DNA of 64,000 bases from Nemertoderma westbladi (Eukaryota > Animalia > Xenacoelomorpha). The position numbers were made by a program, and so were the translations under genes. The notes beneath the pieces are model-generated. The model made no database searches. It saw only the letters and a list, made by a program, of their open reading frames with translations, and was not told the origin of the DNA. The stretch lies in the NCBI GenBank assembly GCA_032718475.1, contig JAUCBJ010003629.1, positions 1 to 64,000 on the forward strand, in the 5' to 3' direction. Positions 1 to 64,000 of this stretch are shown piece by piece (positions within the stretch are counted from its first letter, which is position 1; the number at the start of each line of letters is the position of its first letter).

Positions 1-37
1 GTAGATCGACTCATCATCTGCATATTACTAGCTGTAC

Positions 38-2956
38 TCACTGTAATTTCACTTCTCCATCTAGGAATGACATGAGATCAGCCATGGTAGGGTCTCGACG
101 TTGTTGTTCCATCATATATAACACTTTCTTATCCCAGCGTGTACCTACTCCACCCTTCGGTAAAGTAGAAGCCACTGCTCTAATAACCATAGCATTCTGA
201 TACTCATGAGACTTACCTAGCCAATCTAATTGTCTACAGATCTCCTGAATCTCATCGGAAAACTCTATAATTCCGCTGCTAATAAACTTTCGGGGCGCTA
301 CCAACTTTGCATACAAATACCCAGCTATGTTATTCCTATTACCATACCTGATGTTTAGTGTATCCCAAACTTGTCTTAATCCGTCTGGATGTCCAATAAA
401 CTTTAACGCCATTAACTTGGGAGATCCTTCCAAGCACTCGATGAGGAATCTAAGTTTCTCTCCATTAGATAGCACAGAGTTCTGTATGTTATCTTTGTAA
501 TATTCATTAAAAGGTAACCATTTCATCTCATCTCCATTGAACTTGACGATCTCTCCCACCTTTACCGCTTGCCGGGCTTCGGTTCTAGCCATTTGACGCG
601 TAAAACTTTCTTGGGCCATCGTGTTATTTAATATTGAGTTATCGGTATATAAATTTCTCGGATTATGATCCGGTCTATAGGGAATATCATTATCAACAGG
701 TCTATAATTACCCTTAATAGGGTTCACTATAGGAGTTTCTACTTCGCTAGCAGTATAGATGCGTGTAGGCTCCACACCTTGCGCATGAGATACTTCAGAC
801 CTAACAGGTTGACACATTGTTACAGGGGGTGGTGGTATACCCCTTTGTGTATTTACTAATTTATCGCGTTCTAGCGCGATACTTTGCTGCACTTCTTGCA
901 ACTCTAGCCTACTTTCCCTTACTGTGCCTTTGAATTGTTGAACAGTCTCCTGCATCTGTCCGAGCAGGAGATCCATCCCCCGTCGTCTCTCATCCACCCA
1001 TTCGACCGCCGAAGCGGGATTCGCCAACGTTGTAGCGGGCGGACGAGGGACAACGGGCGACAAATCATGAATATTTCGCTCGGAGTCCAGGGTATGAACT
1101 GTCTCATGGACTGTTCTGCTGGGCACAGGTAGCTTAGTGCTGTGCAAAGGGAATTGAGAAGTAGGTTCAGGGAGTACAGGTGTCTCTACGACCGAAAGGG
1201 TGGCTTCGGGAACAGGCCTAATTATTTCAGGCTCATCTACTATAGTAGGGAGTCTCTCTATTGTAATTATTTGGTCTGTGGGTTCTGTACTACCTAAGTT
1301 GGTGTTATTTAGTTGCCTTCTAACAGCTGGAGGCAAATCAGGCAATTTCTGACGGTGGAATGTTCTTTTACGTCTGCTTAGGCGAGATCGATTTCCTCCG
1401 CCTTCAGGATCGGTAGTATCGCCTTCCTCAGATGATGTATACCCCTGTCTTTTGGGAGTAGATCGACTCATCATCTGCATATTACTAGCTGTTAACTGTT
1501 TATTGAAGTTGTCTTGCCTCTCTTGAAGATTTTCCAACTCTAGTTGGGTTGCCTCTTCAGATGCCCTCCGTTCTGCTTCTGCCACTGCCTCTGCTGTTGC
1601 CAGTGCCGCTTTTCTTGCCGCTTCGGCCTCTGCCACTGCCGATGCCGCTTTCCTTTCCGCTTCGGCCTCTGCCACTGCCACTGCCGCTTTTCTTTCCGCT
1701 TCTGCCTCTGCCACTGCTGCTGCCACTGCCGCTTTTCTTTCCGCTTCTGCCTCTGCCACTGCTGCTGCCACTGCCGCTGTCTTTCTATCTTCTATACGTT
1801 TTTTCTTTACTTGTTCTTCTTGGTCTCTAGCGATGCGGAGTTGTTCATCGAATTTAGCTTGGTTCGCCGCTAACCTATCCACATCAATTGCATCCAACAC
1901 ACGCTGGGCTCCTTCACTATTGGGGCTAAGTCCCGCTAGCCTTCTCCTCAACTCTTCATCTCCCAAAAAACGCTGATAGTCTGACAGATAGATGTCAATG
2001 GCATCTCTCTTATGCGGTTTCTCTGCCGTCGCTTCACTTTCCACTTGGGAAAAAGTAGCGTCTGTTGATTCTCCATGGGTTGAGCGCTCCTCCAGCTGAG
2101 CTTTCCACTGAGCTGTTCCTTGAACCTGGCGACTCACCCGTTGAAACCAAGTCTTTACGGCAACTTGCAACGACGTGTCTTGTCTTCTTTTAGAAGCCTC
2201 TTCAAAGGCTGATAATATTAGCCTGATTCGCAGAATTCTTTCTCTAACTTGATAAAGCAGTTGTCCCTGCCCTTGAGGTCCTTGAGGTTGTTGTAACAGT
2301 TGTTTTTCTACTCGCTCCATAGAGCTGAAGAATCCCTGTGCGTATCCGGCTGCGGACCTCTTCCACACAGCTGGATCGATGGTTTCCTTGGCTACTCCCA
2401 TCCGGTGTATGTCTTCCCAGGCAGCTTCTGATAAATCAAACGGGAGTCCGGGTCCGGGGAAGTTCCATTGCGACTCGACCATAGACTTCAGTTCTTCCCT
2501 TGTGTATCCCTCATAACTATCTTTAGTTGAGCGCTTACTTCTCGCCCAATCGATCTGGTGTTCTTCCACCGCGATCAATAACCTAGTGAGTACGGCTGCA
2601 GGAAGGATGAGAAGGGGATCCGAATAAACCGCATCCGTCATCCTTGCTCCGCGCTCGGGTGTCAGCTCTACAGTATCCTCACTACTGGAGCTGTCGGGCC
2701 GCTGAGAAATAAGTTCTTGGCTCGCGGGTGGTTGCTGTTCCGCTGCTTCTTGGTCCCGCTTGACCTGGGCTCGAGTGCCTATGATAGACCTACGGTGTTG
2801 GACCAGCCTAGGTTCTGTTATTACTACCGGAGGGATGACCTTCCTCACAGTGGGAGGTGAACTGAACTTAGGTGTAGACGGTTCTACACCCTTATCTGAG
2901 TCGCAGATAGTTACATCTAATAAACTGTCTGACAGGTTCTGTTTAGTATCAGACAT
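38..2956 (-). CDS. gag: BEL/Pao Gag, N-terminal to capsid-like (DUF1759-type) region, truncated by a rearrangement
   Basis: 972-aa ORF with an Ala/Glu coiled-coil repeat and the Pao Gag-like segment KFNGDEMKWLPF...EKLRFLIECLEG...WDTLNIRYGN. Highly similar to 28683-32549 up to VKLQ, where it stops at a junction. Confidence 0.85.
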   Translation of the reverse strand: MSDTKQNLSDSLLDVTICDSDKGVEPSTPKFSSPPTVRKVIPPVVITEPRLVQHRRSIIGTRAQVKRDQEAAEQQPPASQELISQRPDSSSSEDTVELTPERGARMTDAVYSDPLLILPAAVLTRLLIAVEEHQIDWARSKRSTKDSYEGYTREELKSMVESQWNFPGPGLPFDLSEAAWEDIHRMGVAKETIDPAVWKRSAAGYAQGFFSSMERVEKQLLQQPQGPQGQGQLLYQVRERILRIRLILSAFEEASKRRQDTSLQVAVKTWFQRVSRQVQGTAQWKAQLEERSTHGESTDATFSQVESEATAEKPHKRDAIDIYLSDYQRFLGDEELRRRLAGLSPNSEGAQRVLDAIDVDRLAANQAKFDEQLRIARDQEEQVKKKRIEDRKTAAVAAAVAEAEAERKAAVAAAVAEAEAERKAAVAVAEAEAERKAASAVAEAEAARKAALATAEAVAEAERRASEEATQLELENLQERQDNFNKQLTASNMQMMSRSTPKRQGYTSSEEGDTTDPEGGGNRSRLSRRKRTFHRQKLPDLPPAVRRQLNNTNLGSTEPTDQIITIERLPTIVDEPEIIRPVPEATLSVVETPVLPEPTSQFPLHSTKLPVPSRTVHETVHTLDSERNIHDLSPVVPRPPATTLANPASAVEWVDERRRGMDLLLGQMQETVQQFKGTVRESRLELQEVQQSIALERDKLVNTQRGIPPPPVTMCQPVRSEVSHAQGVEPTRIYTASEVETPIVNPIKGNYRPVDNDIPYRPDHNPRNLYTDNSILNNTMAQESFTRQMARTEARQAVKVGEIVKFNGDEMKWLPFNEYYKDNIQNSVLSNGEKLRFLIECLEGSPKLMALKFIGHPDGLRQVWDTLNIRYGNRNNIAGYLYAKLVAPRKFISSGIIEFSDEIQEICRQLDWLGKSHEYQNAMVIRAVASTLPKGGVGTRWDKKVLYMMEQQRRDPTMADLMSFLDGEVKLQ

Positions 2957-4279
2957 GTTTGTTTACACAGTTAAAAGCCTACTGCTATATTACAGTCTAA
3001 GCAAGTCTAGTAATTCAGCCTTAACTGCTAGCCTAGTAATTAATTACCGATACTGCTACTCAGTGTAGCGTGATATATATAATATTAAAATACCGGTATG
3101 CTTATGGTATATATAAGTATTATTACAGACTAGGTTTTTCACAGAAACCAGTATATAATTTTAGCACAAATATATATAAATATATAATAGGCCTATCGTG
3201 GATACCGGTATGCAGTTTACACTTATAGTATATATAAGTATAATTACAGACTAGAATTAATTACAGAATACCGGTATGATTTCAGCACAAGTATATAAAT
3301 ATATAATAGGCCTATCGTAAATACCGGTATATCAATTATTTTAAATAATTGAATTTCTGAATTTTAAGGGTTACTTGGTTACTTTAACTTACTTTATTAC
3401 CGTTATTTGAGCAGTAGTCCAACTGATATTGAGACCTAATTGTTGTATGGCAGGCCTACTATTTATAAATCGTTTGAGTTGATTTATAATATATATATAC
3501 CCGTTTAATGGGTTTTTGTCAATGTTTGAAATAAATGTTATTATTTCTGGGGGAGTCACTACACATAAGCTGTCGCTCTCAGTGGAGTGCTACTTGTTAG
3601 ACACTAAAACAAATAATTCTAATTTACCTAAGTTACTTAATACTACAAATTACGTACAATTCGGGTTGAGATTACAATCTCTAAATAAACACAAAAATTT
3701 TAATTACAAATACACAAATACAAATTTTTAGGGTAATTTTACAAGAAGTCTACTAACCAGCCTAACAAAGGGCTAGAATATCTGGTTATTACAACGGACA
3801 GGTTACTACGGTATTTGAAAATAATAAGTAGTAGTAAATATACTGCGCTGTCTAGATAGGAAAATACCACCGCCTGACGACCTATAACCGTATCGCTATA
3901 GGTACTACGTTATGTATCACGGAGTGTCCCTACCTAGAAGTTAATTACCGCGGTCTACCAGAACCAACGTGCCTATTAACCACTTTACAACACAAATATA
4001 CTGCCTACACACTAATCACCTTCGGAAAGTATTGTACACTAAACCCTAAATTAGGTACAAGTACTTGTATAACAAATAATTAGTAGTTAAAAATACTTGA
4101 ACAGCTAAAAGAACCACGGCATCTGCTGGAGTGACCGGTGCACAAAATCACCAGTCTTTACCTACGCCAAGCAGCCCGTATAGTACCGGGGTTAGTTTAA
4201 CTATAACGGTATGTATAACAAACACAATTACTGTAGGAACAAACTTGGGGAATGAATGTTGCGAATAATCGCATAAACT

Positions 4280-4860
4280 CTGAATAATAAATATTACGCT
4301 ACGCGTACAAACTACTCAAACAAAATGCAGACCAAATACTGACAGACTACTATCAAGCCTAAACAAACTACGGTATATGCAGACTCCGAAATGGTTAAGT
4401 AGTATGCGTTCTAACCCAGTAGTACGACTTATTCTTTAGATGGGGGTTTACCTTACAGCGATGGCTGCCCCTACTTCCTAACCGTTCTTTATCGGACAGA
4501 TGCTTTGCACACACCGAAATTTCCTCAAACCCAACAACAGCCAGACAACTATCCAGCCTACAAATTATCTAAATAAAATTATACGCTACCCGTACAGACT
4601 ACACAAACAAAGTACAGACCGAACGCTGGCGGACTCCTATCAAGCCTAAATAAACCACAGGACATGCAGACTCCGAAATGGTTAAGTAGTATGCGTTCTA
4701 ACCCAGTAGTACGACTTATTCTTTAGATGGGGGTTTACCTTACAGCTATGGCTGCCCCTACTTCCTAACCGTTCTTTATCGGACATACACTCTACATGCA
4801 CTGCAATCCGTTCAGACCTAATCAACAGTTAGCCAACAGTCAAGCCTACAAATTATCTGT
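4280..4860. repeat. ~290-bp tandem duplication in the leader of element A
   Basis: The block gcagactccgaaatggttaagtagtatgcg...ccttacagc occurs at ~4379 and ~4667. B has a single copy at ~27180-27380. Confidence 0.8.
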
Positions 4861-5127
4861 ACAATCTGAGCAGGCTTACACGCCTTCTGCTCAATACTGG
4901 CCTACAAATAAATAAAACTGACAGAAATAAGTAAGCTCCAAAAGAAACAAGGGGTGTACAGTCCCTAATCTCTTAAACAGCCTACCGGTATACAATACCA
5001 CAATCGAATAATACTGCTGTACCTGTACTACTGTAGGTACCGGTCCGGATGATCAGGCAGTCAGGCCTACTGGTTACCGGTCGACCGGTACTTTCGACTA
5101 GATTGCTTACACCGCAATCCAGAAGCA

Positions 5128-5138
5128 ATATCTGTTAT
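5128..5138 (-). promoter_or_regulatory. Non-tRNA primer-binding site of A (ATAACAGATAT), complementary to LTR motif 5880-5890
   Basis: Directly abuts the LTR end ...GCGCAAACA and has no TGG start. It is the exact 11-nt reverse complement of the minus-strand LTR motif ATATCTGTTAT. Confidence 0.7.
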
Positions 5139-6334
5139 TGTTTGCGCTTTTGAAGACCTTTGACAGTTTAACCTGCCAAAATTAGAATGTCTTTTAGATG
5201 ATATATATTCTTTAGCTTTATGACGAGTATTTGATACACTACATTAGCCGAAGCCAGTCTATGCGCAATCATTCACCCGTTGGATATACCCGGGAGACTG
5301 AGTTCGGAGCTTAATGATTGATGGTGTAAGCCTACTGTATTATTCGACTGATCGTAATATATAATCTCTGACAAATATTATTCACTTTCGGGAAATATTA
5401 ACAGTTCCTTTAGGACGTGGCGCTCTAAATATGTAAACAGAGTTATGACTTAAACTAGTCACAACGAAAAGGCTATAGATTAACGTATATGGCGCATTCT
5501 TTAGGAGATGCTTTGTTATCAGTTACAATCATACACAATGCTGCACAATACTGCACACTAATCTGCCGACCTTCACTAAATTTAGTCACGTATAAAGAGA
5601 GCAACAGACAATTTATGTTGGGCATATGAAATAGCATTAGATTCACTTCAAACCACTCAACATAGGTCGCAATCGTTTATCTGTAACCGGTCTCTCTAAC
5701 CTTTAGTATATCAAGAAGGTGGGGTGTCTGACTATTGATCAGTATTCCGATATAATAATTCATCAACAAATATAACGAATAACCAACAGCAAAGCAGTAA
5801 TGCAAGATATGAATTGCATAGATATGTATGATAAGTAAGTAGGGTTTGATTTTGTATGATTAGTTAAGTAAGTAGCTCGATAACAGATATACGTTCTATA
5901 ATTAAGCCTACTAATGTAAAGCTAAAGAATGCTGATATACGGAGGTGCCAAAAGCCGGTGTTCTTAGGCTCTGGGCAAAAACATAACACTGAACTACTGA
6001 GTTCTGTATACACCTCCAACACAGAGACAAAAACGCTCTGATTGGTCAACCGAACAACTAGAGAACAAAGAAACAAAGAAACGTCGACGTGGCAATGTCA
6101 GCTGTTAACCGTCGTCATGGTAGCGACACTGTTTTCAAGAGTATCCAGCTTATCGCGTCACGAGATTGCGGATTATGTCCTCTAAAGTACAAATACAGTA
6201 CAAATACAGAAGAAATGACTTTTATGTCCTCTAAAACACCAGTACAGCAAGGACACGGCCCTTTTATGCCTGGCAAACCAACTACAGAGTACTTTAAGGG
6301 AAAATAACCGGTTAATGACGCAAAAGCTTTTACA
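5139..6334 (-). repeat. 5' LTR of element A (~1196 bp, TG...CA)
   Basis: Termini match the LTR termini of B (TGTAAAAGCTTTT ... AAAAGCGC[A/G]AACA) and internal blocks are homologous. Confidence 0.85.
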
Positions 6335-6700
6335 TACCCATTGAGGTAGCAATGGAAGGTATTAGCGAATGTTGGGCCCAAGGGACTACCCATTGAGGTA
6401 GCAATGGAAAGTATTAGCGAATGTTGGGCCCAAGGGACTACCCATTGAGGTAGCAATGGAAAGTATTAGCGAATGTTGGGCCCAAGGGACTACCCATTGA
6501 GGTAGCAATGGAAAGTATTAGCGAATGTTGGGCCCAAGGGACTACCCATTGAGGTAGCAATGGAAAGTATTAGCGAATGTTGGGCCCAAGGGACTACCCA
6601 TTGAGACACCGTGAATGTTGGGCCCAAGGGACTACCCATTGAGACACCGTGAATGTTGGGCCCAAGGGACTACCCATTGGGACACCATCAATTTGCATAA
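6335..6700 (-). repeat. 52-bp (x5) and 38-bp (x2) tandem repeat derived from a Penelope-like RT motif
   Basis: Unit tacccattgaggtagcaatggaaagtattagcgaatgttgggcccaagggac. The minus strand reads MQIDGVPMGSPLGPTF and SMGSPLGPTFANTFHCY. Confidence 0.85.
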
Positions 6701-6739
6701 GATCCTCTAAAGATTCTAGATTTCTCTGCAAAAAACATA

Positions 6740-9700
6740 GAATTTACATTTAACACCAGGAAATTTATGCTAATTGATGCTCAATGGGTGATCCCTTGGG
6801 CCCAGTGCTGTCTCAATGGGTGGTCCCTTGGCCCAGTGCTGTCTCAATGGGTGATCCCTTGGGCCCAGTGCTGTCTCAATGGGTGGTCCCTTGGGCCCAG
6901 TGCTGTCTCAATGGGTGGTCCCTTGGGCCCAGTGCTGTCTCAATGGGTGGTCCCTTGGGCCCAGTGCTGTCTCAATGGGTGGTCCCTTGGGCCCAGTGCT
7001 GTCTCAATGGGTGGTCCCTTGGGCCCAGTGCTGTCTCAATGGGTGGTCCCTTGGGCCCAGTGCTGTCTCAATGGGTGGTCCCTTGGGCCCAGTGCTGTCT
7101 CAATGGGTGGTCCCTTGGGCCCAGTGCTGTCTCAATGGGTGGTCCCTTGGGCCCAGTGCTGTCTCAATGGGTGGTCCCTTGGGCCCAGTGCTGTCTCAAT
7201 GGGTGGTCCCTTGGGCCCAGTGCTGTCTCAATGGGTGGTCCCTTGGGCCCAGTGCTGTCTCAATGGGTGGTCCCTTGGGCCCAGTGCTGTCTCAATGGGT
7301 GGTCCCTTGGGCCCAGTGCTGTCTCAATGGGTGGTCCCTTGGGCCCAGTGCTGTCTCAATGGGTGGTCCCTTGGGCCCAGTGCTGTCTCAATGGGTGGTC
7401 CCTTGGGCCCAGTGCTGTCTCAATGGGTGGTCCCTTGGGCCCAGTGCTGTCTCAATGGGTGGTCCCTTGGGCCCAGTGCTGTCTCAATGGGTGGTCCCTT
7501 GGGCCCAGTGCTGTCTCAATGGGTGGTCCCTTGGGCCCAGTGCTGTCTCAATGGGTGGTCCCTTGGGCCCAGTGCTGTCTCAATGGGTGGTCCCTTGGGC
7601 CCAGTGCTGTCTCAATGGGTGGTCCCTTGGGCCCAGTGCTGTCTCAATGGGTGGTCCCTTGGGCCCAGTGCTGTCTCAATGGGTGGTCCCTTGGGCCCAG
7701 TGCTGTCTCAATGGGTGGTCCCTTGGGCCCAGTGCTGTCTCAATGGGTGGTCCCTTGGGCCCAGTGCTGTCTCAATGGGTGGTCCCTTGGGCCCAGTGCT
7801 GTCTCAATGGGTGGTCCCTTGGGCCCAGTGCTGTCTCAATGGGTGGTCCCTTGGGCCCAGTGCTGTCTCAATGGGTGGTCCCTTGGGCCCAGTGCTGTCT
7901 CAATGGGTGGTCCCTTGGGCCCAGTGCTGTCTCAATGGGTGGTCCCTTGGGCCCAGTGCTGTCTCAATGGGTGGTCCCTTGGGCCCAGTGCTGTCTCAAT
8001 GGGTGGTCCCTTGGGCCCAGTGCTGTCTCAATGGGTGGTCCCTTGGGCCCAGTGCTGTCTCAATGGGTGGTCCCTTGGGCCCAGTGCTGTCTCAATGGGT
8101 GGTCCCTTGGGCCCAGTGCTGTCTCAATGGGTGGTCCCTTGGGCCCAGTGCTGTCTCAATGGGTGGTCCCTTGGGCCCAGTGCTGTCTCAATGGGTGGTC
8201 CCTTGGGCCCAGTGCTGTCTCAATGGGTGGTCCCTTGGGCCCAGTGCTGTCTCAATGGGTGGTCCCTTGGGCCCAGTGCTGTCTCAATGGGTGGTCCCTT
8301 GGGCCCAGTGCTGTCTCAATGGGTGGTCCCTTGGGCCCAGTGCTGTCTCAATGGGTGGTCCCTTGGGCCCAGTGCTGTCTCAATGGGTGGTCCCTTGGGC
8401 CCAGTGCTGTCTCAATGGGTGGTCCCTTGGGCCCAGTGCTGTCTCAATGGGTGGTCCCTTGGGCCCAGTGCTGTCTCAATGGGTGGTCCCTTGGGCCCAG
8501 TGCTGTCTCAATGGGTGGTCCCTTGGGCCCAGTGCTGTCTCAATGGGTGGTCCCTTGGGCCCAGTGCTGTCTCAATGGGTGGTCCCTTGGGCCCAGTGCT
8601 GTCTCAATGGGTGGTCCCTTGGGCCCAGTGCTGTCTCAATGGGTGGTCCCTTGGGCCCAGTGCTGTCTCAATGGGTGGTCCCTTGGGCCCAGTGCTGTCT
8701 CAATGGGTGGTCCCTTGGGCCCAGTGCTGTCTCAATGGGTGGTCCCTTGGGCCCAGTGCTGTCTCAATGGGTGGTCCCTTGGGCCCAGTGCTGTCTCAAT
8801 GGGTGGTCCCTTGGGCCCAGTGCTGTCTCAATGGGTGGTCCCTTGGGCCCAGTGCTGTCTCAATGGGTGGTCCCTTGGGCCCAGTGCTGTCTCAATGGGT
8901 GGTCCCTTGGGCCCAGTGCTGTCTCAATGGGTGGTCCCTTGGGCCCAGTGCTGTCTCAATGGGTGGTCCCTTGGGCCCAGTGCTGTCTCAATGGGTGGTC
9001 CCTTGGGCCCAGTGCTGTCTCAATGGGTGGTCCCTTGGGCCCAGTGCTGTCTCAATGGGTGGTCCCTTGGGCCCAGTGCTGTCTCAATGGGTGGTCCCTT
9101 GGGCCCAGTGCTGTCTCAATGGGTGGTCCCTTGGGCCCAGTGCTGTCTCAATGGGTGGTCCCTTGGGCCCAGTGCTGTCTCAATGGGTGGTCCCTTGGGC
9201 CCAGTGCTGTCTCAATGGGTGGTCCCTTGGGCCCAGTGCTGTCTCAATGGGTGGTCCCTTGGGCCCAGTGCTGTCTCAATGGGTGGTCCCTTGGGCCCAG
9301 TGCTGTCTCAATGGGTGGTCCCTTGGGCCCAGTGCTGTCTCAATGGGTGGTCCCTTGGGCCCAGTGCTGTCTCAATGGGTGGTCCCTTGGGCCCAGTGCT
9401 GTCTCAATGGGTGGTCCCTTGGGCCCAGTGCTGTCTCAATGGGTGGTCCCTTGGGCCCAGTGCTGTCTCAATGGGTGGTCCCTTGGGCCCAGTGCTGTCT
9501 CAATGGGTGGTCCCTTGGGCCCAGTGCTGTCTCAATGGGTGGTCCCTTGGGCCCAGTGCTGTCTCAATGGGTGGTCCCTTGGGCCCAGTGCTGTCTCAAT
9601 GGGTGGTCCCTTGGGCCCAGTGCTGTCTCAATGGGTGGTCCCTTGGGCCCAGTGCTGTCTCAATGGGTGGTCCCTTGGGCCCAGTGCTGTCTCAATGGGT

Positions 9701-10610
9701 GGTCCCTTGGGCCCAGTGCTGTCTCAATGGGTGGTCCCTTGGGCCCAGTGCTGTCTCAATGGGTGGTCCCTTGGGCCCAGTGCTGTCTCAATGGGTGGTC
9801 CCTTGGGCCCAGTGCTGTCTCAATGGGTGGTCCCTTGGGCCCAGTGCTGTCTCAATGGGTGGTCCCTTGGGCCCAGTGCTGTCTCAATGGGTGGTCCCTT
9901 GGGCCCAGTGCTGTCTCAATGGGTGGTCCCTTGGGCCCAGTGCTGTCTCAATGGGTGGTCCCTTGGGCCCAGTGCTGTCTCAATGGGTGGTCCCTTGGGC
10001 CCAGTGCTGTCTCAATGGGTGGTCCCTTGGGCCCAGTGCTGTCTCAATGGGTGGTCCCTTGGGCCCAGTGCTGTCTCAATGGGTGGTCCCTTGGGCCCAG
10101 TGCTGTCTCAATGGGTGGTCCCTTGGGCCCAGTGCTGTCTCAATGGGTGGTCCCTTGGGCCCAGTGCTGTCTCAATGGGTGGTCCCTTGGGCTCAGTGCT
10201 GTCTCAATGGGTGGTCCCTTGGGCCCAGTGCTGTCTCAATGGGTGGTCCCTTGGGCCCAGTGCTGTCTCAATGGGTGGTCCCTTGGGCCCAGTGCTGTCT
10301 CAATGGGTGGTCCCTTGGGCCCAGTGCTGTCTCAATGGGTGGTCCCTTGGGCCCAGTGCTGTCTCAATGGGTGGTCCCTTGGGCCCAGTGCTGTCTCAAT
10401 GGGTGGTCCCTTGGGCTCAGTGCTGTCTCAATGGGTGGTCCCTTGGGCCCAGTGCTGTCTCAATGGGTGGTCCCTTGGGCCCAGTGCTGTCTCAATGGGT
10501 GGTCCCTTGGGCTCAGTGCTGTCTCAATGGGTGGTCCCTTGGGCCCAGTGCTGTCTCAATGGGTGGTCCCTTGTGCCAAGTATTCATTGATGCCTTTCTA
10601 TGCTACCATA
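6740..10610 (+). pseudogene. Penelope-like RT fragment split by amplification of its own motif
   Basis: The left flank reads FTFNTRKFMLID.., the repeat unit VSMGGPLGPVL, and the right flank VSMGGPLCQVFIDAFLCYH. Together they match the PLE pattern F.FN..FY.Q.DGV.MGSPLGP..AN.FLCYHE. Confidence 0.7.
6782..10572 (+). repeat. Highly homogeneous 32-bp satellite, ~118 copies
   Basis: Unit gtctcaatgggtggtcccttgggcccagtgct, with only rare variants near the ends. Confidence 0.97.
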
Positions 10611-11050
10611 AACCCGTATAACGCAAGAAACAAGATAATACTATCTATTGATCAATTTGCTTATTTTCAAAAATTTGGTGCTGGCTCAAGAATTTTCACC
10701 ACCGGCGAAAAATACAAGTTTGAAAACTCTTATGTAATTTTTACTTATTCCATTGAATTCAGAACCCTCACAAACCCGTAAAACGCAAGAAACAAGGTGA
10801 CCCAATCAATTGATATATTTGATAGTTTTCAATATTTGATGCTAGCACCAAATTTTGCACCCACTTCCGAAAAATACAAGTTTGAGAAGTCTAGTTAGAT
10901 AATTATTTATTCCAATGCATTCAGAACCGCCATAAACCTCTAAAACGCGAGAAATAACTTGTCACAAGCAATTGAACTATTGAATGTATTTTCAAAATTT
11001 CGTGCTGGCACCAAATATTGGCACACGGCGAAAAAAAACAAGTTTAAAAT
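10610..11050. repeat. Degenerate ~160-bp tandem repeat (about 3 copies)
   Basis: Recurrent aaacccgtaaaacgcaagaaac...tttggtgctggc...gaaaaatacaagtttga. Similar motifs appear inverted at ~41600-41970. Confidence 0.6.
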
Positions 11051-12085
11051 TTCAACATTAATTTATATGAATAACACCAAAAAACCGGTGTATATCAAAA
11101 ATAGAGATGTTACAAATCATATTTCATACAATGCAATTTTCAAAAAACGTCTCAAAAAAAGTCCCAAAAGTAGGGTTAAAAAGATGGTGCTATAACTCAA
11201 AAACTTCAAAATATTTTTGAAAACCGCTTTCACTATTAGGAAGACAATAGATTTTTAGGAAAAGATTTTCACAAATGCGTTTGTTTCAGAGTTATAACAA
11301 AAAAACTACAGGGGGGTATCATATATTTATATATTTATTTTTTTAAATAAAATTAGGATAAAATGAAACCATAAATTCTGAAATTAATATTAGTTATCCT
11401 AAGCTTGATCAATCGTGCGTCTTTAATTAAAGGAATACAGTTAATACAAAATATTCAGAGAGCGAGGTCAATAAGGACGTGTTACGCAGACAGACTGTCT
11501 AGCTTGGTACGCAATTGACTTAAGTAAATCTCCCAAGCAATTCACTTCCAATTCTGCAACTTCTTATTATTGTCATTAGGTATGCTTGGATAAAGCATGA
11601 AACTCAATAATTGATTTGGTTGTTGTCAGCACTGACATGACATGGGTGGGGGTTTGGTGGAGGGGGGATTGGGGGTTGGTGGAAGGGGCCGTAGTGCTCG
11701 ATGGAGGATGTGAGGCTTGACGGTTTGGTGGAAGGGGTGGGGTGGAAGGTGGCAGGGTTTTGGTGAGGCGGTTGGTGGAGGGTTGTTTTATTCATTTTAG
11801 TTTTTTATTTCGCGTGCCACTGTAACTGCTCATTTACCTTTCACACCTATGAAATGTAAATTAATATTGTTAATTCACCGAGTCAAGATATTAATTCACT
11901 GAACCTTGATTCGATATCAAACCCCCCCCCCCCCATTCTCGCACACAATGTCTGTCTATTACCTAGATTTAATCTCCGAATCAACCAATTCCATAATTCA
12001 ACCAGCATGACATCCATACAGTGCGTGATCTCAGGGTCTGTGTATAATGTTGTAACTAGTGTTTATTTCATAAGTCATTCTTCCA

Positions 12086-12117
<32 letters not shown>

Positions 12118-13131
12118 ACTCTCGACGCAAATAAAATTCAACTTCTCCAGGGGAAATCGACGCAAATATCAGAAAAATAAAACTGTAACCTGAACTTAAC
12201 TGAACTGAAATTTAACCTGTTATATTGACTTAGTTCATTTTTTGGTTAGAATAACTTGCCACTGTAACCTGTTCCTTTCCCTAAATTGATAATTTATCAT
12301 TGAGATGAAGTATTAATTCGCCGCGAAGGGATGTGCGGTGCGTGCATCCCCCCCCCCCCCCCCCATGTATCCCTCCAGTCTAAATACTTTCCTCAATTCA
12401 AACCAGTATAGGCCTATTAATAGTTTCAATTAACAAGATAGAAAATAAAATCTTGCAAGAAGGATTATATTTTAAAAGATTTGTGATTTTTTAAGTAGAT
12501 AGATAGTTTTAGAATGGTTAATTTAATCGATAGTCCTTAATGTCAGTATAGTTTTGTAAGAACTTGATACGTTACATGTCTGATGGCAGATGTCTGAGAC
12601 ACAGGAGACAATATGTTGTAAACATCTTATTAATTTCCTCTTTTGTCAAGCAGAAATAAAAATAAAGTATTCTCAAAAAATCATATTATTAATACCCAAT
12701 TATTATCTATTATATCTATTAAATGTACTTTATAAAGTAATTCTAATATTCATCACCAGAATATAAATATTCATCCCTCTTCAGGGGAAATTGGACGCAA
12801 ATCACAGCGGTTTACGAGCAAAAATAAAACTGTAAACTGTTCTATTGTGTTTAGTTTATTGTTTTGGTCAAACTAACGTTCCACTGTAATCTGCCCCTTT
12901 CCATAAATTGAGAATTTAACATTGAGGCAGGATTTTAATTCGCCAAGGCGGGTTTTGCGTCCAGTCCCCCCCCCCCCCCCCCCCTGTCTCAATTATATAC
13001 CCTTTTTAATTGAATTAAATAAGTATACCTATATTTAATAACAAGTATTAATTACAAGTATTTTATATAACTTAATAACTAACTTATCTATAACATAGTA
13101 TAGTAGATACTGTTTGTAATAATATTCATAA

Positions 13132-13316
13132 ATGGATTTCAACCAAAGTATTGTGGGTGACGGTTACTCTATGGATGTCTGGAAGATTGCTCTAGTGTCT
13201 GCTCCAGGGGTCTTACTTATATTGACTATACTAATAGGAAACACATTGGTCTGTATAGCTGTTCATACAGATCGTAATCTTAAGGCTCCCCAGAACATGC
13301 TGTATATATCACTCGC
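13132..13316 (+). CDS. Aminergic class A GPCR (alpha2-adrenergic-like), coding exon 1: N-terminus, TM1, ICL1
   Basis: MDFNQS...LILTILIGNTLVCIAVHTDRNLKAPQNMLYISL: TM1 GN motif and the alpha2-type LKAPQN loop. Donor GTAAGT at 13317, phase 2. Confidence 0.9.
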
Positions 13317-14384
13317 GTAAGTTATTTATTAATAATAATCATAATAATAATACTGTTATTGATGAAAATTCCATAAATTGAAAGGAACATAATTCGATAT
13401 TCTAAGCAAAACATCCGTACTCAGCCTGCGTACTGATTTTTGAGCGGAAGAAAGTCAGGTAATTCCACCGTTTTTGACGAGTTTCGTATGACAAGATCGA
13501 TATTTTCCCACACACAATGTCTAACTGTAAACGTAAAGAAGCCTGTTAGTTTTCACCCAACATTGTTATAATATAAAACAACAGTTTGGTACTCCAAAAT
13601 GTATATTATTTTATATAAAAAACTTATTCTTAATAGCGTTCGTGCAGTTCAGTTGATTTAGTACTCATTTTTGGTATATTTGTGTTATTTTATTTGTTTA
13701 ATTTGTATTAGACATTTAGTCAATGAAACATTATCTATCTGATAGCCACACAAAGATAGGTGATTGATTACTTTATAATATACATATTGTTAAACTGTCA
13801 CATGCGGTACAGGAATAACAGCTGGAATCGTGAAATTCAATTCCGCGTCGCATAAAGGATCTAATCGGAAGCTTTCATCTCAGTTTTTGATCGATTTCTT
13901 TGTAAGGGAATTCAATTTGCACTTGTATCACAAAATGCGTCGTTATAACCTCAAACAGTATTTATAGCAAGGTCGTCTCGGATGGTGGTGATACATCGTT
14001 TGTCAAAATCGTAAAAGGAAATGTGGCAATTAAAAATCTGGTTCCATCCCAACCACCACCATGGCGCACAATAGAGCTCAAAGATTAATTAATATCAAAG
14101 ATAAATAATAAGTGGCTCAGTTATTATAATAGAACTTATTCATTTAACATTTTTCTGTTCGCCTTTGGGTCAAAATGTTGTATTATAGTTGTATGTTTCT
14201 ATCGCTACCATAGGTGATTGACCCCTTGTACCCCACCACTTACTCCCATCCCAATCCCAATAAGAAAAATATATTTTCAACTTTTCCTTCACCAATATAC
14301 TCATAATTTTCTCCATTAATATTTGGGGAAGTGGGAGATTAAGCTCTCAAATTAATGCGGGATCTATTTGTCTACTACCCACTT

Positions 14385-16381
14385 GGTCTATGGTTCCACG
14401 TCCTCCCCTGTTGGACTATGGGTCCATATGTCCTCCCCTGTTGGTTTATGGGTCCATATGTCCTCCACTACTGGTCTATGGGTCCATATGTCCTCCACTG
14501 TTTGTCTATGGGTCCATATGTCTTCCCCTGTTGGTCTATGGGTCCATATGTCCTCCCCTGTTGGTCCCTGGGCCCATATGTCCTCCCCTGTTGGTCTATG
14601 GGCCCATATGTCTTCCTCTGTTGGTCTATGGGTCCATATGTCTTCCCCTGTTGGTCTATGGGTCCATATGTCCTCCCCTGTTGGTCCCTGGGCCCATATG
14701 TCCTCCCCCCCTGTTGGTCTATGGGCCCATATGTCTTCCTCTGTTGGTCTATGGGTCCATATGTCTTCCCCTGTTGGTATATGGGTCTATATGTCCTCCC
14801 CTGTTGGTATATGGTTCCACATCCTCCCCTGTTGGTCTATGGGTCCATATGTCCTCCCCTGTTGGTTTATGGGTCCATATGTCCTCCACTACTGGTCTAT
14901 GGGTCCATATGTCCTCCACTGTTTGTCTATGGGTCCATATGTCTTCCCCTGTTGGTCTTGGGTCCATATGTCCTCCCCTGTTGGTCCCTGGGCCCATATG
15001 TCCTCCCCTGTTGGTCTATGGGCCCATATGTCTTCCTCTGTTGGTCTATGGGTCCATATGTCTTCCCCTGTTGGTCTATGGGTCCATATGTCCTCCCCTG
15101 TTGGTCCCTGGGCCCATATGTCCTCCCCCCCCTGTTGGTCTATGGGCCCATATGTCTTCCTCTGTTGGTCTATGGGCCCATATGTCTTCCCCTGTTGGTA
15201 TATGGGTCTATATGTCCTCCCCTGTTAGTATATGGTTCCACATCCTCCCCTGTTGGTCTATGGGTCCATATGTCCTCCCCTGTTGGTATTTGTCCATATG
15301 TCTTCCCCTGTTGGTCTATGGGTCCACTTCCTCCCCTGTTGGTTTATGGGTCCATATGTCCTCCACTGTTGGTCTATGGGCCCATATGTCCTCCCCTGTT
15401 GGTCTATTTGTCCATATGTCTTCCCCTGTTCGTCTATGGGATCATATGTCTTCCCCTGTTGGTCCATATGTCCTCCCCTGTTTGTCTATGGGTTCATATG
15501 TCCTCCCCTGTTGGTCTACGGGTCCATATGTCTTCCCCTGTTGGTTATGGGTCCATATGTCTTCCTCTGTTGGTTATGGGTTCATATGTATTCCTCTGTT
15601 GGTCTATGGGTCCAAATGTCCTCCCCTGTTGGTCTATGGGTCCATATGTCTTCCCCTGTTGGTCTATGGGATCATATGTCTTCCCCTGTTGGTCCATATG
15701 TCCTCCCCTGTTTGTCTATGGGTTCATATGTCCTCCCCTGTTGGTCTATGGGTCCATATGTCTTCCCCTGTTGGTCTATGGGTCCATATGTCTTCCCCTG
15801 TTGGTTATGGGTCCATATATCTTCCCCTGTTGTTCTATGGGTCAATATGTCCTCCCCTGTTGGTCTATGGGTCCAAATGTCCTCCAATGTTGGTCTATGG
15901 GTCCATATGTCTTCCCCTGTTGGTCTATGGGTCCATATATCTTCCCCTGTTGGTTATGGGTCCATATGTCCTCCCCTGTTGTTCTATGGGTCAATATGTC
16001 CTCCCCTGTTGGTCTATGGGTCCAAATGTCCTCCACTGTTGGTCTATGGGTCCATATGTCTTCCCATGTTGTTCTATGGGTCAATATGTCCCCCCCTGTG
16101 GGTATATGGGTCTATATGTCCTCCCCTGTTGGTCTATGGGTCCATATGTCCTCCCCTGTTGGTCTATGGGTCCATATGTCCACCCCTGTTGGTCTATTGG
16201 TTCATATGTCTTCCCCTGTTGTTCTATGGGTCAATATGTCCTCCCCTGTTGGTCTATTTGTCCATATGTCTTCCCCTGTTGGTCTATGGGTCCATATGTC
16301 TTCCCCTGTTGGTTATGGGTCCATATGTCTTCCCTTGTTGGTTATGGGTTCATATGTCCTCCCCTGTTGGTCTATGGGCCC
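14385..16381 (+). repeat. 30-bp minisatellite, ~65 degenerate copies
   Basis: Unit atgggtccatatgtcctcccctgttggtct. One further copy resumes at 19904 after the LINE. Confidence 0.95.
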
Positions 16382-19300
16382 ATCTTAATCCTCGAAGATC
16401 TAAAATCTGCTGCCAGTAATCTCATGACTGAAAATACGACTACTAAGGGTGATGCAACAAGTAATGAAGCCTGGCCATGGTAAAACGTATCATATTCCCG
16501 CAGCAAAAACCCAAACAAAACAACCAACCTCGCTATACTAACACGGCAACTAAAAGACGAAGAATCTGAACAAAATAAACGCAGATCAAACATCGTTATA
16601 TCCGGTTCCAGACCGCAAGATAATGACAAAGATCTTATTATCGACATCGCCTCTACTGTTAATGTCACACTAGAAGAGAACGATATAACCTCTAAACGTG
16701 TGGGGAAACTACGAGAAAACAGCTCGCAACCCGTAGCAACCCCCAGCAAAAACGGGCTAAACTACTTCAGAAAGCTCGTGACTTACGTAAATCACAAAGA
16801 TATAACCACATATCGTTAGATCTCACAACAGAAGAAAGCCGTCTGCAATATGACTTACGACAGGAAAGGCGTGCGATGCAATCTAGTAACCCAGATATAC
16901 GCTGGGTCATATACCGAAACGAAGTAGTTGACTCGGCCTCTATTAACAATCTAGGAAAAACCATGAACACAGCTGGGCTAACCAACAATCAATCTTTACA
17001 TAGACAACGAACATTCTATTACGATTTAGTATCTCCTGTAATATATCCCCAACTACAACAAATCCATCTCAATCACAGGTAATAAATATAGAATGACTAT
17101 ATATTCCAATAACCAGACACACAGCACCCAGCGGGTCTGTGGTCTCTGCATCCAGACCCATGGCATCCAGCGGGTCTCCGGTCCCTGCGTGCAGACCTGA
17201 GGCACCCAGCGGGTCTCTGGTCCCTGCATCCAGACCCACGGCACCCAGCGGGTCTCGGGTCCCTGCATCCAGACCCATGGCACCCAGCAGGTCTCCGGTT
17301 CCTGCATCCAGACCAACATCACCCAGCGGGTCTCCAGTCCCTGCGTCCAGACCCATGGCACCCAGCGGGTCACCAGTCCCTGCGTCCCCACCGACGGCAC
17401 CCAGCGGGTCTGCGATCCCTGCATCCAGACCCATGGCACCCAGCAGGTCTCCGGTTCCTGCATCCAGACCAACATCACCCAGCGGGTCTCCGGTCCCTGC
17501 ATCCAGACCCAAGGCACCCAACGTGTCTCCGATCCCTGCGTCCAGACCCAAGGCACCCAGCGGGTCTGCGATCCCTGCATCCAGACCCACAGCACCCAGC
17601 GGGTCTCCAGTCCCTGCATCCAGACGCACGGCACCCGGTGTGTCTCCGATACTGCATGTACACCAGCAGAACAAGTGTACCTTTTTTTCCGAATTCTTCC
17701 TCTCAGTTTACAAAAAGCCAGCAATAAAAACAGCAGCAATTACTCCTCCAACATTATCCCCCACTGAGGATCCCTACCACGATAATTTTATTGACGACTA
17801 CGATGTGTCTGTATCCACTGTACAACTACTCCTAACATCACTAAATGTTACCAAAGCCAGAGGCCCCGATAACTTACCACCACGTTTCCTCCAACAATTA
17901 AGCGTACAACTAGCAACATCTTTAGCTACATTATTTTTGGTGTTTAAAGACAACTGTTACTTTCCATGAGAATGGAAACATGCATCAATATCACCACGAC
18001 ATAAGAAGGGCAATAGAACTCCAGTACCGCTTTACCGTCCAATATCTTTACTTGCCATTCCCTCGAAAATTCTAGAACGATGTATCTACATGCCAATTTA
18101 CAGCCATCTTCGTTCACTTTATCATCGTGCCCAGTACGGTTTTTGAAACGGCTGCCTGTTCTTCAACTGCCTGTAGTTTTATATAAAATATATCACGCTA
18201 TAGAAAATAATGATTCAACAGTAGAAATAAATGTATTTCAACAGTAGAAATAATTAATCTAGACTTTCAAAAGTCTTTTGATTCTATATCTCATAGTTCG
18301 GTGCTACTAAAGTTATGGAAATTAGGAATTCGGGGAAAACTATGGGAAATGATATGTAGCTATCTATCACATAGAACTCAATCAGTGGAAGTTGGGGTGC
18401 AGTGTCAAAAACTAAATATGTTGACAGCGGGACTCCGCAAGGAAGTATTCTAGCAACTTTGTTTTTCCTAGTAGAATCGAATGACCTACCGTACATTTGC
18501 ATACAAACAGACCCTTATCTAATCGCTGACGATTGCAAACTTGTTTCCATATATCCAACAACCAATCTCCCACAAATACAAGACGATTTAAATAAATTAG
18601 CAGTCTGGGGTCAAAGTAACGGTCTTGAATTTAAAATCAGTAAATGTTAACATCTTATCTTTCAAGGGCAGTCAAACGTAAAATTTATAAATAGCCACCC
18701 GATAGAACGAACCACCTCAGAAAAAGATCTGGGAGTCACCTCATCGAATTTTACCTGGACCGCTCACGTAACTGAAAAATGCAGTAAAGGAAACATGGCC
18801 ATCCAAAATGTGGAAGTGGATCAAATCTTACCGCTCATATCAAAATTAAATATGTACAAATCTATGATTCTACCGATAATACCCTATGCATCACCATGTT
18901 GGTCTCCAAATAAACACGACCTATCACGTATAGAGAGTCTACAACGACGTGCCACTATCTGGATACTACGAGATAATGAATCGACCTACACAGATCGGCT
19001 CAAATCACTTAACATACTCCCCCTTTCTCTCTACTTACAACTCCTAGATTTGATGACGCTGTCGAAGATTATCGCTGGAAAATGCGATATCAACTGGGAA
19101 GAACACCTCAAACTAAGCAGACCATCAAACCAAAATACTCGTTCAAATGATCGGATTTTATTTAATGTTTCACAGCCGAAAAAATGCAAGTCAGAACAAA
19201 ACTTTTGGTTCCGAGTACCTTACATTGCAACATTGCGAATCAATTTCACAAACCATGTAGGGCTTAAATCTCGTCTGATCGATTAATTTTGGAGGTTCTT

Positions 19301-19903
19301 CATTAAACACTACTCAATTGATATTCCCTGTAGCTGGTCGGTGTGCTGCAGCTGCGTCTTGATGAACTGTAGAAATAATAACTCTCGTCTCGATGATTTA
19401 TACCCATAGATAACGACTTATATTCTATAATGCTTTATTAATTAATACAAATTTTATTTCACTTCACATCCACTCCACGTATTTACTGCATCTCATTGTA
19501 AATCTTATACGCATATATTTTATCTCATTTTTACGACATCAAGTCCGACCCTTTTATTAATACGTATATATATATTTCATCTTATTTTAATACACATATT
19601 TTTATCTCATTTCATATGAGATCCAGTCTTCTGACCCTTTTAACTTCTTCCTTTAATCTCATAATTAGCACGGCCTTTTTGAGACCAATTACATACAGTA
19701 ATAATTTTAATTCGGTGTATTTTAATGTACCTTAATTAATTATTAACTCATATTTTAAACTAAGTAATGTATGAAATGTATGTAATGTATCTTTTATGGG
19801 GGAAACCCCATCACCATATAATAATATAGTTAAATTGTCTATGCTATCTTTGTTCAGTTCTAAGTTATGGTGTAAATTTATAAATTAATAATAATAATAT
19901 AAT
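16382..19903 (+). mobile_element. Degenerate CR1/L2-type non-LTR retrotransposon (ORF1 C-terminus + RT, endonuclease missing)
   Basis: ORF1-like KRRSNIVISG. RT motifs KARGPDNLP, YRPISLL, DFQKSFD, SGTPQGSIL, IADDCKL and ..SLQRRATIWI, with stops and frameshifts. Ends in a (TAA)n-like tail at ~19886-19903. Confidence 0.85.
17123..17660. repeat. 39-bp GC-rich minisatellite (~13 copies) inside the LINE
   Basis: Unit ggcacccagcgggtctccggtccctgcatccagacccat. Confidence 0.9.
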
Positions 19904-20129
19904 ATGGTTCCACGTCCGCCCCTGTTGGTTTATGGGTCCATATTTCAGGTCCATATAATATTCAGTACAACAAATAGACTCAATGGTTACTTCCCATTCA
20001 AGGATAGACTTCCATTAAGTCTCACAGCTCTCGCCTTAAATAATTTAAATAATTATGCATTTTCTATTCTAATATTTTGCAGTCTTGTACAATAATTAAT
20101 GTTTTTATATTTAGTATTTACTGCCTTCC

Positions 20130-20172
20130 TTCTTCGCTGAAGATGATTTATTGATTAAATCGAAACGTTCAA
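20130..20172 (+). ncRNA. Minimal hammerhead ribozyme-like motif of the Penelope pseudo-LTR (possibly decayed)
   Basis: CTGAAGA-T-GATTTA(ttgat)TAAATC-GAAAC-GTT: both core boxes, a perfect 6-bp stem II and palindromic AACGTT. Stem I is weak. Confidence 0.6.
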
Positions 20173-20342
20173 ATATAATTATAAATGGTTTTTTTTCCAA
20201 TTTGCACTAATACTATGCATTATTATTCATTGTGAAACTAAGATGACCGTCTGGGACTTTAATTACTTCAATATAGTCAATTAGCATTGTAAAAATAAAC
20301 AAGAACCACGGGGTAACCACAGGTAATCATTAAAGTGATATA

Positions 20343-20846
20343 TACTACTACCACTGCTACTACCACTGCTACTACTACTACTACTGCTACTACTACTACT
20401 GCTACTACTACTACTACTGCTACTACTACTACTGCTACTACTACTGCTACTACTACTGTGCTACTACTACTACTACTACCACTGCTACTACCACTGCTAC
20501 TACTACCACTGCTACTACTACTACTGCTACTACTACAGTACTACTGCTACTACTACTGTGCTACTACTACTACTACTACTACTGCTACTACTACTGCTAC
20601 TACTACTGCTACTACTACTACTACTGCTACTACTACTGCTACTACTACAGTACTACTGCTACTACTACTGTGCTACTACTACTACTACTACCACTGCTAC
20701 TACCACTGCTACTACTACTGCTACTACTACTGTGCTACTACTACTACTACTACTACTGCTACTACTACTGCTACTACTACTGCTACTACTACTACTACTG
20801 CTACTACTACTGCTACTACTACAGTACTACTGCTACTACTACTGTG

Positions 20847-20884
<38 letters not shown>

Positions 20885-21141
20885 GCTACTACTACTGCTA
20901 CTACTACTGCTACTACTACTACTACTGCTACTACTACTGCTACTACTACAGTACTACTGCTACTACTACTGTGCTACTACTACTACTACTACCACTGCTA
21001 CTACTACTACTACTGCTACTACCACTGCTACTGCTACTACTGCTACTACTACTGTGCTACTACTACTGCTACTACTACTACTACTACTACTACTGCTACT
21101 ACTACTGCTACTACTACAGTACTACTGCTACTACTACTGTG

Positions 21142-21176
<35 letters not shown>

Positions 21177-21618
21177 GCTACTACTACTGCTACTACTACT
21201 GCTACTACTACTACTACTGCTACTACTACTGCTACTACTACAGTACTACTGCTACTACTACTGTGCTACTACTACTACTACTACCACTGCTACTACTACT
21301 ACTACTGCTACTACCACTGCTACTGCTACTACTACTACTACTACTACTGCTACTACTACTACTGCTACTACTACTGCTACTACTACTGCTACTACTACTA
21401 CTGCTACTACTACTACTACTGCTACTACTACTACTGCTACTACTACTACTACTACTACTGCTACTACTACTACTACTACCACTGCTACTACTACTACTAC
21501 TGCTACTACCACTGCTACTGCTACTACTACTACTACTACTACTGCTACTACTACTACTGCTACTACTACTGCTACTACTACTGCTACTACTACTACTGCT
21601 ACTACTACTACTACTACT
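20343..21618. repeat. Interrupted (CTA)n microsatellite, ~1.3 kb
   Basis: CTA runs with CTG/CCA/GTG interruptions arranged in higher-order blocks. Confidence 0.97.
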
Positions 21619-22184
21619 GTATTGATTTTACAGAATTAAGTAACTCGAAATAAACAAAGAGTCCAGGGAATAATGATCTTCCATCGCCTTCGTTTCAGGG
21701 ATCATGTGGCTCAAATTTCGTCTAAAACGAGATATAGGCTACCTGCTGTCATAGGCATGGTGCTTACGGCGACTCTAATGCCACATTCCAATTGCACTGT
21801 GTGTAGGCCTACACATACAGCCGGTCAGGCCATAATTGAACATAATTAGTGCGATTTGAAAGAAGTTAATTCAAATTTAAATCCGGAACATTTGATATAA
21901 TTCAATACACATCATGAGCCAAAACGAATAGGTACAAATTAATTATATAATTATATCAAATAACCTAAGTCAATGTGAAATAATAAATGTAAACAAATTT
22001 TCCAATTATTAAGGGATAGATTATTACGTAATAATGGAAAGAATAAAAAAAGATAAAAAGAAAGAAATGCTATTTATGTACGTAATTAATAATAATTACG
22101 TTATACTGTACGACTTTGGCAGACAGCTAATTTTACTAAGTATATTACTTACAATAATGCTGAAAAATTAAGGTGCCTGTAGCA

Positions 22185-23372
22185 AAGTAAAAGGCAGTGG
22201 AGTGTGTAGAGTAGGCCTACAGTAGAGTGTATTGAGTAGGCCTACAGTAGAATGTGTAGAGTAGGCCTACAGTAGAATGTGTAGAGTAGGCCTACAGTAA
22301 AATGTGTAGAGTATGACTACAGTAGAATGTGTACAGTAGACATACAGTAGAATGTGTAGGGTTGGCCTACAGTAGAATGTGTGAGTAGGCCTACAGTAAA
22401 ATGTGTAGAGTAGGCCTACAGTAGAATGTGTAGAGTAGGCCTACAGTAGAATGTGTAGAGTAGGCCTACAGTAGAATGTGTAGAGTAGGCCTACAGTAGA
22501 ATGTGTAGAGTAGGCCTACAGTAGAATGTGTAGAGTAGGCCTACAGTAGAATGTGTAGAGTAGGCCTACAGTAGAATGTGTAGAGTAGGCCTACAGTAGA
22601 ATGTGTAGAGTAGGCCTACAGTAGAATGTGTAGAGTAGGCCTACAGAAGAATGTGTAGAGTAGGCCTACAGTAGAATGTGTAGAGTAGGCCTACAGTAGA
22701 ATGTGTAGAGTAGGCCTACAGTAGAATGTGTAGAGTAGGCCCACAGTTGATCGGCATGCTGCATTGCTGCTGCATTTTTAAGAATGCTGTGCCGGCTTGT
22801 CGATAAAATTAAAGTAAAAGGCAGTGGAGTGTGTAGAGTAGGCCTACAGTAGAGTGTATTGAGTAGGCCTACAGTAGAATGTGTAGAGTAGGCCTACAGT
22901 AGAATGTGTAGAGTAGGCCTACAGTAAAATGTGTAGAGTATGACTTCAGTAGAATGTGTACAGTAGACATACAGTATAATGTGTAGGGTAGGCCTACAGT
23001 AGAATGTGTGAGTAGGCCTACAGTAGAATGTGTAGAGTAGGCCTACAGTAGAATGTGTAGAGTAGGCCTACAGTAGAATGTGTAGAGTAGGCCTACAGTA
23101 GAATGTGTAGAGTAGGCCTACAGTAGAATGTGTAGAGTAGGCCTACAGTAGAATGTGTAGAGTAGGCCTACAGTAGAATGTGTAGAGTAGGCCTACAGTA
23201 GAATGTGTAGAGTAGGCCTACAGTAGAATGTGTAGAGTAGGCCTACAGTAGAATGTGTAGAGTAGGCCTACAGAAGAATGTGTAGAGTAGGACTACAGTA
23301 GAATGTGTAGAGTAGGCCTACAGTAGAATGTGTAGAGTAGGCCTACAGTAGAATGTGTAGAGTAGGCCCACA
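22185..23372. repeat. 25-bp minisatellite in two duplicated ~630-bp blocks
   Basis: Unit agagtaggcctacagtagaatgtgt. Both blocks begin aaagtaaaaggcagtggag and end ...ggcccacagttgatcggcatgc. Confidence 0.92.
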
Positions 23373-23375
23373 GTT

Positions 23376-23700
23376 GATCGGCATGCTGCATTGCTGCTGC
23401 ATTTTTAAGAATGCTGTGCCGGCTTGTCGACAAAATTGCGCCGCCACAACTCCCTATCACACATGACATTTCAACTCTGAGTGCACTTCACTGCGACCTG
23501 CACCTGGCAGCAGGGGTACAGGGCATGACCCAGCAGATGAGCTGCAGAGCCAATGTTGGGTCATGTGCGCCAGAGTAGATATGGGTGATGGGCCTCATAT
23601 CTGACTCCACTGCGACACCCACCCTGTGGAATGGCAAACCAGGGTGTGGTATTTGCCCCGAGAGCTGACTCGGCAAAAAAGCACCCCCCAACCCCAGGCC
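23376..23700 (-). mobile_element. Short RTE-derived fragment
   Basis: 23376-23470 is nearly identical to the 3' end of the RTE at 38198-38292. A partial copy is at 22749-22805. Confidence 0.6.
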
Positions 23701-23754
23701 TACAGTAGAATGTGTACACCCAGTACAGTAGAAACGAAAATTAATATTCAACCA

Positions 23755-24400
23755 AAATGAAGCCACACATCATTAACCAAACATACGTACTCGACCAAGT
23801 ACAAAAAGATTTTAGTTCTCTACCAAATTTACGATCGGGGTTGGCATTAAAATCACCAACTATACAACATTGCGAGCCAGAAAAATCAGAGAAAATACTA
23901 TAACATTTCCATAAAATAGTCAACGTTGTCTGTTGAGTCACAAGGCATATATATATTTATCAACAATATCGGTTGAGTATCATTAACTATTGTTACTCCC
24001 ATTAACCTCACTGTTGAATTTTTTATTTGTAATTAAAGAGGTTAAAGTCTCCCTCCAAAGAATGGCTAGTCCACCATGAGGTCAACCACAGCGTGGACCG
24101 TCCTCTAGATCGACAGCTGCCACCCCATCACCTAAAAATCATGGTGAATTTTATTAAGATTAAAAATATCCTGTTTGTACATCCAAGTTTCTTGCAAAAA
24201 AATTATATCATAATTACTGCACAATTCCAATCACGTATAGGTTGTTTCTAATACCCTGGCAGTTATAAGAACAAATTCTCAGTTTATCATATTGGGCCAT
24301 TGTTAATACAGTTTTCCTCACTTGCGCCCACCACTCCCACCAATATAACCATAACGTTTAACAATAGTCCCCTCAGGCCAGGCGTCAGGCTGGCTTCGAT
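23755..24400 (-). pseudogene. LINE fragment: ORF1 end plus APE endonuclease start
   Basis: Minus strand reads WPEGTIVKRY, then LRICSYNCQG, HGGLAILWR, IYMPCD and CIVGDFNA, with frameshifts. Confidence 0.75.
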
Positions 24401-24461
24401 AGCTTAGCCACCTCACCATCGCACTTTTGTCTTTGTCTCTTGTGATTTGTCTCTTGTAAAA

Positions 24462-24525
24462 CGTAGTCGGTAAAGCGTAAGACCTAAGATGCGAAAGTAC
24501 TGGTTTCGATCCCGTATCTGGTCTT
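24462..24525 (+). other. Degenerate tRNA-derived (SINE-head-like) sequence
   Basis: A-box-like TAGTCGGTAAAGCG and B-box-like GGTTTCGATCCC at tRNA-like spacing. No convincing cloverleaf. Confidence 0.4.
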
Positions 24526-24754
24526 TCTATTGTTAAAGTTTACGCAGATTCGTTTACATCTAGGGTGCTAGCATTTCTAGTATAAAGTTAAAATTGGACC
24601 AAAATTGTTCTAAAGCTATACAAGATATTTTAACATTCATATTCCTTATAAAATATGTTTATCACTGATTATTCTTAAAGCTATAGAAATAAAAATTATA
24701 TTTATAATTTTTCAAATTTTTTTTAATTATAAACGTTTTATTTCCTCTTTACAG

Positions 24755-24919
24755 TTGTGCTGATCTACTAGTTGGAACGATAATTATACCCTTTAGCTTA
24801 GCCAATGATATCATGAAGTTATGGGCCTTTGGCGATATTTGGTGCGAGTTGTGGCTGGCGTTGGACGTGCTTTTATGTACGTCATCGATTCTTAATATAT
24901 GTATGATTGGGTTAGACAG
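24755..24919 (+). CDS. Aminergic GPCR coding exon 2 (TM2-TM3 up to the DR of DRY)
   Basis: Polypyrimidine tract + CAG acceptor, in phase with exon 1: (A)[54 protein letters not shown](R). Contains the amine-binding Asp3.32. Donor GTTAGT at 24920. Confidence 0.92.
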
Positions 24920-25559
24920 GTTAGTGCAAACTAATATACCGCATCTACCGATATTAAATAATGAATTAATAGAGGAAAAAATTGAAAAAATGTACATGGT
25001 TCCCATCCTTACCTTGATGATATCAGTATAAGTAATTGAGATTGATGGGTAAACGATGTAGACATAATTATATATGAGACAGGGAATATCTTGCATCAAT
25101 TCGAGGCACCCACCACCTGGCATACATTGTCTAGTCAGTAAACATGATATATTAATTTATTGGAATTGAAGGAACATCTAATAAAAGTGTAAAATAATGA
25201 ACCAATTCACTGTTTATTTCATGGAAATAAAATTGCACTTTATTTCCTATCCGCCCATGAGATATATAACTTGGCCAAAAGATTAAATCCTTCTAAACCT
25301 TACATACACGTATGTTTGAGCGGGAAGGTTAAAACTAATGGATATTTTCTCGGAATTACTTTTTTCGCTATTTCAGTTTCTTAAAATATTAAATCGTCAC
25401 CGCGTTTCCCGCCATACTACTTTCATCACCCGTCTCGCTTTTCCCGCAAATTCTATAATTTATGGGTCTTTTGAAAAGCATTATCATGAAAGAATCTGCA
25501 TCATCAGGTCCAACACCTGCCCCATGCCAAATTTGGCGCTGCACCAGTATAGGCCATGC

Positions 25560-25652
25560 CTACGACGTTAAATTATGAGACAGTAGGTCATGCGACGTTA
25601 AATTCTGAGACAGTAGGTCCTGCGACGTTAAATTCTGAGACAGTAGGTCCTG
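25560..25652 (+). repeat. 30-bp minisatellite, left part (split by element B)
   Basis: Unit cgacgttaaattctgagacagtaggtcctg; continues at 36899. Confidence 0.9.
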
Positions 25653-26835
25653 TGTAAAAGCTTTTGTGGGATAACTGATACGTTTGCCTTTGCTGGCCAG
25701 TTCCCCCCCAGTCGCTAGAATACTCTCAAAGGGATTTATAACTAAAATAGTGCAAGCTACCGGCTTATTGGCTGATGTGCTGTACGGAGATATCTGGGCT
25801 CAGTTTAATCGGCCAACTAGCCTAGAGAGGTTGCCTAAGCCTTGCTGTCCGTGTCGGCCAATAGAATTTGCGTAGGCGTTGATTTCGACCTATCCCAGCG
25901 CTACTGAACTGAATTTCCTATCTCTATGCTCATCCTCTGTGTTGAACGGGAGCTTCGTGGAATAAGGGAGTTGGTATCTTCGTATAGAGCAGTAGTCACA
26001 TGTTTCTGTTGTTGTGTTCCCATTTTTCGCCATAACACCGGCTTTTGGAACAACTCTAGCAAAAACTGCTTAGATTATAGAAAGTATAACTGTTACCGGC
26101 GGTGTTACCTCACTTAATTTAACTGCACTAATCATATTGTTTGTACTGCTATTTACCGTCAGTTATTAATTGTATCGATTTGTTGATGAAATATTGTCAT
26201 TTGGAGAATATTGATAAATCACCCAAATTTCCCAATTTCTTGATACACTACAGGTTAGAGAGACAGGCTATATATAACAATTGCGATTTATATCAATGTG
26301 GTGTGTATTGAATCTAATGTTATTTAGTAGACACTACCTGAGTCAATTGCTGTTCTCTTTATGTGTGATCAAATATACTGACGGTCGGCAGAATAGTGTG
26401 CATGATTGTGAGTGTGATGTGACTGGTAACAAAGCATTTCCTAAAGAATGCGACTTATACTTTAATCATAAGCCTTATCGTTGCGTTTAGTATAAGTCCT
26501 AGCTCTGTTTAAATAGATAGAGCGCCACGTCCTAAAGGAACTGTTAATATTTCCCGAAAGCCAATAATATCTGTCAGAAATTAATTAATAACGATCTATC
26601 GAATAATACAGTAAGTTTACACTGCAACCTTACGCTGCAATAATAAAATTTAAGCAGCCGAATTCAGCCTCCTGGGTGTAGATCCATCGGGTGAATGATC
26701 GCGCATGGGCTGACTTCGGGTAATGTTTTGTATATTAGCATAAAATATTGTCGTATGCTAAAGGTGTTTTAATTAACTAAAAGACATATAAATTTTGGCA
26801 GGTTAAACTGCTAAAGGTCTTCAAAAGCGCGAACA
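25653..26835 (+). repeat. 5' LTR of element B
   Basis: Near-identical to 35716-36898; I noticed two substitutions. AATAAA at ~26642. Confidence 0.95.
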
Positions 26836-26847
26836 GTAACAGTTATA
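26836..26847 (+). promoter_or_regulatory. Non-tRNA PBS of B (GTAACAGTTATA), complementary to LTR motif 26085-26096
   Basis: Abuts the LTR CA end. Exact 12-nt reverse complement of TATAACTGTTAC in the LTR. Confidence 0.72.
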
Positions 26848-28682
26848 ATCTTATTGCAGTAGGCAATAAGGTTGCAAGATACCGTAGGAACCGGTACTTC
26901 TGTAGGTCTGTAGGCCTAACTGTCCTAACCGGTACTGCTGTATAAGTACATTAGTATTATTCGATTTTGATTATTGTATACCGGTAGGTCTTAGTATTTA
27001 ATCAGGGAACGGCCGCCCTGATTTTTATTTGAGATTCTACTTATTTCTGTCGGTTTTATTTACTAGTAGGCTAATATTGAGCAGAAGGCGTGTGACCCTG
27101 CTCAGATTGTTCAGATAATTGTAGGCTGAGCTGCTGTCTGACTGTTGTTGAGTTTGGAGAGATTGCGGTGTGTGTAGAGTTGGTCTGATAAAGTGCCGTT
27201 AGTAAGTTGGGGCAGCCATATGCGGTAAGGTCAATCCCCTCTTAAAGAGTAAGTCGTACTACCGTGTTAGAACGCATACTAACTAACAGTTTCAGAATCT
27301 GCACATACTGTAGTTTGTTTAGGCTTGATAGTAGTCTGCCAGCGTTTAGTTTGTATTTTGTTTGAGTATTCTGTACGGGTAGCGTAATATTTATTATTCA
27401 GAGTTTATGCGATTATTCGCAACATTCATGTCCCCAAGTTTATTCCTACAGTAATTGTGCTTGTTATACATACCGTTATAGTTAAATTAACCTCGGTACT
27501 ACATCAGGGCTGCTCGGCGTAGGTAAAGACTGGAGATTTTGTGCTTCGGTCACTCCAGCAGATGCCGTGGTTCTTTTAACTGTTCAAGTATATTTAACTA
27601 CTGATTATTTGTTATACCGGTACTTGTACCTAATTTAGGGTTTAGTGTACAGTGCTTTCCGAAGTAATTAGTGTAGGCAGTATATTTGTGTTGTAAAGTG
27701 GTTGATAGGCACATTCGTTAGCTCTATTAGCTTCTGGGTAGGAACAATCCGTGATACATAACGTAGTACCTATAGCGATACGGTTATAGGTCGTCAGGCG
27801 GTGGTATTTTCCTATCTGGACAGTGCAATATATTTACTACTACTTATTATTTTAAATACCGTAGTATCCTGTCTGTTGTAATAACCAGAATTCTAACCCT
27901 TTGTTAGGCTGGTTTGTAGACTTCCTGTAAAATTACCCTAAAAATTCGTACGTAATATTTTGTTGTTGTGTTTAATTAGAGATTTAATCTCACTCGTATC
28001 GTAAGTAATTTGTAGATAAGTAACTTAGGCCAGTAGAATTATCTGTTTTAGTGTCTCAATAAGTAACACTTCACTGAGAGCGCACAGCTTCTGTGTAGTG
28101 ACTCCCCCAGAAATAATAACATTTATTTCAAATATTGACAAAAACCCATTTTAAACGGGTATATAAATATTATAAATCAACTCAAACGATTTATAAATAG
28201 TAGGCCTGCCATACAACAACTAGGTCTCAATATCAGTTGGACTACTGCTTAAATAACGGTAATAAAGTAAGTTAAAGTAACCAAGTAACCCTAAAATATT
28301 CAGAAATTCAATTATTCTAAAATAATTGACATACCAGTATTTACCATCGGCTTATTATATTTATTTCTATAAATTTGAGCTGAAATCATACCGGTACTCT
28401 GTAATTAATTCTAGTCCATAATTATACTTATATATACTATCAGTGTAAGCTGTATACCGGTATTCACGATAGGCCTATTATATATTTATATATATTTGTG
28501 CTAAAATTATATACCGGTACTCTGTGACAAACCTAGTTTACAATACTTATATATACTATAAGTGTATACCGGTATTCTAATATATTGTAATTAATTACCG
28601 GTACTAGGCTAACAGTGATACTGAATTACTAGACTTGCTTTGACTGTAAAATAGCAATAGGCATTCAACTGTACAATCAAAC

Positions 28683-31600
28683 ATGTCTGACACAAAACGG
28701 GCACTGTCAGATAGTTCGGATCCCCTTCTCATCCTTCCTGTAGCCGTACTCAAAAGGGTATTGATTGCGGTGGAGGAGCACCAGATGGATTGGGCGAAAA
28801 GTGAGCGATCGACCAAGGATAGTTATGCGGGATACACGAAGGAGGAACTGAAGTCTATTGTCGAGACGCAATGGAATTTCCCCGGACCCGGACTCCCGTT
28901 TAACTTATCGAAAGCTGGCTGGGAGGACTTATACAGGATGGGAGTGGTATGGAACACTAGGGATTCGGCTATGTGGAAGGGGTCGGTAGCAGAATATGCA
29001 CAGAGATTCTTCAGCTCTCTGCGGCGATTGGAGGAGCAGCTGTTTCAGCGGCCTTACGGACCTCGGGAGCAGGAAGAGCTGCTTTATCAAGTTCGCGAAC
29101 GAGTTCTGTGGATCAGACTAATTCTTTCAGCCTATGAGAAAGTCTCAAGGATAAGCCAAGATACGTCGTTGCGGGTCGCCGTAAAGACTTTGTTCTGGCG
29201 TGTGAGTCTTAAAGTCCAAGCAACGACTCAATGGAAAGCTCTGCTAACCGAGCACATGACCCAAGGAGAATCAACAGATGCCGTCTTTTCTCAAGTGGAA
29301 GGCGAAGCGACGGCAGAGAAACCTCAGAAGAAGGACGCAAGCGTTACGTCACCTGATGAAGGCGATACCACTGATCCTGAAGGCGGAGGAAATAGATCTC
29401 GTTCCAACAGACGGAGAAGAATGCCTCACCGTCAGAAATTGCCTAATCTGCCCCCAGCTGGGAGAAGGCAACTAGCTAGCACAGACTTAGGTAGTACAGA
29501 ACCCACAGACCAAATTATTGCAGTAGAAAGACTCCCTACTGTAGTAGATGAGCCTGAAATAATTAGGCCTGTTCTTGAAATCACCCCTTCGGTGATAGAG
29601 ACACCTGTACTCCCAGAAACTGCCTATAAATTCCCTTTGTACAGTACTAAACTACCTGTGCCCAGTAGGACTGTTCCCGAGTCCGAACCCGTCCTGGACG
29701 CCGAGCGAGAGATCAAGAATTTATCGCCCGTCGTCTCTCGCTCGCCCGCTACTACGTTGGCGACTCCCGCTTCGGCGGTTGAGTGGGTAGCTGAGGGACG
29801 ACGGGAGATGGGTCTCCTGCTCGAGCAGCTGAGGGAACACTGTTTGTGCTCCTCTCAGCAAGTCCGGGAAATGGAAGAGACTGTTCAGCAGCTCAAGGGA
29901 ACAGTAAGGGAAAGTAGGTTAGAGTTGCAAAAAGTGCAGCAAAGTATCGCACTAGAATGCGACAAATTAGTCAACCTACAAAAGGGAATACCAATAACCC
30001 CTGTAACAGTGTGTCAGCCTGTTAGGTCTGAAGTATTACATGCGCAAGGTGTGGAGCCTACACGCATCTATACTGCTAGTGAAGTAGAAACTCCTATAGC
30101 AAACCCTATTAAGGGTGATTATACGCCTGTTGTTAATGACATTCCCAATAGACCTGATAATAATCCGAGAAATTTATATACCGATAACTCGATATTCAAT
30201 AACACGATGGCCCAAGAAAGTTTTACGCGTCAAATGGCTAGAACCGAAGCCCGTCAAGCGGTAAAGGTTGGAGAGATAGTCAAGTTCAATGGAGATGAGA
30301 TGAAATGGTTACCTTTTAATGAATATTATAAAGATAACATACAGAACTCTGTGTTATCCAACGGAGAGAAACTTAGATTCCTCATCGAGTGCTTGGAAGG
30401 ACCTCCCAAGTCAATGGCGTTAAAATTTATTGGACATCCAGATGGATTAAGACAAGTTTGGGATACACTAAACATCAGGTATGGTAATAGGAATAACATA
30501 GCTAGGTATTTATATGCGAAATTAATGGCCCCCCGAAAGTTTCTTAGCAGCGGGATTATAGAGTTTTCCGATGAGATTCAGGAGATCTGTAGACAACTAG
30601 ATTGGTTAGGTAAGTCTCATGAATACCAGAATTCTATGGTTGTAGGAGCCTTAGCATCTACTTTGCCCAAGGGTGGAGTAGGTACACGCTGGGACAAGAA
30701 GGTGTTATATACGATGGAACAACAACAACGAGACCCTACCATGGCTGATCTCATGTCATTCTTGGATGGCGAAGTGAAATTACAACTCCTAAAGCAATCC
30801 AGAGAGAAAACACCGGAAAATATGGTAAGTGAGAAACCCGTTTCTAGGAGAAGAGTAACACCGGTGTGTTATACTGATGACGGTGAAAGCCAAGCTTCTC
30901 AAGAAGAAGACAGCGGGAAAGACACCGAGAAATTTTACTATGTTAACAAGACCTCAAAGGACGTAAGTAAATCTAAAGCTCGAACCCATGACAGGAGAGA
31001 ACAGGTTGCTAAGACTCCTCTTCAGTTTCCTAACAGAGTACACGGAAGAAAGCCCGAAGAAAGAACAAGAGTGCATAACGTCACCCAAAATAAGGTGAGT
31101 AACATTAAACCCAACTGTGCGCTGTGCGACGGGCCCCACCGTTTGAGTGCGTGTGCGGAATTCCTAAAGAAATCCCTTGTAGACAGACGTACAGTTGTGT
31201 GGGACAAGCGGTTATGCTATAATTGCCTCAGACGCGGACACCAGCGGCGAACCTGTTACTCCGACATAAAGTGTGCAAAGTGCGGTGCGAAACATCACAT
31301 CTTGTTACAAAGTGAATTCGAACGAAACAGCCCGAGTCAGGTAAGTGAGCCCAAATCACATGTCCAATTCAGTGATGTGAACGACACTGACCAAAGTTCT
31401 GAGTGGGAAGGATTCTATACGGACGAATTCTCCGACGCCAACGAATCCTGTTACCTAATAAATACCGCAGTGTATCGAGCACTTACTTACGAAAAGGACA
31501 CCGACAATGAGTTCTCCCCAACTAACTTTGACAGACAACCATCCTGGAAACCTTCAACTTCCAACGTAGGAATCAGAGAATTTCCTGTAGTGCAGGTAAG

Positions 31601-32549
31601 AGTTCAGGGTCCTAACAAAAGTTACATAGTGAATGCCCTCCTTGACTCCGGCAGTACAGGAACATTCATCGATCAAGAACTAGCCGAAGACATCTTTGCT
31701 GGACAACCCAAATTCCGAACTAAGTTAAATATGTCAGGAGTTATACAGGTTTGGAAATCTACCATAACGGCAGATTACTATGTAGGTGCGTTGTCCACCC
31801 CACAGGATAAATTAGGAGAACAAAGTATAAGGTCAGTAAAAATGGTAGCTATAAAGAACTTCGCTAATACCCAAGTAGAGCCTTATAACTGGAACGAGGA
31901 CAAGAGCATCCAACAACTTAAAATACCTCGATTCCAGACGGATTATCCTGGAGTGCAAATACTTATCGGCCAAAACGCGCACGAGGCGCTCGAGACATTG
32001 GAAAAACGACCTGCTCAACCGCAGCCACTACAAACCTATGCGGTAAGAACTAGAGTAGGTTGGTACTTTACTGGCCCTTCCCGCAGAACTCTCGAAGAGA
32101 GACTACCACCAGAAAGAATATGCCAGATAAATGGTTGGGAAGTGGAGAGCAGTGAAGTGGACGAACTAACTGAGGGAACACCATACTCCTCAGATAATGA
32201 CGATATTAACTCCAATGAAGATCAATGGAGACATCGCCCCGAGATGATTAATCTAGCCGACATCGCTTCCAGAGGAGCGACTCCTCAAGAACGGATAGAT
32301 ACTCCCGGCTGGTTAGGTGGACCCGACTCCCTAAGTAAAGAAGAAGATGAATGGCCTCCCCACCTTAACCCGGCTGAGATTAGACAGGCCAAGGGAGCGG
32401 AGAAAGTAACACGACAACCCAATCACCCAGCTGGTCGTTTATGTTTACTGGAAAGAGACCAAAAACTGTCCGGAAACTATGGAAGGCAAGATACTCTTCC
32501 TACGACCACTTCCCTAATCCGACAAATATCTAGGGACTCCATAACATAA
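28683..32549 (+). CDS. gag: Gag-protease polyprotein with fused RNase H and integrase C-terminal remnants; RT and IN core deleted
   Basis: Pao Gag segment; three zinc knuckles (CALCDGPHRLSAC, CYNCLRRGHQRRTC, CAKCGAKHH); protease ALLDSGS; then WRHRPEMINLADIASRG..WLGGP..EWP (RNase H tail) and HPAGRLCLLE (IN tail). No YxDD motif. Confidence 0.88.
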   Translation: MSDTKRALSDSSDPLLILPVAVLKRVLIAVEEHQMDWAKSERSTKDSYAGYTKEELKSIVETQWNFPGPGLPFNLSKAGWEDLYRMGVVWNTRDSAMWKGSVAEYAQRFFSSLRRLEEQLFQRPYGPREQEELLYQVRERVLWIRLILSAYEKVSRISQDTSLRVAVKTLFWRVSLKVQATTQWKALLTEHMTQGESTDAVFSQVEGEATAEKPQKKDASVTSPDEGDTTDPEGGGNRSRSNRRRRMPHRQKLPNLPPAGRRQLASTDLGSTEPTDQIIAVERLPTVVDEPEIIRPVLEITPSVIETPVLPETAYKFPLYSTKLPVPSRTVPESEPVLDAEREIKNLSPVVSRSPATTLATPASAVEWVAEGRREMGLLLEQLREHCLCSSQQVREMEETVQQLKGTVRESRLELQKVQQSIALECDKLVNLQKGIPITPVTVCQPVRSEVLHAQGVEPTRIYTASEVETPIANPIKGDYTPVVNDIPNRPDNNPRNLYTDNSIFNNTMAQESFTRQMARTEARQAVKVGEIVKFNGDEMKWLPFNEYYKDNIQNSVLSNGEKLRFLIECLEGPPKSMALKFIGHPDGLRQVWDTLNIRYGNRNNIARYLYAKLMAPRKFLSSGIIEFSDEIQEICRQLDWLGKSHEYQNSMVVGALASTLPKGGVGTRWDKKVLYTMEQQQRDPTMADLMSFLDGEVKLQLLKQSREKTPENMVSEKPVSRRRVTPVCYTDDGESQASQEEDSGKDTEKFYYVNKTSKDVSKSKARTHDRREQVAKTPLQFPNRVHGRKPEERTRVHNVTQNKVSNIKPNCALCDGPHRLSACAEFLKKSLVDRRTVVWDKRLCYNCLRRGHQRRTCYSDIKCAKCGAKHHILLQSEFERNSPSQVSEPKSHVQFSDVNDTDQSSEWEGFYTDEFSDANESCYLINTAVYRALTYEKDTDNEFSPTNFDRQPSWKPSTSNVGIREFPVVQVRVQGPNKSYIVNALLDSGSTGTFIDQELAEDIFAGQPKFRTKLNMSGVIQVWKSTITADYYVGALSTPQDKLGEQSIRSVKMVAIKNFANTQVEPYNWNEDKSIQQLKIPRFQTDYPGVQILIGQNAHEALETLEKRPAQPQPLQTYAVRTRVGWYFTGPSRRTLEERLPPERICQINGWEVESSEVDELTEGTPYSSDNDDINSNEDQWRHRPEMINLADIASRGATPQERIDTPGWLGGPDSLSKEEDEWPPHLNPAEIRQAKGAEKVTRQPNHPAGRLCLLERDQKLSGNYGRQDTLPTTTSLIRQISRDSIT

Positions 32550-34188
32550 TAACATATGGAGTGGGTGTGTGACTATATCATTTTATATTTGTTTTTTATT
32601 TTATATTTATGTATGTATTATTACGTAATTTTATTATAATCGTTTTCTTTAATTTTATTTAGTAGAATGTTATTTTAGCGATTATTTAGTAAATTAGTGC
32701 AATATATTAGTGTTTATTACGTACTTAATTACTTATAATATATTTAGTGCGACGGCAAGAAATAATTATTTTTCTCTTTCCTTACTGTCTGTATTATATT
32801 ATAAATGCGAGACTATAGTAAGATGACATGTCAGTACTTATTAAAGTAAAAAAAAAAAAAAAAAAAAAAGCCACTACTATATTTAAGTATTATTGGTAGG
32901 CAGAGTATTAGGAATGCAAAGTTCAGATCCTCGAGTCTCGGCTAAACCAAGCTCTGGGTAGACCTTGGAAACGACTTGCCTCTTCACACTGACATTGCTT
33001 CGTGCGATATTGCTCTTCTACCTTATAACAAATAATACATATAGTAGCGTGATGTCCCTCTAACAGTAGCGTAAAACGCAAATAAAGCTGTTAAACCTTT
33101 TGACCATCTGTAATTCTAGTCGATTAAGATATCGTGGCACCCACCGATATACTTGAAAGACAAATTCTAGAATCAGTGGTTAACGTCCCCAGACAAGTTC
33201 TGGAATAAATCGGTGCCCATCCAAAAATATTAATTTAATATTTATTAAAATCTGTAAAATTCCGATCCTTTAAAATTTCTAGTCAATTAAGATATCGCAG
33301 CACTTACCGATACTCTTAAAAGGACGATTTTATAGAATTAAGGATCCTAAGTCCCCAGATATGCTCTGGAATAAAATTTGTGCCAATTTAACATCAAATA
33401 ATAAAATTCGAGGGAATAAATTTAAATTCATATTCAAATGAATTTCATAAATTGTCATTTTGTGCAATTTGTAACATTCCCAAAATTTCAGTAATTAATA
33501 GATCATGGGAGCGGAGATTCATATTGAGTGTATTAGAGTGCGAGAATCTCCAACATATAGTCAATAGCCGATAAAATTTATAAAATCATGCATAAAGAGG
33601 ATATTGACAATTAAAGAATTACTATTAAATAGCATCCCAGATCTGTATGCATGAGAATTACCCTAATTCTACCGCTAGTTTTCCATAATGTCACCATGGC
33701 AACACCCACGCTAGAATTAGAAACAAGTTAAAGGAACAATAAAAAGCTTGCCCCATTGCGTAGCATAAGAGTATACATAGCGCACTGTTAGTATCCAAGG
33801 ATACATAGTAATAACGTGACATTCTGGAAGACACTGACTAACGGACAAATGGCATGCATGTGTGCAGTAAGTAATGATTGTATGGAATTTGTGCGTTTAT
33901 AGGTGAATGTTACTACTAAAGTGTGTTTACAGTAGCTAATCGCAATTGTAAAATAGCCCTAACTCTACCGAGATAACCTCAAGTGGATTCAAGCCTTTGG
34001 GACGGACAGTGGTGGGACTTGTGCCGGTTATCGTTGTCGTGCTGTTGCTACATGTTGGCGTAAACACTGCGACAACGGTACATCGGCGCTGAGAAACCCA
34101 CTGTCCGGGGGCAAAGCCTAGTAGGCAGCGACGCCCGCTTGCCTGAAATATTAACTCATATTGATATTAATAAACTCAGATAGCAGAT

Positions 34189-35637
34189 ATGACGGAATTG
34201 ATAGAAGATGACCTTGGTATTAGAGAGCGATATACTCTACCTTTACAAGCGTTTGTGGATAGTTTGATACGCGGTGAAGCCGATCCGACTATTACGGAGG
34301 ACGATGGTCGTTATATCGAACCGCCGATGTCCCAGGAACAACTTACGCGTGAATTGGACTATAGAAAATTCACCACTCGCTATACGAATCGTAATGGTAC
34401 GAATATGGACTTCTTAACTACCGGCCATCCTATCGATTTACATGATACGGACGATGTATACACCGAAAGGGAAATGGTTCTATTTAAATATCATACCCAG
34501 CGGAGTCGTAACGATAAACCGAGAATAGATCACGAAAATTATATTCGTAACAGACTGGGAAGACGAACCAATATGCCTAGAATCTGAGGAGATTCAGCCT
34601 ATCGCGCCCGGAACAGCGACAACGATTACATCCTAGAGTGGTATCAAGGTCCACAGTGTCTCACTGCGTACGATTATCGCCATGCCAACTATGTTTCTCG
34701 GCAACGTTGTCGGTTATGCGCATCGAGAGACCATGTTACGCCCATGGACACAAACGTCCGCTGTTCCTACTTCCACGAACAACTGACGATGGAAATTTAT
34801 TGCGCGTATTACAGACTCAATAACTTGCACATTTTTGCGGTTTGCCCTCAATTTATGACTCGATGCCATCATTGTCAATTAAAAGGACACGCCAGCTTTG
34901 ATTGTCCCTTTAACCATGATTTAGAGAGCGTAGATGAAATGATTGTACTACGTTATATCAGAGCTTGGGAAGCGAACGCTGATTTACATTGTGATTCACG
35001 CCATCGCTATTATCCTGGACGCGCTTACGAAGGAGTTTATGCGTTCCATCCTTATTTGTTTGCCTCCGTCGAGCAGAAATCGCGCCTATCAAGTTATGAA
35101 CTATTGAAGCGCGTTGGAGAATGTATTTCAACCAAATATGTACGCAAATTCCTCAGGAGCATTAATCCGAGTGACATCAATTCGTATAACTTAATAAACT
35201 TTATCCGTCAAGATCCGGCCTATGGAGACTTATTTGTCAACTCACACCCCGAGTTACAGGAAGTATATCGACGGCCTTACGAGTACAGAGCCCGCGAACG
35301 TGAGTTGGAAAGAACCATTAAACCAAGGAAGTTTCTAACTGCCTATGGTCCACCCACGGCCCTCGTTCAGACCACTCGTAAAGGACCCGTAAGAGCGGCT
35401 GTCTTGAAACGAGCTCTCAAAGCCGTTAGACCCCTCTCCCCGGACGTTGATGTTAATCAACCCGGTACTTCGACCGGCGGATATACCGATCGCAATCCCA
35501 CACCTTCTGATGCAATCATATTGCACCCTTCACCCAGGAGTTATAGCCCTCCTCGTAAAGTGGCTCGCCCCAAAGAGAAAAGGACTCTTGCTAGCTTTAA
35601 AAAACTGCGTAAACGCCGTCCGCGCAAGAAAGACTAA
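34189..35637 (+). pseudogene. Third ORF of B: zinc-knuckle protein homologous to the C-terminal part of ORF3 of element C; one in-frame TGA
   Basis: ORFs 34189-34587 and 34744-35637 share a frame and are separated only by TGA at 34585-34587. The joined reading gives RCRLCASRDH, HIFAVCPQFMTRCHHCQLKGHASFDC, AWEANADLH and a basic C-terminus. Confidence 0.75.
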
Positions 35638-35715
35638 CTGTTTAGAGTATTTTTATATTTTAGAAACTGTGATTTTGTATATTTTATAGACTTAAATCCC
35701 ATTTTCTGGGAGCGG

Positions 35716-36898
35716 TGTAAAAGCTTTTGTGGGATAACTGATACGTTTGCCTTTGCTGGCCAGTTCCCCCCCAGTCGCTAGAATACTCTCAAAGGGATTT
35801 ATAACTAAAATAGTGCAAGCTACCGGCTTATTGGCTGATGTGCTGTACGGAGATATCTGGGCTCAGTTTAATCGGCCAACTAGCCTAGAGAGGTTGCCTA
35901 AGCCTTGCTGTCCGTGTCGGCCAATAGAATTTGCGTAGGCGTTGATTTCGACCTATCCCAGCGCTACTGAACTGAATTTCCTATCTCTATGCTCATCCTC
36001 TGTGTTGAACGGGAGCTTCGTGGAATAAGGGAGTTGGTATCTTCGTATAGAGCAGTAGTCACATGTTTCTGTTGTTGTGTTCCCATTTTTCGCCATAACA
36101 CCGGCTTTTGGAACAACTCTAGCAAAAACTGCTTAGATTATAGAAAGTATAACTGTTACCGGCGGTGTTACCTCACTTAATTTAACTGCACTAATCATAT
36201 TGTTTGTACTGCTATTTACCGTCAGTTATTAATTGTATCGATTTGTTGATGAAATATTGTCATTTGGAGAATATTGATAAATCACCCAAATTTCCCAATT
36301 TCTTGATACACTACAGGTTAGAGAGACAGGCTATATATAACAATTGCGATTTATATCAATGTGGTGCGTATTGAATCTAATGTTATTTAGTAGACACTAC
36401 CTGAGTCAATTGCTGTTCTCTTTATGTGTGATCAAATATACTGACGGTCGGCAGAATAGTGTGCATGATTGTGAGTGTGATGTGACTGGTAACAAAGCAT
36501 TTCCTAAAGAATGCGACTTATACTTTAATCATAAGCCTTATCGTTGCGTTTAGTATAAGTCCTAGCTCTGTTTAAATAGATAGAGCGCCACGTCCTAAAG
36601 GAACTGTTAATATTTCCCGAAAGCCAATAATATCTGTCAGAAATTAATTAATAACGATCTATCGAATAATACAGTAAGTTTACACTGCAACCTTACGCTG
36701 CAATAATAAAATTTAAGCAGCCGAATTCAGCCTCCCGGGTGTAGATCCATCGGGTGAATGATCGCGCATGGGCTGACTTCGGGTAATGTTTTGTATATTA
36801 GCATAAAATATTGTCGTATGCTAAAGGTGTTTTAATTAACTAAAAGACATATAAATTTTGGCAGGTTAAACTGCTAAAGGTCTTCAAAAGCGCGAACA
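35716..36898 (+). repeat. 3' LTR of element B
   Basis: Direct repeat of 25653-26835. Confidence 0.95.
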
Positions 36899-37738
36899 TC
36901 CTGCGACGTTAAAGTCTGAGACAGTAGGTCCTGCGACGTTAAATTCTGAGACAGTAGATCCTGCGACGTTAAATTCCGCGACAGTAGGTCCTGTGACGTT
37001 AAATTCAGAGACAGTAGGTCCTGCGACGTTAAATTCTGCGACAGTAGGTCCTGCGACATTAAATGTTGAGACAGAAGGTCCTGCGACGTTAAATTCTGAG
37101 ACAGTAGGTCCTGTGACGTTAAATTCAGAGACAGTAGGTCCTGCGACGTTAAATTCTGCGACAGCAGGTCCTGCGACATTAAATGCTGAGACAGAAGGTC
37201 CTGCGACGTTAAATTCTGAGACAGTAGGTCCTGCGACGTTAAATTCTGAGACAGAAGGTCCTGCGACGTTAAATTCTAAGACAGTAGGTCCTGCGACGTT
37301 AAATTCAGAGACAGTAGGTCCTGCGACGTTAAATTCTGCGACAGCAGGTCCTGCGACATTAAATGTTGAGACAGAAGGTCCTGCGACGTTAAATTCTGAG
37401 ACAGTAGGTCCTGCGACGTTAAATTCTGCGTCAGCAGGTCCTGCAACATTAAATGCTGAGACAGAAGGTCCTGCGACGTTAAATTCTGAGACAGTAGGTC
37501 CTGCGACGTTAAATTCTGAGACAGTAGGTCCTGTGACGTTGAATTCTAAGACAGTAGGTCCTGTGACGTTAAATTCAGAGACAGTAGGTCCTGTGACGTT
37601 AAATTCTGAGACAGTAGGTCCTGCGACGTTAAATTCTAAGACAGTAGGTCCTGTGACGTTAAATTCAGAGACAGTAGGTCCTGTGACGTTAAATTCTGAG
37701 ACAGTAGGTCCTGCGACGTTAAATTCAGAGACAGTAGA
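36899..37738 (+). repeat. 30-bp minisatellite, right part (~28 copies)
   Basis: Same unit as 25560-25652. Confidence 0.95.
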
Positions 37739-37759
37739 TATGTATGTACTACCCACCAA

Positions 37760-38155
37760 ATCCACAGCCACCACTTCTACTGTGTCCACAGTAATATATT
37801 GCTGCAGTCAAAACAATGCATCAGAGCTAGAACTAGCCATCAAGTTTCATGAAGATCTGTCTGGATTTATAAAGGACATTCCTAAACACAATGTCCAAGT
37901 AATTTGTGGTGACTGTAATGCACAAATTCGCCCAGAAGCCAGCAGGGGTTACACCTATAACTTCAGTATGAACAGAAGTGGCTGCTTACTCTTAGATCTA
38001 ATGGAAGAATGTGAATTGATTCCATCAAACACCACATTTGAAAAAAGTAAGGTAAGCTGTGGACCTTAAATTACTGTGGACCTGATAAAACCAATGTACA
38101 GCTGGATAATTCCTTATCAACAAAAAGTGGAGAAACAACTTATGATTAATTGCCA
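37760..38155 (+). pseudogene. RTE-type APE endonuclease fragment
   Basis: KFHEDLSGFIKDIPKHNVQVICGDCNAQI...LLLDLMEECELIPSNTTFEK, then ..INKKWRN. Confidence 0.75.
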
Positions 38156-38174
38156 GGGGCCGGCGCCAAGAAGC

Positions 38175-40030
38175 TCCACTACAACTACTACTACTAGGAT
38201 CGGCATGCTGCATTGCAGCTGCATTTTTAAGAATGCTGTGCCGGCTTGTCGACAAAATTGCGCCGCTACAACTCGCTATCACCCGTGACATTTGCTAGAT
38301 CATCTGCATCTTCAAGGCCAGTGTCCTTTAAGATGCGTCTCAAGAAAGTCATGGGCTGTCCACCTTGCTTATTTAATCCATGAGGCAACCAAAGCACAAG
38401 ATTATGCACTGGCTGGTCCTCACGACGGAAGCAAGCTTGGGGGAACCAATGAGACACCTCCAATGTCATATAGTGTCTTGTTGGAGATGTGTGCATTGTA
38501 CTTGACACAATGAACCCGCCCTAGCATTCTTGTGTATGTGCCATCCAAAGATTTGGTGTCCTCAGCAGTTAGAGCCCAGCATCGACTCCCATAGAGGAGT
38601 ACTGGAAATACTGCTGCTCTAAATAATTGGACCCTAAGTTTCCGATTAATTCTCTGTGACTTACAAATCCTGGAAAGCCTATTCAAGCTGCCCATGCCTT
38701 TGCCTTATGTATTTGTAGGTACCTGTCTTCCGAATTCATGATCCCAGGTAACAGAAGTCGTCCACATGCTCTAGCAAACCATCCGGTGAGCTTATGCTCA
38801 TCTCGTAGAGACTTGGTGAGGACTTTCAGAGTTAACTGTCAAAATTTTGGTCTTTTTGGAGTTAATAAAAAGACCAACACTAGAAGCAGCCTGTTCTAAT
38901 GAGCTGAGGAGTCGTTGGGCTCCCTCTAGTGATTCTGAGAGTACTCGTAAGTCATCAGCAAAGTCTAGATCAGTTAGGTACTTGGCAGGATTTCCTCTCA
39001 GACTTCTGGAGCCAGTAGGTGGAGTTACCATCACCCCATTATCATTATGATGATCTAAGGAAATGCATAGAATATAGTCAACCACAATTATGAACAAGAA
39101 TGGCGCAAGTGTGTCTCCTTGGAGGACTCCCCATAATACTTCAAATGGTTCTGTGTCACCATCAACAGTAGACACAAATGTTGTCGAACCATCGTATACA
39201 TCTGATTGCTGCAATAATTTCATCAGGAATCTCATATAATGAAAGTATGCTGAACATACGTGAGCGAGAGACTGAAGCAAAGGCCTTGAAGAAGTCAACA
39301 AAGATAACAGCCAGATGCCTGTCTTTCTTATTTGATTACTCTTCAATTATAATCATCAGTGCCAAAATGGGCTCCATAGTTCCGCGACCTTTACGGAATC
39401 CATTCTGATTTCCACAGAGCAGTCTTTCAATTGGATCCCTGAGGCGATTTAATATAATTCTATTGTATAGCTTTGCAGCAATAGAGATCAATGAGATTCC
39501 CCGAAAAGAACCATATTGTTTTAGGTTGCCCTTCTTGGGAACTGGTACCAACTTATTTGTTTTCATTTCTTGTGGGACTCTTGTTATTCTGTACATGTCT
39601 AGTATGATGGGATTGATGGGCTTTAAACACGCAGGTATTTTAAAAACCTCAGGGGGAACACCATCTACTCCACTGGTACGATTGGTCTTAATGCTCTTTG
39701 CAGCAGCCTTCACTTCTGCAAAGGAGATATTGCAAATAAATGGGAATATCTGGGAGTACAGACTCAGATACTTTTACTTCTATAAAGTCATCAGGCAATA
39801 CCCTGTCATTATTGAAGAGCTTTTCAACCGTTGAGGCGATTGGCTGGTGATTCTGCCTTAACCTTGGTGGTTGGTTGGCTTTTCCGCCCAGTAAGGAAGT
39901 TGATCGATTTCCAAGCCTGGGATGATTGCCTGCTGACATCAGCATCATTGATGGCATCAACCTGCCAAGAAGCTCTGTTACTGTTAATGACGCTGTTAGT
40001 GAAGTTGGTGACTGCCTTGAAACCTCCATT
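38175..40030 (-). mobile_element. 5'-truncated degenerate RTE LINE (RT domain)
   Basis: SGVDGVPPEVFK, VPKKGNL, FRGISLISIAAKLYNRI, QNGFRKGRGT, GVLQGDTLAPFLF, DLDFADDL, LLYGSRCWALT. (TAG)n tail at 38175-38195. Confidence 0.9.
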
Positions 40031-41974
40031 AATTATTCCTATGTTAACTTAACGGAATCCAGCTTCATGAAGCTCTGTTAAGTTAATGGATTAATGTAAT
40101 TATTTAGTTTATTTAGTTATTTCAATTAAGGGATTTATATATGTGAAGAGTATATATGTGAGGCTACTTTAAGATTCCGTTAAGAACTTTCATTTATGGT
40201 TTTACAGTACACCTAAACTGAATTTGGTACCAGTAACAATGTGGCGTATTGCTGCTAATAATAATAATATATTTTATTCTTTAACTCGAGGATTATAAGA
40301 TAATTGCATGATGCAGCCGAGGAAAACAGCAACCATAACTGATGGTTATTTAGATTTAGAATCGAGAATGTTTCGCCTATGGTTTGACCCTTAAAGATAA
40401 ACTTAAAGATATGGAATTTTTCAATGGAATCGCTATACAAAAGAAGTTGTATTTTTATGTAGATTTATGTGGTAGACTCAGTGCGCCTCTAGAAAGAATG
40501 ACGCATAGGTCTAATAGTCAATCTGTGGAAACTTAAAGATGAAATAAAATGACGAAATTATTTCGATTACTCGCGATTTCCCAGGATTATAGGTTGTGTT
40601 GTTGGCTGCCATATCTGAATAAAGGTAGACCCTAAGAACGCTATAATGTGGCGCATAAAAGGACTAAGTCATCTATAGAAAGATGTAACAGCAAACTGAA
40701 AATGCGACTTCAGGTTCTAGCAGGTTTGATAAAAATAATGATTTTATAAAAAAAATCAAAAAGGTCAGATTTATTTGATTTAAATCAGATTTTTTTATAT
40801 TTAAGAGGAATAACCTTTACTCCACTAAAGGCATCAAAAATCATAATGGCGTGTGTTTGTCTCCATAACTGGGCAGAAAAACACAGTTTGCAAAGACAAC
40901 AGACACCCTCCATAATCCTGAAGTTTTAGGTCAAGGAGTGACTAGGAACGATTTAGTAACAATGTGTTTTCTTACATATGAACATTAATATTAAGTAAAT
41001 TGTGTCACTGAATATTCTTAGTTGCCTTATATTGTATTATATTATAGGTACAATACAGTACTATCAAAATAATACATAATAGGCCTACTTTAATAATTTA
41101 ATTTTAACTCGTAGAAAAACAATTTAATTGAAATACGATTCTTTGCAGATGATTAAGGCTGCTGTAACTATTGTATTTCTTCAGAGATGTTGAAGGGTTG
41201 GAATATTCATAATACTGATTCTTATTGGTGTTATTTACTATTATTATTTACTACTATATATTATTGGTTTGATTTGCTTGTAGGCTTTACTTTTTCTTTT
41301 ATTATTTACCTATGTGGCTGGTTGCGAGAAAAGGGACTGGGGACCACATGGTCGATTTTGCGTTTTTAGGCCTATTAGATGCAGAATTTTCTGGGCTTTC
41401 CGAATATCGAACTAGTTTTTTCATATCGTTTTTCGTTAAAAAGTTATGAGTGTTTAAACAAAAATTTAAAAACGCAGGTCCCTTTTCTTGCAACCAATGT
41501 TAATTTCTTGATGTGGTCCCTTTCTGGCATCCATCTCAGGTATTTTTCGTGCTAAAATGTTCAAATGTTTTTATAATTCACTAAAATTAATTTTTTTGCG
41601 CTATATATAGCGGTTGTTTTGCACACTGATCACAAATATGACACTCAGAAATTTCGTATTATCCAACCAAATTCGCTTTTTGCAATTTGAAATGTTTGCT
41701 ACTTGTAATTTTCGTCCCACCAGACAAGCACCAAAATTGACAGTTGTGTTACCACGAATGATTTGTAACGTGTTGTATCGTGATCAGCGACCTTGAAAAG
41801 AATCAGATCAGAATTACCAAACCAAAGACATAATTTGACAGTTTATAAGTTTGTGCTACTTGTAATTTTCGTTCTGAGGCTCTAGAATAGCACCAAAATT
41901 GGGTTTGCATTACCAGAAATATTTATAACTAGTTTCATCGTAATCAGCGACCTCGAAAGCACGTACGTTCAGAA

Positions 41975-43778
41975 GGTTATATTGAAAAATATCGAGACAT
42001 GAAAAATATCGAGAGTAAAAATAACGCGAGTAAAAACATCGAGTGTTGAAAAATAACGATAATATCGAGAGTTCAAAAAATATCGAGAGTAAAAATATCG
42101 AGGGTAAAAATATCGAGAGTAAAAATACCGAGTGTTGAAAAATATCGTGAGTAAAAATATCGAGTGTTGAAAAATATCGAGTGTTGAAAAATATCGAGTG
42201 TTGAAAAATATCGAGTGTTGAAAAATATAGAGAGTAAAAATAACGCGAGTAAAAACATCGAGTGTTGAAAAATAACGATAATATCGAGAGTTCAAAAAAT
42301 ATCGAGAGTAAAAATATCGAGGGTAAAAATATCGAGAGTAAAAATACCGAGTGTTGAAAAATATCGAGAGTAAAAATATCGAGAGTAAAAATATCGAGTG
42401 TTGAAAAATATCGAGAGTAAAAATATCGAGTGTTGAAAAATATCGAGAGTAAAAATATAGAGTGTTGAAAAATATCGAGAGTAAAAATATCGAGTGTTGA
42501 AAAATATCGAGAGTAGAAATATCGAGTGTTGAAAAATATCGAGAGTAAAAATATCGAGTGTTGAAAAATATCGAGAGTAAAAATATAGAGTGTTGAAAAA
42601 TATCGAGAGTAAAAATATCGAGTGTTGAAAAATATCGAGAGTAAAAATATCGAGAGTAAAAATATCGAGTGTTGAAAAATATCGAGAGTAAAAATATCGA
42701 GTGTTGAAAAATATCGAGAGTAAAAATATAGAGTGTTGAAAAATATCGAGAGTAAAAATATCGAGTGTTGAAAAATATCGAGAGTAAAAATATCGAGTGT
42801 TGAAAAATATCGAGAGTAAAAATATAGAGTGTTGAAAAATATCGAGAGTAAAAATATCGAGTGTTGAAAAATATCGAGAGTAGAAATATCGAGTGTTGAA
42901 AAATATCGAGAGTAAAAATATCGAGTGTTGAAAAATATCGAGAGTAAAAATATAGAGTGTTGAAAAATATCGAGTGTTGAAAAATATCGAGTGTTGAAAA
43001 ATATCGAGTGTTGAAAAATATCGAGTGTTGAAAAATATCGAGTGTTGAAAAATATCGAGTGTTGAAAAATATCGAGGGTAAAAATATCGATAGTAACAAT
43101 TTTTTTAAATAAGGGTTGTATGATAATTTTTTTACTAAAAATGTTCTAGAACAACAATATTTATCAACATTTGGTAGCTTATAAGGTACGTGTTCTAATA
43201 TAATATTTAACAATATTTATAATATTTATCAAAATTTATAGCTAGCACTTCTTTTATAATATTTATTAAAAAAATAGCAAAAACTAGCTAGTATAATAAA
43301 TCTGGTAAATGGGTACACAAGGTGTATTACATAATGCCATTCACTTGCACTGTTGTAACCCATGCACTGCAATATTGTTCCATAATTCTAAATAAAATGC
43401 TCAAGTAAAATGCAATATTTTTACTCTCGATATTTTTCAACACTCGATATTTTTCAACACTCGATATTTTTCAACACTCGATATTTTTACTCTCGATATT
43501 TTTCAACACTCGATATTTTTACTCTCGATATTTTTCAACACTCGATATTTTTACTCTCGATATTTTTCAACACTCGATACTTTTACTCTCGATATTTTTC
43601 AACACTCGATATTTTTCAACACTCTTTATTTTCGATATTTTTCATCAAGTGTTATTTTTACTCTCGATATTTTTTAATCACGTTAATTTTCAACACTCGT
43701 TATTTTTACTCTCGATATTTTTACTCTCGTTATTTTTACTCTCGATATAATTCAAGTCTCGATATTTTTCACCATTAC
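41975..43778. mobile_element. Foldback / Mutator-like non-autonomous DNA element
   Basis: Termini GGTTATATTGAAAAATATCGAGAC and (reverse complement) GGTAATGGTGAAAAATATCGAGAC. Arms are built of 15/18-bp subrepeats in inverted orientation (41975-43090 vs 43410-43778). 9-bp TSD CGTTCAGAA at 41966-41974 / 43779-43787. Confidence 0.85.
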
Positions 43779-43851
43779 CGTTCAGAATTATCAAACCAAA
43801 CACATTTTTTATAATTTTGACATTTTTTTTACTTGTACTTTTCATACTGGG

Positions 43852-46030
43852 TGATAAACAACCGCGACCTCTATACTAACAGCAGAACTGTTGAACAGAC
43901 CAATACCCGTTAATATCCTTCTGCCAACCTAATAAGTTCTCGTCTAACCAATAAGACACAAAGACTGCTCTACTGTTAAGTAAAGGGGCTCAGGAGCGTG
44001 ATATTACTAAATTGTAAGGGTTGCTAAATACAAACCGCTACTTACCGTTAGATGGCGCTAATCTGCCGTCCGCTAATATATTTTACTAAATTTACACAAC
44101 TCCTGCAAAATCGCTTGTTCCTTTCTCTACCGATTGCTCGATAGAGAGCTAACTGTTCGAATCTATGAGCCACGCAGGAATAACCAAAACAATAAACCCG
44201 AGTCGGCTCCCTAAGCTTACTTAAGACGAGTGCGAGAGGCCTTGCACTCAGAGTATTCTTACGCCTAATTCTATCACTATTAAAGCACGCTATTACCTAC
44301 GTCTTTCTAATCGCGAATACTGGAGGTTCCCTAACGTAATGTGTGAATGCGAGAATATTTAAAATATCAAAATGGTACAGTATCTGTTTCTACGTGGATA
44401 ATACCACTCCGAGTCTAAAACTGCCCGCGACTGGCTTTAGGCCAGCAAAATTACTAGCGTATCGTGCGTACCGAATAGTGCGTTCTAGCTGATTGCCCGC
44501 TAATGCAAATAACCGCTCAGCGTGAATAGTTTACAGTACACTAATTATTACCTTAGCTACTCTCCGCTATGCTGCGTACTAATTCTTAATTTTTTACTAA
44601 TTAATTACAGTCACAAATATTTAACAGCGTACTAATTACTAAGAGTTCCAGAATACGTAATTCTAATTTATCACGCAACAGGTTTCGCTAGTAATAGCCT
44701 AAATTGCCGTATTACTTTGACCTAATCAATAACTAATTATTGTAACTAAGAAATAGAAATCAATCAAAGGAAAAAGAGCGCCTATCTAAGCATTCGTAAT
44801 CTTAGGCACACTTCAATAACACACCAATCAGCGTTAGAAATCACAGTTTACAATTGTGCAATTCACTACTCGTACTCCACACTCAACGTTGCAACACGCG
44901 CAGGCCTCTCCCGGGTACATCTAGGATTCCTAACTAACCCAATTCCTGCCCCCCTAATACTAAATAGAGACAAAACCTGGATCATCAGCCCCCTAGATAC
45001 TGTACCGGCGATCGGTCTGCGTGCCGCAGTGTAAGATACCCGCCCGCAACGGTGACCCTGGCCAGCGTTGCCCGCTTTGAATCCTCCGCTCTCTCCTAGT
45101 CGCTCAACCCCCCGATGCGCCCACCGCCCACTGGCACCTTAGCCCTCCATGATGCTAATAGCTACCGTAGCGGCGCATGCAAATCACAAAGTCTGACAGT
45201 CTCAGGAATCCCTTGGGATTATTGCGCAGAAAAGAATCACATAGAACCATCAATCAAAGGTAGAAATCATAGTTCGATTGTAATTTGCAGTAATCGAAGG
45301 AATTATTGAGAAACACAAGCAAAGTAATCGTACTAGCAAATCATTCCAAGAAATTAATCAAAATTAGCAAATTGCAGAAAATACGATATCCTAATACAAA
45401 ATTAGAGACAGCTCAGCAAGTAAATTGTAACAGGGGTGTGTCATGTGATAAGGCATGAACATATGAACAACAAAAGGCCCTACCGGCACACCGCCAATTT
45501 ATAGATGATCCCGATGGGGTGATGCAATAAGGTGACTCAATCGCTCTCCCATTGGCTCTCCAGTCCATGCTAGCATTAAACCAACCTGGAAGCAGTTAAT
45601 CCAATAAGGAGACCGGATTGTAGCCCTATGCCCTCAAATTATTACCATATATGGTAATGGATCACGTCTCTGGCTGCTGAATGGCCAGGACAGCGTCCCT
45701 ATATGCTAGCCCTATCAAACTAATATCAGCAAGCACAAAATCCAGGGTCCGAGTAAACTCGCTACCCTGGAACTATCTACATATATCCTAATACAAAATT
45801 ACGTAGGTAGGGCTACATACTATACAAAATGAATGGATGCAAAATATATGGGCGTTTTAACTTCCTTACCTAAATGTCACCACACTGCGCCTTATCTAAA
45901 TAATTATACTGCACAACGGACTAATATTACGTACAGTATAACGGACTAATACTGCATACTGCATAATGGACTAATACTGCATACTGCATAATGGACTAAT
46001 ACTGTGGATACAGCGCCATATACCGTAACA
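43852..46030 (-). repeat. 3' LTR of element C
   Basis: Direct repeat of 60148-62326; I noticed about six substitutions. Confidence 0.95.
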
Positions 46031-47704
46031 CCGCTCCAAGGGAAATCATATAATGTTTCCCTCCAATTGTAGAAGAGTATAAGGTGATGTATACAAAACA
46101 AAATAAATTTCTTCCAACCAATCTAAATAACATAATAATTCTACTATTTACAAATATTGCCATAGATATTGCATAATGAATTACATACAAATTAAATTTA
46201 CAAAATATTATCTCTCTCACTGTTTAACGATTATTACATACAAATTAAATTTACAAAATATTGTTTCTCGTTCATTCTTACTACATAATGATTACTACAT
46301 ACAAAATCAAATATAAAAATTTTGCTAGGGCAAGTGAAAGGAGTAAGCCAAACCCGCAGGTTTGTCTCCCCAATCACTTCCTTCGCCTCTTTCATAATAT
46401 AAATTCAAATAACTCAACTAGTGTATCGCTTACGTCCTTCTGGGCTCCTCCCCGAGGCGCACCCACGAGGCGGACGTGTTTCCACCACCCCTGGGGCCAG
46501 TCTGACTGATGTTATTATCAGACCGGGCCGGGGGATGGCCCGATGCTTCCCGGGTTCAATTTTCAATTCCCCGATCACACCGGCACAGCTCGTCGAACGT
46601 GTAGCCAGATGGGCGGCTACTGTCAACTTACTGTGGCCTGACTGTACATTGAGCCAACTCAAAGTATAACAAAGAGTCAACCGGCAGGTGGACCAGTCGA
46701 TAGCGATCAAGCACCAAGGTCACCCCTGGGCCTAACCGACGGTCTTGTCCCAAGTGGGCTTGCGCTACCCAACATTGGAATTTTGACACGTTTTCACCTG
46801 CCTCGCCGGCAGTATTGAGGGGACACCGTTCCTCAACAATACTGACTAGCTCGAAAGCTAGGAACAAGTAACCACTTACCCGTCCTGTACACGTGTACTC
46901 AACAGATGTTCACGAAATCAAGTACACTACGGTAAACACAAAATCTGACACATACCATGCACACACAGAGACAAAATCGGGTAAGACAAAATCGGGGTCA
47001 AATCAGAGGGGACAAAATTGTATCGACTCATAAGAGCCGAGAGTACCTTATTTTGCCGTCAGGGCAAAATAACTTTGTGTGCACAAAGTATGCAAGGGCG
47101 CAGTAAAATATGGTCCTACTAATACCAGTGGCGACTGAGCCAACTGGCAAGGTTTCCCACACTCACTCGCAGTGGCCATACACACAATCACGTGTACTCA
47201 CGTACCCACAGCAACAGAAAACTCAAAGGCCCAAACAAATCCCAAAAACCAATCAGCTGAACATGGAGACAATAACATATAGTATCAAAAAAACGGAACA
47301 GCTGATGGCCAAAGGAACCCATCCGAGCCCCAAGCAAACTGCCACTGATCGCCCACATACAAAACCACAGTTCACACCACATGACACCACAAATCACACC
47401 ATGCCACCACCCCTACTGTGTACAGGACTGGCAGTACGGCAACATGCCGACTAGACGGAACCACGGCACCATGGCAATTCATGGTTCGCTAGACACGAGG
47501 GCCATCAGTATCTCCCTTGCACTTAGACTAGTGTTTAACGTGCCCCCAGACCCTCACGAGTCCGCCGCCGCCTGTTACTCGCACCCCTATAGAGACCTCA
47601 CCTCTTTAGGTACGAGTCTAGTCGAAAATTTTCAAATGCTACAATATACATCAGAGCGACGATGATGTATATATCTAGAGTCTGTCGCCCTGTGCCATAA
47701 TGTA

Positions 47705-50700
47705 TTATCGACCCGCTCCTGGGTTCTTTGGGCTCGCTCCTCTCTTTCGTCCCCTTCCCAGATACACTAATCTACCTCTAGTCGACTCCGTTGACGGCGT
47801 CCGTGAGGCGTCACTCCCCGGAACCGACGACGACGTTCCCTGAGCCCCGACAGATTCTCGGCTCGAACTTCTCCCTCGGCCTCGTCCCAATTGTCGCGCT
47901 CCTGTGGTCGCTTCCGCCAACTCTTCCTTCTGCAGTTGCACACGCGCTTTCTCAGACGCCCCCTGCGCCTTGCGCTGCAACCGTTGAGCTTCTATAATGG
48001 AGTGGTAGTGGTCGTCCTTGACTTGACGCTTGTCTTGGACCCCTCCTCCTGGTTCCTTCCGCGAGCCTTGAGCTCCAGCGGTCGTCGCTGTGGTCGCTGC
48101 GATCCTTTGTTCCTGTATCCTCTCGGCGGTCAATGAACCCACTGGCACATGAGTCAACAAGAATTCGTTGCGGTATTGTATAGCCGCCATCCTCCAATCA
48201 CCTCGCGCGCGTACCACTTTTCTAGTCTCCGTAAATACACCCTTCGTGATGCGATCGCAAATAGCAACGAAGTTCCATGTGTACTTATTGTCCATGTTCA
48301 ATTGTCTGAAGTATTCTCGGACTACGATAACTCCAGTGTTCTGTGGAAGGTCTTGAGCAGTTAGGATGAGCTCCTGATATTGTGGTAGCGATTGAAGATA
48401 TGGCTCGTACGCAACATGCGATGGGTCTACCGCCCAAAACCCATATCCCGCTTTAAATGGTAACCAACGCATCTGCGCTTGAATATGGTAATCCGCCACA
48501 CTCTCCCACTTATCTAACATCTCCCGAAGTAGGTTAGCGCTATGGTTTTGAAAGGAATCATCTCGCAGCTGACATCTCGCGCTACGATGTCCTTTTACTC
48601 CACAATATCCACATTGAGAAATGAAGACGGTGCACGTGTGAAACGAATGGTCGGTCTCATTGCACCAACGACAGACCTTATGCGCCGCCTCTATTACCGC
48701 GTCGCACGACTTTAGATTGTGCCTTGTGCTGCCGCACAATTTGCACCTACGCGCTTGTGGAAACCAGGCCCTCTCGTATATGAGGTCTCCAATCGGTTTC
48801 GCACTTCCTTCCTTCCCAATGTCTAATACGATGTCGTCCTCTCCGGTCAACGGTTGTCGATCCGGAACAAAGTAAACATCCTCGCCCTTGTCCTCTATCT
48901 CCAATATTTCCTCCCGCGTTCGTTTCGGATATGTCTTCTCCACCGGAAGATCTACTCCGAACACCTCTACTAACGTTTCCGGCCAGCCCTCCTTAACAGG
49001 TCTATCAGCCTCCGAGTGGAAGGGAGTACCAAACCCGCGGGTTTGATTCCCGAACCACTTCTCCAAAGCTTCTGGCGTCGGATATTCCATCGACGGTCGG
49101 TCTCCCAAATCTCCGATGTTCTGTCGATATACTCCTTCGAATATCGCTAATCCTCTCCTCACCATCGACGTATTCTCTAACGATTGGTTGAAGAACTGGG
49201 TTAAGAAACGCTTCATCATGTCGGATTGGATTCCCCCTTTCGAGCGAACGTATTGATCTCCTCCGAATACCAATGGATGACGCTTCAAAACTCGCGCAAC
49301 GATATCCGCTAATAAACAAGTCACCGTGTTCGACTCAAGCACCAAATAATATTGTAGCGACGCACGGGGTGGCGCGCAAATGTTCCAATACACTAACGCT
49401 TGCCGCTTGAAGTGGGATTTGAACTCCGCTCCCGGTGGCGTGTTGTATTCGCCATACGCCTCCTCATACTTCTTTTGCGTCTTTAACTTAAAGTCCCAAT
49501 TATACAACAAGTGTGCTATAAAGCCCATACCAGTCTTGGCAGAGTTGGGATACTCCCTATAAATTCCAATATCCTGTGCCCATAGCAACAATAGCTTGGT
49601 GTCGACAAACGGTCTCGGCAATCTATCTTCCAGATCAGTCATGGCGTTGAAGTCGCTCTCCAAATCGCTCTGGACTCCCGATCCCACCTTGACGTAATCT
49701 TGGTTGAGAATAGCCTCTCTAACTTTCTTTGGTAACATCCTGGCGTCGATACGCTCCGCTCCGTGCATACCTCCTCGCCTGCATACCTCCAAAATCTGTT
49801 CCCTAGGATCCTTCCCCTTCCGATATTGTGTCGTTATGATGGGCTCCGGTCTCTCTCGATCCGCCCTCACACGCATAAACACATGAGTCACACCATCGGC
49901 CGCACGAATTTGAATACACTTGCTGGTCAAACATTCCTGATGGGACCCTCCTTCATTGTCGTAGAACATCACTCTCCAATCTTGCAGTGATTCCTCCGTT
50001 TTCCTCCACTGACGCTGAATCTCATCTGATGGGGTCCACATGCGCTCGATCGCCTTGTGGTCATCATATCGGGTATAAGAACCCTTCCTCCTCAGCCACG
50101 TCTGGTCTACTTCCTCGTCATCTGGGAATGTAGCCACCGCGACCCATACCTTGATGTACTTATCCAACCATCCGAATAGTTTGCTCTCCTTCCCCGGAGC
50201 TCCAATCTTATCTAACGTGTCGTAATCTGTGATCTGCATTGGGACATCACGCAAGAACTTCGCGCATAAAACTTCCCGTAGACAGTCAACGTTCCAATGG
50301 TCCGCCATTCTTACCATCGGCAAGAATCGTATCGCTTCTCGCGACTCCGGATGATCTACTAATATCGCAGGTTCGGTGCCGTCGGAATAATACACCGGTC
50401 CGGGTTGAGATACGACCTGTGGAACAAATCCGGTCACTCTCCTCGTCTCCTCTTGATGTCTATCCGCGGTCTTATTATACTCCGCTATCCTGTTCTCAAA
50501 TAACTCTTTCGCCTTCGCCGCTCGCTCCTCCTGCCGCAACGCGTCTATGTCGTCCTGATGCTCAGGCGTGAGGCTTCTCACTCGGTGAGGTGAAGTAAAC
50601 GTAGTCCAGGGACTCGAGAGCTCCAAACCCGCGGGTTTGGTACCCGAGTCCCGCGCCGCTTCGCGCCGCGCCTCTAGATCCTTATAGGCTCGGTACAGCG

Positions 50701-51412
50701 AAATGGCCGCTGCCGTCTCTATCAAACTGGGTGTCGAACAGGGTTTAATCTCCGTATACGGATCTAATGTCGTAACGGTCGGCGTAATGGGTCTCGGAGG
50801 TCGCTTTCCGCTGAAGTCGATACTGATCATCGGGTTGCTCATCGGGTAACCTCCCTCGTTGTATCTAAGGAATTGGTGAGCTGGACATCGCGTTAATATC
50901 GGTTCCGGATGTTGCTCGTCTAATCGGTCGGGAATCGCCATGTCCTGTTTATTCATGCATTCACCACACTTGTAGAAGAGCTTGTATACGCTGAAGACTT
51001 TCGGCGTCTCCTGATCCTCGCCTCGAGTCCTCCGATACAGATGCATTCCGTCGAACTGGTCTCGGACTGCAGGTAGAGGCTCCTCGTGTCGTAAATACAT
51101 ATTCATATGGTATAGTCGTGCGATTTCCTCGTCCGGATCTGCGCTAATGTCACACACGTCCAAAGCGAAGTCGTAGGGATACCGCGTGCGATACTCTCTC
51201 CGCAAGACTTCCATCCGGTCCCCCAACGCTCTCATTCTTTCTCTCCGTAATTCTTTATCATAACTTGGTTTATACTTCCCGTTCAGCTCCATCACAGACC
51301 GCCCATGGTAGTAAACGTTAGAGTCTTTACATCCTGGTCGCGTGAATGGTAGCTCCGCCTCCTCTCTGGCAGTAAATCCTCTGCGCGGTTGCGCTCTAAT
51401 ATCCCTCTCCAT
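47705..51412 (-). CDS. ORF3: 1235-aa protein with a DEDDy (WRN/EXD/mut-7-like) 3'-5' exonuclease-like domain and three CCHC zinc knuckles
   Basis: ExoI-like VMFYDNEG, CIQIRAADG, LPKKVREAILNQDYVKVGSGVQSDL (ExoII-like), FVDTKLL, KTGMGFIAHLLY and ExoIII-like W....P....YYLVLE. Knuckles CKLCGSTRHNLKSC, CRWCNETDHSFHTC, CGYCGVKGHRSARC. Basic RG-rich tail. No signal peptide or TM segment apparent. Confidence 0.75.
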   Translation of the reverse strand: MERDIRAQPRRGFTAREEAELPFTRPGCKDSNVYYHGRSVMELNGKYKPSYDKELRRERMRALGDRMEVLRREYRTRYPYDFALDVCDISADPDEEIARLYHMNMYLRHEEPLPAVRDQFDGMHLYRRTRGEDQETPKVFSVYKLFYKCGECMNKQDMAIPDRLDEQHPEPILTRCPAHQFLRYNEGGYPMSNPMISIDFSGKRPPRPITPTVTTLDPYTEIKPCSTPSLIETAAAISLYRAYKDLEARREAARDSGTKPAGLELSSPWTTFTSPHRVRSLTPEHQDDIDALRQEERAAKAKELFENRIAEYNKTADRHQEETRRVTGFVPQVVSQPGPVYYSDGTEPAILVDHPESREAIRFLPMVRMADHWNVDCLREVLCAKFLRDVPMQITDYDTLDKIGAPGKESKLFGWLDKYIKVWVAVATFPDDEEVDQTWLRRKGSYTRYDDHKAIERMWTPSDEIQRQWRKTEESLQDWRVMFYDNEGGSHQECLTSKCIQIRAADGVTHVFMRVRADRERPEPIITTQYRKGKDPREQILEVCRRGGMHGAERIDARMLPKKVREAILNQDYVKVGSGVQSDLESDFNAMTDLEDRLPRPFVDTKLLLLWAQDIGIYREYPNSAKTGMGFIAHLLYNWDFKLKTQKKYEEAYGEYNTPPGAEFKSHFKRQALVYWNICAPPRASLQYYLVLESNTVTCLLADIVARVLKRHPLVFGGDQYVRSKGGIQSDMMKRFLTQFFNQSLENTSMVRRGLAIFEGVYRQNIGDLGDRPSMEYPTPEALEKWFGNQTRGFGTPFHSEADRPVKEGWPETLVEVFGVDLPVEKTYPKRTREEILEIEDKGEDVYFVPDRQPLTGEDDIVLDIGKEGSAKPIGDLIYERAWFPQARRCKLCGSTRHNLKSCDAVIEAAHKVCRWCNETDHSFHTCTVFISQCGYCGVKGHRSARCQLRDDSFQNHSANLLREMLDKWESVADYHIQAQMRWLPFKAGYGFWAVDPSHVAYEPYLQSLPQYQELILTAQDLPQNTGVIVVREYFRQLNMDNKYTWNFVAICDRITKGVFTETRKVVRARGDWRMAAIQYRNEFLLTHVPVGSLTAERIQEQRIAATTATTAGAQGSRKEPGGGVQDKRQVKDDHYHSIIEAQRLQRKAQGASEKARVQLQKEELAEATTGARQLGRGRGRSSSRESVGAQGTSSSVPGSDASRTPSTESTRGRLVYLGRGRKRGASPKNPGAGR

Positions 51413-52169
51413 TATGTTACGCGTATATACATATATATATATCCCAATAAGTGCCGTTACGTAACCAACTACACTGTGGGTAAATCAGTTAGATGTCGCC
51501 GAAAGACAGACCTCCCGAACCCCCCCGCCTTCCAGCAGTTCAGGTTCGACTCTCTAGATCCCGTCTCTTCCTAACTAACTATCCTCTAACCTATTCCCAT
51601 GCATAGCGCAAAAACTTTGGAGATAAACTGGCCGTGACCAACTCACTTTTTGATGCCCAAACTACTCCCATTACTCGTACTAAACTACAGTAGTTAGAAA
51701 GGACCATAGCCACAATACTCGACTATACCAAACCCACAGGTTTGATAATCGAACATCACACATCCTGCAAACTACTGAGTGGGGTCCGTGCACGCCTCTG
51801 GTGCTACTAACCTTTAGCACCTTAGTTGCACTGTTGGCACCAATCTGTGGAAGTTGCTAAACTCAATTTACACTCCTACGTAATATAGCCGTCACCATGG
51901 TTTCTAAATGCTATTTTCCAGGCTTCACGACTTTTCAAATTACTGTTTATCTATAGACGAATTCAAAAACGCGTCTATACACAGCGTCTGGAATTGTCTT
52001 GGGTTCACTTCTAATTTTTAAAATTTTAAATTTTCCAAAATTTTTGAAAATAAAATTTTGTTTTGATACCCACCAGACAAAACTCAACGCAAATCACCAC
52101 AACCCCGCTCCTATGCATTTCCTTGTATTTGCATACGAGGAATGCATACGAAGTGAGTTGCGTCCAACA

Positions 52170-53657
52170 CTAATTCAGTTTTGAGGCAGGAGACAAATTA
52201 TAATCTCCCGTCTCGATACGTGTCTCCTCTAATAACACGATATCTTGGACCGGTCGGTCCAAGGTGTGTAAACCATTAGTTTTACACTTTTTTGGGTGCG
52301 GACACTTGCACCTAATTTTCACAGTGACTGTGCGCACTATGTTTTGCACGTCTGGGTGTGTGTGCAAGATCACTCCTGTCTCCCAATACTTTCTCTTGAC
52401 AATGGGTTCGGTTATCAACACGTAATCTCCCCTTTGGAGACTCCGAACCGTTTTGTACCACTTTGTTCTGGTGGATATGGTGGGAAGATAGTATTCCCGC
52501 CAATATTCCCAGAATGTGTACGCCACTAACTGTGTTACTTTCCAGCTCTTACGACTATATAGGTCGGCACTAATGGGTTCTGATGCCGGCACAAGAAATG
52601 CTGGACTCTGCATTAGCAAATGATTCGGCGTTAATGCAACACCGTCTGGCAACATAGCTATCGGCCTCGAGTTTAATGTATGCTCGATTTCAATGAAAGC
52701 TGTGACCAGTTCGTCGTCGGTAAGTTGTTTGTTCACAGGCAATGTTTTGGCAATGGCCTGCTTTACAGAGCGAACTAAACGCTCCCAACTTCCTCCTCTC
52801 CAAGGACTTTCTGGAGTATTAAATCTCCACTCTACTCGTTGCGGCAAAAGTGCTGCAGAAATTTCCTTATTCTGTGCTGCTTTATGAGCCACGTTCAACT
52901 CGCTATTCCCTCCGACAAAGTTTGTACCCTTATCGGAGTAGAACGCCTTTACTAGTCCTCTCCTGGCCATAAATCTCTTTAAGGCCAGGAGCAGAGATTT
53001 AGTCGACATGTCTGCCACACGCTCGATGTGTATGGCTCTACTCGCCATACATGTCAGTAGCAGACCCCATCGCTTGTGGGTCAGCCGTCCACTCTTTGCT
53101 TCAATCGGACCAAAACAGTCCACCCCTGTGTTCATAAAGGGTGGGTCATATGCCTGTACTCTCGCTTCCGGGAGTTCAGCCATCTCCTGTTCCAATACTC
53201 TGGCGTTCACTCTCTTGCAAACCAGACAGGCGTCGTACATAGTGCCTACTGCCCTGCTTGGCTGCAATAGAATGAATCGCTGTCTCGCTGCCGACAAACA
53301 GTGTAACCTTCCCGCGTGATGCAACCTCTTATGTATATCCCATAGAATCGCTCTTTGCAATTCCATTGGGTGACTAGGGATTATCACTGGGAACCGAAAC
53401 TGTGAGTTTATGTCGACAGTCTGGATTCTCGATCTATGACAAATTAAACCCTTATGGATTAACGGACTCCATTTTCTAAGGGGTTTATAGAGAACTGGTC
53501 GTTGAGCCGATAATAGATGGAATTCTTTCGGGAAGGCACACATTTGATAATGTTTCAAATGCTTTAATTCCGCTTGATCAATCTCATCCTCTGTCAGAGG
53601 TTGTTTCAATTTCCGAATTCGCTCACTATTGGTGCTCAATGGTTCTCTCAAATGTTT
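52170..53657 (-). CDS. pol: Integrase portion of pol (in frame with RT-RH, separated by one TAG)
   Basis: HHCC (HKRLHHAG...CLVC), GVDCFGP, YSDKGTNF, GGSWERLVRSVK, LTPNHLL, and the Pao C-terminal W..G....HP..VRTV..RPVQDIVLLE. Confidence 0.92.
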   Translation of the reverse strand, partial: KHLREPLSTNSERIRKLKQPLTEDEIDQAELKHLKHYQMCAFPKEFHLLSAQRPVLYKPLRKWSPLIHKGLICHRSRIQTVDINSQFRFPVIIPSHPMELQRAILWDIHKRLHHAGRLHCLSAARQRFILLQPSRAVGTMYDACLVCKRVNARVLEQEMAELPEARVQAYDPPFMNTGVDCFGPIEAKSGRLTHKRWGLLLTCMASRAIHIERVADMSTKSLLLALKRFMARRGLVKAFYSDKGTNFVGGNSELNVAHKAAQNKEISAALLPQRVEWRFNTPESPWRGGSWERLVRSVKQAIAKTLPVNKQLTDDELVTAFIEIEHTLNSRPIAMLPDGVALTPNHLLMQSPAFLVPASEPISADLYSRKSWKVTQLVAYTFWEYWREYYLPTISTRTKWYKTVRSLQRGDYVLITEPIVKRKYWETGVILHTHPDVQNIVRTVTVKIRCKCPHPKKCKTNGLHTLDRPVQDIVLLEETRIETGDYNLSPASKLN

Positions 53658-56600
53658 CTAATGTTTTAAACAAAGGTACGAAACGTATCGGCTTAACCAC
53701 GCAGTTCTTTTACAAATTGTCAGCCAAGAGGCAGACGAATTTAGTAATTTGTCATAAATACTGCATGACTCTAATGCCAGCGACGGTTGTCCGCTAACTA
53801 ATGGAAGTTTCGAATCCAAACCCGCAGGTTTGGAAACCAAAGGATCCATTATGTCGGTCATTTTCTGTCCGTCACTTACCAACTGTGACTCCGGTTTAGT
53901 CTGTAAGGGTGGTTTTATGTCATAACTTACCCTTCCTGACCTAGTAGTCACGTAAGTCTGTTGGTCTGACAGGTCTCCGGGCCGCTCCAATGACTCTTCA
54001 GGCCGCTCCAATGACTTAAGTTTGGCTTTAGACTTCGACTTAGAGACTTTCTCCACCTTGACTTCTGCATCTTCAGGCATCGGATTGGTCACTATCTTTA
54101 GTCGCTCTGGCCAATGTTCCTGTGTCCTTGTTAGAAAATCAGGTCCATGCAACCAAAACTCCTGCGACTCTTCCCGACAGAATTCCGCCGGCATTGCACC
54201 TCTCGAAGTTATGTCGGCCGGGTTCAACACTCCCGGACAATGTCTCCATTGTTCCTTCGTCGAAAAATCAACGATCTGAGCGCGTCTATTGGCCACAAAT
54301 GTCTTTAGTGCAATATTGTCGGCCGCAATGTATACTAACACCAAGGATGCGTCCGTCCAATAGAATAAGGTCAATGTCGTGTCTAACTCCTCTGTTATCT
54401 GCTTACTTACCTCGACTGAAACTACAGCCGCCTGTAACTCTGCACGAGGGACAGTCATGTATTTGACCGGCATTGTCTTTGATCTAGAAGTCACAAAGGC
54501 CGTCTCAAACTTGTCGTGACTTACCTCTCGGCGAAGGTAGGCTACCATACCAAAGCCGGTGTCACTTGCGTCACTGAATAGATGGAGTTCGAGATCAGCT
54601 GGGAATACCAGCTGATTCGGAAAGTAGGAACGGGGTACTTCTATATTTTTCAATAGATGCAACTCGGCTTCCCACTCCCTCCACTGCTTTGCATGTATAG
54701 GAGATATTGGTTCGTCCCACTCTAAGTCGGACAACCAAATTTTCCTCATGCACGCTCGTGCCTGTAATATTACCGGACTGATAAAGTTCATCGGGTCAAA
54801 TAGTCTACTTAAAGTCGATAAGCAAATTCTCTTTGTCAAAACTTTGTCTGGGCTACTGGGCTCAAATCTAACTCTTACCTGGAACTTATCCGAGTTCGGA
54901 TTCCAAGCGAGTCCCAGTACTCGCGCCATGGGGATTGGTTCTACCCCCAATTCTATGTCTCCGCTCCCGCGATCTTTTACCGGGAACGATTCTAATAGGG
55001 CCTCCGAATTAGTAGTGAACTTGGTCAGAGGAAATCCCCCTGTAGCCAAGCACTCTTGCAGGCCGTGAGCCACTTCTATGGCTTGTTCCGCTGTGTCCTT
55101 GGACACCAATCCGTCGTCCATATAGAAGTTTCTCAAGATGGACTCGATTACTTCTACTGGGTACTTACCAATCTGGGCTGTTGCCGTTTTCTTTAGAACG
55201 AACAGCGTGCCATTCGGACTATCGCGGGCGCCAAATATCCTAACGTACATTTGGTATGTAACCACTGGGCCGGATAAGTCTTCATTCTCAAACCAGAGAA
55301 ATCGAAGGCTATCCTGGTCTGCCTTACAGGCTCTTACCTGGTGGAACATCGCCTCGATGTCACAAGTAAATGCGAATCGCCGCTGTCTAAAACGCAACAG
55401 TATTCCAATCAAATAGTTATTCAGGTTGGGACCATCCATCAACTCTGAATTCAGGGACATACCTCTATAGACTGCTGCGCAGTCGTTGACTACTCGGACT
55501 TTGTCTGGCTTGTCAGGGTGAGTCACATAGTGGTGTGGAAGGTAATAAGTCTGGTCTGTCACTAAGTCAGGGTCCTCTACCTTCCCAGCAAATCCCTTGG
55601 CGAAATAGTTGTTGATCTGGGCGCAATACTTCTCCCTAATGTCCGGATTCTTCAACAACCGAGCCCTTACTCCGTTTAATCTTTTCAAGGCTAAGCTGTA
55701 GTTGTTCTCCAACTTAGGTGGTTGTCGACGCCACAACATTCCAACTTCAAAATGTCCAGTCGGTAGTAGACGTATGGTGTCTTCCATCATCTCCAACGAC
55801 CGTTTTTCATCAGTAGACATGGCTAGGTCATATCCACCGGGTTCCATTGCGTCCCTATCCAGCCATTCGACAGTTCTGGCTCCTGTCTCGAGGTCCTGGC
55901 GTATCAATTCCTTCTGTAATTCCTCCTCACTGTATTGGAAAATGTCTAGGTCTCGATATTTAGCCACTTGACCCTCCACTATGTCTGTATAAGTCAAAAC
56001 GTTAGTCAGATAAGTAGCGTGGGCCGCTGAACCAGACCCACGGGTCTGATAACAGTAGTCCTCGGGTTCACTATCTGTCCGGTCGTTGTGAAGCGGTTCC
56101 GACAACCTAACATTATCGGGAATCAACTCCTCGTCCGACTCGCTAAAGTCACTATAGTGGTCAATACAGGTTCTCCTAAACTCGTCTATGTCTGGTGGTT
56201 CTACTAACGGTGGTTGAGTTATAGGCTGTAATTCATCGTATCTGTCCATTGGCTTGTCGCCACCTGTAAACTCATAAGACATAGGTACTCGTGTATACCA
56301 ACCTAGTATAGTCCTATGGGCATGTGGTCCATTGACATGCGGCTCAGCTGGTCTCGTTTCCCATATCTGGTGTGCGATCAGCTGTTCTGCACCAATCAAC
56401 ATAGAAACATTCCTATAACCTACCTGATGTCTCGGTATTCTGAGCTTGTCAAAATACTCCTGTGCTATGGGACTCATCGGCGGCACCTTACCTAACTGCC
56501 TGCCGAATCCCTTCATAGCTAGACACTTACATCCGTCCAATGGCAAAGCTTTCCGTTCTTGTCGAGTGTGTTGGTCTCTCGGAAGTAGGGAATCTAGTTC

Positions 56601-56700
56601 TACCGAAATTCTGTGTCCCTTGAGGTCACCTACTCCGTGCATAGACTTCAACTCTATTTGGATCTCCTCGGCGTCCTGGAAGGACGCCGAGCTTGTCTCT
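53658..56700 (-). CDS. pol: Pol: protease C-terminal half, RT, RNase H
   Basis: YLPHHYV, KVRVVND, DIEAMFHQV, FGARDSP, FYMDDGL, RVLGLAW, LHLFSDAS, VPRAELQAA, YWTDAS, NPADITSRG. Confidence 0.93.
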
Positions 56701-58723
56701 CATATGATCCCTCTTCCGGTTTAACCCGGAAGTTCTCCGCCGAACTGGGTCGGCGCTCCGTCCGCGTATTCCAAACCCGCGGGTTCGGTTCGCCAAATAC
56801 TCGGCCCGTCGGAGTTTCTTCTCTAAATTCTCCGTTGTCACGTTCGGTATACAGTGGTGCGGCGTTCCGATGACGTAGATCCTGGGCGATGGGTGAAGCA
56901 CTAATACCAACTGGCGTGCGATATGTAGAGAACGGTTTAACGATCCGTGTACTCGTAATAGCTGGACCGGGTATAGGAATTCTGGTCGTCGTTGACTCGC
57001 GTATAGTCGGAGTTCTCGCTTCCTGTTCGGCCTTCTGCAGTGCGAACAGTTCTCGCAACTCTGTCCCCACACTCGCCCCACATTCTTCGAGCATTCGCAT
57101 CCCCTTCTCGGCGATTTCGTTCGCCTTCCTAGTCCGTTCTTCGCTCTCTAAACTTAATCTCGCACTTTCCAACTGCGCCAGTTTACGCTCTTCTTCTTCC
57201 CTCGCTCGTCTCGCTGCGCTCTCTTCTTCCACTCGCGCCTTTTCTTCATACAATGCGCGTCTTCTTTTCTCGATCTCGAGTTCGCGTTCCTTGCGTCCGC
57301 GTTCGAGTTGAAGCTCGCGCTCCTTCTGTTCACGATCGAGTTTCTTGCGCTCGCGTTCGGCTTGGAGTTCGCGTTTCTTCGCTTCCTGTTCGCGTTCGAG
57401 TTGGAGTTCGCGTTTCTTCGCTTCCCGTTCGCATTCAAGTTGGAGTTCGCGTTTCTTCGCTTCCCGTTCGCATTCGAGTTGGAGTTCGCGTTCTCTCTGT
57501 TCGCGTTCGAGTTCCTCGCGCTCGCGCTCGGCTTGGAGTTCACGTTCCCTTTGCTCGCGTTCCGCTCGCTCGCGCTTACTTATCTCTTCCAACTCTCGTA
57601 ACTCTGCGTCCAACTTACGTGTGCGCTCCCGTTCCCGCTCGGCTTCCTTCCGTGCTTCCTGTGCACGCAAAACTTCCGCCTGCTGTTCGTCTAGTCGGCG
57701 TCTTCTCTCCTCCGCCGAGTTGTGAGAAACAAGGGATCTAGCACATATTACCTTACCTCGCGCGTGACTAACCTGGGAATCGCCGCTGTCTCTAGATGCG
57801 TCGTCGGGTGGAGTCAACGTCCTCTGTTGAATGTTCTCCGTCGTCGGTAGCACCTGGCCTGGTACCACCACTCCATTCTGCATCAGCCAGCTAGTAACTT
57901 CCCTCTGATAACGGCGCTCTTCCTTATCTTGGATCTCTTCTCGCTCCACTAACTCTCTCAACTCTGCGTCACTCACTTGAGTCGCCTGCGTTTGTGATGC
58001 CCATAGCAGCCAGTTCTCCGTCCTAACTCGTCGGAATCGCTCCGATAACTCGCGGTGCTCTAACAAGGCTGCTAAAACCCTGTCGTAAATCCTCGTTGCT
58101 ACGTCGCTCGACTGAGACTCTACTGCCTTCTTCGCTAGGACTGCAAGCTCCTCTGTCTGCTTGAATAACGCTGAGTTATATCCTCTTCTAATCTCTACTA
58201 ACTCTACCCTCCCGATGTTCGCTGAATCAGCTAACATCTTCCTTACCTTGTCCGCCGTCCGAGTTATATGTCCGGCATGCGCGCGAAGTTTCTTCTTTAT
58301 CGCGATATCAAGTTCTCTCTCGCTCACCTGACTTACGCTCGGTGGACTTGAAGGATTATTTCGGGAACTACGGGTACTCCTAACAGCCGTCGGGACCACG
58401 GCACTTACCATACCCACAGGTCTGGAAACCGGGCTCCGGGCTCTCGCTTCTGCTACACTACCCTCCCTATCACTCACCTCTGTCCGGGTTGCTGTGCAAT
58501 CCTTCCTTACGGTAGCGGTAGGGGATCCTAATACTATTACCTGAGGCTGCTGTTCTTCCTCACTAGTCACTGTCTCGTCCTCCTGTTCACTTACGTCAGC
58601 GTCACTCGCTGCGTCGTCATAGTCGGCATTGTCATCAACAGTAATATTTACGCTATCGTCAGTCGGCGGTCCGGCCGCCGTCTCATAGCTGTCCTCTAGT
58701 GCCTCTTTGTCTGAGACACTCAT
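56654..58723 (-). CDS. gag: Gag N-terminal half (acidic N-terminus, long E/R coiled coil), lacking capsid and zinc-knuckle regions
   Basis: 689-aa ORF in the gag position with 11-aa repeats KKRELQLECEREA. No DUF1759-like or CCHC motifs before pol. Confidence 0.75.
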   Translation of the reverse strand: MSVSDKEALEDSYETAAGPPTDDSVNITVDDNADYDDAASDADVSEQEDETVTSEEEQQPQVIVLGSPTATVRKDCTATRTEVSDREGSVAEARARSPVSRPVGMVSAVVPTAVRSTRSSRNNPSSPPSVSQVSERELDIAIKKKLRAHAGHITRTADKVRKMLADSANIGRVELVEIRRGYNSALFKQTEELAVLAKKAVESQSSDVATRIYDRVLAALLEHRELSERFRRVRTENWLLWASQTQATQVSDAELRELVEREEIQDKEERRYQREVTSWLMQNGVVVPGQVLPTTENIQQRTLTPPDDASRDSGDSQVSHARGKVICARSLVSHNSAEERRRRLDEQQAEVLRAQEARKEAERERERTRKLDAELRELEEISKRERAEREQRERELQAEREREELEREQRERELQLECEREAKKRELQLECEREAKKRELQLEREQEAKKRELQAERERKKLDREQKERELQLERGRKERELEIEKRRRALYEEKARVEEESAARRAREEEERKLAQLESARLSLESEERTRKANEIAEKGMRMLEECGASVGTELRELFALQKAEQEARTPTIRESTTTRIPIPGPAITSTRIVKPFSTYRTPVGISASPIAQDLRHRNAAPLYTERDNGEFREETPTGRVFGEPNPRVWNTRTERRPSSAENFRVKPEEGSYERQARRPSRTPRRSK

Positions 58724-60136
58724 AGTCTAAATAATGTTTGCCTTCCGGCAAAATCTCGCAAAAGTTCGAGATATAATTATAATTTAACCGAAATACGGTC
58801 AAATTATTTGTCAAATAATCAGTTGGTCCAAATGTCAAATAAATTCGCAATGCAATATTGTGAATTTAATGGGGTATATAGTTATAGCAAATACTAGCAC
58901 AATATTTAAACAAAATATTATTGTATAGCTACTATATAGTATTAAATACCGGTATAGCACAAAATAACTCTGAATCTAATACAAAATATTCAAAATATAC
59001 TTGCCACCCGAATATTTCTAATTTTATATATATAGCTCCAATCAACGTAATTTTAATTTCAAATATTATATGTATCCACTAGCGCGTGGCTACATCTTCG
59101 GGTTGCGACTCTCTCTAACTCTCTCTCTAACTTGAGCGATTCAAAAAACCATGGCCGGCTAAACCTAAATATCCTAACTAATAAATTGAGTTCAGCTTCG
59201 CAGTTAAACAACCGGTAATTTTTTACTGCTTCCACAAACACAGTGGTGCCAACAGATCAACTAACCTTGTTTGCTGTGAGATTCCACGTCCGCGTCCAAA
59301 GATTCAGGCCCTTCGCTGATTGCAAACCGAACCCGCAGACCCACACGAACCCCAAACTCAGAAGTCCCGTCTTGCCATGTATCTCCAGATGGTATAAAAT
59401 AACTAAGCGGTTACCTAACATACCGGTACAAAACTCTAGAATTTTACAAAATAATTTTGACCGAAAACTGAATTCTCGCAAACCTAGCTAAAATTTTCAA
59501 AAAACTTACTAATTACTGTTTGCCCTAAGGCCTAAGGAACTGCTGTATTCGCAATTAGCAAAACGCACTACCGTACATCCACTGTATGCAGCACAGTAAG
59601 TAAAACAGTACACCAACCTAACAGCCTAATGATACTGTGTGTGGTACGGCAAACAAATGTCCTTCTACCGTACGCAGTAACAGCAATCAGCCTAATGTAC
59701 TACTGTACTATTGTACGCAGCCAGTGAATACAGTAATCTAAACTAACAACCTAATAGAATAAACTCAATGTCTTACTGTACGCTAGCCTATAGCCTACAG
59801 CAGACGATCACGTGCTCTAAACTTATTGCCTAATACTATAATACTACTATCAGCCTAAGAATACACTATTGACCGCTGCAAGCAACAGCCAATATCGCGT
59901 ACTACTGATACGAAGTATCAGTAATCTAAAGTAACAATAATCTAAGCTAACACAGCCTAAGAATACTCTATGTCTCACCGTACGCAGTACAGTACCTAAT
60001 ACAGTAATCTAATTCGTATTTACTGTACGCAGTACAGCAAAACAAAACGCGTATTACTGATACGAAGTATCAGTAATCTAAATTAACAGCCTAAGAATAC
60101 TCTATTTACTGTACGCTACAGCCTACAGCAAACAAA

Positions 60137-60147
60137 GCGCGTATTAC
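60137..60147 (-). promoter_or_regulatory. Non-tRNA PBS of C (GTAATACGCGC), pairs with LTR motif 61187-61197
   Basis: Abuts the LTR end ...TTTATCA. The minus-strand LTR motif GCGCGUGUUGC pairs over 11 nt with two G.U wobbles. Confidence 0.55.
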
Positions 60148-62326
60148 TGATAAACAACCGCGACCTCTATACTAACAGCAGAACTGTTGAACAGACCAAT
60201 ACCCGTTAATATCCTTCTGCCAACCTAATAAGTTCTCGTCTAACCAATAAGACACAAAGACTGCTCTACTGTTAAGTAAAGGGGCTCAGGAGCGTGATAT
60301 TACTAAATTGTAAGGGTTGCTAAATACAAACCGCTACTTACCGTTAGATGGCGCTAATCTGCCGTCCGCTAATATATTTTACTAAATTTACACAACTCCT
60401 GCAAAATCGCTTGTTCCTTTCTCTACCGATTGCTCGATAGAGAGCTAACTGTTCGAATCTATGAGCCACGCAGGAATAACCAAAACAATAAACCCGAGTC
60501 GGCTCCCTAAGCTTACTTAAGACGAGTGCGAGAGGCCTTGCACTCAGAGTATTCTTACGCCTAATTCTATCACTATTAAAGCACGCTATTACCTACGTCT
60601 TTCTAATCGCGAATACTGGAGGTTCCCTAACGTAATGTGTGAATGCGAGAATATTTAAAATATCAAAATGGTACAGTATCTGTTTCTACGTGGATAATAC
60701 CACTCCGAGTCTAAAACTGCCCGCGACTGGCTTTAGGCCAGCAAAATTACTAGCGTATCGTGCGTACCGAATAGTGCGTTCTAGCTGATTGCCCGCTAAT
60801 GCAAATAACCGCTCAGCGTGAATAGTTTACAGTACACTAATTATTACCTTAGCTACTCTCCGCTATGCTGCGTACTAATTCTTAATTTTTTACTAATTAT
60901 TTACAGTCACAAATATTTAACAGCGTACTAATTACTAAGAGTTCCAGAATACGTAATTCTAATTTATCACGCAACAGGTTTCGCTAGTAATAGCCTAAAT
61001 TGCCGTATTACTTTGACCTAATCAATAACTAATTATTGTAACTAAGAAATAGAAATCAATCAAAGGAAAAAGAGCGCCTATCTAAGCATTCGTAATCTTA
61101 GGCACACTTCAATAACACACCAATCAGCGTTAGAAATCACAGTTTACAATTGTGCAATTCACTACTCGTACTCCACACTCAACGTTGCAACACGCGCAGG
61201 CCTCTCCCGGGTACATCTAGGATTCCTAACTAACCCAATTCCTGCCCCCCTAATACTAAATAGAGACAAAACCTGGATCATCAGCCCCCTAGATACTGTA
61301 CCGGCGATCGGTCTGCGTGCCGCAGTGCAAGATACCCGCCCGCAACGGTGACCCTGGCCAGCGTTGCCCGCTTTGAATCCTCCGCTCTCTCCTAGTCGCT
61401 CAACCCCCCGATGCGCCCACTGCCCACTGGCACCTTAGCCCTCCATGATGCTAATAGCTACCGTAGCGGCGCATGCAAATCACAAAGTCTGACAGTCTCA
61501 GGAATCCCTTGGGATTATTGCGCAGAAAAGAATCACATAGAACCATCAATCAAAGGTAGAAATCATAGTTCGATTGTAATTTGCAGTAATCGAAGGAATT
61601 ATTGAGAAACACAAGCAAAGTAATCGTACTAGCAAATCATTCCAAGAAATTAATCAAAATTAGCAAATTGCAGAAAATACGATATCCTAATACAAAATTA
61701 GAGACAGCTCAGCAAGTAAATTGTAACAGGGGTGTGTCATGTAATAAGGCATGAACATATGAACAACAAAAGGCCCTACCGGCACACCGCCAATTTATAG
61801 GTGATCCCGATGGGGTGATGCAATAAGGTGACTCAATCGCTCTCCCATTGGCTCTCCAGTCCATGCTAGCATTAAACCAACCTGGAAGCAGTTAATCCAA
61901 TAAGGAGACCGGATTGTAGCCCTATGCCCTCAAATTATTACCATATATGGTAATGGATCACGTCTCTGGCTGCTGAATGGCCAGGACAGCGTCCCTATAT
62001 GCTAGCACTATCAAACTAATATCAGCAAGCACAAAATCCAGGGTCCGAGTAAACTCGCTACCCTGGAACTATCTACATATATCCTAATACAAAATTACGT
62101 AGGTAGGGCTACATACTATACAAAATGAATGGATGCAAAATATATGGGCGTTTTAACTTCCTTACCTAAATGTCACCACACTGCGCCTTATCTAAATAAT
62201 TATACTGCACAACGGACTAATATTACGTACAGTATAACGGACTAATACTGCATACTGCATAATGGACTAATACTGCATACTGCATAATGGACTAATACTG
62301 TGGATACAGCGCCATATACCGTAACA
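60148..62326 (-). repeat. 5' LTR of element C
   Basis: Starts TGTTACGG and ends GTTTATCA on the minus strand. Short 25-bp tandem repeats near the U3 start (~62240-62300). Confidence 0.95.
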
Positions 62327-64000
62327 CTGGGGGACCATTCTGGTGGAATGCTTTGCCATTAAATCCTTCGTTATTCTCAGCAAAACATGATACCAATTCA
62401 TATATTTCATCTTGTAAAAAGACATCCTTTTTGCCTGTTTATGAATGGGCATATTGTACTGTATACTGTTATTAAATGCAGTTGGGACCTTATACTGTAC
62501 TAGGTACTGTACTGGGTTGTAGATATATGATATCTTTAAGTTTGGAAACTCATCTGACAGTTTCAGGGAGTTGTTGTTGGAGTATTACTAGGCAGCCACA
62601 GTATTCCCAACCAATCACACCAGCACATTCCAGAATTGTGAACTTGTATGCTACTAAGACTGAGTGGCCATTTGCAACATTTACTATAATGGAACCTAAA
62701 CGGGCATTTAATTAACGGATTCTTCAGGACGATTGTGGTCTGGCCTCTGTTAAGAGAGTGATACCTCTGTTACTTGGGATATTAATTGAGCATCTTGGCA
62801 CCCGCTCCAGACATAAAGCTCGTTTAAAAACCATTTGCTTTTTATCACAGAATCATTCCCAATTTGAGAGCCGGTAAATCCAGGACACGTTCGTGGGGCC
62901 TTCGCGCAGCACGAGGCCCAGTTATTAGATACAAATTAAAATTGAGCGACTGTATCACAAAATCAGGTTTTGAGAAATTTACCCACACCACCAATCAATC
63001 AAAGAAAGGGGGACAGTACGTGTTCACCCCTTTTAATCCTCCCCCCCCCCCTCCACCCTTCCCAACCACCAATACATAACCGGGACATCTACCACACACG
63101 GAAGGGTAGCACGAACTTATTTCCAATCGCACGTTAAATATGCAAAGCCAGGTGGTTTATAGGAATATAATAAACGCAGTACTCGTTTTCATTATAAGCC
63201 TCTTTGCGTTCGTCCTGTTTTGTATTTAAATATATTTCTTAAACGCAGGCTAGGACGATCTTTATAATAATAATAACTAGGGATGCGATCAATATGTGAA
63301 GCCAGGTGGTTTATATAATAATTTAGTCAACGCAGTACTCGTCTTCATTATATGCCTCGTTGCGCTCTTCGCTTGTCCTGTTTTGTCATAAAATATTTTT
63401 CCTAAACGCAGACTGACGATCTTTATACAGTTATAACTATGCGAAGTTTCGAAACTGTGCGAGTAACTGTTGATACATTTATGTGGAGATGTGTGATATG
63501 TGGAGATGTGTGATACAACGCCAACGCATCTTATGCCGATGTAGTAATATGGGTATTGAAATAATATTAAATCAATGTACACTCTTAAAGCTGCAGCGAA
63601 AAAATGTAGCTAATTTCCTAGGTTACATATAAAATAATAATATTATTTTTAAGAACATCAATTTTACTACTTTGCAAAAATTCAATTAAAAAATAACCAG
63701 ACATATACATTGTGGAATAAACTATTTCAGAAGCCTACACAACAGCCATGCCATGGATTGTATTTATGTTATTATATCTGTCATTTACCTGAGATAGCAA
63801 TACAACACTTATAGTAGAGTCAATACAGGAAGGATGTTGGGATGTTGGATTTCAAGAATGATGTCTGGGCTGGAATAGCAATACTGGTTGCCTATTACAG
63901 TACAATTCCTCTCTGGTTAGTCTACAGCCACAACTCCAAGCCAGCTAGCTCCACACCAGCAGAGACTTGACCAATAATCATTCCCAGCAAATAGCTGCCT

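What the first reader, a model, noticed from the sequence alone, without database searches (positions are those of the whole stretch)
26085..26847. BEL/Pao elements with an apparent tRNA-independent, self-priming PBS, supported by compensatory changes
Seen: in B the 12 nt right after the 5' LTR (GTAACAGTTATA, 26836-26847) are the exact reverse complement of TATAACTGTTAC inside the LTR (26085-26096). In the diverged relative A the PBS is ATAACAGATAT (5138-5128) and the homologous LTR motif is ATATCTGTTAT (5890-5880). Two positions differ between A and B, and both change on both sides to keep pairing. The motif lies ~740 nt from the LTR 3' end in both. Its 3' base pairs with the first base after the LTR CA, so extension would copy U5. 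Neither PBS starts with TGG, the complement of tRNA CCA. Established: Tf1/sushi-type chromoviral Ty3/gypsy elements self-prime with the first ~11 nt of their RNA in this geometry. Inference: this BEL/Pao lineage uses an analogous mechanism. I am not aware of that being described for BEL/Pao, but a literature check is needed.
Basis: partly seen in the sequence, partly recalled or inferred. Interest (0 to 1): 0.88.

Follow-up and report, generated by a model that had tools for sequence, protein, structure and literature searches.

The report
Self-priming signature in BEL/Pao retrotransposons
Three BEL/Pao jumping genes in this window lack the usual tRNA landing site and carry, exactly there, 11-12 bases that pair with a stretch of their own terminal repeat, so they likely start copying themselves with their own RNA, a mechanism I did not find described for this group in the papers I could search.

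Summary
Observation confirmed and extended. B (12 bp) and A (11 bp) pair their first post-LTR bases with an LTR motif, with two compensatory changes. A third, distant BEL/Pao element in the window (C, minus strand), not mentioned in the finding, does the same with different letters (11 bp, two G-U). Of 25 related metagenome loci with a usable LTR, 22 have a self-complementary primer site: 3 contiguous like A/B/C, 19 completed only across a GT-AG splice junction in the LTR. The 3 with tRNA-type sites have none. Best reading: Tf1-like self-priming (about 0.75). Not shown: transcription start, cleavage, priming. Against: whole-RNA folding does not favour the helix in A or B; no consensus TATA lies 31 nt upstream; host tRNAs could not be searched. 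ICTV describes the family as tRNA-primed, and nine literature searches found no BEL/Pao self-priming. This scan noted the same thing in seven earlier findings on other genomes; the splice test came from those notes.

The parts
25653..26835 (+). Element B 5' LTR, 1183 nt, TG..CA
   Evidence: 99.8% identical to 35716-36898; TSD TCCTG at 25648-25652 and 36899-36903
26085..26096 (+). B predicted self-primer motif (LTR 433-444)
   Evidence: exact complement of 26836-26847; 3/5000 shuffles
26836..26847 (+). B primer-binding site, offset 0 from the LTR CA, no TGG
26598..26609 (+). B second helix, LTR arm; pairs with leader 26954-26965
   Evidence: 12 Watson-Crick pairs; pair probability 0.98 in the fold; conserved in A
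26954..26965 (+). B second helix, leader arm
26794..26815 (+). B predicted U5 stem-loop 20 nt before the PBS
   Evidence: in the minimum-energy fold of A and B; the two differ by G-C/G-U swaps; coordinates
28650..32549 (+). B gag-protease ORF (DUF1759, three Cys-His knuckles, LLDSG), ending in a piece homologous to C's RNase H region; no RT or integrase
   Evidence: Pfam DUF1759 E 1.7e-13; BLASTP to C pol E 2e-11 and 7e-08
34588..35637 (+). B extra 3' ORF with Cys-His knuckle-like motifs, homologous to C's extra ORF
   Evidence: BLASTP E 1e-12; no Pfam hit
35716..36898 (+). B 3' LTR, directly preceded by a short purine tract ending GGAGCGG
5139..6334 (-). Element A 5' LTR, about 1196 nt
   Evidence: alignment to the B LTR
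5880..5890 (-). A predicted self-primer motif (LTR 445-455)
   Evidence: 11-nt complement of 5138-5128; 13/5000 shuffles
5128..5138 (-). A primer-binding site, offset 0
5337..5350 (-). A second helix, LTR arm; pairs with leader 5014-5001 (14 bp, one G-U)
38..2962 (-). A gag ORF; the element runs off the window edge
   Evidence: DUF1759 E 8.4e-11; 71-82% identical to B gag
60148..62326 (-). Element C 5' LTR, 2179 nt, TG..CA
   Evidence: 6 differences from 46030-43852; TSD CCCAG
61187..61197 (-). C predicted self-primer motif (LTR 1130-1140, 1039 nt before the LTR end)
   Evidence: 11 bp with two G-U; -19.4 kcal/mol against -11.9 for the next site; 12/1000 shuffles
60137..60147 (-). C primer-binding site, offset 0, no TGG
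60047..60057 (-). C second PBS-like copy in the leader (+91 to +101)
   Evidence: takes the motif in the fold with probability 0.96
52170..56699 (-). C pol: RT (YMDD), RNase H, integrase, in two ORFs separated by an in-frame stop at 53658-53660
   Evidence: Peptidase_A17 E 1.9e-39, DUF5641 E 1.8e-17, Integrase_H2C2
43852..46030 (-). C 3' LTR, directly preceded by a purine tract ending GGAGCGG

Best explanation
These BEL/Pao elements carry, at the tRNA primer position, 11-12 bases complementary to their own LTR, and likely prime minus-strand DNA synthesis with their own RNA. Inferred steps: transcription would start at or upstream of the motif; the motif would anneal to the bases right after the 5' LTR, helped by a conserved LTR-leader helix and a U5 stem-loop; an RNase H (supplied in trans for B, which has no RT) would cut 3' of the motif; RT would extend that 3' end straight into the LTR's terminal CA and copy U5 and R. 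Shown: the complementarity, its register, its covariation, the missing TGG site, and the same signature across relatives. In most relatives the motif exists only after an LTR intron is spliced out; A, B and C are the intronless form.
For: Three elements pair from the first base after CA. Two compensatory changes between A and B; rough hand estimate of chance 0.005. C, whose pol matches B's remnants at about 35% identity, has different letters and two G-U pairs. Each LTR pairs best with its own PBS (-13.0, -10.5, -16.5 against at best -11.3, -6.6, -9.2). Relatives: of 15 loci with both LTR ends, 10 pair 10-15 bp across a GTAAG..YAG junction (0/200 shuffles each), 1 does so with a relaxed donor (post hoc, 2/1000), 2 pair contiguously (11/300, 2/300), and the 2 tRNA-type ones do neither. 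In 10 more loci scanned without knowing the LTR end: 8 spliced, 1 contiguous (0/40 each), 1 tRNA-type with none. A junction-spanning match exists only in RNA. In L073 a TATA box lies 31 nt before the motif. Second helix and U5 hairpin conserved in A and B.
Against: Whole-RNA folding gives the motif-PBS helix a probability of at most 0.02 in A and B; in C the motif pairs instead with a second PBS-like copy 90 nt downstream. No consensus TATA 31 nt upstream in A, B or C. A TATAGAA conserved 9-10 nt before the motif in A and B could place a start downstream of it, though it misses the TATAWAW consensus. A alone is marginal by energy (43/1000; 19/300). The loop is 739-1039 nt. C sits on a long, unsure branch, so the relatives are the same superfamily, not proven close kin. 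No intact autonomous element is in the window.
Confidence: 0.75

Rival explanations
1. The helix is structural (packaging, dimerisation or a translation switch) and another primer is used.
For: A second conserved LTR-leader helix exists and folds with probability 0.98, so these leaders hold long-range structure. Priming was not observed.
Against: The helix starts 0-5 nt after the LTR end in 25 of 25 self-type cases (3 window, 22 loci) and is absent from the 3 loci with a TGG site. No other primer site is seen in A, B or C.
Confidence: 0.11
2. Self-priming, but from the copy of the motif in the 3' LTR part of the RNA (or from a second RNA), because transcription starts downstream of the motif in the 5' LTR.
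For: TATAGAA conserved just before the motif in A and B, with a TTAC about 31 nt further on in both. A-B identity is 0.36-0.60 per 100 nt up to LTR position 500 and 0.66-0.84 after it.
Against: TATAGAA is not a consensus TATA box; C has nothing like it beside its motif; in L073 the TATA is 31 nt upstream of the motif, which fits a 5'-end primer.
Confidence: 0.09
3. A host tRNA fragment (half-tRNA type) or another small RNA is the primer, and the LTR match is incidental.
For: Half-tRNA primers exist in Ty1/copia lineages (PMC6317226, passages). Host tRNAs could not be searched: no genome is held and the window has no tRNA gene.
Against: It needs three different fragments, each tracked by its own LTR, and cannot explain matches that span LTR splice junctions in 19 loci.
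Confidence: 0.04
4. Chance complementarity.
For: A is marginal by energy; 9-10 nt matches are common in LTRs this long.
Against: B 3/1000 and C 12/1000 independently, the same register, compensatory changes, and 22 of 25 relatives.
Confidence: 0.01

Closest known systems
Tf1/Tf2 of Schizosaccharomyces pombe and the Tf1/sushi and Tcn1 groups (Ty3/gypsy)
   Same: About 11 nt of the LTR complementary to a PBS just downstream of the 5' LTR, no tRNA site. [quoted passage not shown] A U5 stem-loop requirement is known to me from a cited title only.
   Different: These are BEL/Pao, not gypsy. The predicted loop is 739-1039 nt. The motif is not shown to be the RNA 5' end. Many relatives complete the motif only by splicing.
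TAR lineage (Houba, Osr-1) of plant Ty1/copia
   Same: Self-priming predicted from a complement of at least 10 bp starting 0-5 bp after the LTR (PMC6317226, passages). A, B and C meet this criterion, C only with G-U pairs.
   Different: Different superfamily and kingdom; also a prediction.
Belpaoviridae (BEL/Pao, Semotivirus) as described by ICTV
   Same: Gag DUF1759, Peptidase_A17, DUF5641, PR-RT-RH-IN order; extra 3' ORF in the env position.
   Different: ICTV gives an 18-nt PBS for tRNA-Arg or -Gly, LTRs of 0.2-1.2 kb and genomes of 4.2-10 kb (PMC8742986, whole text). Here there is no tRNA-type PBS, C's LTR is 2179 nt, and B and C span 11.2 and 18.5 kb.

Membership tests
BEL/Pao (Belpaoviridae) | BEL/Pao-type Gag and Pol domains | tested here: met
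   DUF1759 in A and B; Peptidase_A17 and DUF5641 in C; C's best homologues carry the same domains at about 40% identity; B keeps remnants homologous to C pol
BEL/Pao (Belpaoviridae) | TG..CA LTRs, target duplication, purine tract | tested here: met
   B and C: 5-bp TSDs, tract ending GGAGCGG; A not testable, it leaves the window
BEL/Pao (Belpaoviridae) | 18-nt PBS complementary to the 3' end of tRNA-Arg or -Gly (ICTV profile) | tested here: not met
   No TGG at the PBS in A, B or C. The family is defined by its proteins, so this marks a variant
Tf1-type self-priming mechanism | At least 10 nt starting 0-5 nt after the 5' LTR complementary to the LTR | tested here: met
   12, 11 and 11 pairs at offset 0
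Tf1-type self-priming mechanism | The complement is the 5' end of the transcript | not testable with these tools
   Only contigs of one run were available; promoter scan ambiguous
Tf1-type self-priming mechanism | Supporting U5 stem-loop and U5-leader structure | tested here: inconclusive
   Predicted and conserved in A and B, a U5-leader helix also in C, but the primer helix itself is not favoured in the fold
Tf1-type self-priming mechanism | RNase H cut releases the primer | not testable with these tools
   Needs biochemistry
Tf1/sushi group (phylogenetic membership) | Ty3/gypsy chromovirus RT and integrase | tested here: not met
   Pol is BEL/Pao

The most novel reading that the evidence does not exclude
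Self-priming is the main way a broad group of BEL/Pao elements starts reverse transcription. In most members the host spliceosome builds the primer from two LTR exons, and elements like A, B and C are intronless offshoots that run the same mechanism across a loop of up to 1 kb.
Probability: 0.5. Interest if true: 0.85.

Novelty: new variant of a known kind. Interest (0 to 1): 0.66.

Why it matters
BEL/Pao is described as tRNA-primed. Self-priming here would put the mechanism in a third LTR superfamily, apart from Tf1/sushi and the predicted plant TAR cases, and explain BEL/Pao elements without a recognisable PBS. It gives a simple annotation rule: look for the PBS complement in the LTR, contiguous or across a splice junction. 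It would also tie replication to the choice of transcription start (as shown for Tf2, PMC5341516) and, in relatives, to splicing.

Tried and rejected
Own genome: none held, so no family-wide covariation and no host tRNA search. Sequencing runs: no RNA holder listed; one run, X1, RNA by guess, contigs only. Laid on 25653-27400 it shows diverged family copies and a 1-nt insertion inside the PBS in 2 contigs, but low depth at the motif, 89 hidden difference rows and no canonical splice joint; contigs cannot show a start. Whether the motif carries a matching insertion is open. Viral contigs: no relative. Splice-built primer for A, B or C: rejected, best 5-8 pairs at 80-172 of 200 shuffles. Longer bulged pairings upstream of the A and B motifs differ between the two and were not counted. 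Tree (80 rows, longest single alignment per locus, quick search): C is a long branch of unsure place; contiguous, spliced and tRNA types are scattered; no root and no clade test, so no order of events is claimed. Of 80 loci, 28 had a long direct repeat and 25 were scored; L037, L045 and L069 were dropped because no LTR ends could be set. Atlas search of B's extra ORF: hits of 0.85 or less, zinc-knuckle clusters, a lead only. Look-ups of earlier findings by place and by sequence were empty. A tRNA-Asn anticodon-loop match (recalled, 6 nt) was considered and dropped as too short and absent from C.

Full report
Anatomy. The window holds three BEL/Pao elements among satellites. B spans 25653-36898 with 1183-nt LTRs that differ at 2 sites and a TCCTG target duplication. 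It encodes Gag (DUF1759) and protease, has lost RT and integrase, and carries an extra 3' ORF. A lies on the minus strand from 6334 and leaves the window inside gag; its Gag is 71-82% identical to B's. C spans 62326-43852 on the minus strand with 2179-nt LTRs, 6 differences and a CCCAG duplication. It has RT, RNase H and integrase with an in-frame stop before the integrase, no DUF1759 hit, and an extra ORF homologous to B's (E 1e-12). B and C share the purine tract end GGAGCGG.

Observation. The A and B motifs are homologous and both motif differences are matched in the PBS. Shuffles: 3/5000 for B and 13/5000 for A by length; 3/1000 and 43/1000 by energy.

New in the window. C's first 11 post-LTR bases pair with LTR 1130-1140 (window 61197-61187), again from the first base after CA, with two G-U pairs: -19.4 kcal/mol against -11.9 for the next site, 12/1000 shuffles. 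Each LTR pairs best with its own PBS. A and B also share a second helix between the LTR and the leader and a U5 hairpin 20 nt before the PBS; C has a 12-bp U5-leader helix.

Relatives. An alignment of C's RT-RNase H region with 40 of 120 listed homologues fetched the best 80 of 533 confirmed metagenome stretches, 33-43% identical. 28 had long direct repeats. Fifteen had both LTR ends. Two of these pair contiguously, like A, B and C (L030 10 bp, L039 12 bp). L006 does so with a non-consensus donor, a post hoc relaxation (2/1000). The two with TGG sites (L020, L044) show neither. Ten further loci were scanned without a known LTR end: 8 spliced (10-15 bp), 1 contiguous (L080, 13 bp), each 0/40 shuffles, and 1 TGG-type with nothing (L061); L060 also gave a 14-nt contiguous match at another position. 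In all, 22 of 25 scored loci are self-complementary, about 18 families by the tree. Many contigs share accession prefixes and may come from few hosts, so the families differ but the hosts may not. My labels for TGG-type sites rest on recalled motifs, not on a tRNA library.

Mechanism. Shown: complementarity, register, covariation, no TGG site, exclusion between TGG sites and self-matches in relatives. Inferred: pairing in RNA (G-U pairs in C; junction-spanning matches in relatives), a cut 3' of the motif, extension into U5. The mechanism needs only a start at or before the motif. B would need RT in trans, and no intact partner is in the window.

Results against. In whole-RNA folds from the motif to PBS+165 the primer helix has probability at most 0.02 in A and B, and in C the motif goes to a second PBS-like copy at +91. 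Long-range folds are unreliable and a nucleocapsid chaperone could change this, but the result gives no support. No consensus TATA lies 31 nt upstream in A, B or C; only L073 among the spliced relatives shows one there. A conserved TATAGAA just before the A and B motifs leaves a downstream start possible. In C a TATA box 602 nt upstream and an acceptor 59 nt upstream point to an earlier start. The only run found gave contigs, which cannot show starts. Host tRNAs were not searched.

Literature. ICTV profile PMC8742986 (whole text): tRNA-Arg or -Gly PBS, priming by host tRNA. PMC7175516 and PMC5341516 (passages): Tf1/Tf2 mechanism. PMC6317226 (passages): self-priming in Tf1/sushi, predicted for Tcn1 and TAR, with the 10-bp criterion. 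PMC3118150, a BEL/Pao survey: zero occurrences of primer, PBS, tRNA or self (term count only). PMC3601003, PMC8220671 and PMC5443660 (passages): no BEL/Pao self-priming in what I saw. The Levin and Butler papers I saw only as citations. Nine searches gave no listing that reports it; most listed papers I saw as titles only. Subscription journals, Repbase Reports and supplements were not seen and could hold a prior mention.

Verdict. A real feature, best read as Tf1-like self-priming in BEL/Pao (0.75): the same kind of mechanism in a superfamily described as tRNA-primed, not a member of the Tf1/sushi group. Seven earlier notes of this scan report it on other genomes; they are leads and were not counted as support.

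Noticed in passing
L006, L008, L009, L013, L018, L019, L022, L023, L025, L026, L033, L052, L054, L055, L060, L064, L068, L073, L077 (LTRs): The PBS matches only the exon-exon junction of a GT-AG intron inside the LTR (10-15 bp): a predicted splicing-built primer in 19 of 25 scored relatives.
   Followed up: yes
window 60147-59890 (-): C's leader repeats the LTR-end/PBS unit three times with drift; the second and third copies would still pair with the motif through G-U pairs.
   Followed up: partly
window 28650-32549 (+) and 52170-58726 (-): B has Gag-protease but no RT or integrase; C has RT-RNase H-integrase but no capsid-domain hit. Both have young LTR pairs, so both seem to have moved recently with help in trans; their LTRs do not align.
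   Followed up: partly
window 34588-35637 (+) and 47705-51484 (-): Homologous extra ORFs in the env position with Cys-His knuckle-like motifs; no Pfam family; weak atlas leads to zinc-knuckle proteins.
   Followed up: partly
window 6335-6605 and 36899-37737: A abuts a 52-nt satellite and B is inserted in a 30-nt satellite; other arrays of 25-39 nt and a long trinucleotide run fill much of the window.
   Followed up: no
window 38798-39346 (-): Fragment of another reverse transcriptase (RVT_1 E 1e-10), unrelated to C pol in BLASTP; looks non-LTR by motif (recalled).
   Followed up: no
PBS starts of A, B, C and most self-type loci: The paired part of the PBS mostly begins with GT or AT, so the predicted primer ends in AC or AT (GC in C, by wobble); this may reflect a cleavage or extension preference.
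   Followed up: no
window 26842 in run X1: Two contigs carry a 1-nt insertion inside B's PBS; whether their LTR motif has the matching insertion is open.
   Followed up: partly

Follow-up and report, generated by a model that had tools for sequence, protein, structure and literature searches.

Why would a retrotransposon carry an exonuclease gene in the env position? The question is raised by an open reading frame, ORF3, that lies between the integrase and the 3' LTR of an LTR retrotransposon in a 64,000-nucleotide stretch of Nemertoderma westbladi DNA (contig JAUCBJ010003629.1, positions 1 to 64,000; the window). Genes of this kind have a precedent in bdelloid rotifers, where DEDDy ORF3s are found in the gypsy-like Juno1/2 and Vesta2/5 LTR retrotransposons and in Athena/Terminon (Rodriguez et al. 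2017, PMC5408684). The roles proposed there, 3' processing and silencing, are the same two considered here, and the present case extends the precedent to the BEL/Pao class.

A BEL/Pao element and its third gene

The carrier, element A, was assigned by Pfam matches and LTR comparison to the BEL/Pao LTR retrotransposons; it occupies 18.5 kb of the minus strand and has the following parts:

60148..62326, minus strand: 5' LTR, 2179 bp, TG...CA
60137..60147, minus strand: primer-binding position, first bases not TGG
56654..58723, minus strand: gag remnant without capsid domain, knuckles or protease; junction near 56694
53658..56699, minus strand: Pao-type RT (YMDD) and RNase H; Peptidase_A17, E 2e-39
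52170..53657, minus strand: integrase with DUF5641; a single stop divides it from pol
47705..51412, minus strand: ORF3, accessory gene with an undamaged frame where env would lie, 1235 aa from ATG
43852..46030, minus strand: 3' LTR, six mismatches relative to the 5' LTR
43847-43851 and 62327-62331: 5-bp target duplication, CCCAG

The class is defined by pol, and the pol of element A contains Pao-type RT, RNase H and integrase in gypsy order by Pfam (with matches to DUF5641, E 2e-17, and Integrase_H2C2) and is 35-38% identical to two other BEL/Pao pol genes. Element A shares with the Belpaoviridae this RT-RNase H-integrase arrangement, TG...CA LTRs and a target duplication, but is 18.5 kb long rather than 4.2-10 kb, has LTRs of 2.18 kb rather than 0.2-1.2 kb, lacks the TGG primer site of the tRNA-Arg/Gly type (in that family, an 18-nt site for the 3' end of tRNA-Arg or -Gly), and carries a third gene that is not env (PMC8742986). 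The initial annotation had left the class unnamed. It had described gag and pol of this copy as damaged, and indeed in the gag frame Pfam and motif inspection reveal neither a capsid domain nor knuckles nor a protease motif, and a stop falls between RNase H and integrase. Position 56694 is the point at which the contigs of other copies depart from the window sequence. The family is young and high-copy: 22,315 contigs of one sequencing run match the internal region of element A, with mutual similarities between less than 90% and more than 99%. Run X4, possibly from RNA, covers gag, pol and ORF3 alike and is uninformative on expression or splicing.

ORF3 begins 758 nt past the integrase stop and ends 1675 nt before the 3' LTR, and its intact 1235-aa frame on the element's strand has the coordinates originally reported. 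The absence of env hallmarks was likewise confirmed: there is no R-x-K/R-R furin site, and the best 19-residue hydropathy is 1.34, with no transmembrane anchor. The gene can be divided as follows:

50051..51412, minus strand: residues 1-454; most of the variants listed are silent
49277..50050, minus strand: predicted DEDDy-type 3'-5' exonuclease domain, residues ~455-712 (D485, E487, D583, Y689, E693)
48572..48745, minus strand: three CCHC zinc knuckles, CX2CX4HX4C
48263..48550, minus strand: conserved but unnamed domain that follows the knuckles, with the family motif FE-x-F-AD-x-G ... W/G-F-F

The three knuckles had been placed correctly in the initial annotation, and the conserved domain that follows them had been overlooked. 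An RG-rich tail had also been reported; RG dipeptides are present but modest in number: the final 65 aa contain five of them, and RGG does not occur there. Pfam gave no match for residues 1-454, and the ESM Atlas no usable match for residues 1-440.

Fold, selection and relatives of ORF3

Residues ~455-712 are predicted to fold as a DEDDy exonuclease. The family profile matches EXD2 (E 9e-8), the closest cellular relative by sequence, and aligns D-x-E, VG-x-G/D, DT and Y-x3-D onto the motifs of EXD2 and WRN; the motif order of WRN/EXD/mut-7/Egalitarian-type enzymes had been read from ORF3 beforehand, at the positions where these motifs fall. The ESM Atlas returned PF01612 clusters at 0.91 for ORF3. 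The predicted structure (mean pLDDT 69, pTM 0.69), when modeled as the exonuclease alone, superimposes over the whole domain on DEDD nucleases, with Z of 12.0-12.7 and rmsd of 3.2-3.7 across 168-182 residues. The top matches to this model are all DEDD nucleases: the apicoplast DNA polymerase, fly and mosquito Nibbler, NrnC-type nucleases, RNase D and WRN. Both ORF3 models have Nibbler near the top of their matches; in the exonuclease-only model it is tied within 1 Z unit with the polymerase, NrnC, RNase D and WRN domains, and such ties do not single out mut-7/Nibbler, EXD1 or Egalitarian as its specific kin. Other searches were less productive. The Pfam search that had been proposed as a check of the domain returned nothing for ORF3 at E<=1 and a weak PF01612 match (E 0.2) in one of eight homologues; word-seeded protein searches with ORF3 found nothing; Foldseek with a low-confidence 631-aa model gave no match at E<=0.001; and the sole matches of a single-sequence PDB search, to rotavirus VP4, were spurious.

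The acidic positions of the predicted active site are kept, one of them with a substitution. The Exo I D-x-E and the Exo II Asp are present as D485, E487 and D583, and in an alignment that left out one homologue (P0001), D485 and E487 recur in 8/8 covering rows and D583 in 9/9, at 17-22% identity. Exo III reads Y689-x3-E693, with the Tyr kept and Glu in place of Asp, just as first noticed. Each of the nine aligned proteins has D (six) or E (three) at this position, and Glu is the state of the element's own family. We consider it probable that the predicted exonuclease is catalytically active.

ORF3 is present across the large family and is under purifying selection. Among the variants listed, 22 of 27 are silent over the whole of ORF3, as are 10 of 13 in residues 24-410, 32 of 40 around the exonuclease (about 31% expected) and all 17 at sites with a share of 0.1-0.95. 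The window also contains element B, of another BEL/Pao family, whose corresponding position holds a homologous gene. Element B retains the capsid and knuckles of gag and the protease, has lost most of pol to deletion and is non-autonomous; a third element, C, is related to B, their LTRs being 64% alike:

25653..36898, plus strand: element B, second BEL/Pao family, 1183-bp LTRs with two mismatches, TSD TCCTG
34174..35637, plus strand: ORF3 of element B, knuckle region and downstream conserved domain, one in-frame stop
6334-5139, minus strand: LTR of element C

The two ORF3s match by tblastn (E 1e-11) and by a profile (A2, E 4e-13). The exonuclease was not detected in the ORF3 of element B (exonuclease profile A5, no match), and its N-terminal part has no similarity to that of element A.

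Further afield, nine distant proteins share the layout of ORF3, including the conserved domain after the knuckles. The best sequence matches of the family run through the knuckle module, and P0001 combines a degenerate exonuclease with two copies of that module. A giant-virus knuckle protein (L001) was dropped, its similarity being confined to the knuckles. An RT-motif scan yielded no viral and three genome loci, two of them BEL/Pao; one, the ordinary BEL/Pao element L003, has LTR starts 6.7 kb apart and downstream DNA without ORF3.

The idea that ORF3 was captured recently from the host or a foreign source and does nothing for the element is largely refuted by these data. Host genes could be among the homologues, and the one genomic context readable among the nine, that of the ninth homologue, is a contig without pol; but the excess of silent changes across copies, the presence of ORF3 throughout the family, the homologue at the same place in element B, and the lack of any relative better than E 4.7e-12 among 1.84 billion representatives leave capture very little probability. 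A one-off capture and the lack of any DEDD-fold match had been named at the outset as findings that would undo the original interpretation, and on both points the outcome favoured it. We are nearly certain that ORF3 genuinely belongs to the element, as a gene with a DEDD fold that is maintained by selection.

Its nearest parallels are instructive. Like the rotifer ORF3s, it is a separate frame after pol in place of env, of DEDDy type, without a transmembrane segment and with one Asp changed to Glu (DEDE here, DEED in the rotifer paper; PMC5408684). Compared with the published description of the rotifer ORFs, it differs in its BEL/Pao carrier, in its length of 1235 aa, which includes an extended N-terminal part, the three CCHC knuckles and another conserved domain, and in the selection visible across copies. 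With EXD2, WRN, Nibbler/mut-7, RNase D, EXD1 and Egalitarian it shares fold and motif order, but structural-alignment identity is 6-16% and no single orthologue stands out. To our knowledge, none of these cellular DEDDy nucleases has such a knuckle-plus-domain tail. Trypanosoma brucei RNase D (PDB 7c42/7c45) does join a DEDD nuclease to a CCHC knuckle region, and it matches the family profile via the knuckles (E 2e-5) and the fold at Z 10.7; unlike ORF3, this RNase D is cellular, about 350 aa long and not part of a mobile element, and the shared layout is probably convergent.

Candidate targets in the element's own RNA

TGG is absent from the LTR boundary in elements A, B and C, although internal tRNA fragments may still serve as primers; Rfam and tRNA scans gave no matches. 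Pairing between the LTR and the primer site suggests self-priming:

26085..26096, plus strand: predicted self-primer of element B, 12 Watson-Crick pairs with primer site 26836-26847; 0/400 shuffles
5880..5890, minus strand: predicted self-primer of element C, 11 Watson-Crick pairs; 1/1000 shuffles
61187..61197, minus strand: candidate self-primer of element A, 11 bp including two G-U pairs

The pairings of B and C differ by two compensatory changes, and the sequence case that these two elements are self-priming is strong. That for element A is moderate: shuffled sequences did as well in 6/400 trials by energy and 14/400 by length, and in 70/3000 (p about 0.015-0.035). Excision of a 95-nt GT-AG segment (61191-61097) would give 11 perfect pairs, with a poor donor. 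In element A, no exact primer matches, and no matches near the TATAAA at 61799, were found. A primer assembled by splicing at consensus donors did not outscore shuffled sequences. Pairing of a 5' leader donor with the pol-ORF3 spacer is marginal (10/300 shuffles as good), and the weights used to score splice sites were approximate.

The arrangement resembles Tf1/sushi self-priming, in which an 11-12-nt primer site right after the 5' LTR pairs inside the LTR. Self-priming of the Tf1 type has been described in Ty3/gypsy elements, and some plant copia elements are predicted to use it (PMC6317226). For its self-primer, Tf1 requires no enzyme other than RNase H (PMC7175516). If priming here is Tf1-like, the primer would be the first bases of the transcript, released by RNase H. 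The literature searched, which excludes most subscription papers, yielded neither an exonuclease ORF3 nor self-priming for BEL/Pao.

A second candidate target is a set of eight hairpins with YGYG loops:

58408..58424, minus strand: hairpin 1, in gag
56771..56787, minus strand: hairpin 2, in gag
56032..56048, minus strand: hairpin 3, in pol; compensatory G-C pair
53816..53832, minus strand: hairpin 4, in pol
51728..51744, minus strand: hairpin 5, in the pol-ORF3 spacer
50623..50639, minus strand: hairpin 6, in ORF3
49029..49045, minus strand: hairpin 7, in ORF3
46348..46364, minus strand: hairpin 8, in the 3' spacer

They lie in three reading frames and were equalled in 0/100 shuffles, the YGYG pattern having been set only after the hairpins had been seen. 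Their covariation is no greater than that of shuffles (67-90/500), and no such array was found in element B. A knuckle of the RSV nucleocapsid binds a UGCG tetraloop, and a change of UGCG left the selectivity of whole Gag unaffected (PMC5035970).

What ORF3 may do for the element

Our tentative proposal, which we hold at somewhat less than even chances, is that the substrate of the ORF3 exonuclease is the element's own RNA. ORF3 would be expressed, probably from a spliced subgenomic RNA; its three zinc knuckles would likely hold the exonuclease on that RNA, perhaps by binding the YGYG hairpins; and the enzyme, acting on RNA rather than DNA, would trim single-stranded 3' ends back to duplex, most plausibly to finish a self-made primer for reverse transcription. 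DEDDy enzymes are known to trim structured RNA ends (PMC5408684). The cues that direct attention to the element's own RNA are the lack of a TGG site, the compensated pairing in B and C, the 11-bp candidate in A and the eight hairpins, and the primer-trimming idea of the initial annotation gains a basis because element A has no TGG-type site and its neighbours appear to be self-priming. Against it, element B appears self-priming with an ORF3 that has no exonuclease, which is indecisive since B is non-autonomous, and a trimmer is not required in the known case because Tf1 uses only RNase H. The hairpins could equally bind Gag. The modest self-primer match of element A and the degenerate exonuclease of P0001 also count against the proposal, and the occurrence of DEDD ORF3s in other retroelement classes suggests that the role is not tied to self-priming.

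A possibility ranked slightly lower is that ORF3 antagonizes silencing, by over-trimming or degrading piRNA/siRNA precursors or cleavage products or by competing with host Nibbler/mut-7/EXD1. The recurrence of Nibbler in both structural searches would fit such a role, but that match is tied with others and EXD2 is closest by sequence. In its host the family has reached a very high abundance, and DEDD nucleases are carried by retroelements of several classes (PMC5408684); yet the rotifer DEDDy ORFs have no clear link to copy number and are themselves covered by small RNAs. An arenavirus exonuclease serves immune evasion (PMC7968707). Everything that favours the antagonist role is argument by analogy. 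Rather doubtful is a weak or dead nuclease acting as an Egalitarian- or EXD1-like RNA binder that would package or localize element RNA, with the knuckles and the next domain as its working core. The Glu at Exo III, the knuckle-only ORF3 of element B, the degenerate exonuclease and doubled module of P0001, and the family's best matches through the knuckles all suggest it. Set against them is the retention of the acidic sites at about 20% identity (8/8 or 9/9, with the canonical Asp in 6/9), as catalysis would require, and rotifer ORFs with an Asp-to-Glu change were read as possibly active (PMC5408684).

Improbable, finally, is a proofreading or cDNA-end-trimming exonuclease for copying a long element, by analogy with nidovirus ExoN. 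Element A exceeds the size range of its family despite missing part of gag and the protease, and the ordinary element L003 has no ORF3, but this link of size to ORF3 depends on one control element. The exonuclease domains of family-A polymerase and WRN are tied among the top structural matches; ORF3, however, is a separate frame not fused to RT, and the copies are quite diverse. CCHC knuckles, which point to single-stranded RNA, also argue against this role.

What exonuclease genes do on retrotransposons is a question that dates from the rotifer report of 2017. The N. westbladi element supplies an intact, visibly selected gene in a young, high-copy family, together with a nine-member protein family whose natural forms include active-looking, Glu-variant and degenerate exonucleases as well as proteins that lack the domain, and the two concrete candidate targets in its own RNA, self-primer and hairpins, make the question directly testable in vitro. 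The fullest reading, which we regard as unlikely, is of a giant, tRNA-independent BEL/Pao clade whose exonuclease-knuckle protein docks on YGYG hairpins and trims a self-made, possibly splice-assembled, primer. If true, it would mean a new mode of starting reverse transcription and an undescribed, widespread protein family.

An accessory gene in a defective BEL/Pao element

The window holds a large LTR retrotransposon with a gene in the env position, and two further BEL/Pao copies related to each other:

62326-43852, minus strand: main LTR retrotransposon, 18,475 nt
51412-47705, minus strand: ORF3, an open frame of 1235 aa
25653-36898, plus strand: element B, LTRs of 1183 bp with 2 mismatches, TSD TCCTG
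1-6334, minus strand: element C, a BEL/Pao copy related to B

Pfam places the main element in the BEL/Pao class (Peptidase_A17, E 2e-39; DUF5641, E 2e-17; integrase zinc domain). Its LTRs begin with TG, end with CA and differ from each other at 6 positions, and CCCAG is present on both flanks. According to the ICTV profile (PMC8742986), BEL/Pao elements measure 4.2-10 kb, their LTRs span 0.2-1.2 kb and their primer site is one for tRNA-Arg or -Gly. The main element is thus roughly double that length, and its LTRs, at 2179 bp each, also lie above the given range.

The window copy is defective. The initial annotation had described gag and pol as damaged, and indeed the gag frame, examined with Pfam and for motifs, lacks a capsid domain, knuckles and any protease motif, and a single stop interrupts the coding sequence between RNase H and integrase. 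Contigs from three runs diverge from the window sequence at 56694. The gag remnant includes a long ERE/KRELQLE coiled-coil-like repeat (57130-57700, units of 33-39 nt). Three DNA runs include contigs that lack about 1.19 kb (46426-47614) of the sequence separating ORF3 from the 3' LTR, and thus a shorter-spacer variant exists in this family.

ORF3 is a real, selected accessory gene with a predicted DEDDy fold. It was found in six of the seven listed sequencing runs, five from one organism and one from a second. Contigs matching the internal region numbered 22,315 in run X1 and 10,034 in run X3; they range from less than 90% to more than 99% alike and cover 30 of 30 bins. Among the best 40 of 857 variants, 27 fall in ORF3, of which 22 are silent; the share expected by chance is about 31% (p 8e-8). 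Within 49150-50150, 32 of the best 40 of 103 variants are silent, including all 17 of those at a share of 0.1-0.95. The two lists overlap at six sites, and the counts refer to best-supported contig rows, as distinct from a codon-model dN/dS.

The frame was originally noted for its absence of env hallmarks, and it carries neither a transmembrane segment nor a furin site. Pfam gave no match to ORF3. A search of residues 372-1071 against 1.84 billion representatives matched 8 proteins at E<=0.001, and a profile built from four of these recovered a ninth. The homologues (514-734 aa each) have a common layout: an exonuclease-like domain is joined by a variable linker to three CCHC knuckles, and behind these lies a further conserved domain, which was not part of the initial annotation. 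One homologue, P0001, carries the knuckle module twice and its exonuclease is degenerate; another, P0004, lacks the first exonuclease motif. Genomic context is readable for P0001 only: its 3.7-kb contig, L002, contains no pol and terminates within the start of an acidic ORF that has no significant match to the gags of the window.

Element B retains a BEL/Pao gag-protease, with pol reduced to scraps. The ORF upstream of its 3' LTR shows homology to ORF3 over the knuckle region and the domain behind it (E 1e-11; profile E 4e-13), and the exonuclease profile does not match it; genes of the ORF3 kind therefore occur in more than one family, with the exonuclease as a separable module. No ORF3-type ORF was found in L003, one ordinary BEL/Pao contig with readable downstream DNA (35% identical in pol). 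L003 and a further contig, L005, are filed in bacterial MAGs and are likely animal contamination, because both carry BEL/Pao pol genes and L003 additionally has C2H2 zinc-finger arrays.

Element B is inserted inside one of the window's tandem arrays (6700-10600, 14300-16400, 17050-17750, 20300-21650, 36870-37800 and 41900-43800), which include a 32-nt satellite of 117 copies and produce long spurious open frames. Decayed frames at 17900-19300 and 38800-40030 are presumably fragments of non-LTR (LINE-type) reverse transcriptase.

The exonuclease domain

The DEDDy-type motifs first read from the sequence alone are borne out by profile and structure comparisons. A profile from 9 exonuclease domains aligned all three motifs and matched EXD2 best (E 9e-8), followed by Egalitarian (0.0013) and WRN (0.012). 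In the ESM Atlas, 25 of 30 matches fall in PF01612 clusters; the highest score is 0.91, and the 157 features shared are fewer than the 170 typical of family members. The predicted model (pLDDT 69, pTM 0.69) matches DEDD nucleases across its residues 1-262, with Z scores of 12.7 for the apicoplast polymerase, 12.3 for both Nibblers, 12.1 for RNase D, 12.0 for WRN, 11.6 for Exd1 and 10.5 for Egalitarian. Scores that lie within 1 Z of each other count as ties, so the comparison singles out no parent family.

D485, E487, D583, Y689, E693, minus strand: predicted catalytic positions of the ORF3 exonuclease

In the exonuclease alignment, from which P0001 was excluded, D485 and E487 are kept in all 8 rows covering both, and D583 in 9 of 9. 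The last acidic residue, correctly read at the outset as E rather than D, is E693; this site is D in six and E in three of the nine aligned proteins. Two high-depth contigs cover the E693 codon without a difference, and none of the five codons has a variant among the 40 listed of 103. E693 is the family state, not damage, and the predicted enzyme is likely to be active.

RNA signals and possible roles of ORF3

With rough weights, the leader upstream of gag contains a candidate splice donor (59265) that ranks second of 230 by score, and candidate acceptors at 51845 and 51474 lie upstream of the ORF3 start. These positions would fit a putative env-style spliced ORF3 message. The donor region (59238-59270) can also pair with the pre-ORF3 spacer (51815-51855), which would mask one candidate acceptor; the pairing energy is -42.9 kcal/mol, and by an ungapped score the match is marginal (10 of 300 shuffles).

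A 17-nt hairpin motif (stem CAAACC/GGTTTG, YGYG loop) occurs at 8 sense-strand sites in the main element, all between the LTRs (46348-58424); they are spread over gag, pol, ORF3 and the spacers, and fall in three reading frames. The pattern was defined post hoc, and none of 100 shuffles yields any match. All 8 sites fold, the loop G's are invariant and 92% of stem cells are paired; covariation in the stems is not above shuffles. Excerpts of PMC5035970 describe a UGCG tetraloop bound by an RSV nucleocapsid knuckle, and whole RSV Gag as insensitive to a change in that tetraloop. The hairpins are candidate packaging or protein-docking tags that ORF3 or Gag may read. On L002, one weak copy of the core motif follows P0001 (2463-2472; stem of only 3 bp; 1 of 200 shuffles).

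Our tentative proposal is that ORF3 would act as a knuckle-guided exoribonuclease on the element's own RNA. By analogy, ORF3 may be a silencing antagonist, which is possible if doubtful. The existence of exonuclease-less and degenerate relatives speaks for an adaptor, but the conserved acidic residues speak against one, and such a role seems unlikely. A proofreading exonuclease is very improbable. Rodriguez et al. (2017) report, in the portion of PMC5408684 consulted, DEDDy ORF3s whose motif reads DEED, in Juno and Vesta elements of rotifers as well as in Terminons, and propose two of the roles considered here, 3' processing and silencing; parts of a 2019 review (PMC6431247) restate this account. 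For BEL/Pao, the literature searched yielded no report of an exonuclease ORF3 or of self-priming, and excerpts of PMC3118150, PMC3601003, PMC6317226 and PMC7968707 mention neither.

Predicted self-priming of reverse transcription

The most plausible substrate of an ORF3 exoribonuclease would be the self-primer; in Tf1, the primer is released by RNase H alone (PMC7175516, in part). TGG does not directly follow any of the window's three 5' LTRs. In element B, LTR positions 26085-26096 are perfectly complementary to the 12 nucleotides just behind the LTR (0 of 400 shuffles), and in element C 5890-5880 pairs without mismatch with the corresponding 11 nucleotides (1 of 1000). The B and C primer sites differ at two positions, both matched on the partner side, and their LTRs are 64% alike. 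The best partner in the main element, 61197-61187, forms 11 pairs, 2 of them G-U (6 of 400 shuffles by energy, 14 of 400 by length). Excising 61191-61097, a segment with a poor donor, would build 11 perfect pairs at the same site (70 of 3000 shuffles; 25 of 3000 with introns of <=200 nt). In the leader at 59750-60150 the LTR-end/primer-site motif occurs three times, twice within a small hairpin, and this region varies in length among contigs.

These pairings argue strongly for self-priming of B and C and moderately for that of the main element. With pairings of 12 and 11 bp and compensation at two positions, elements B and C present a clean self-priming signal in a class that has been described as tRNA-primed.
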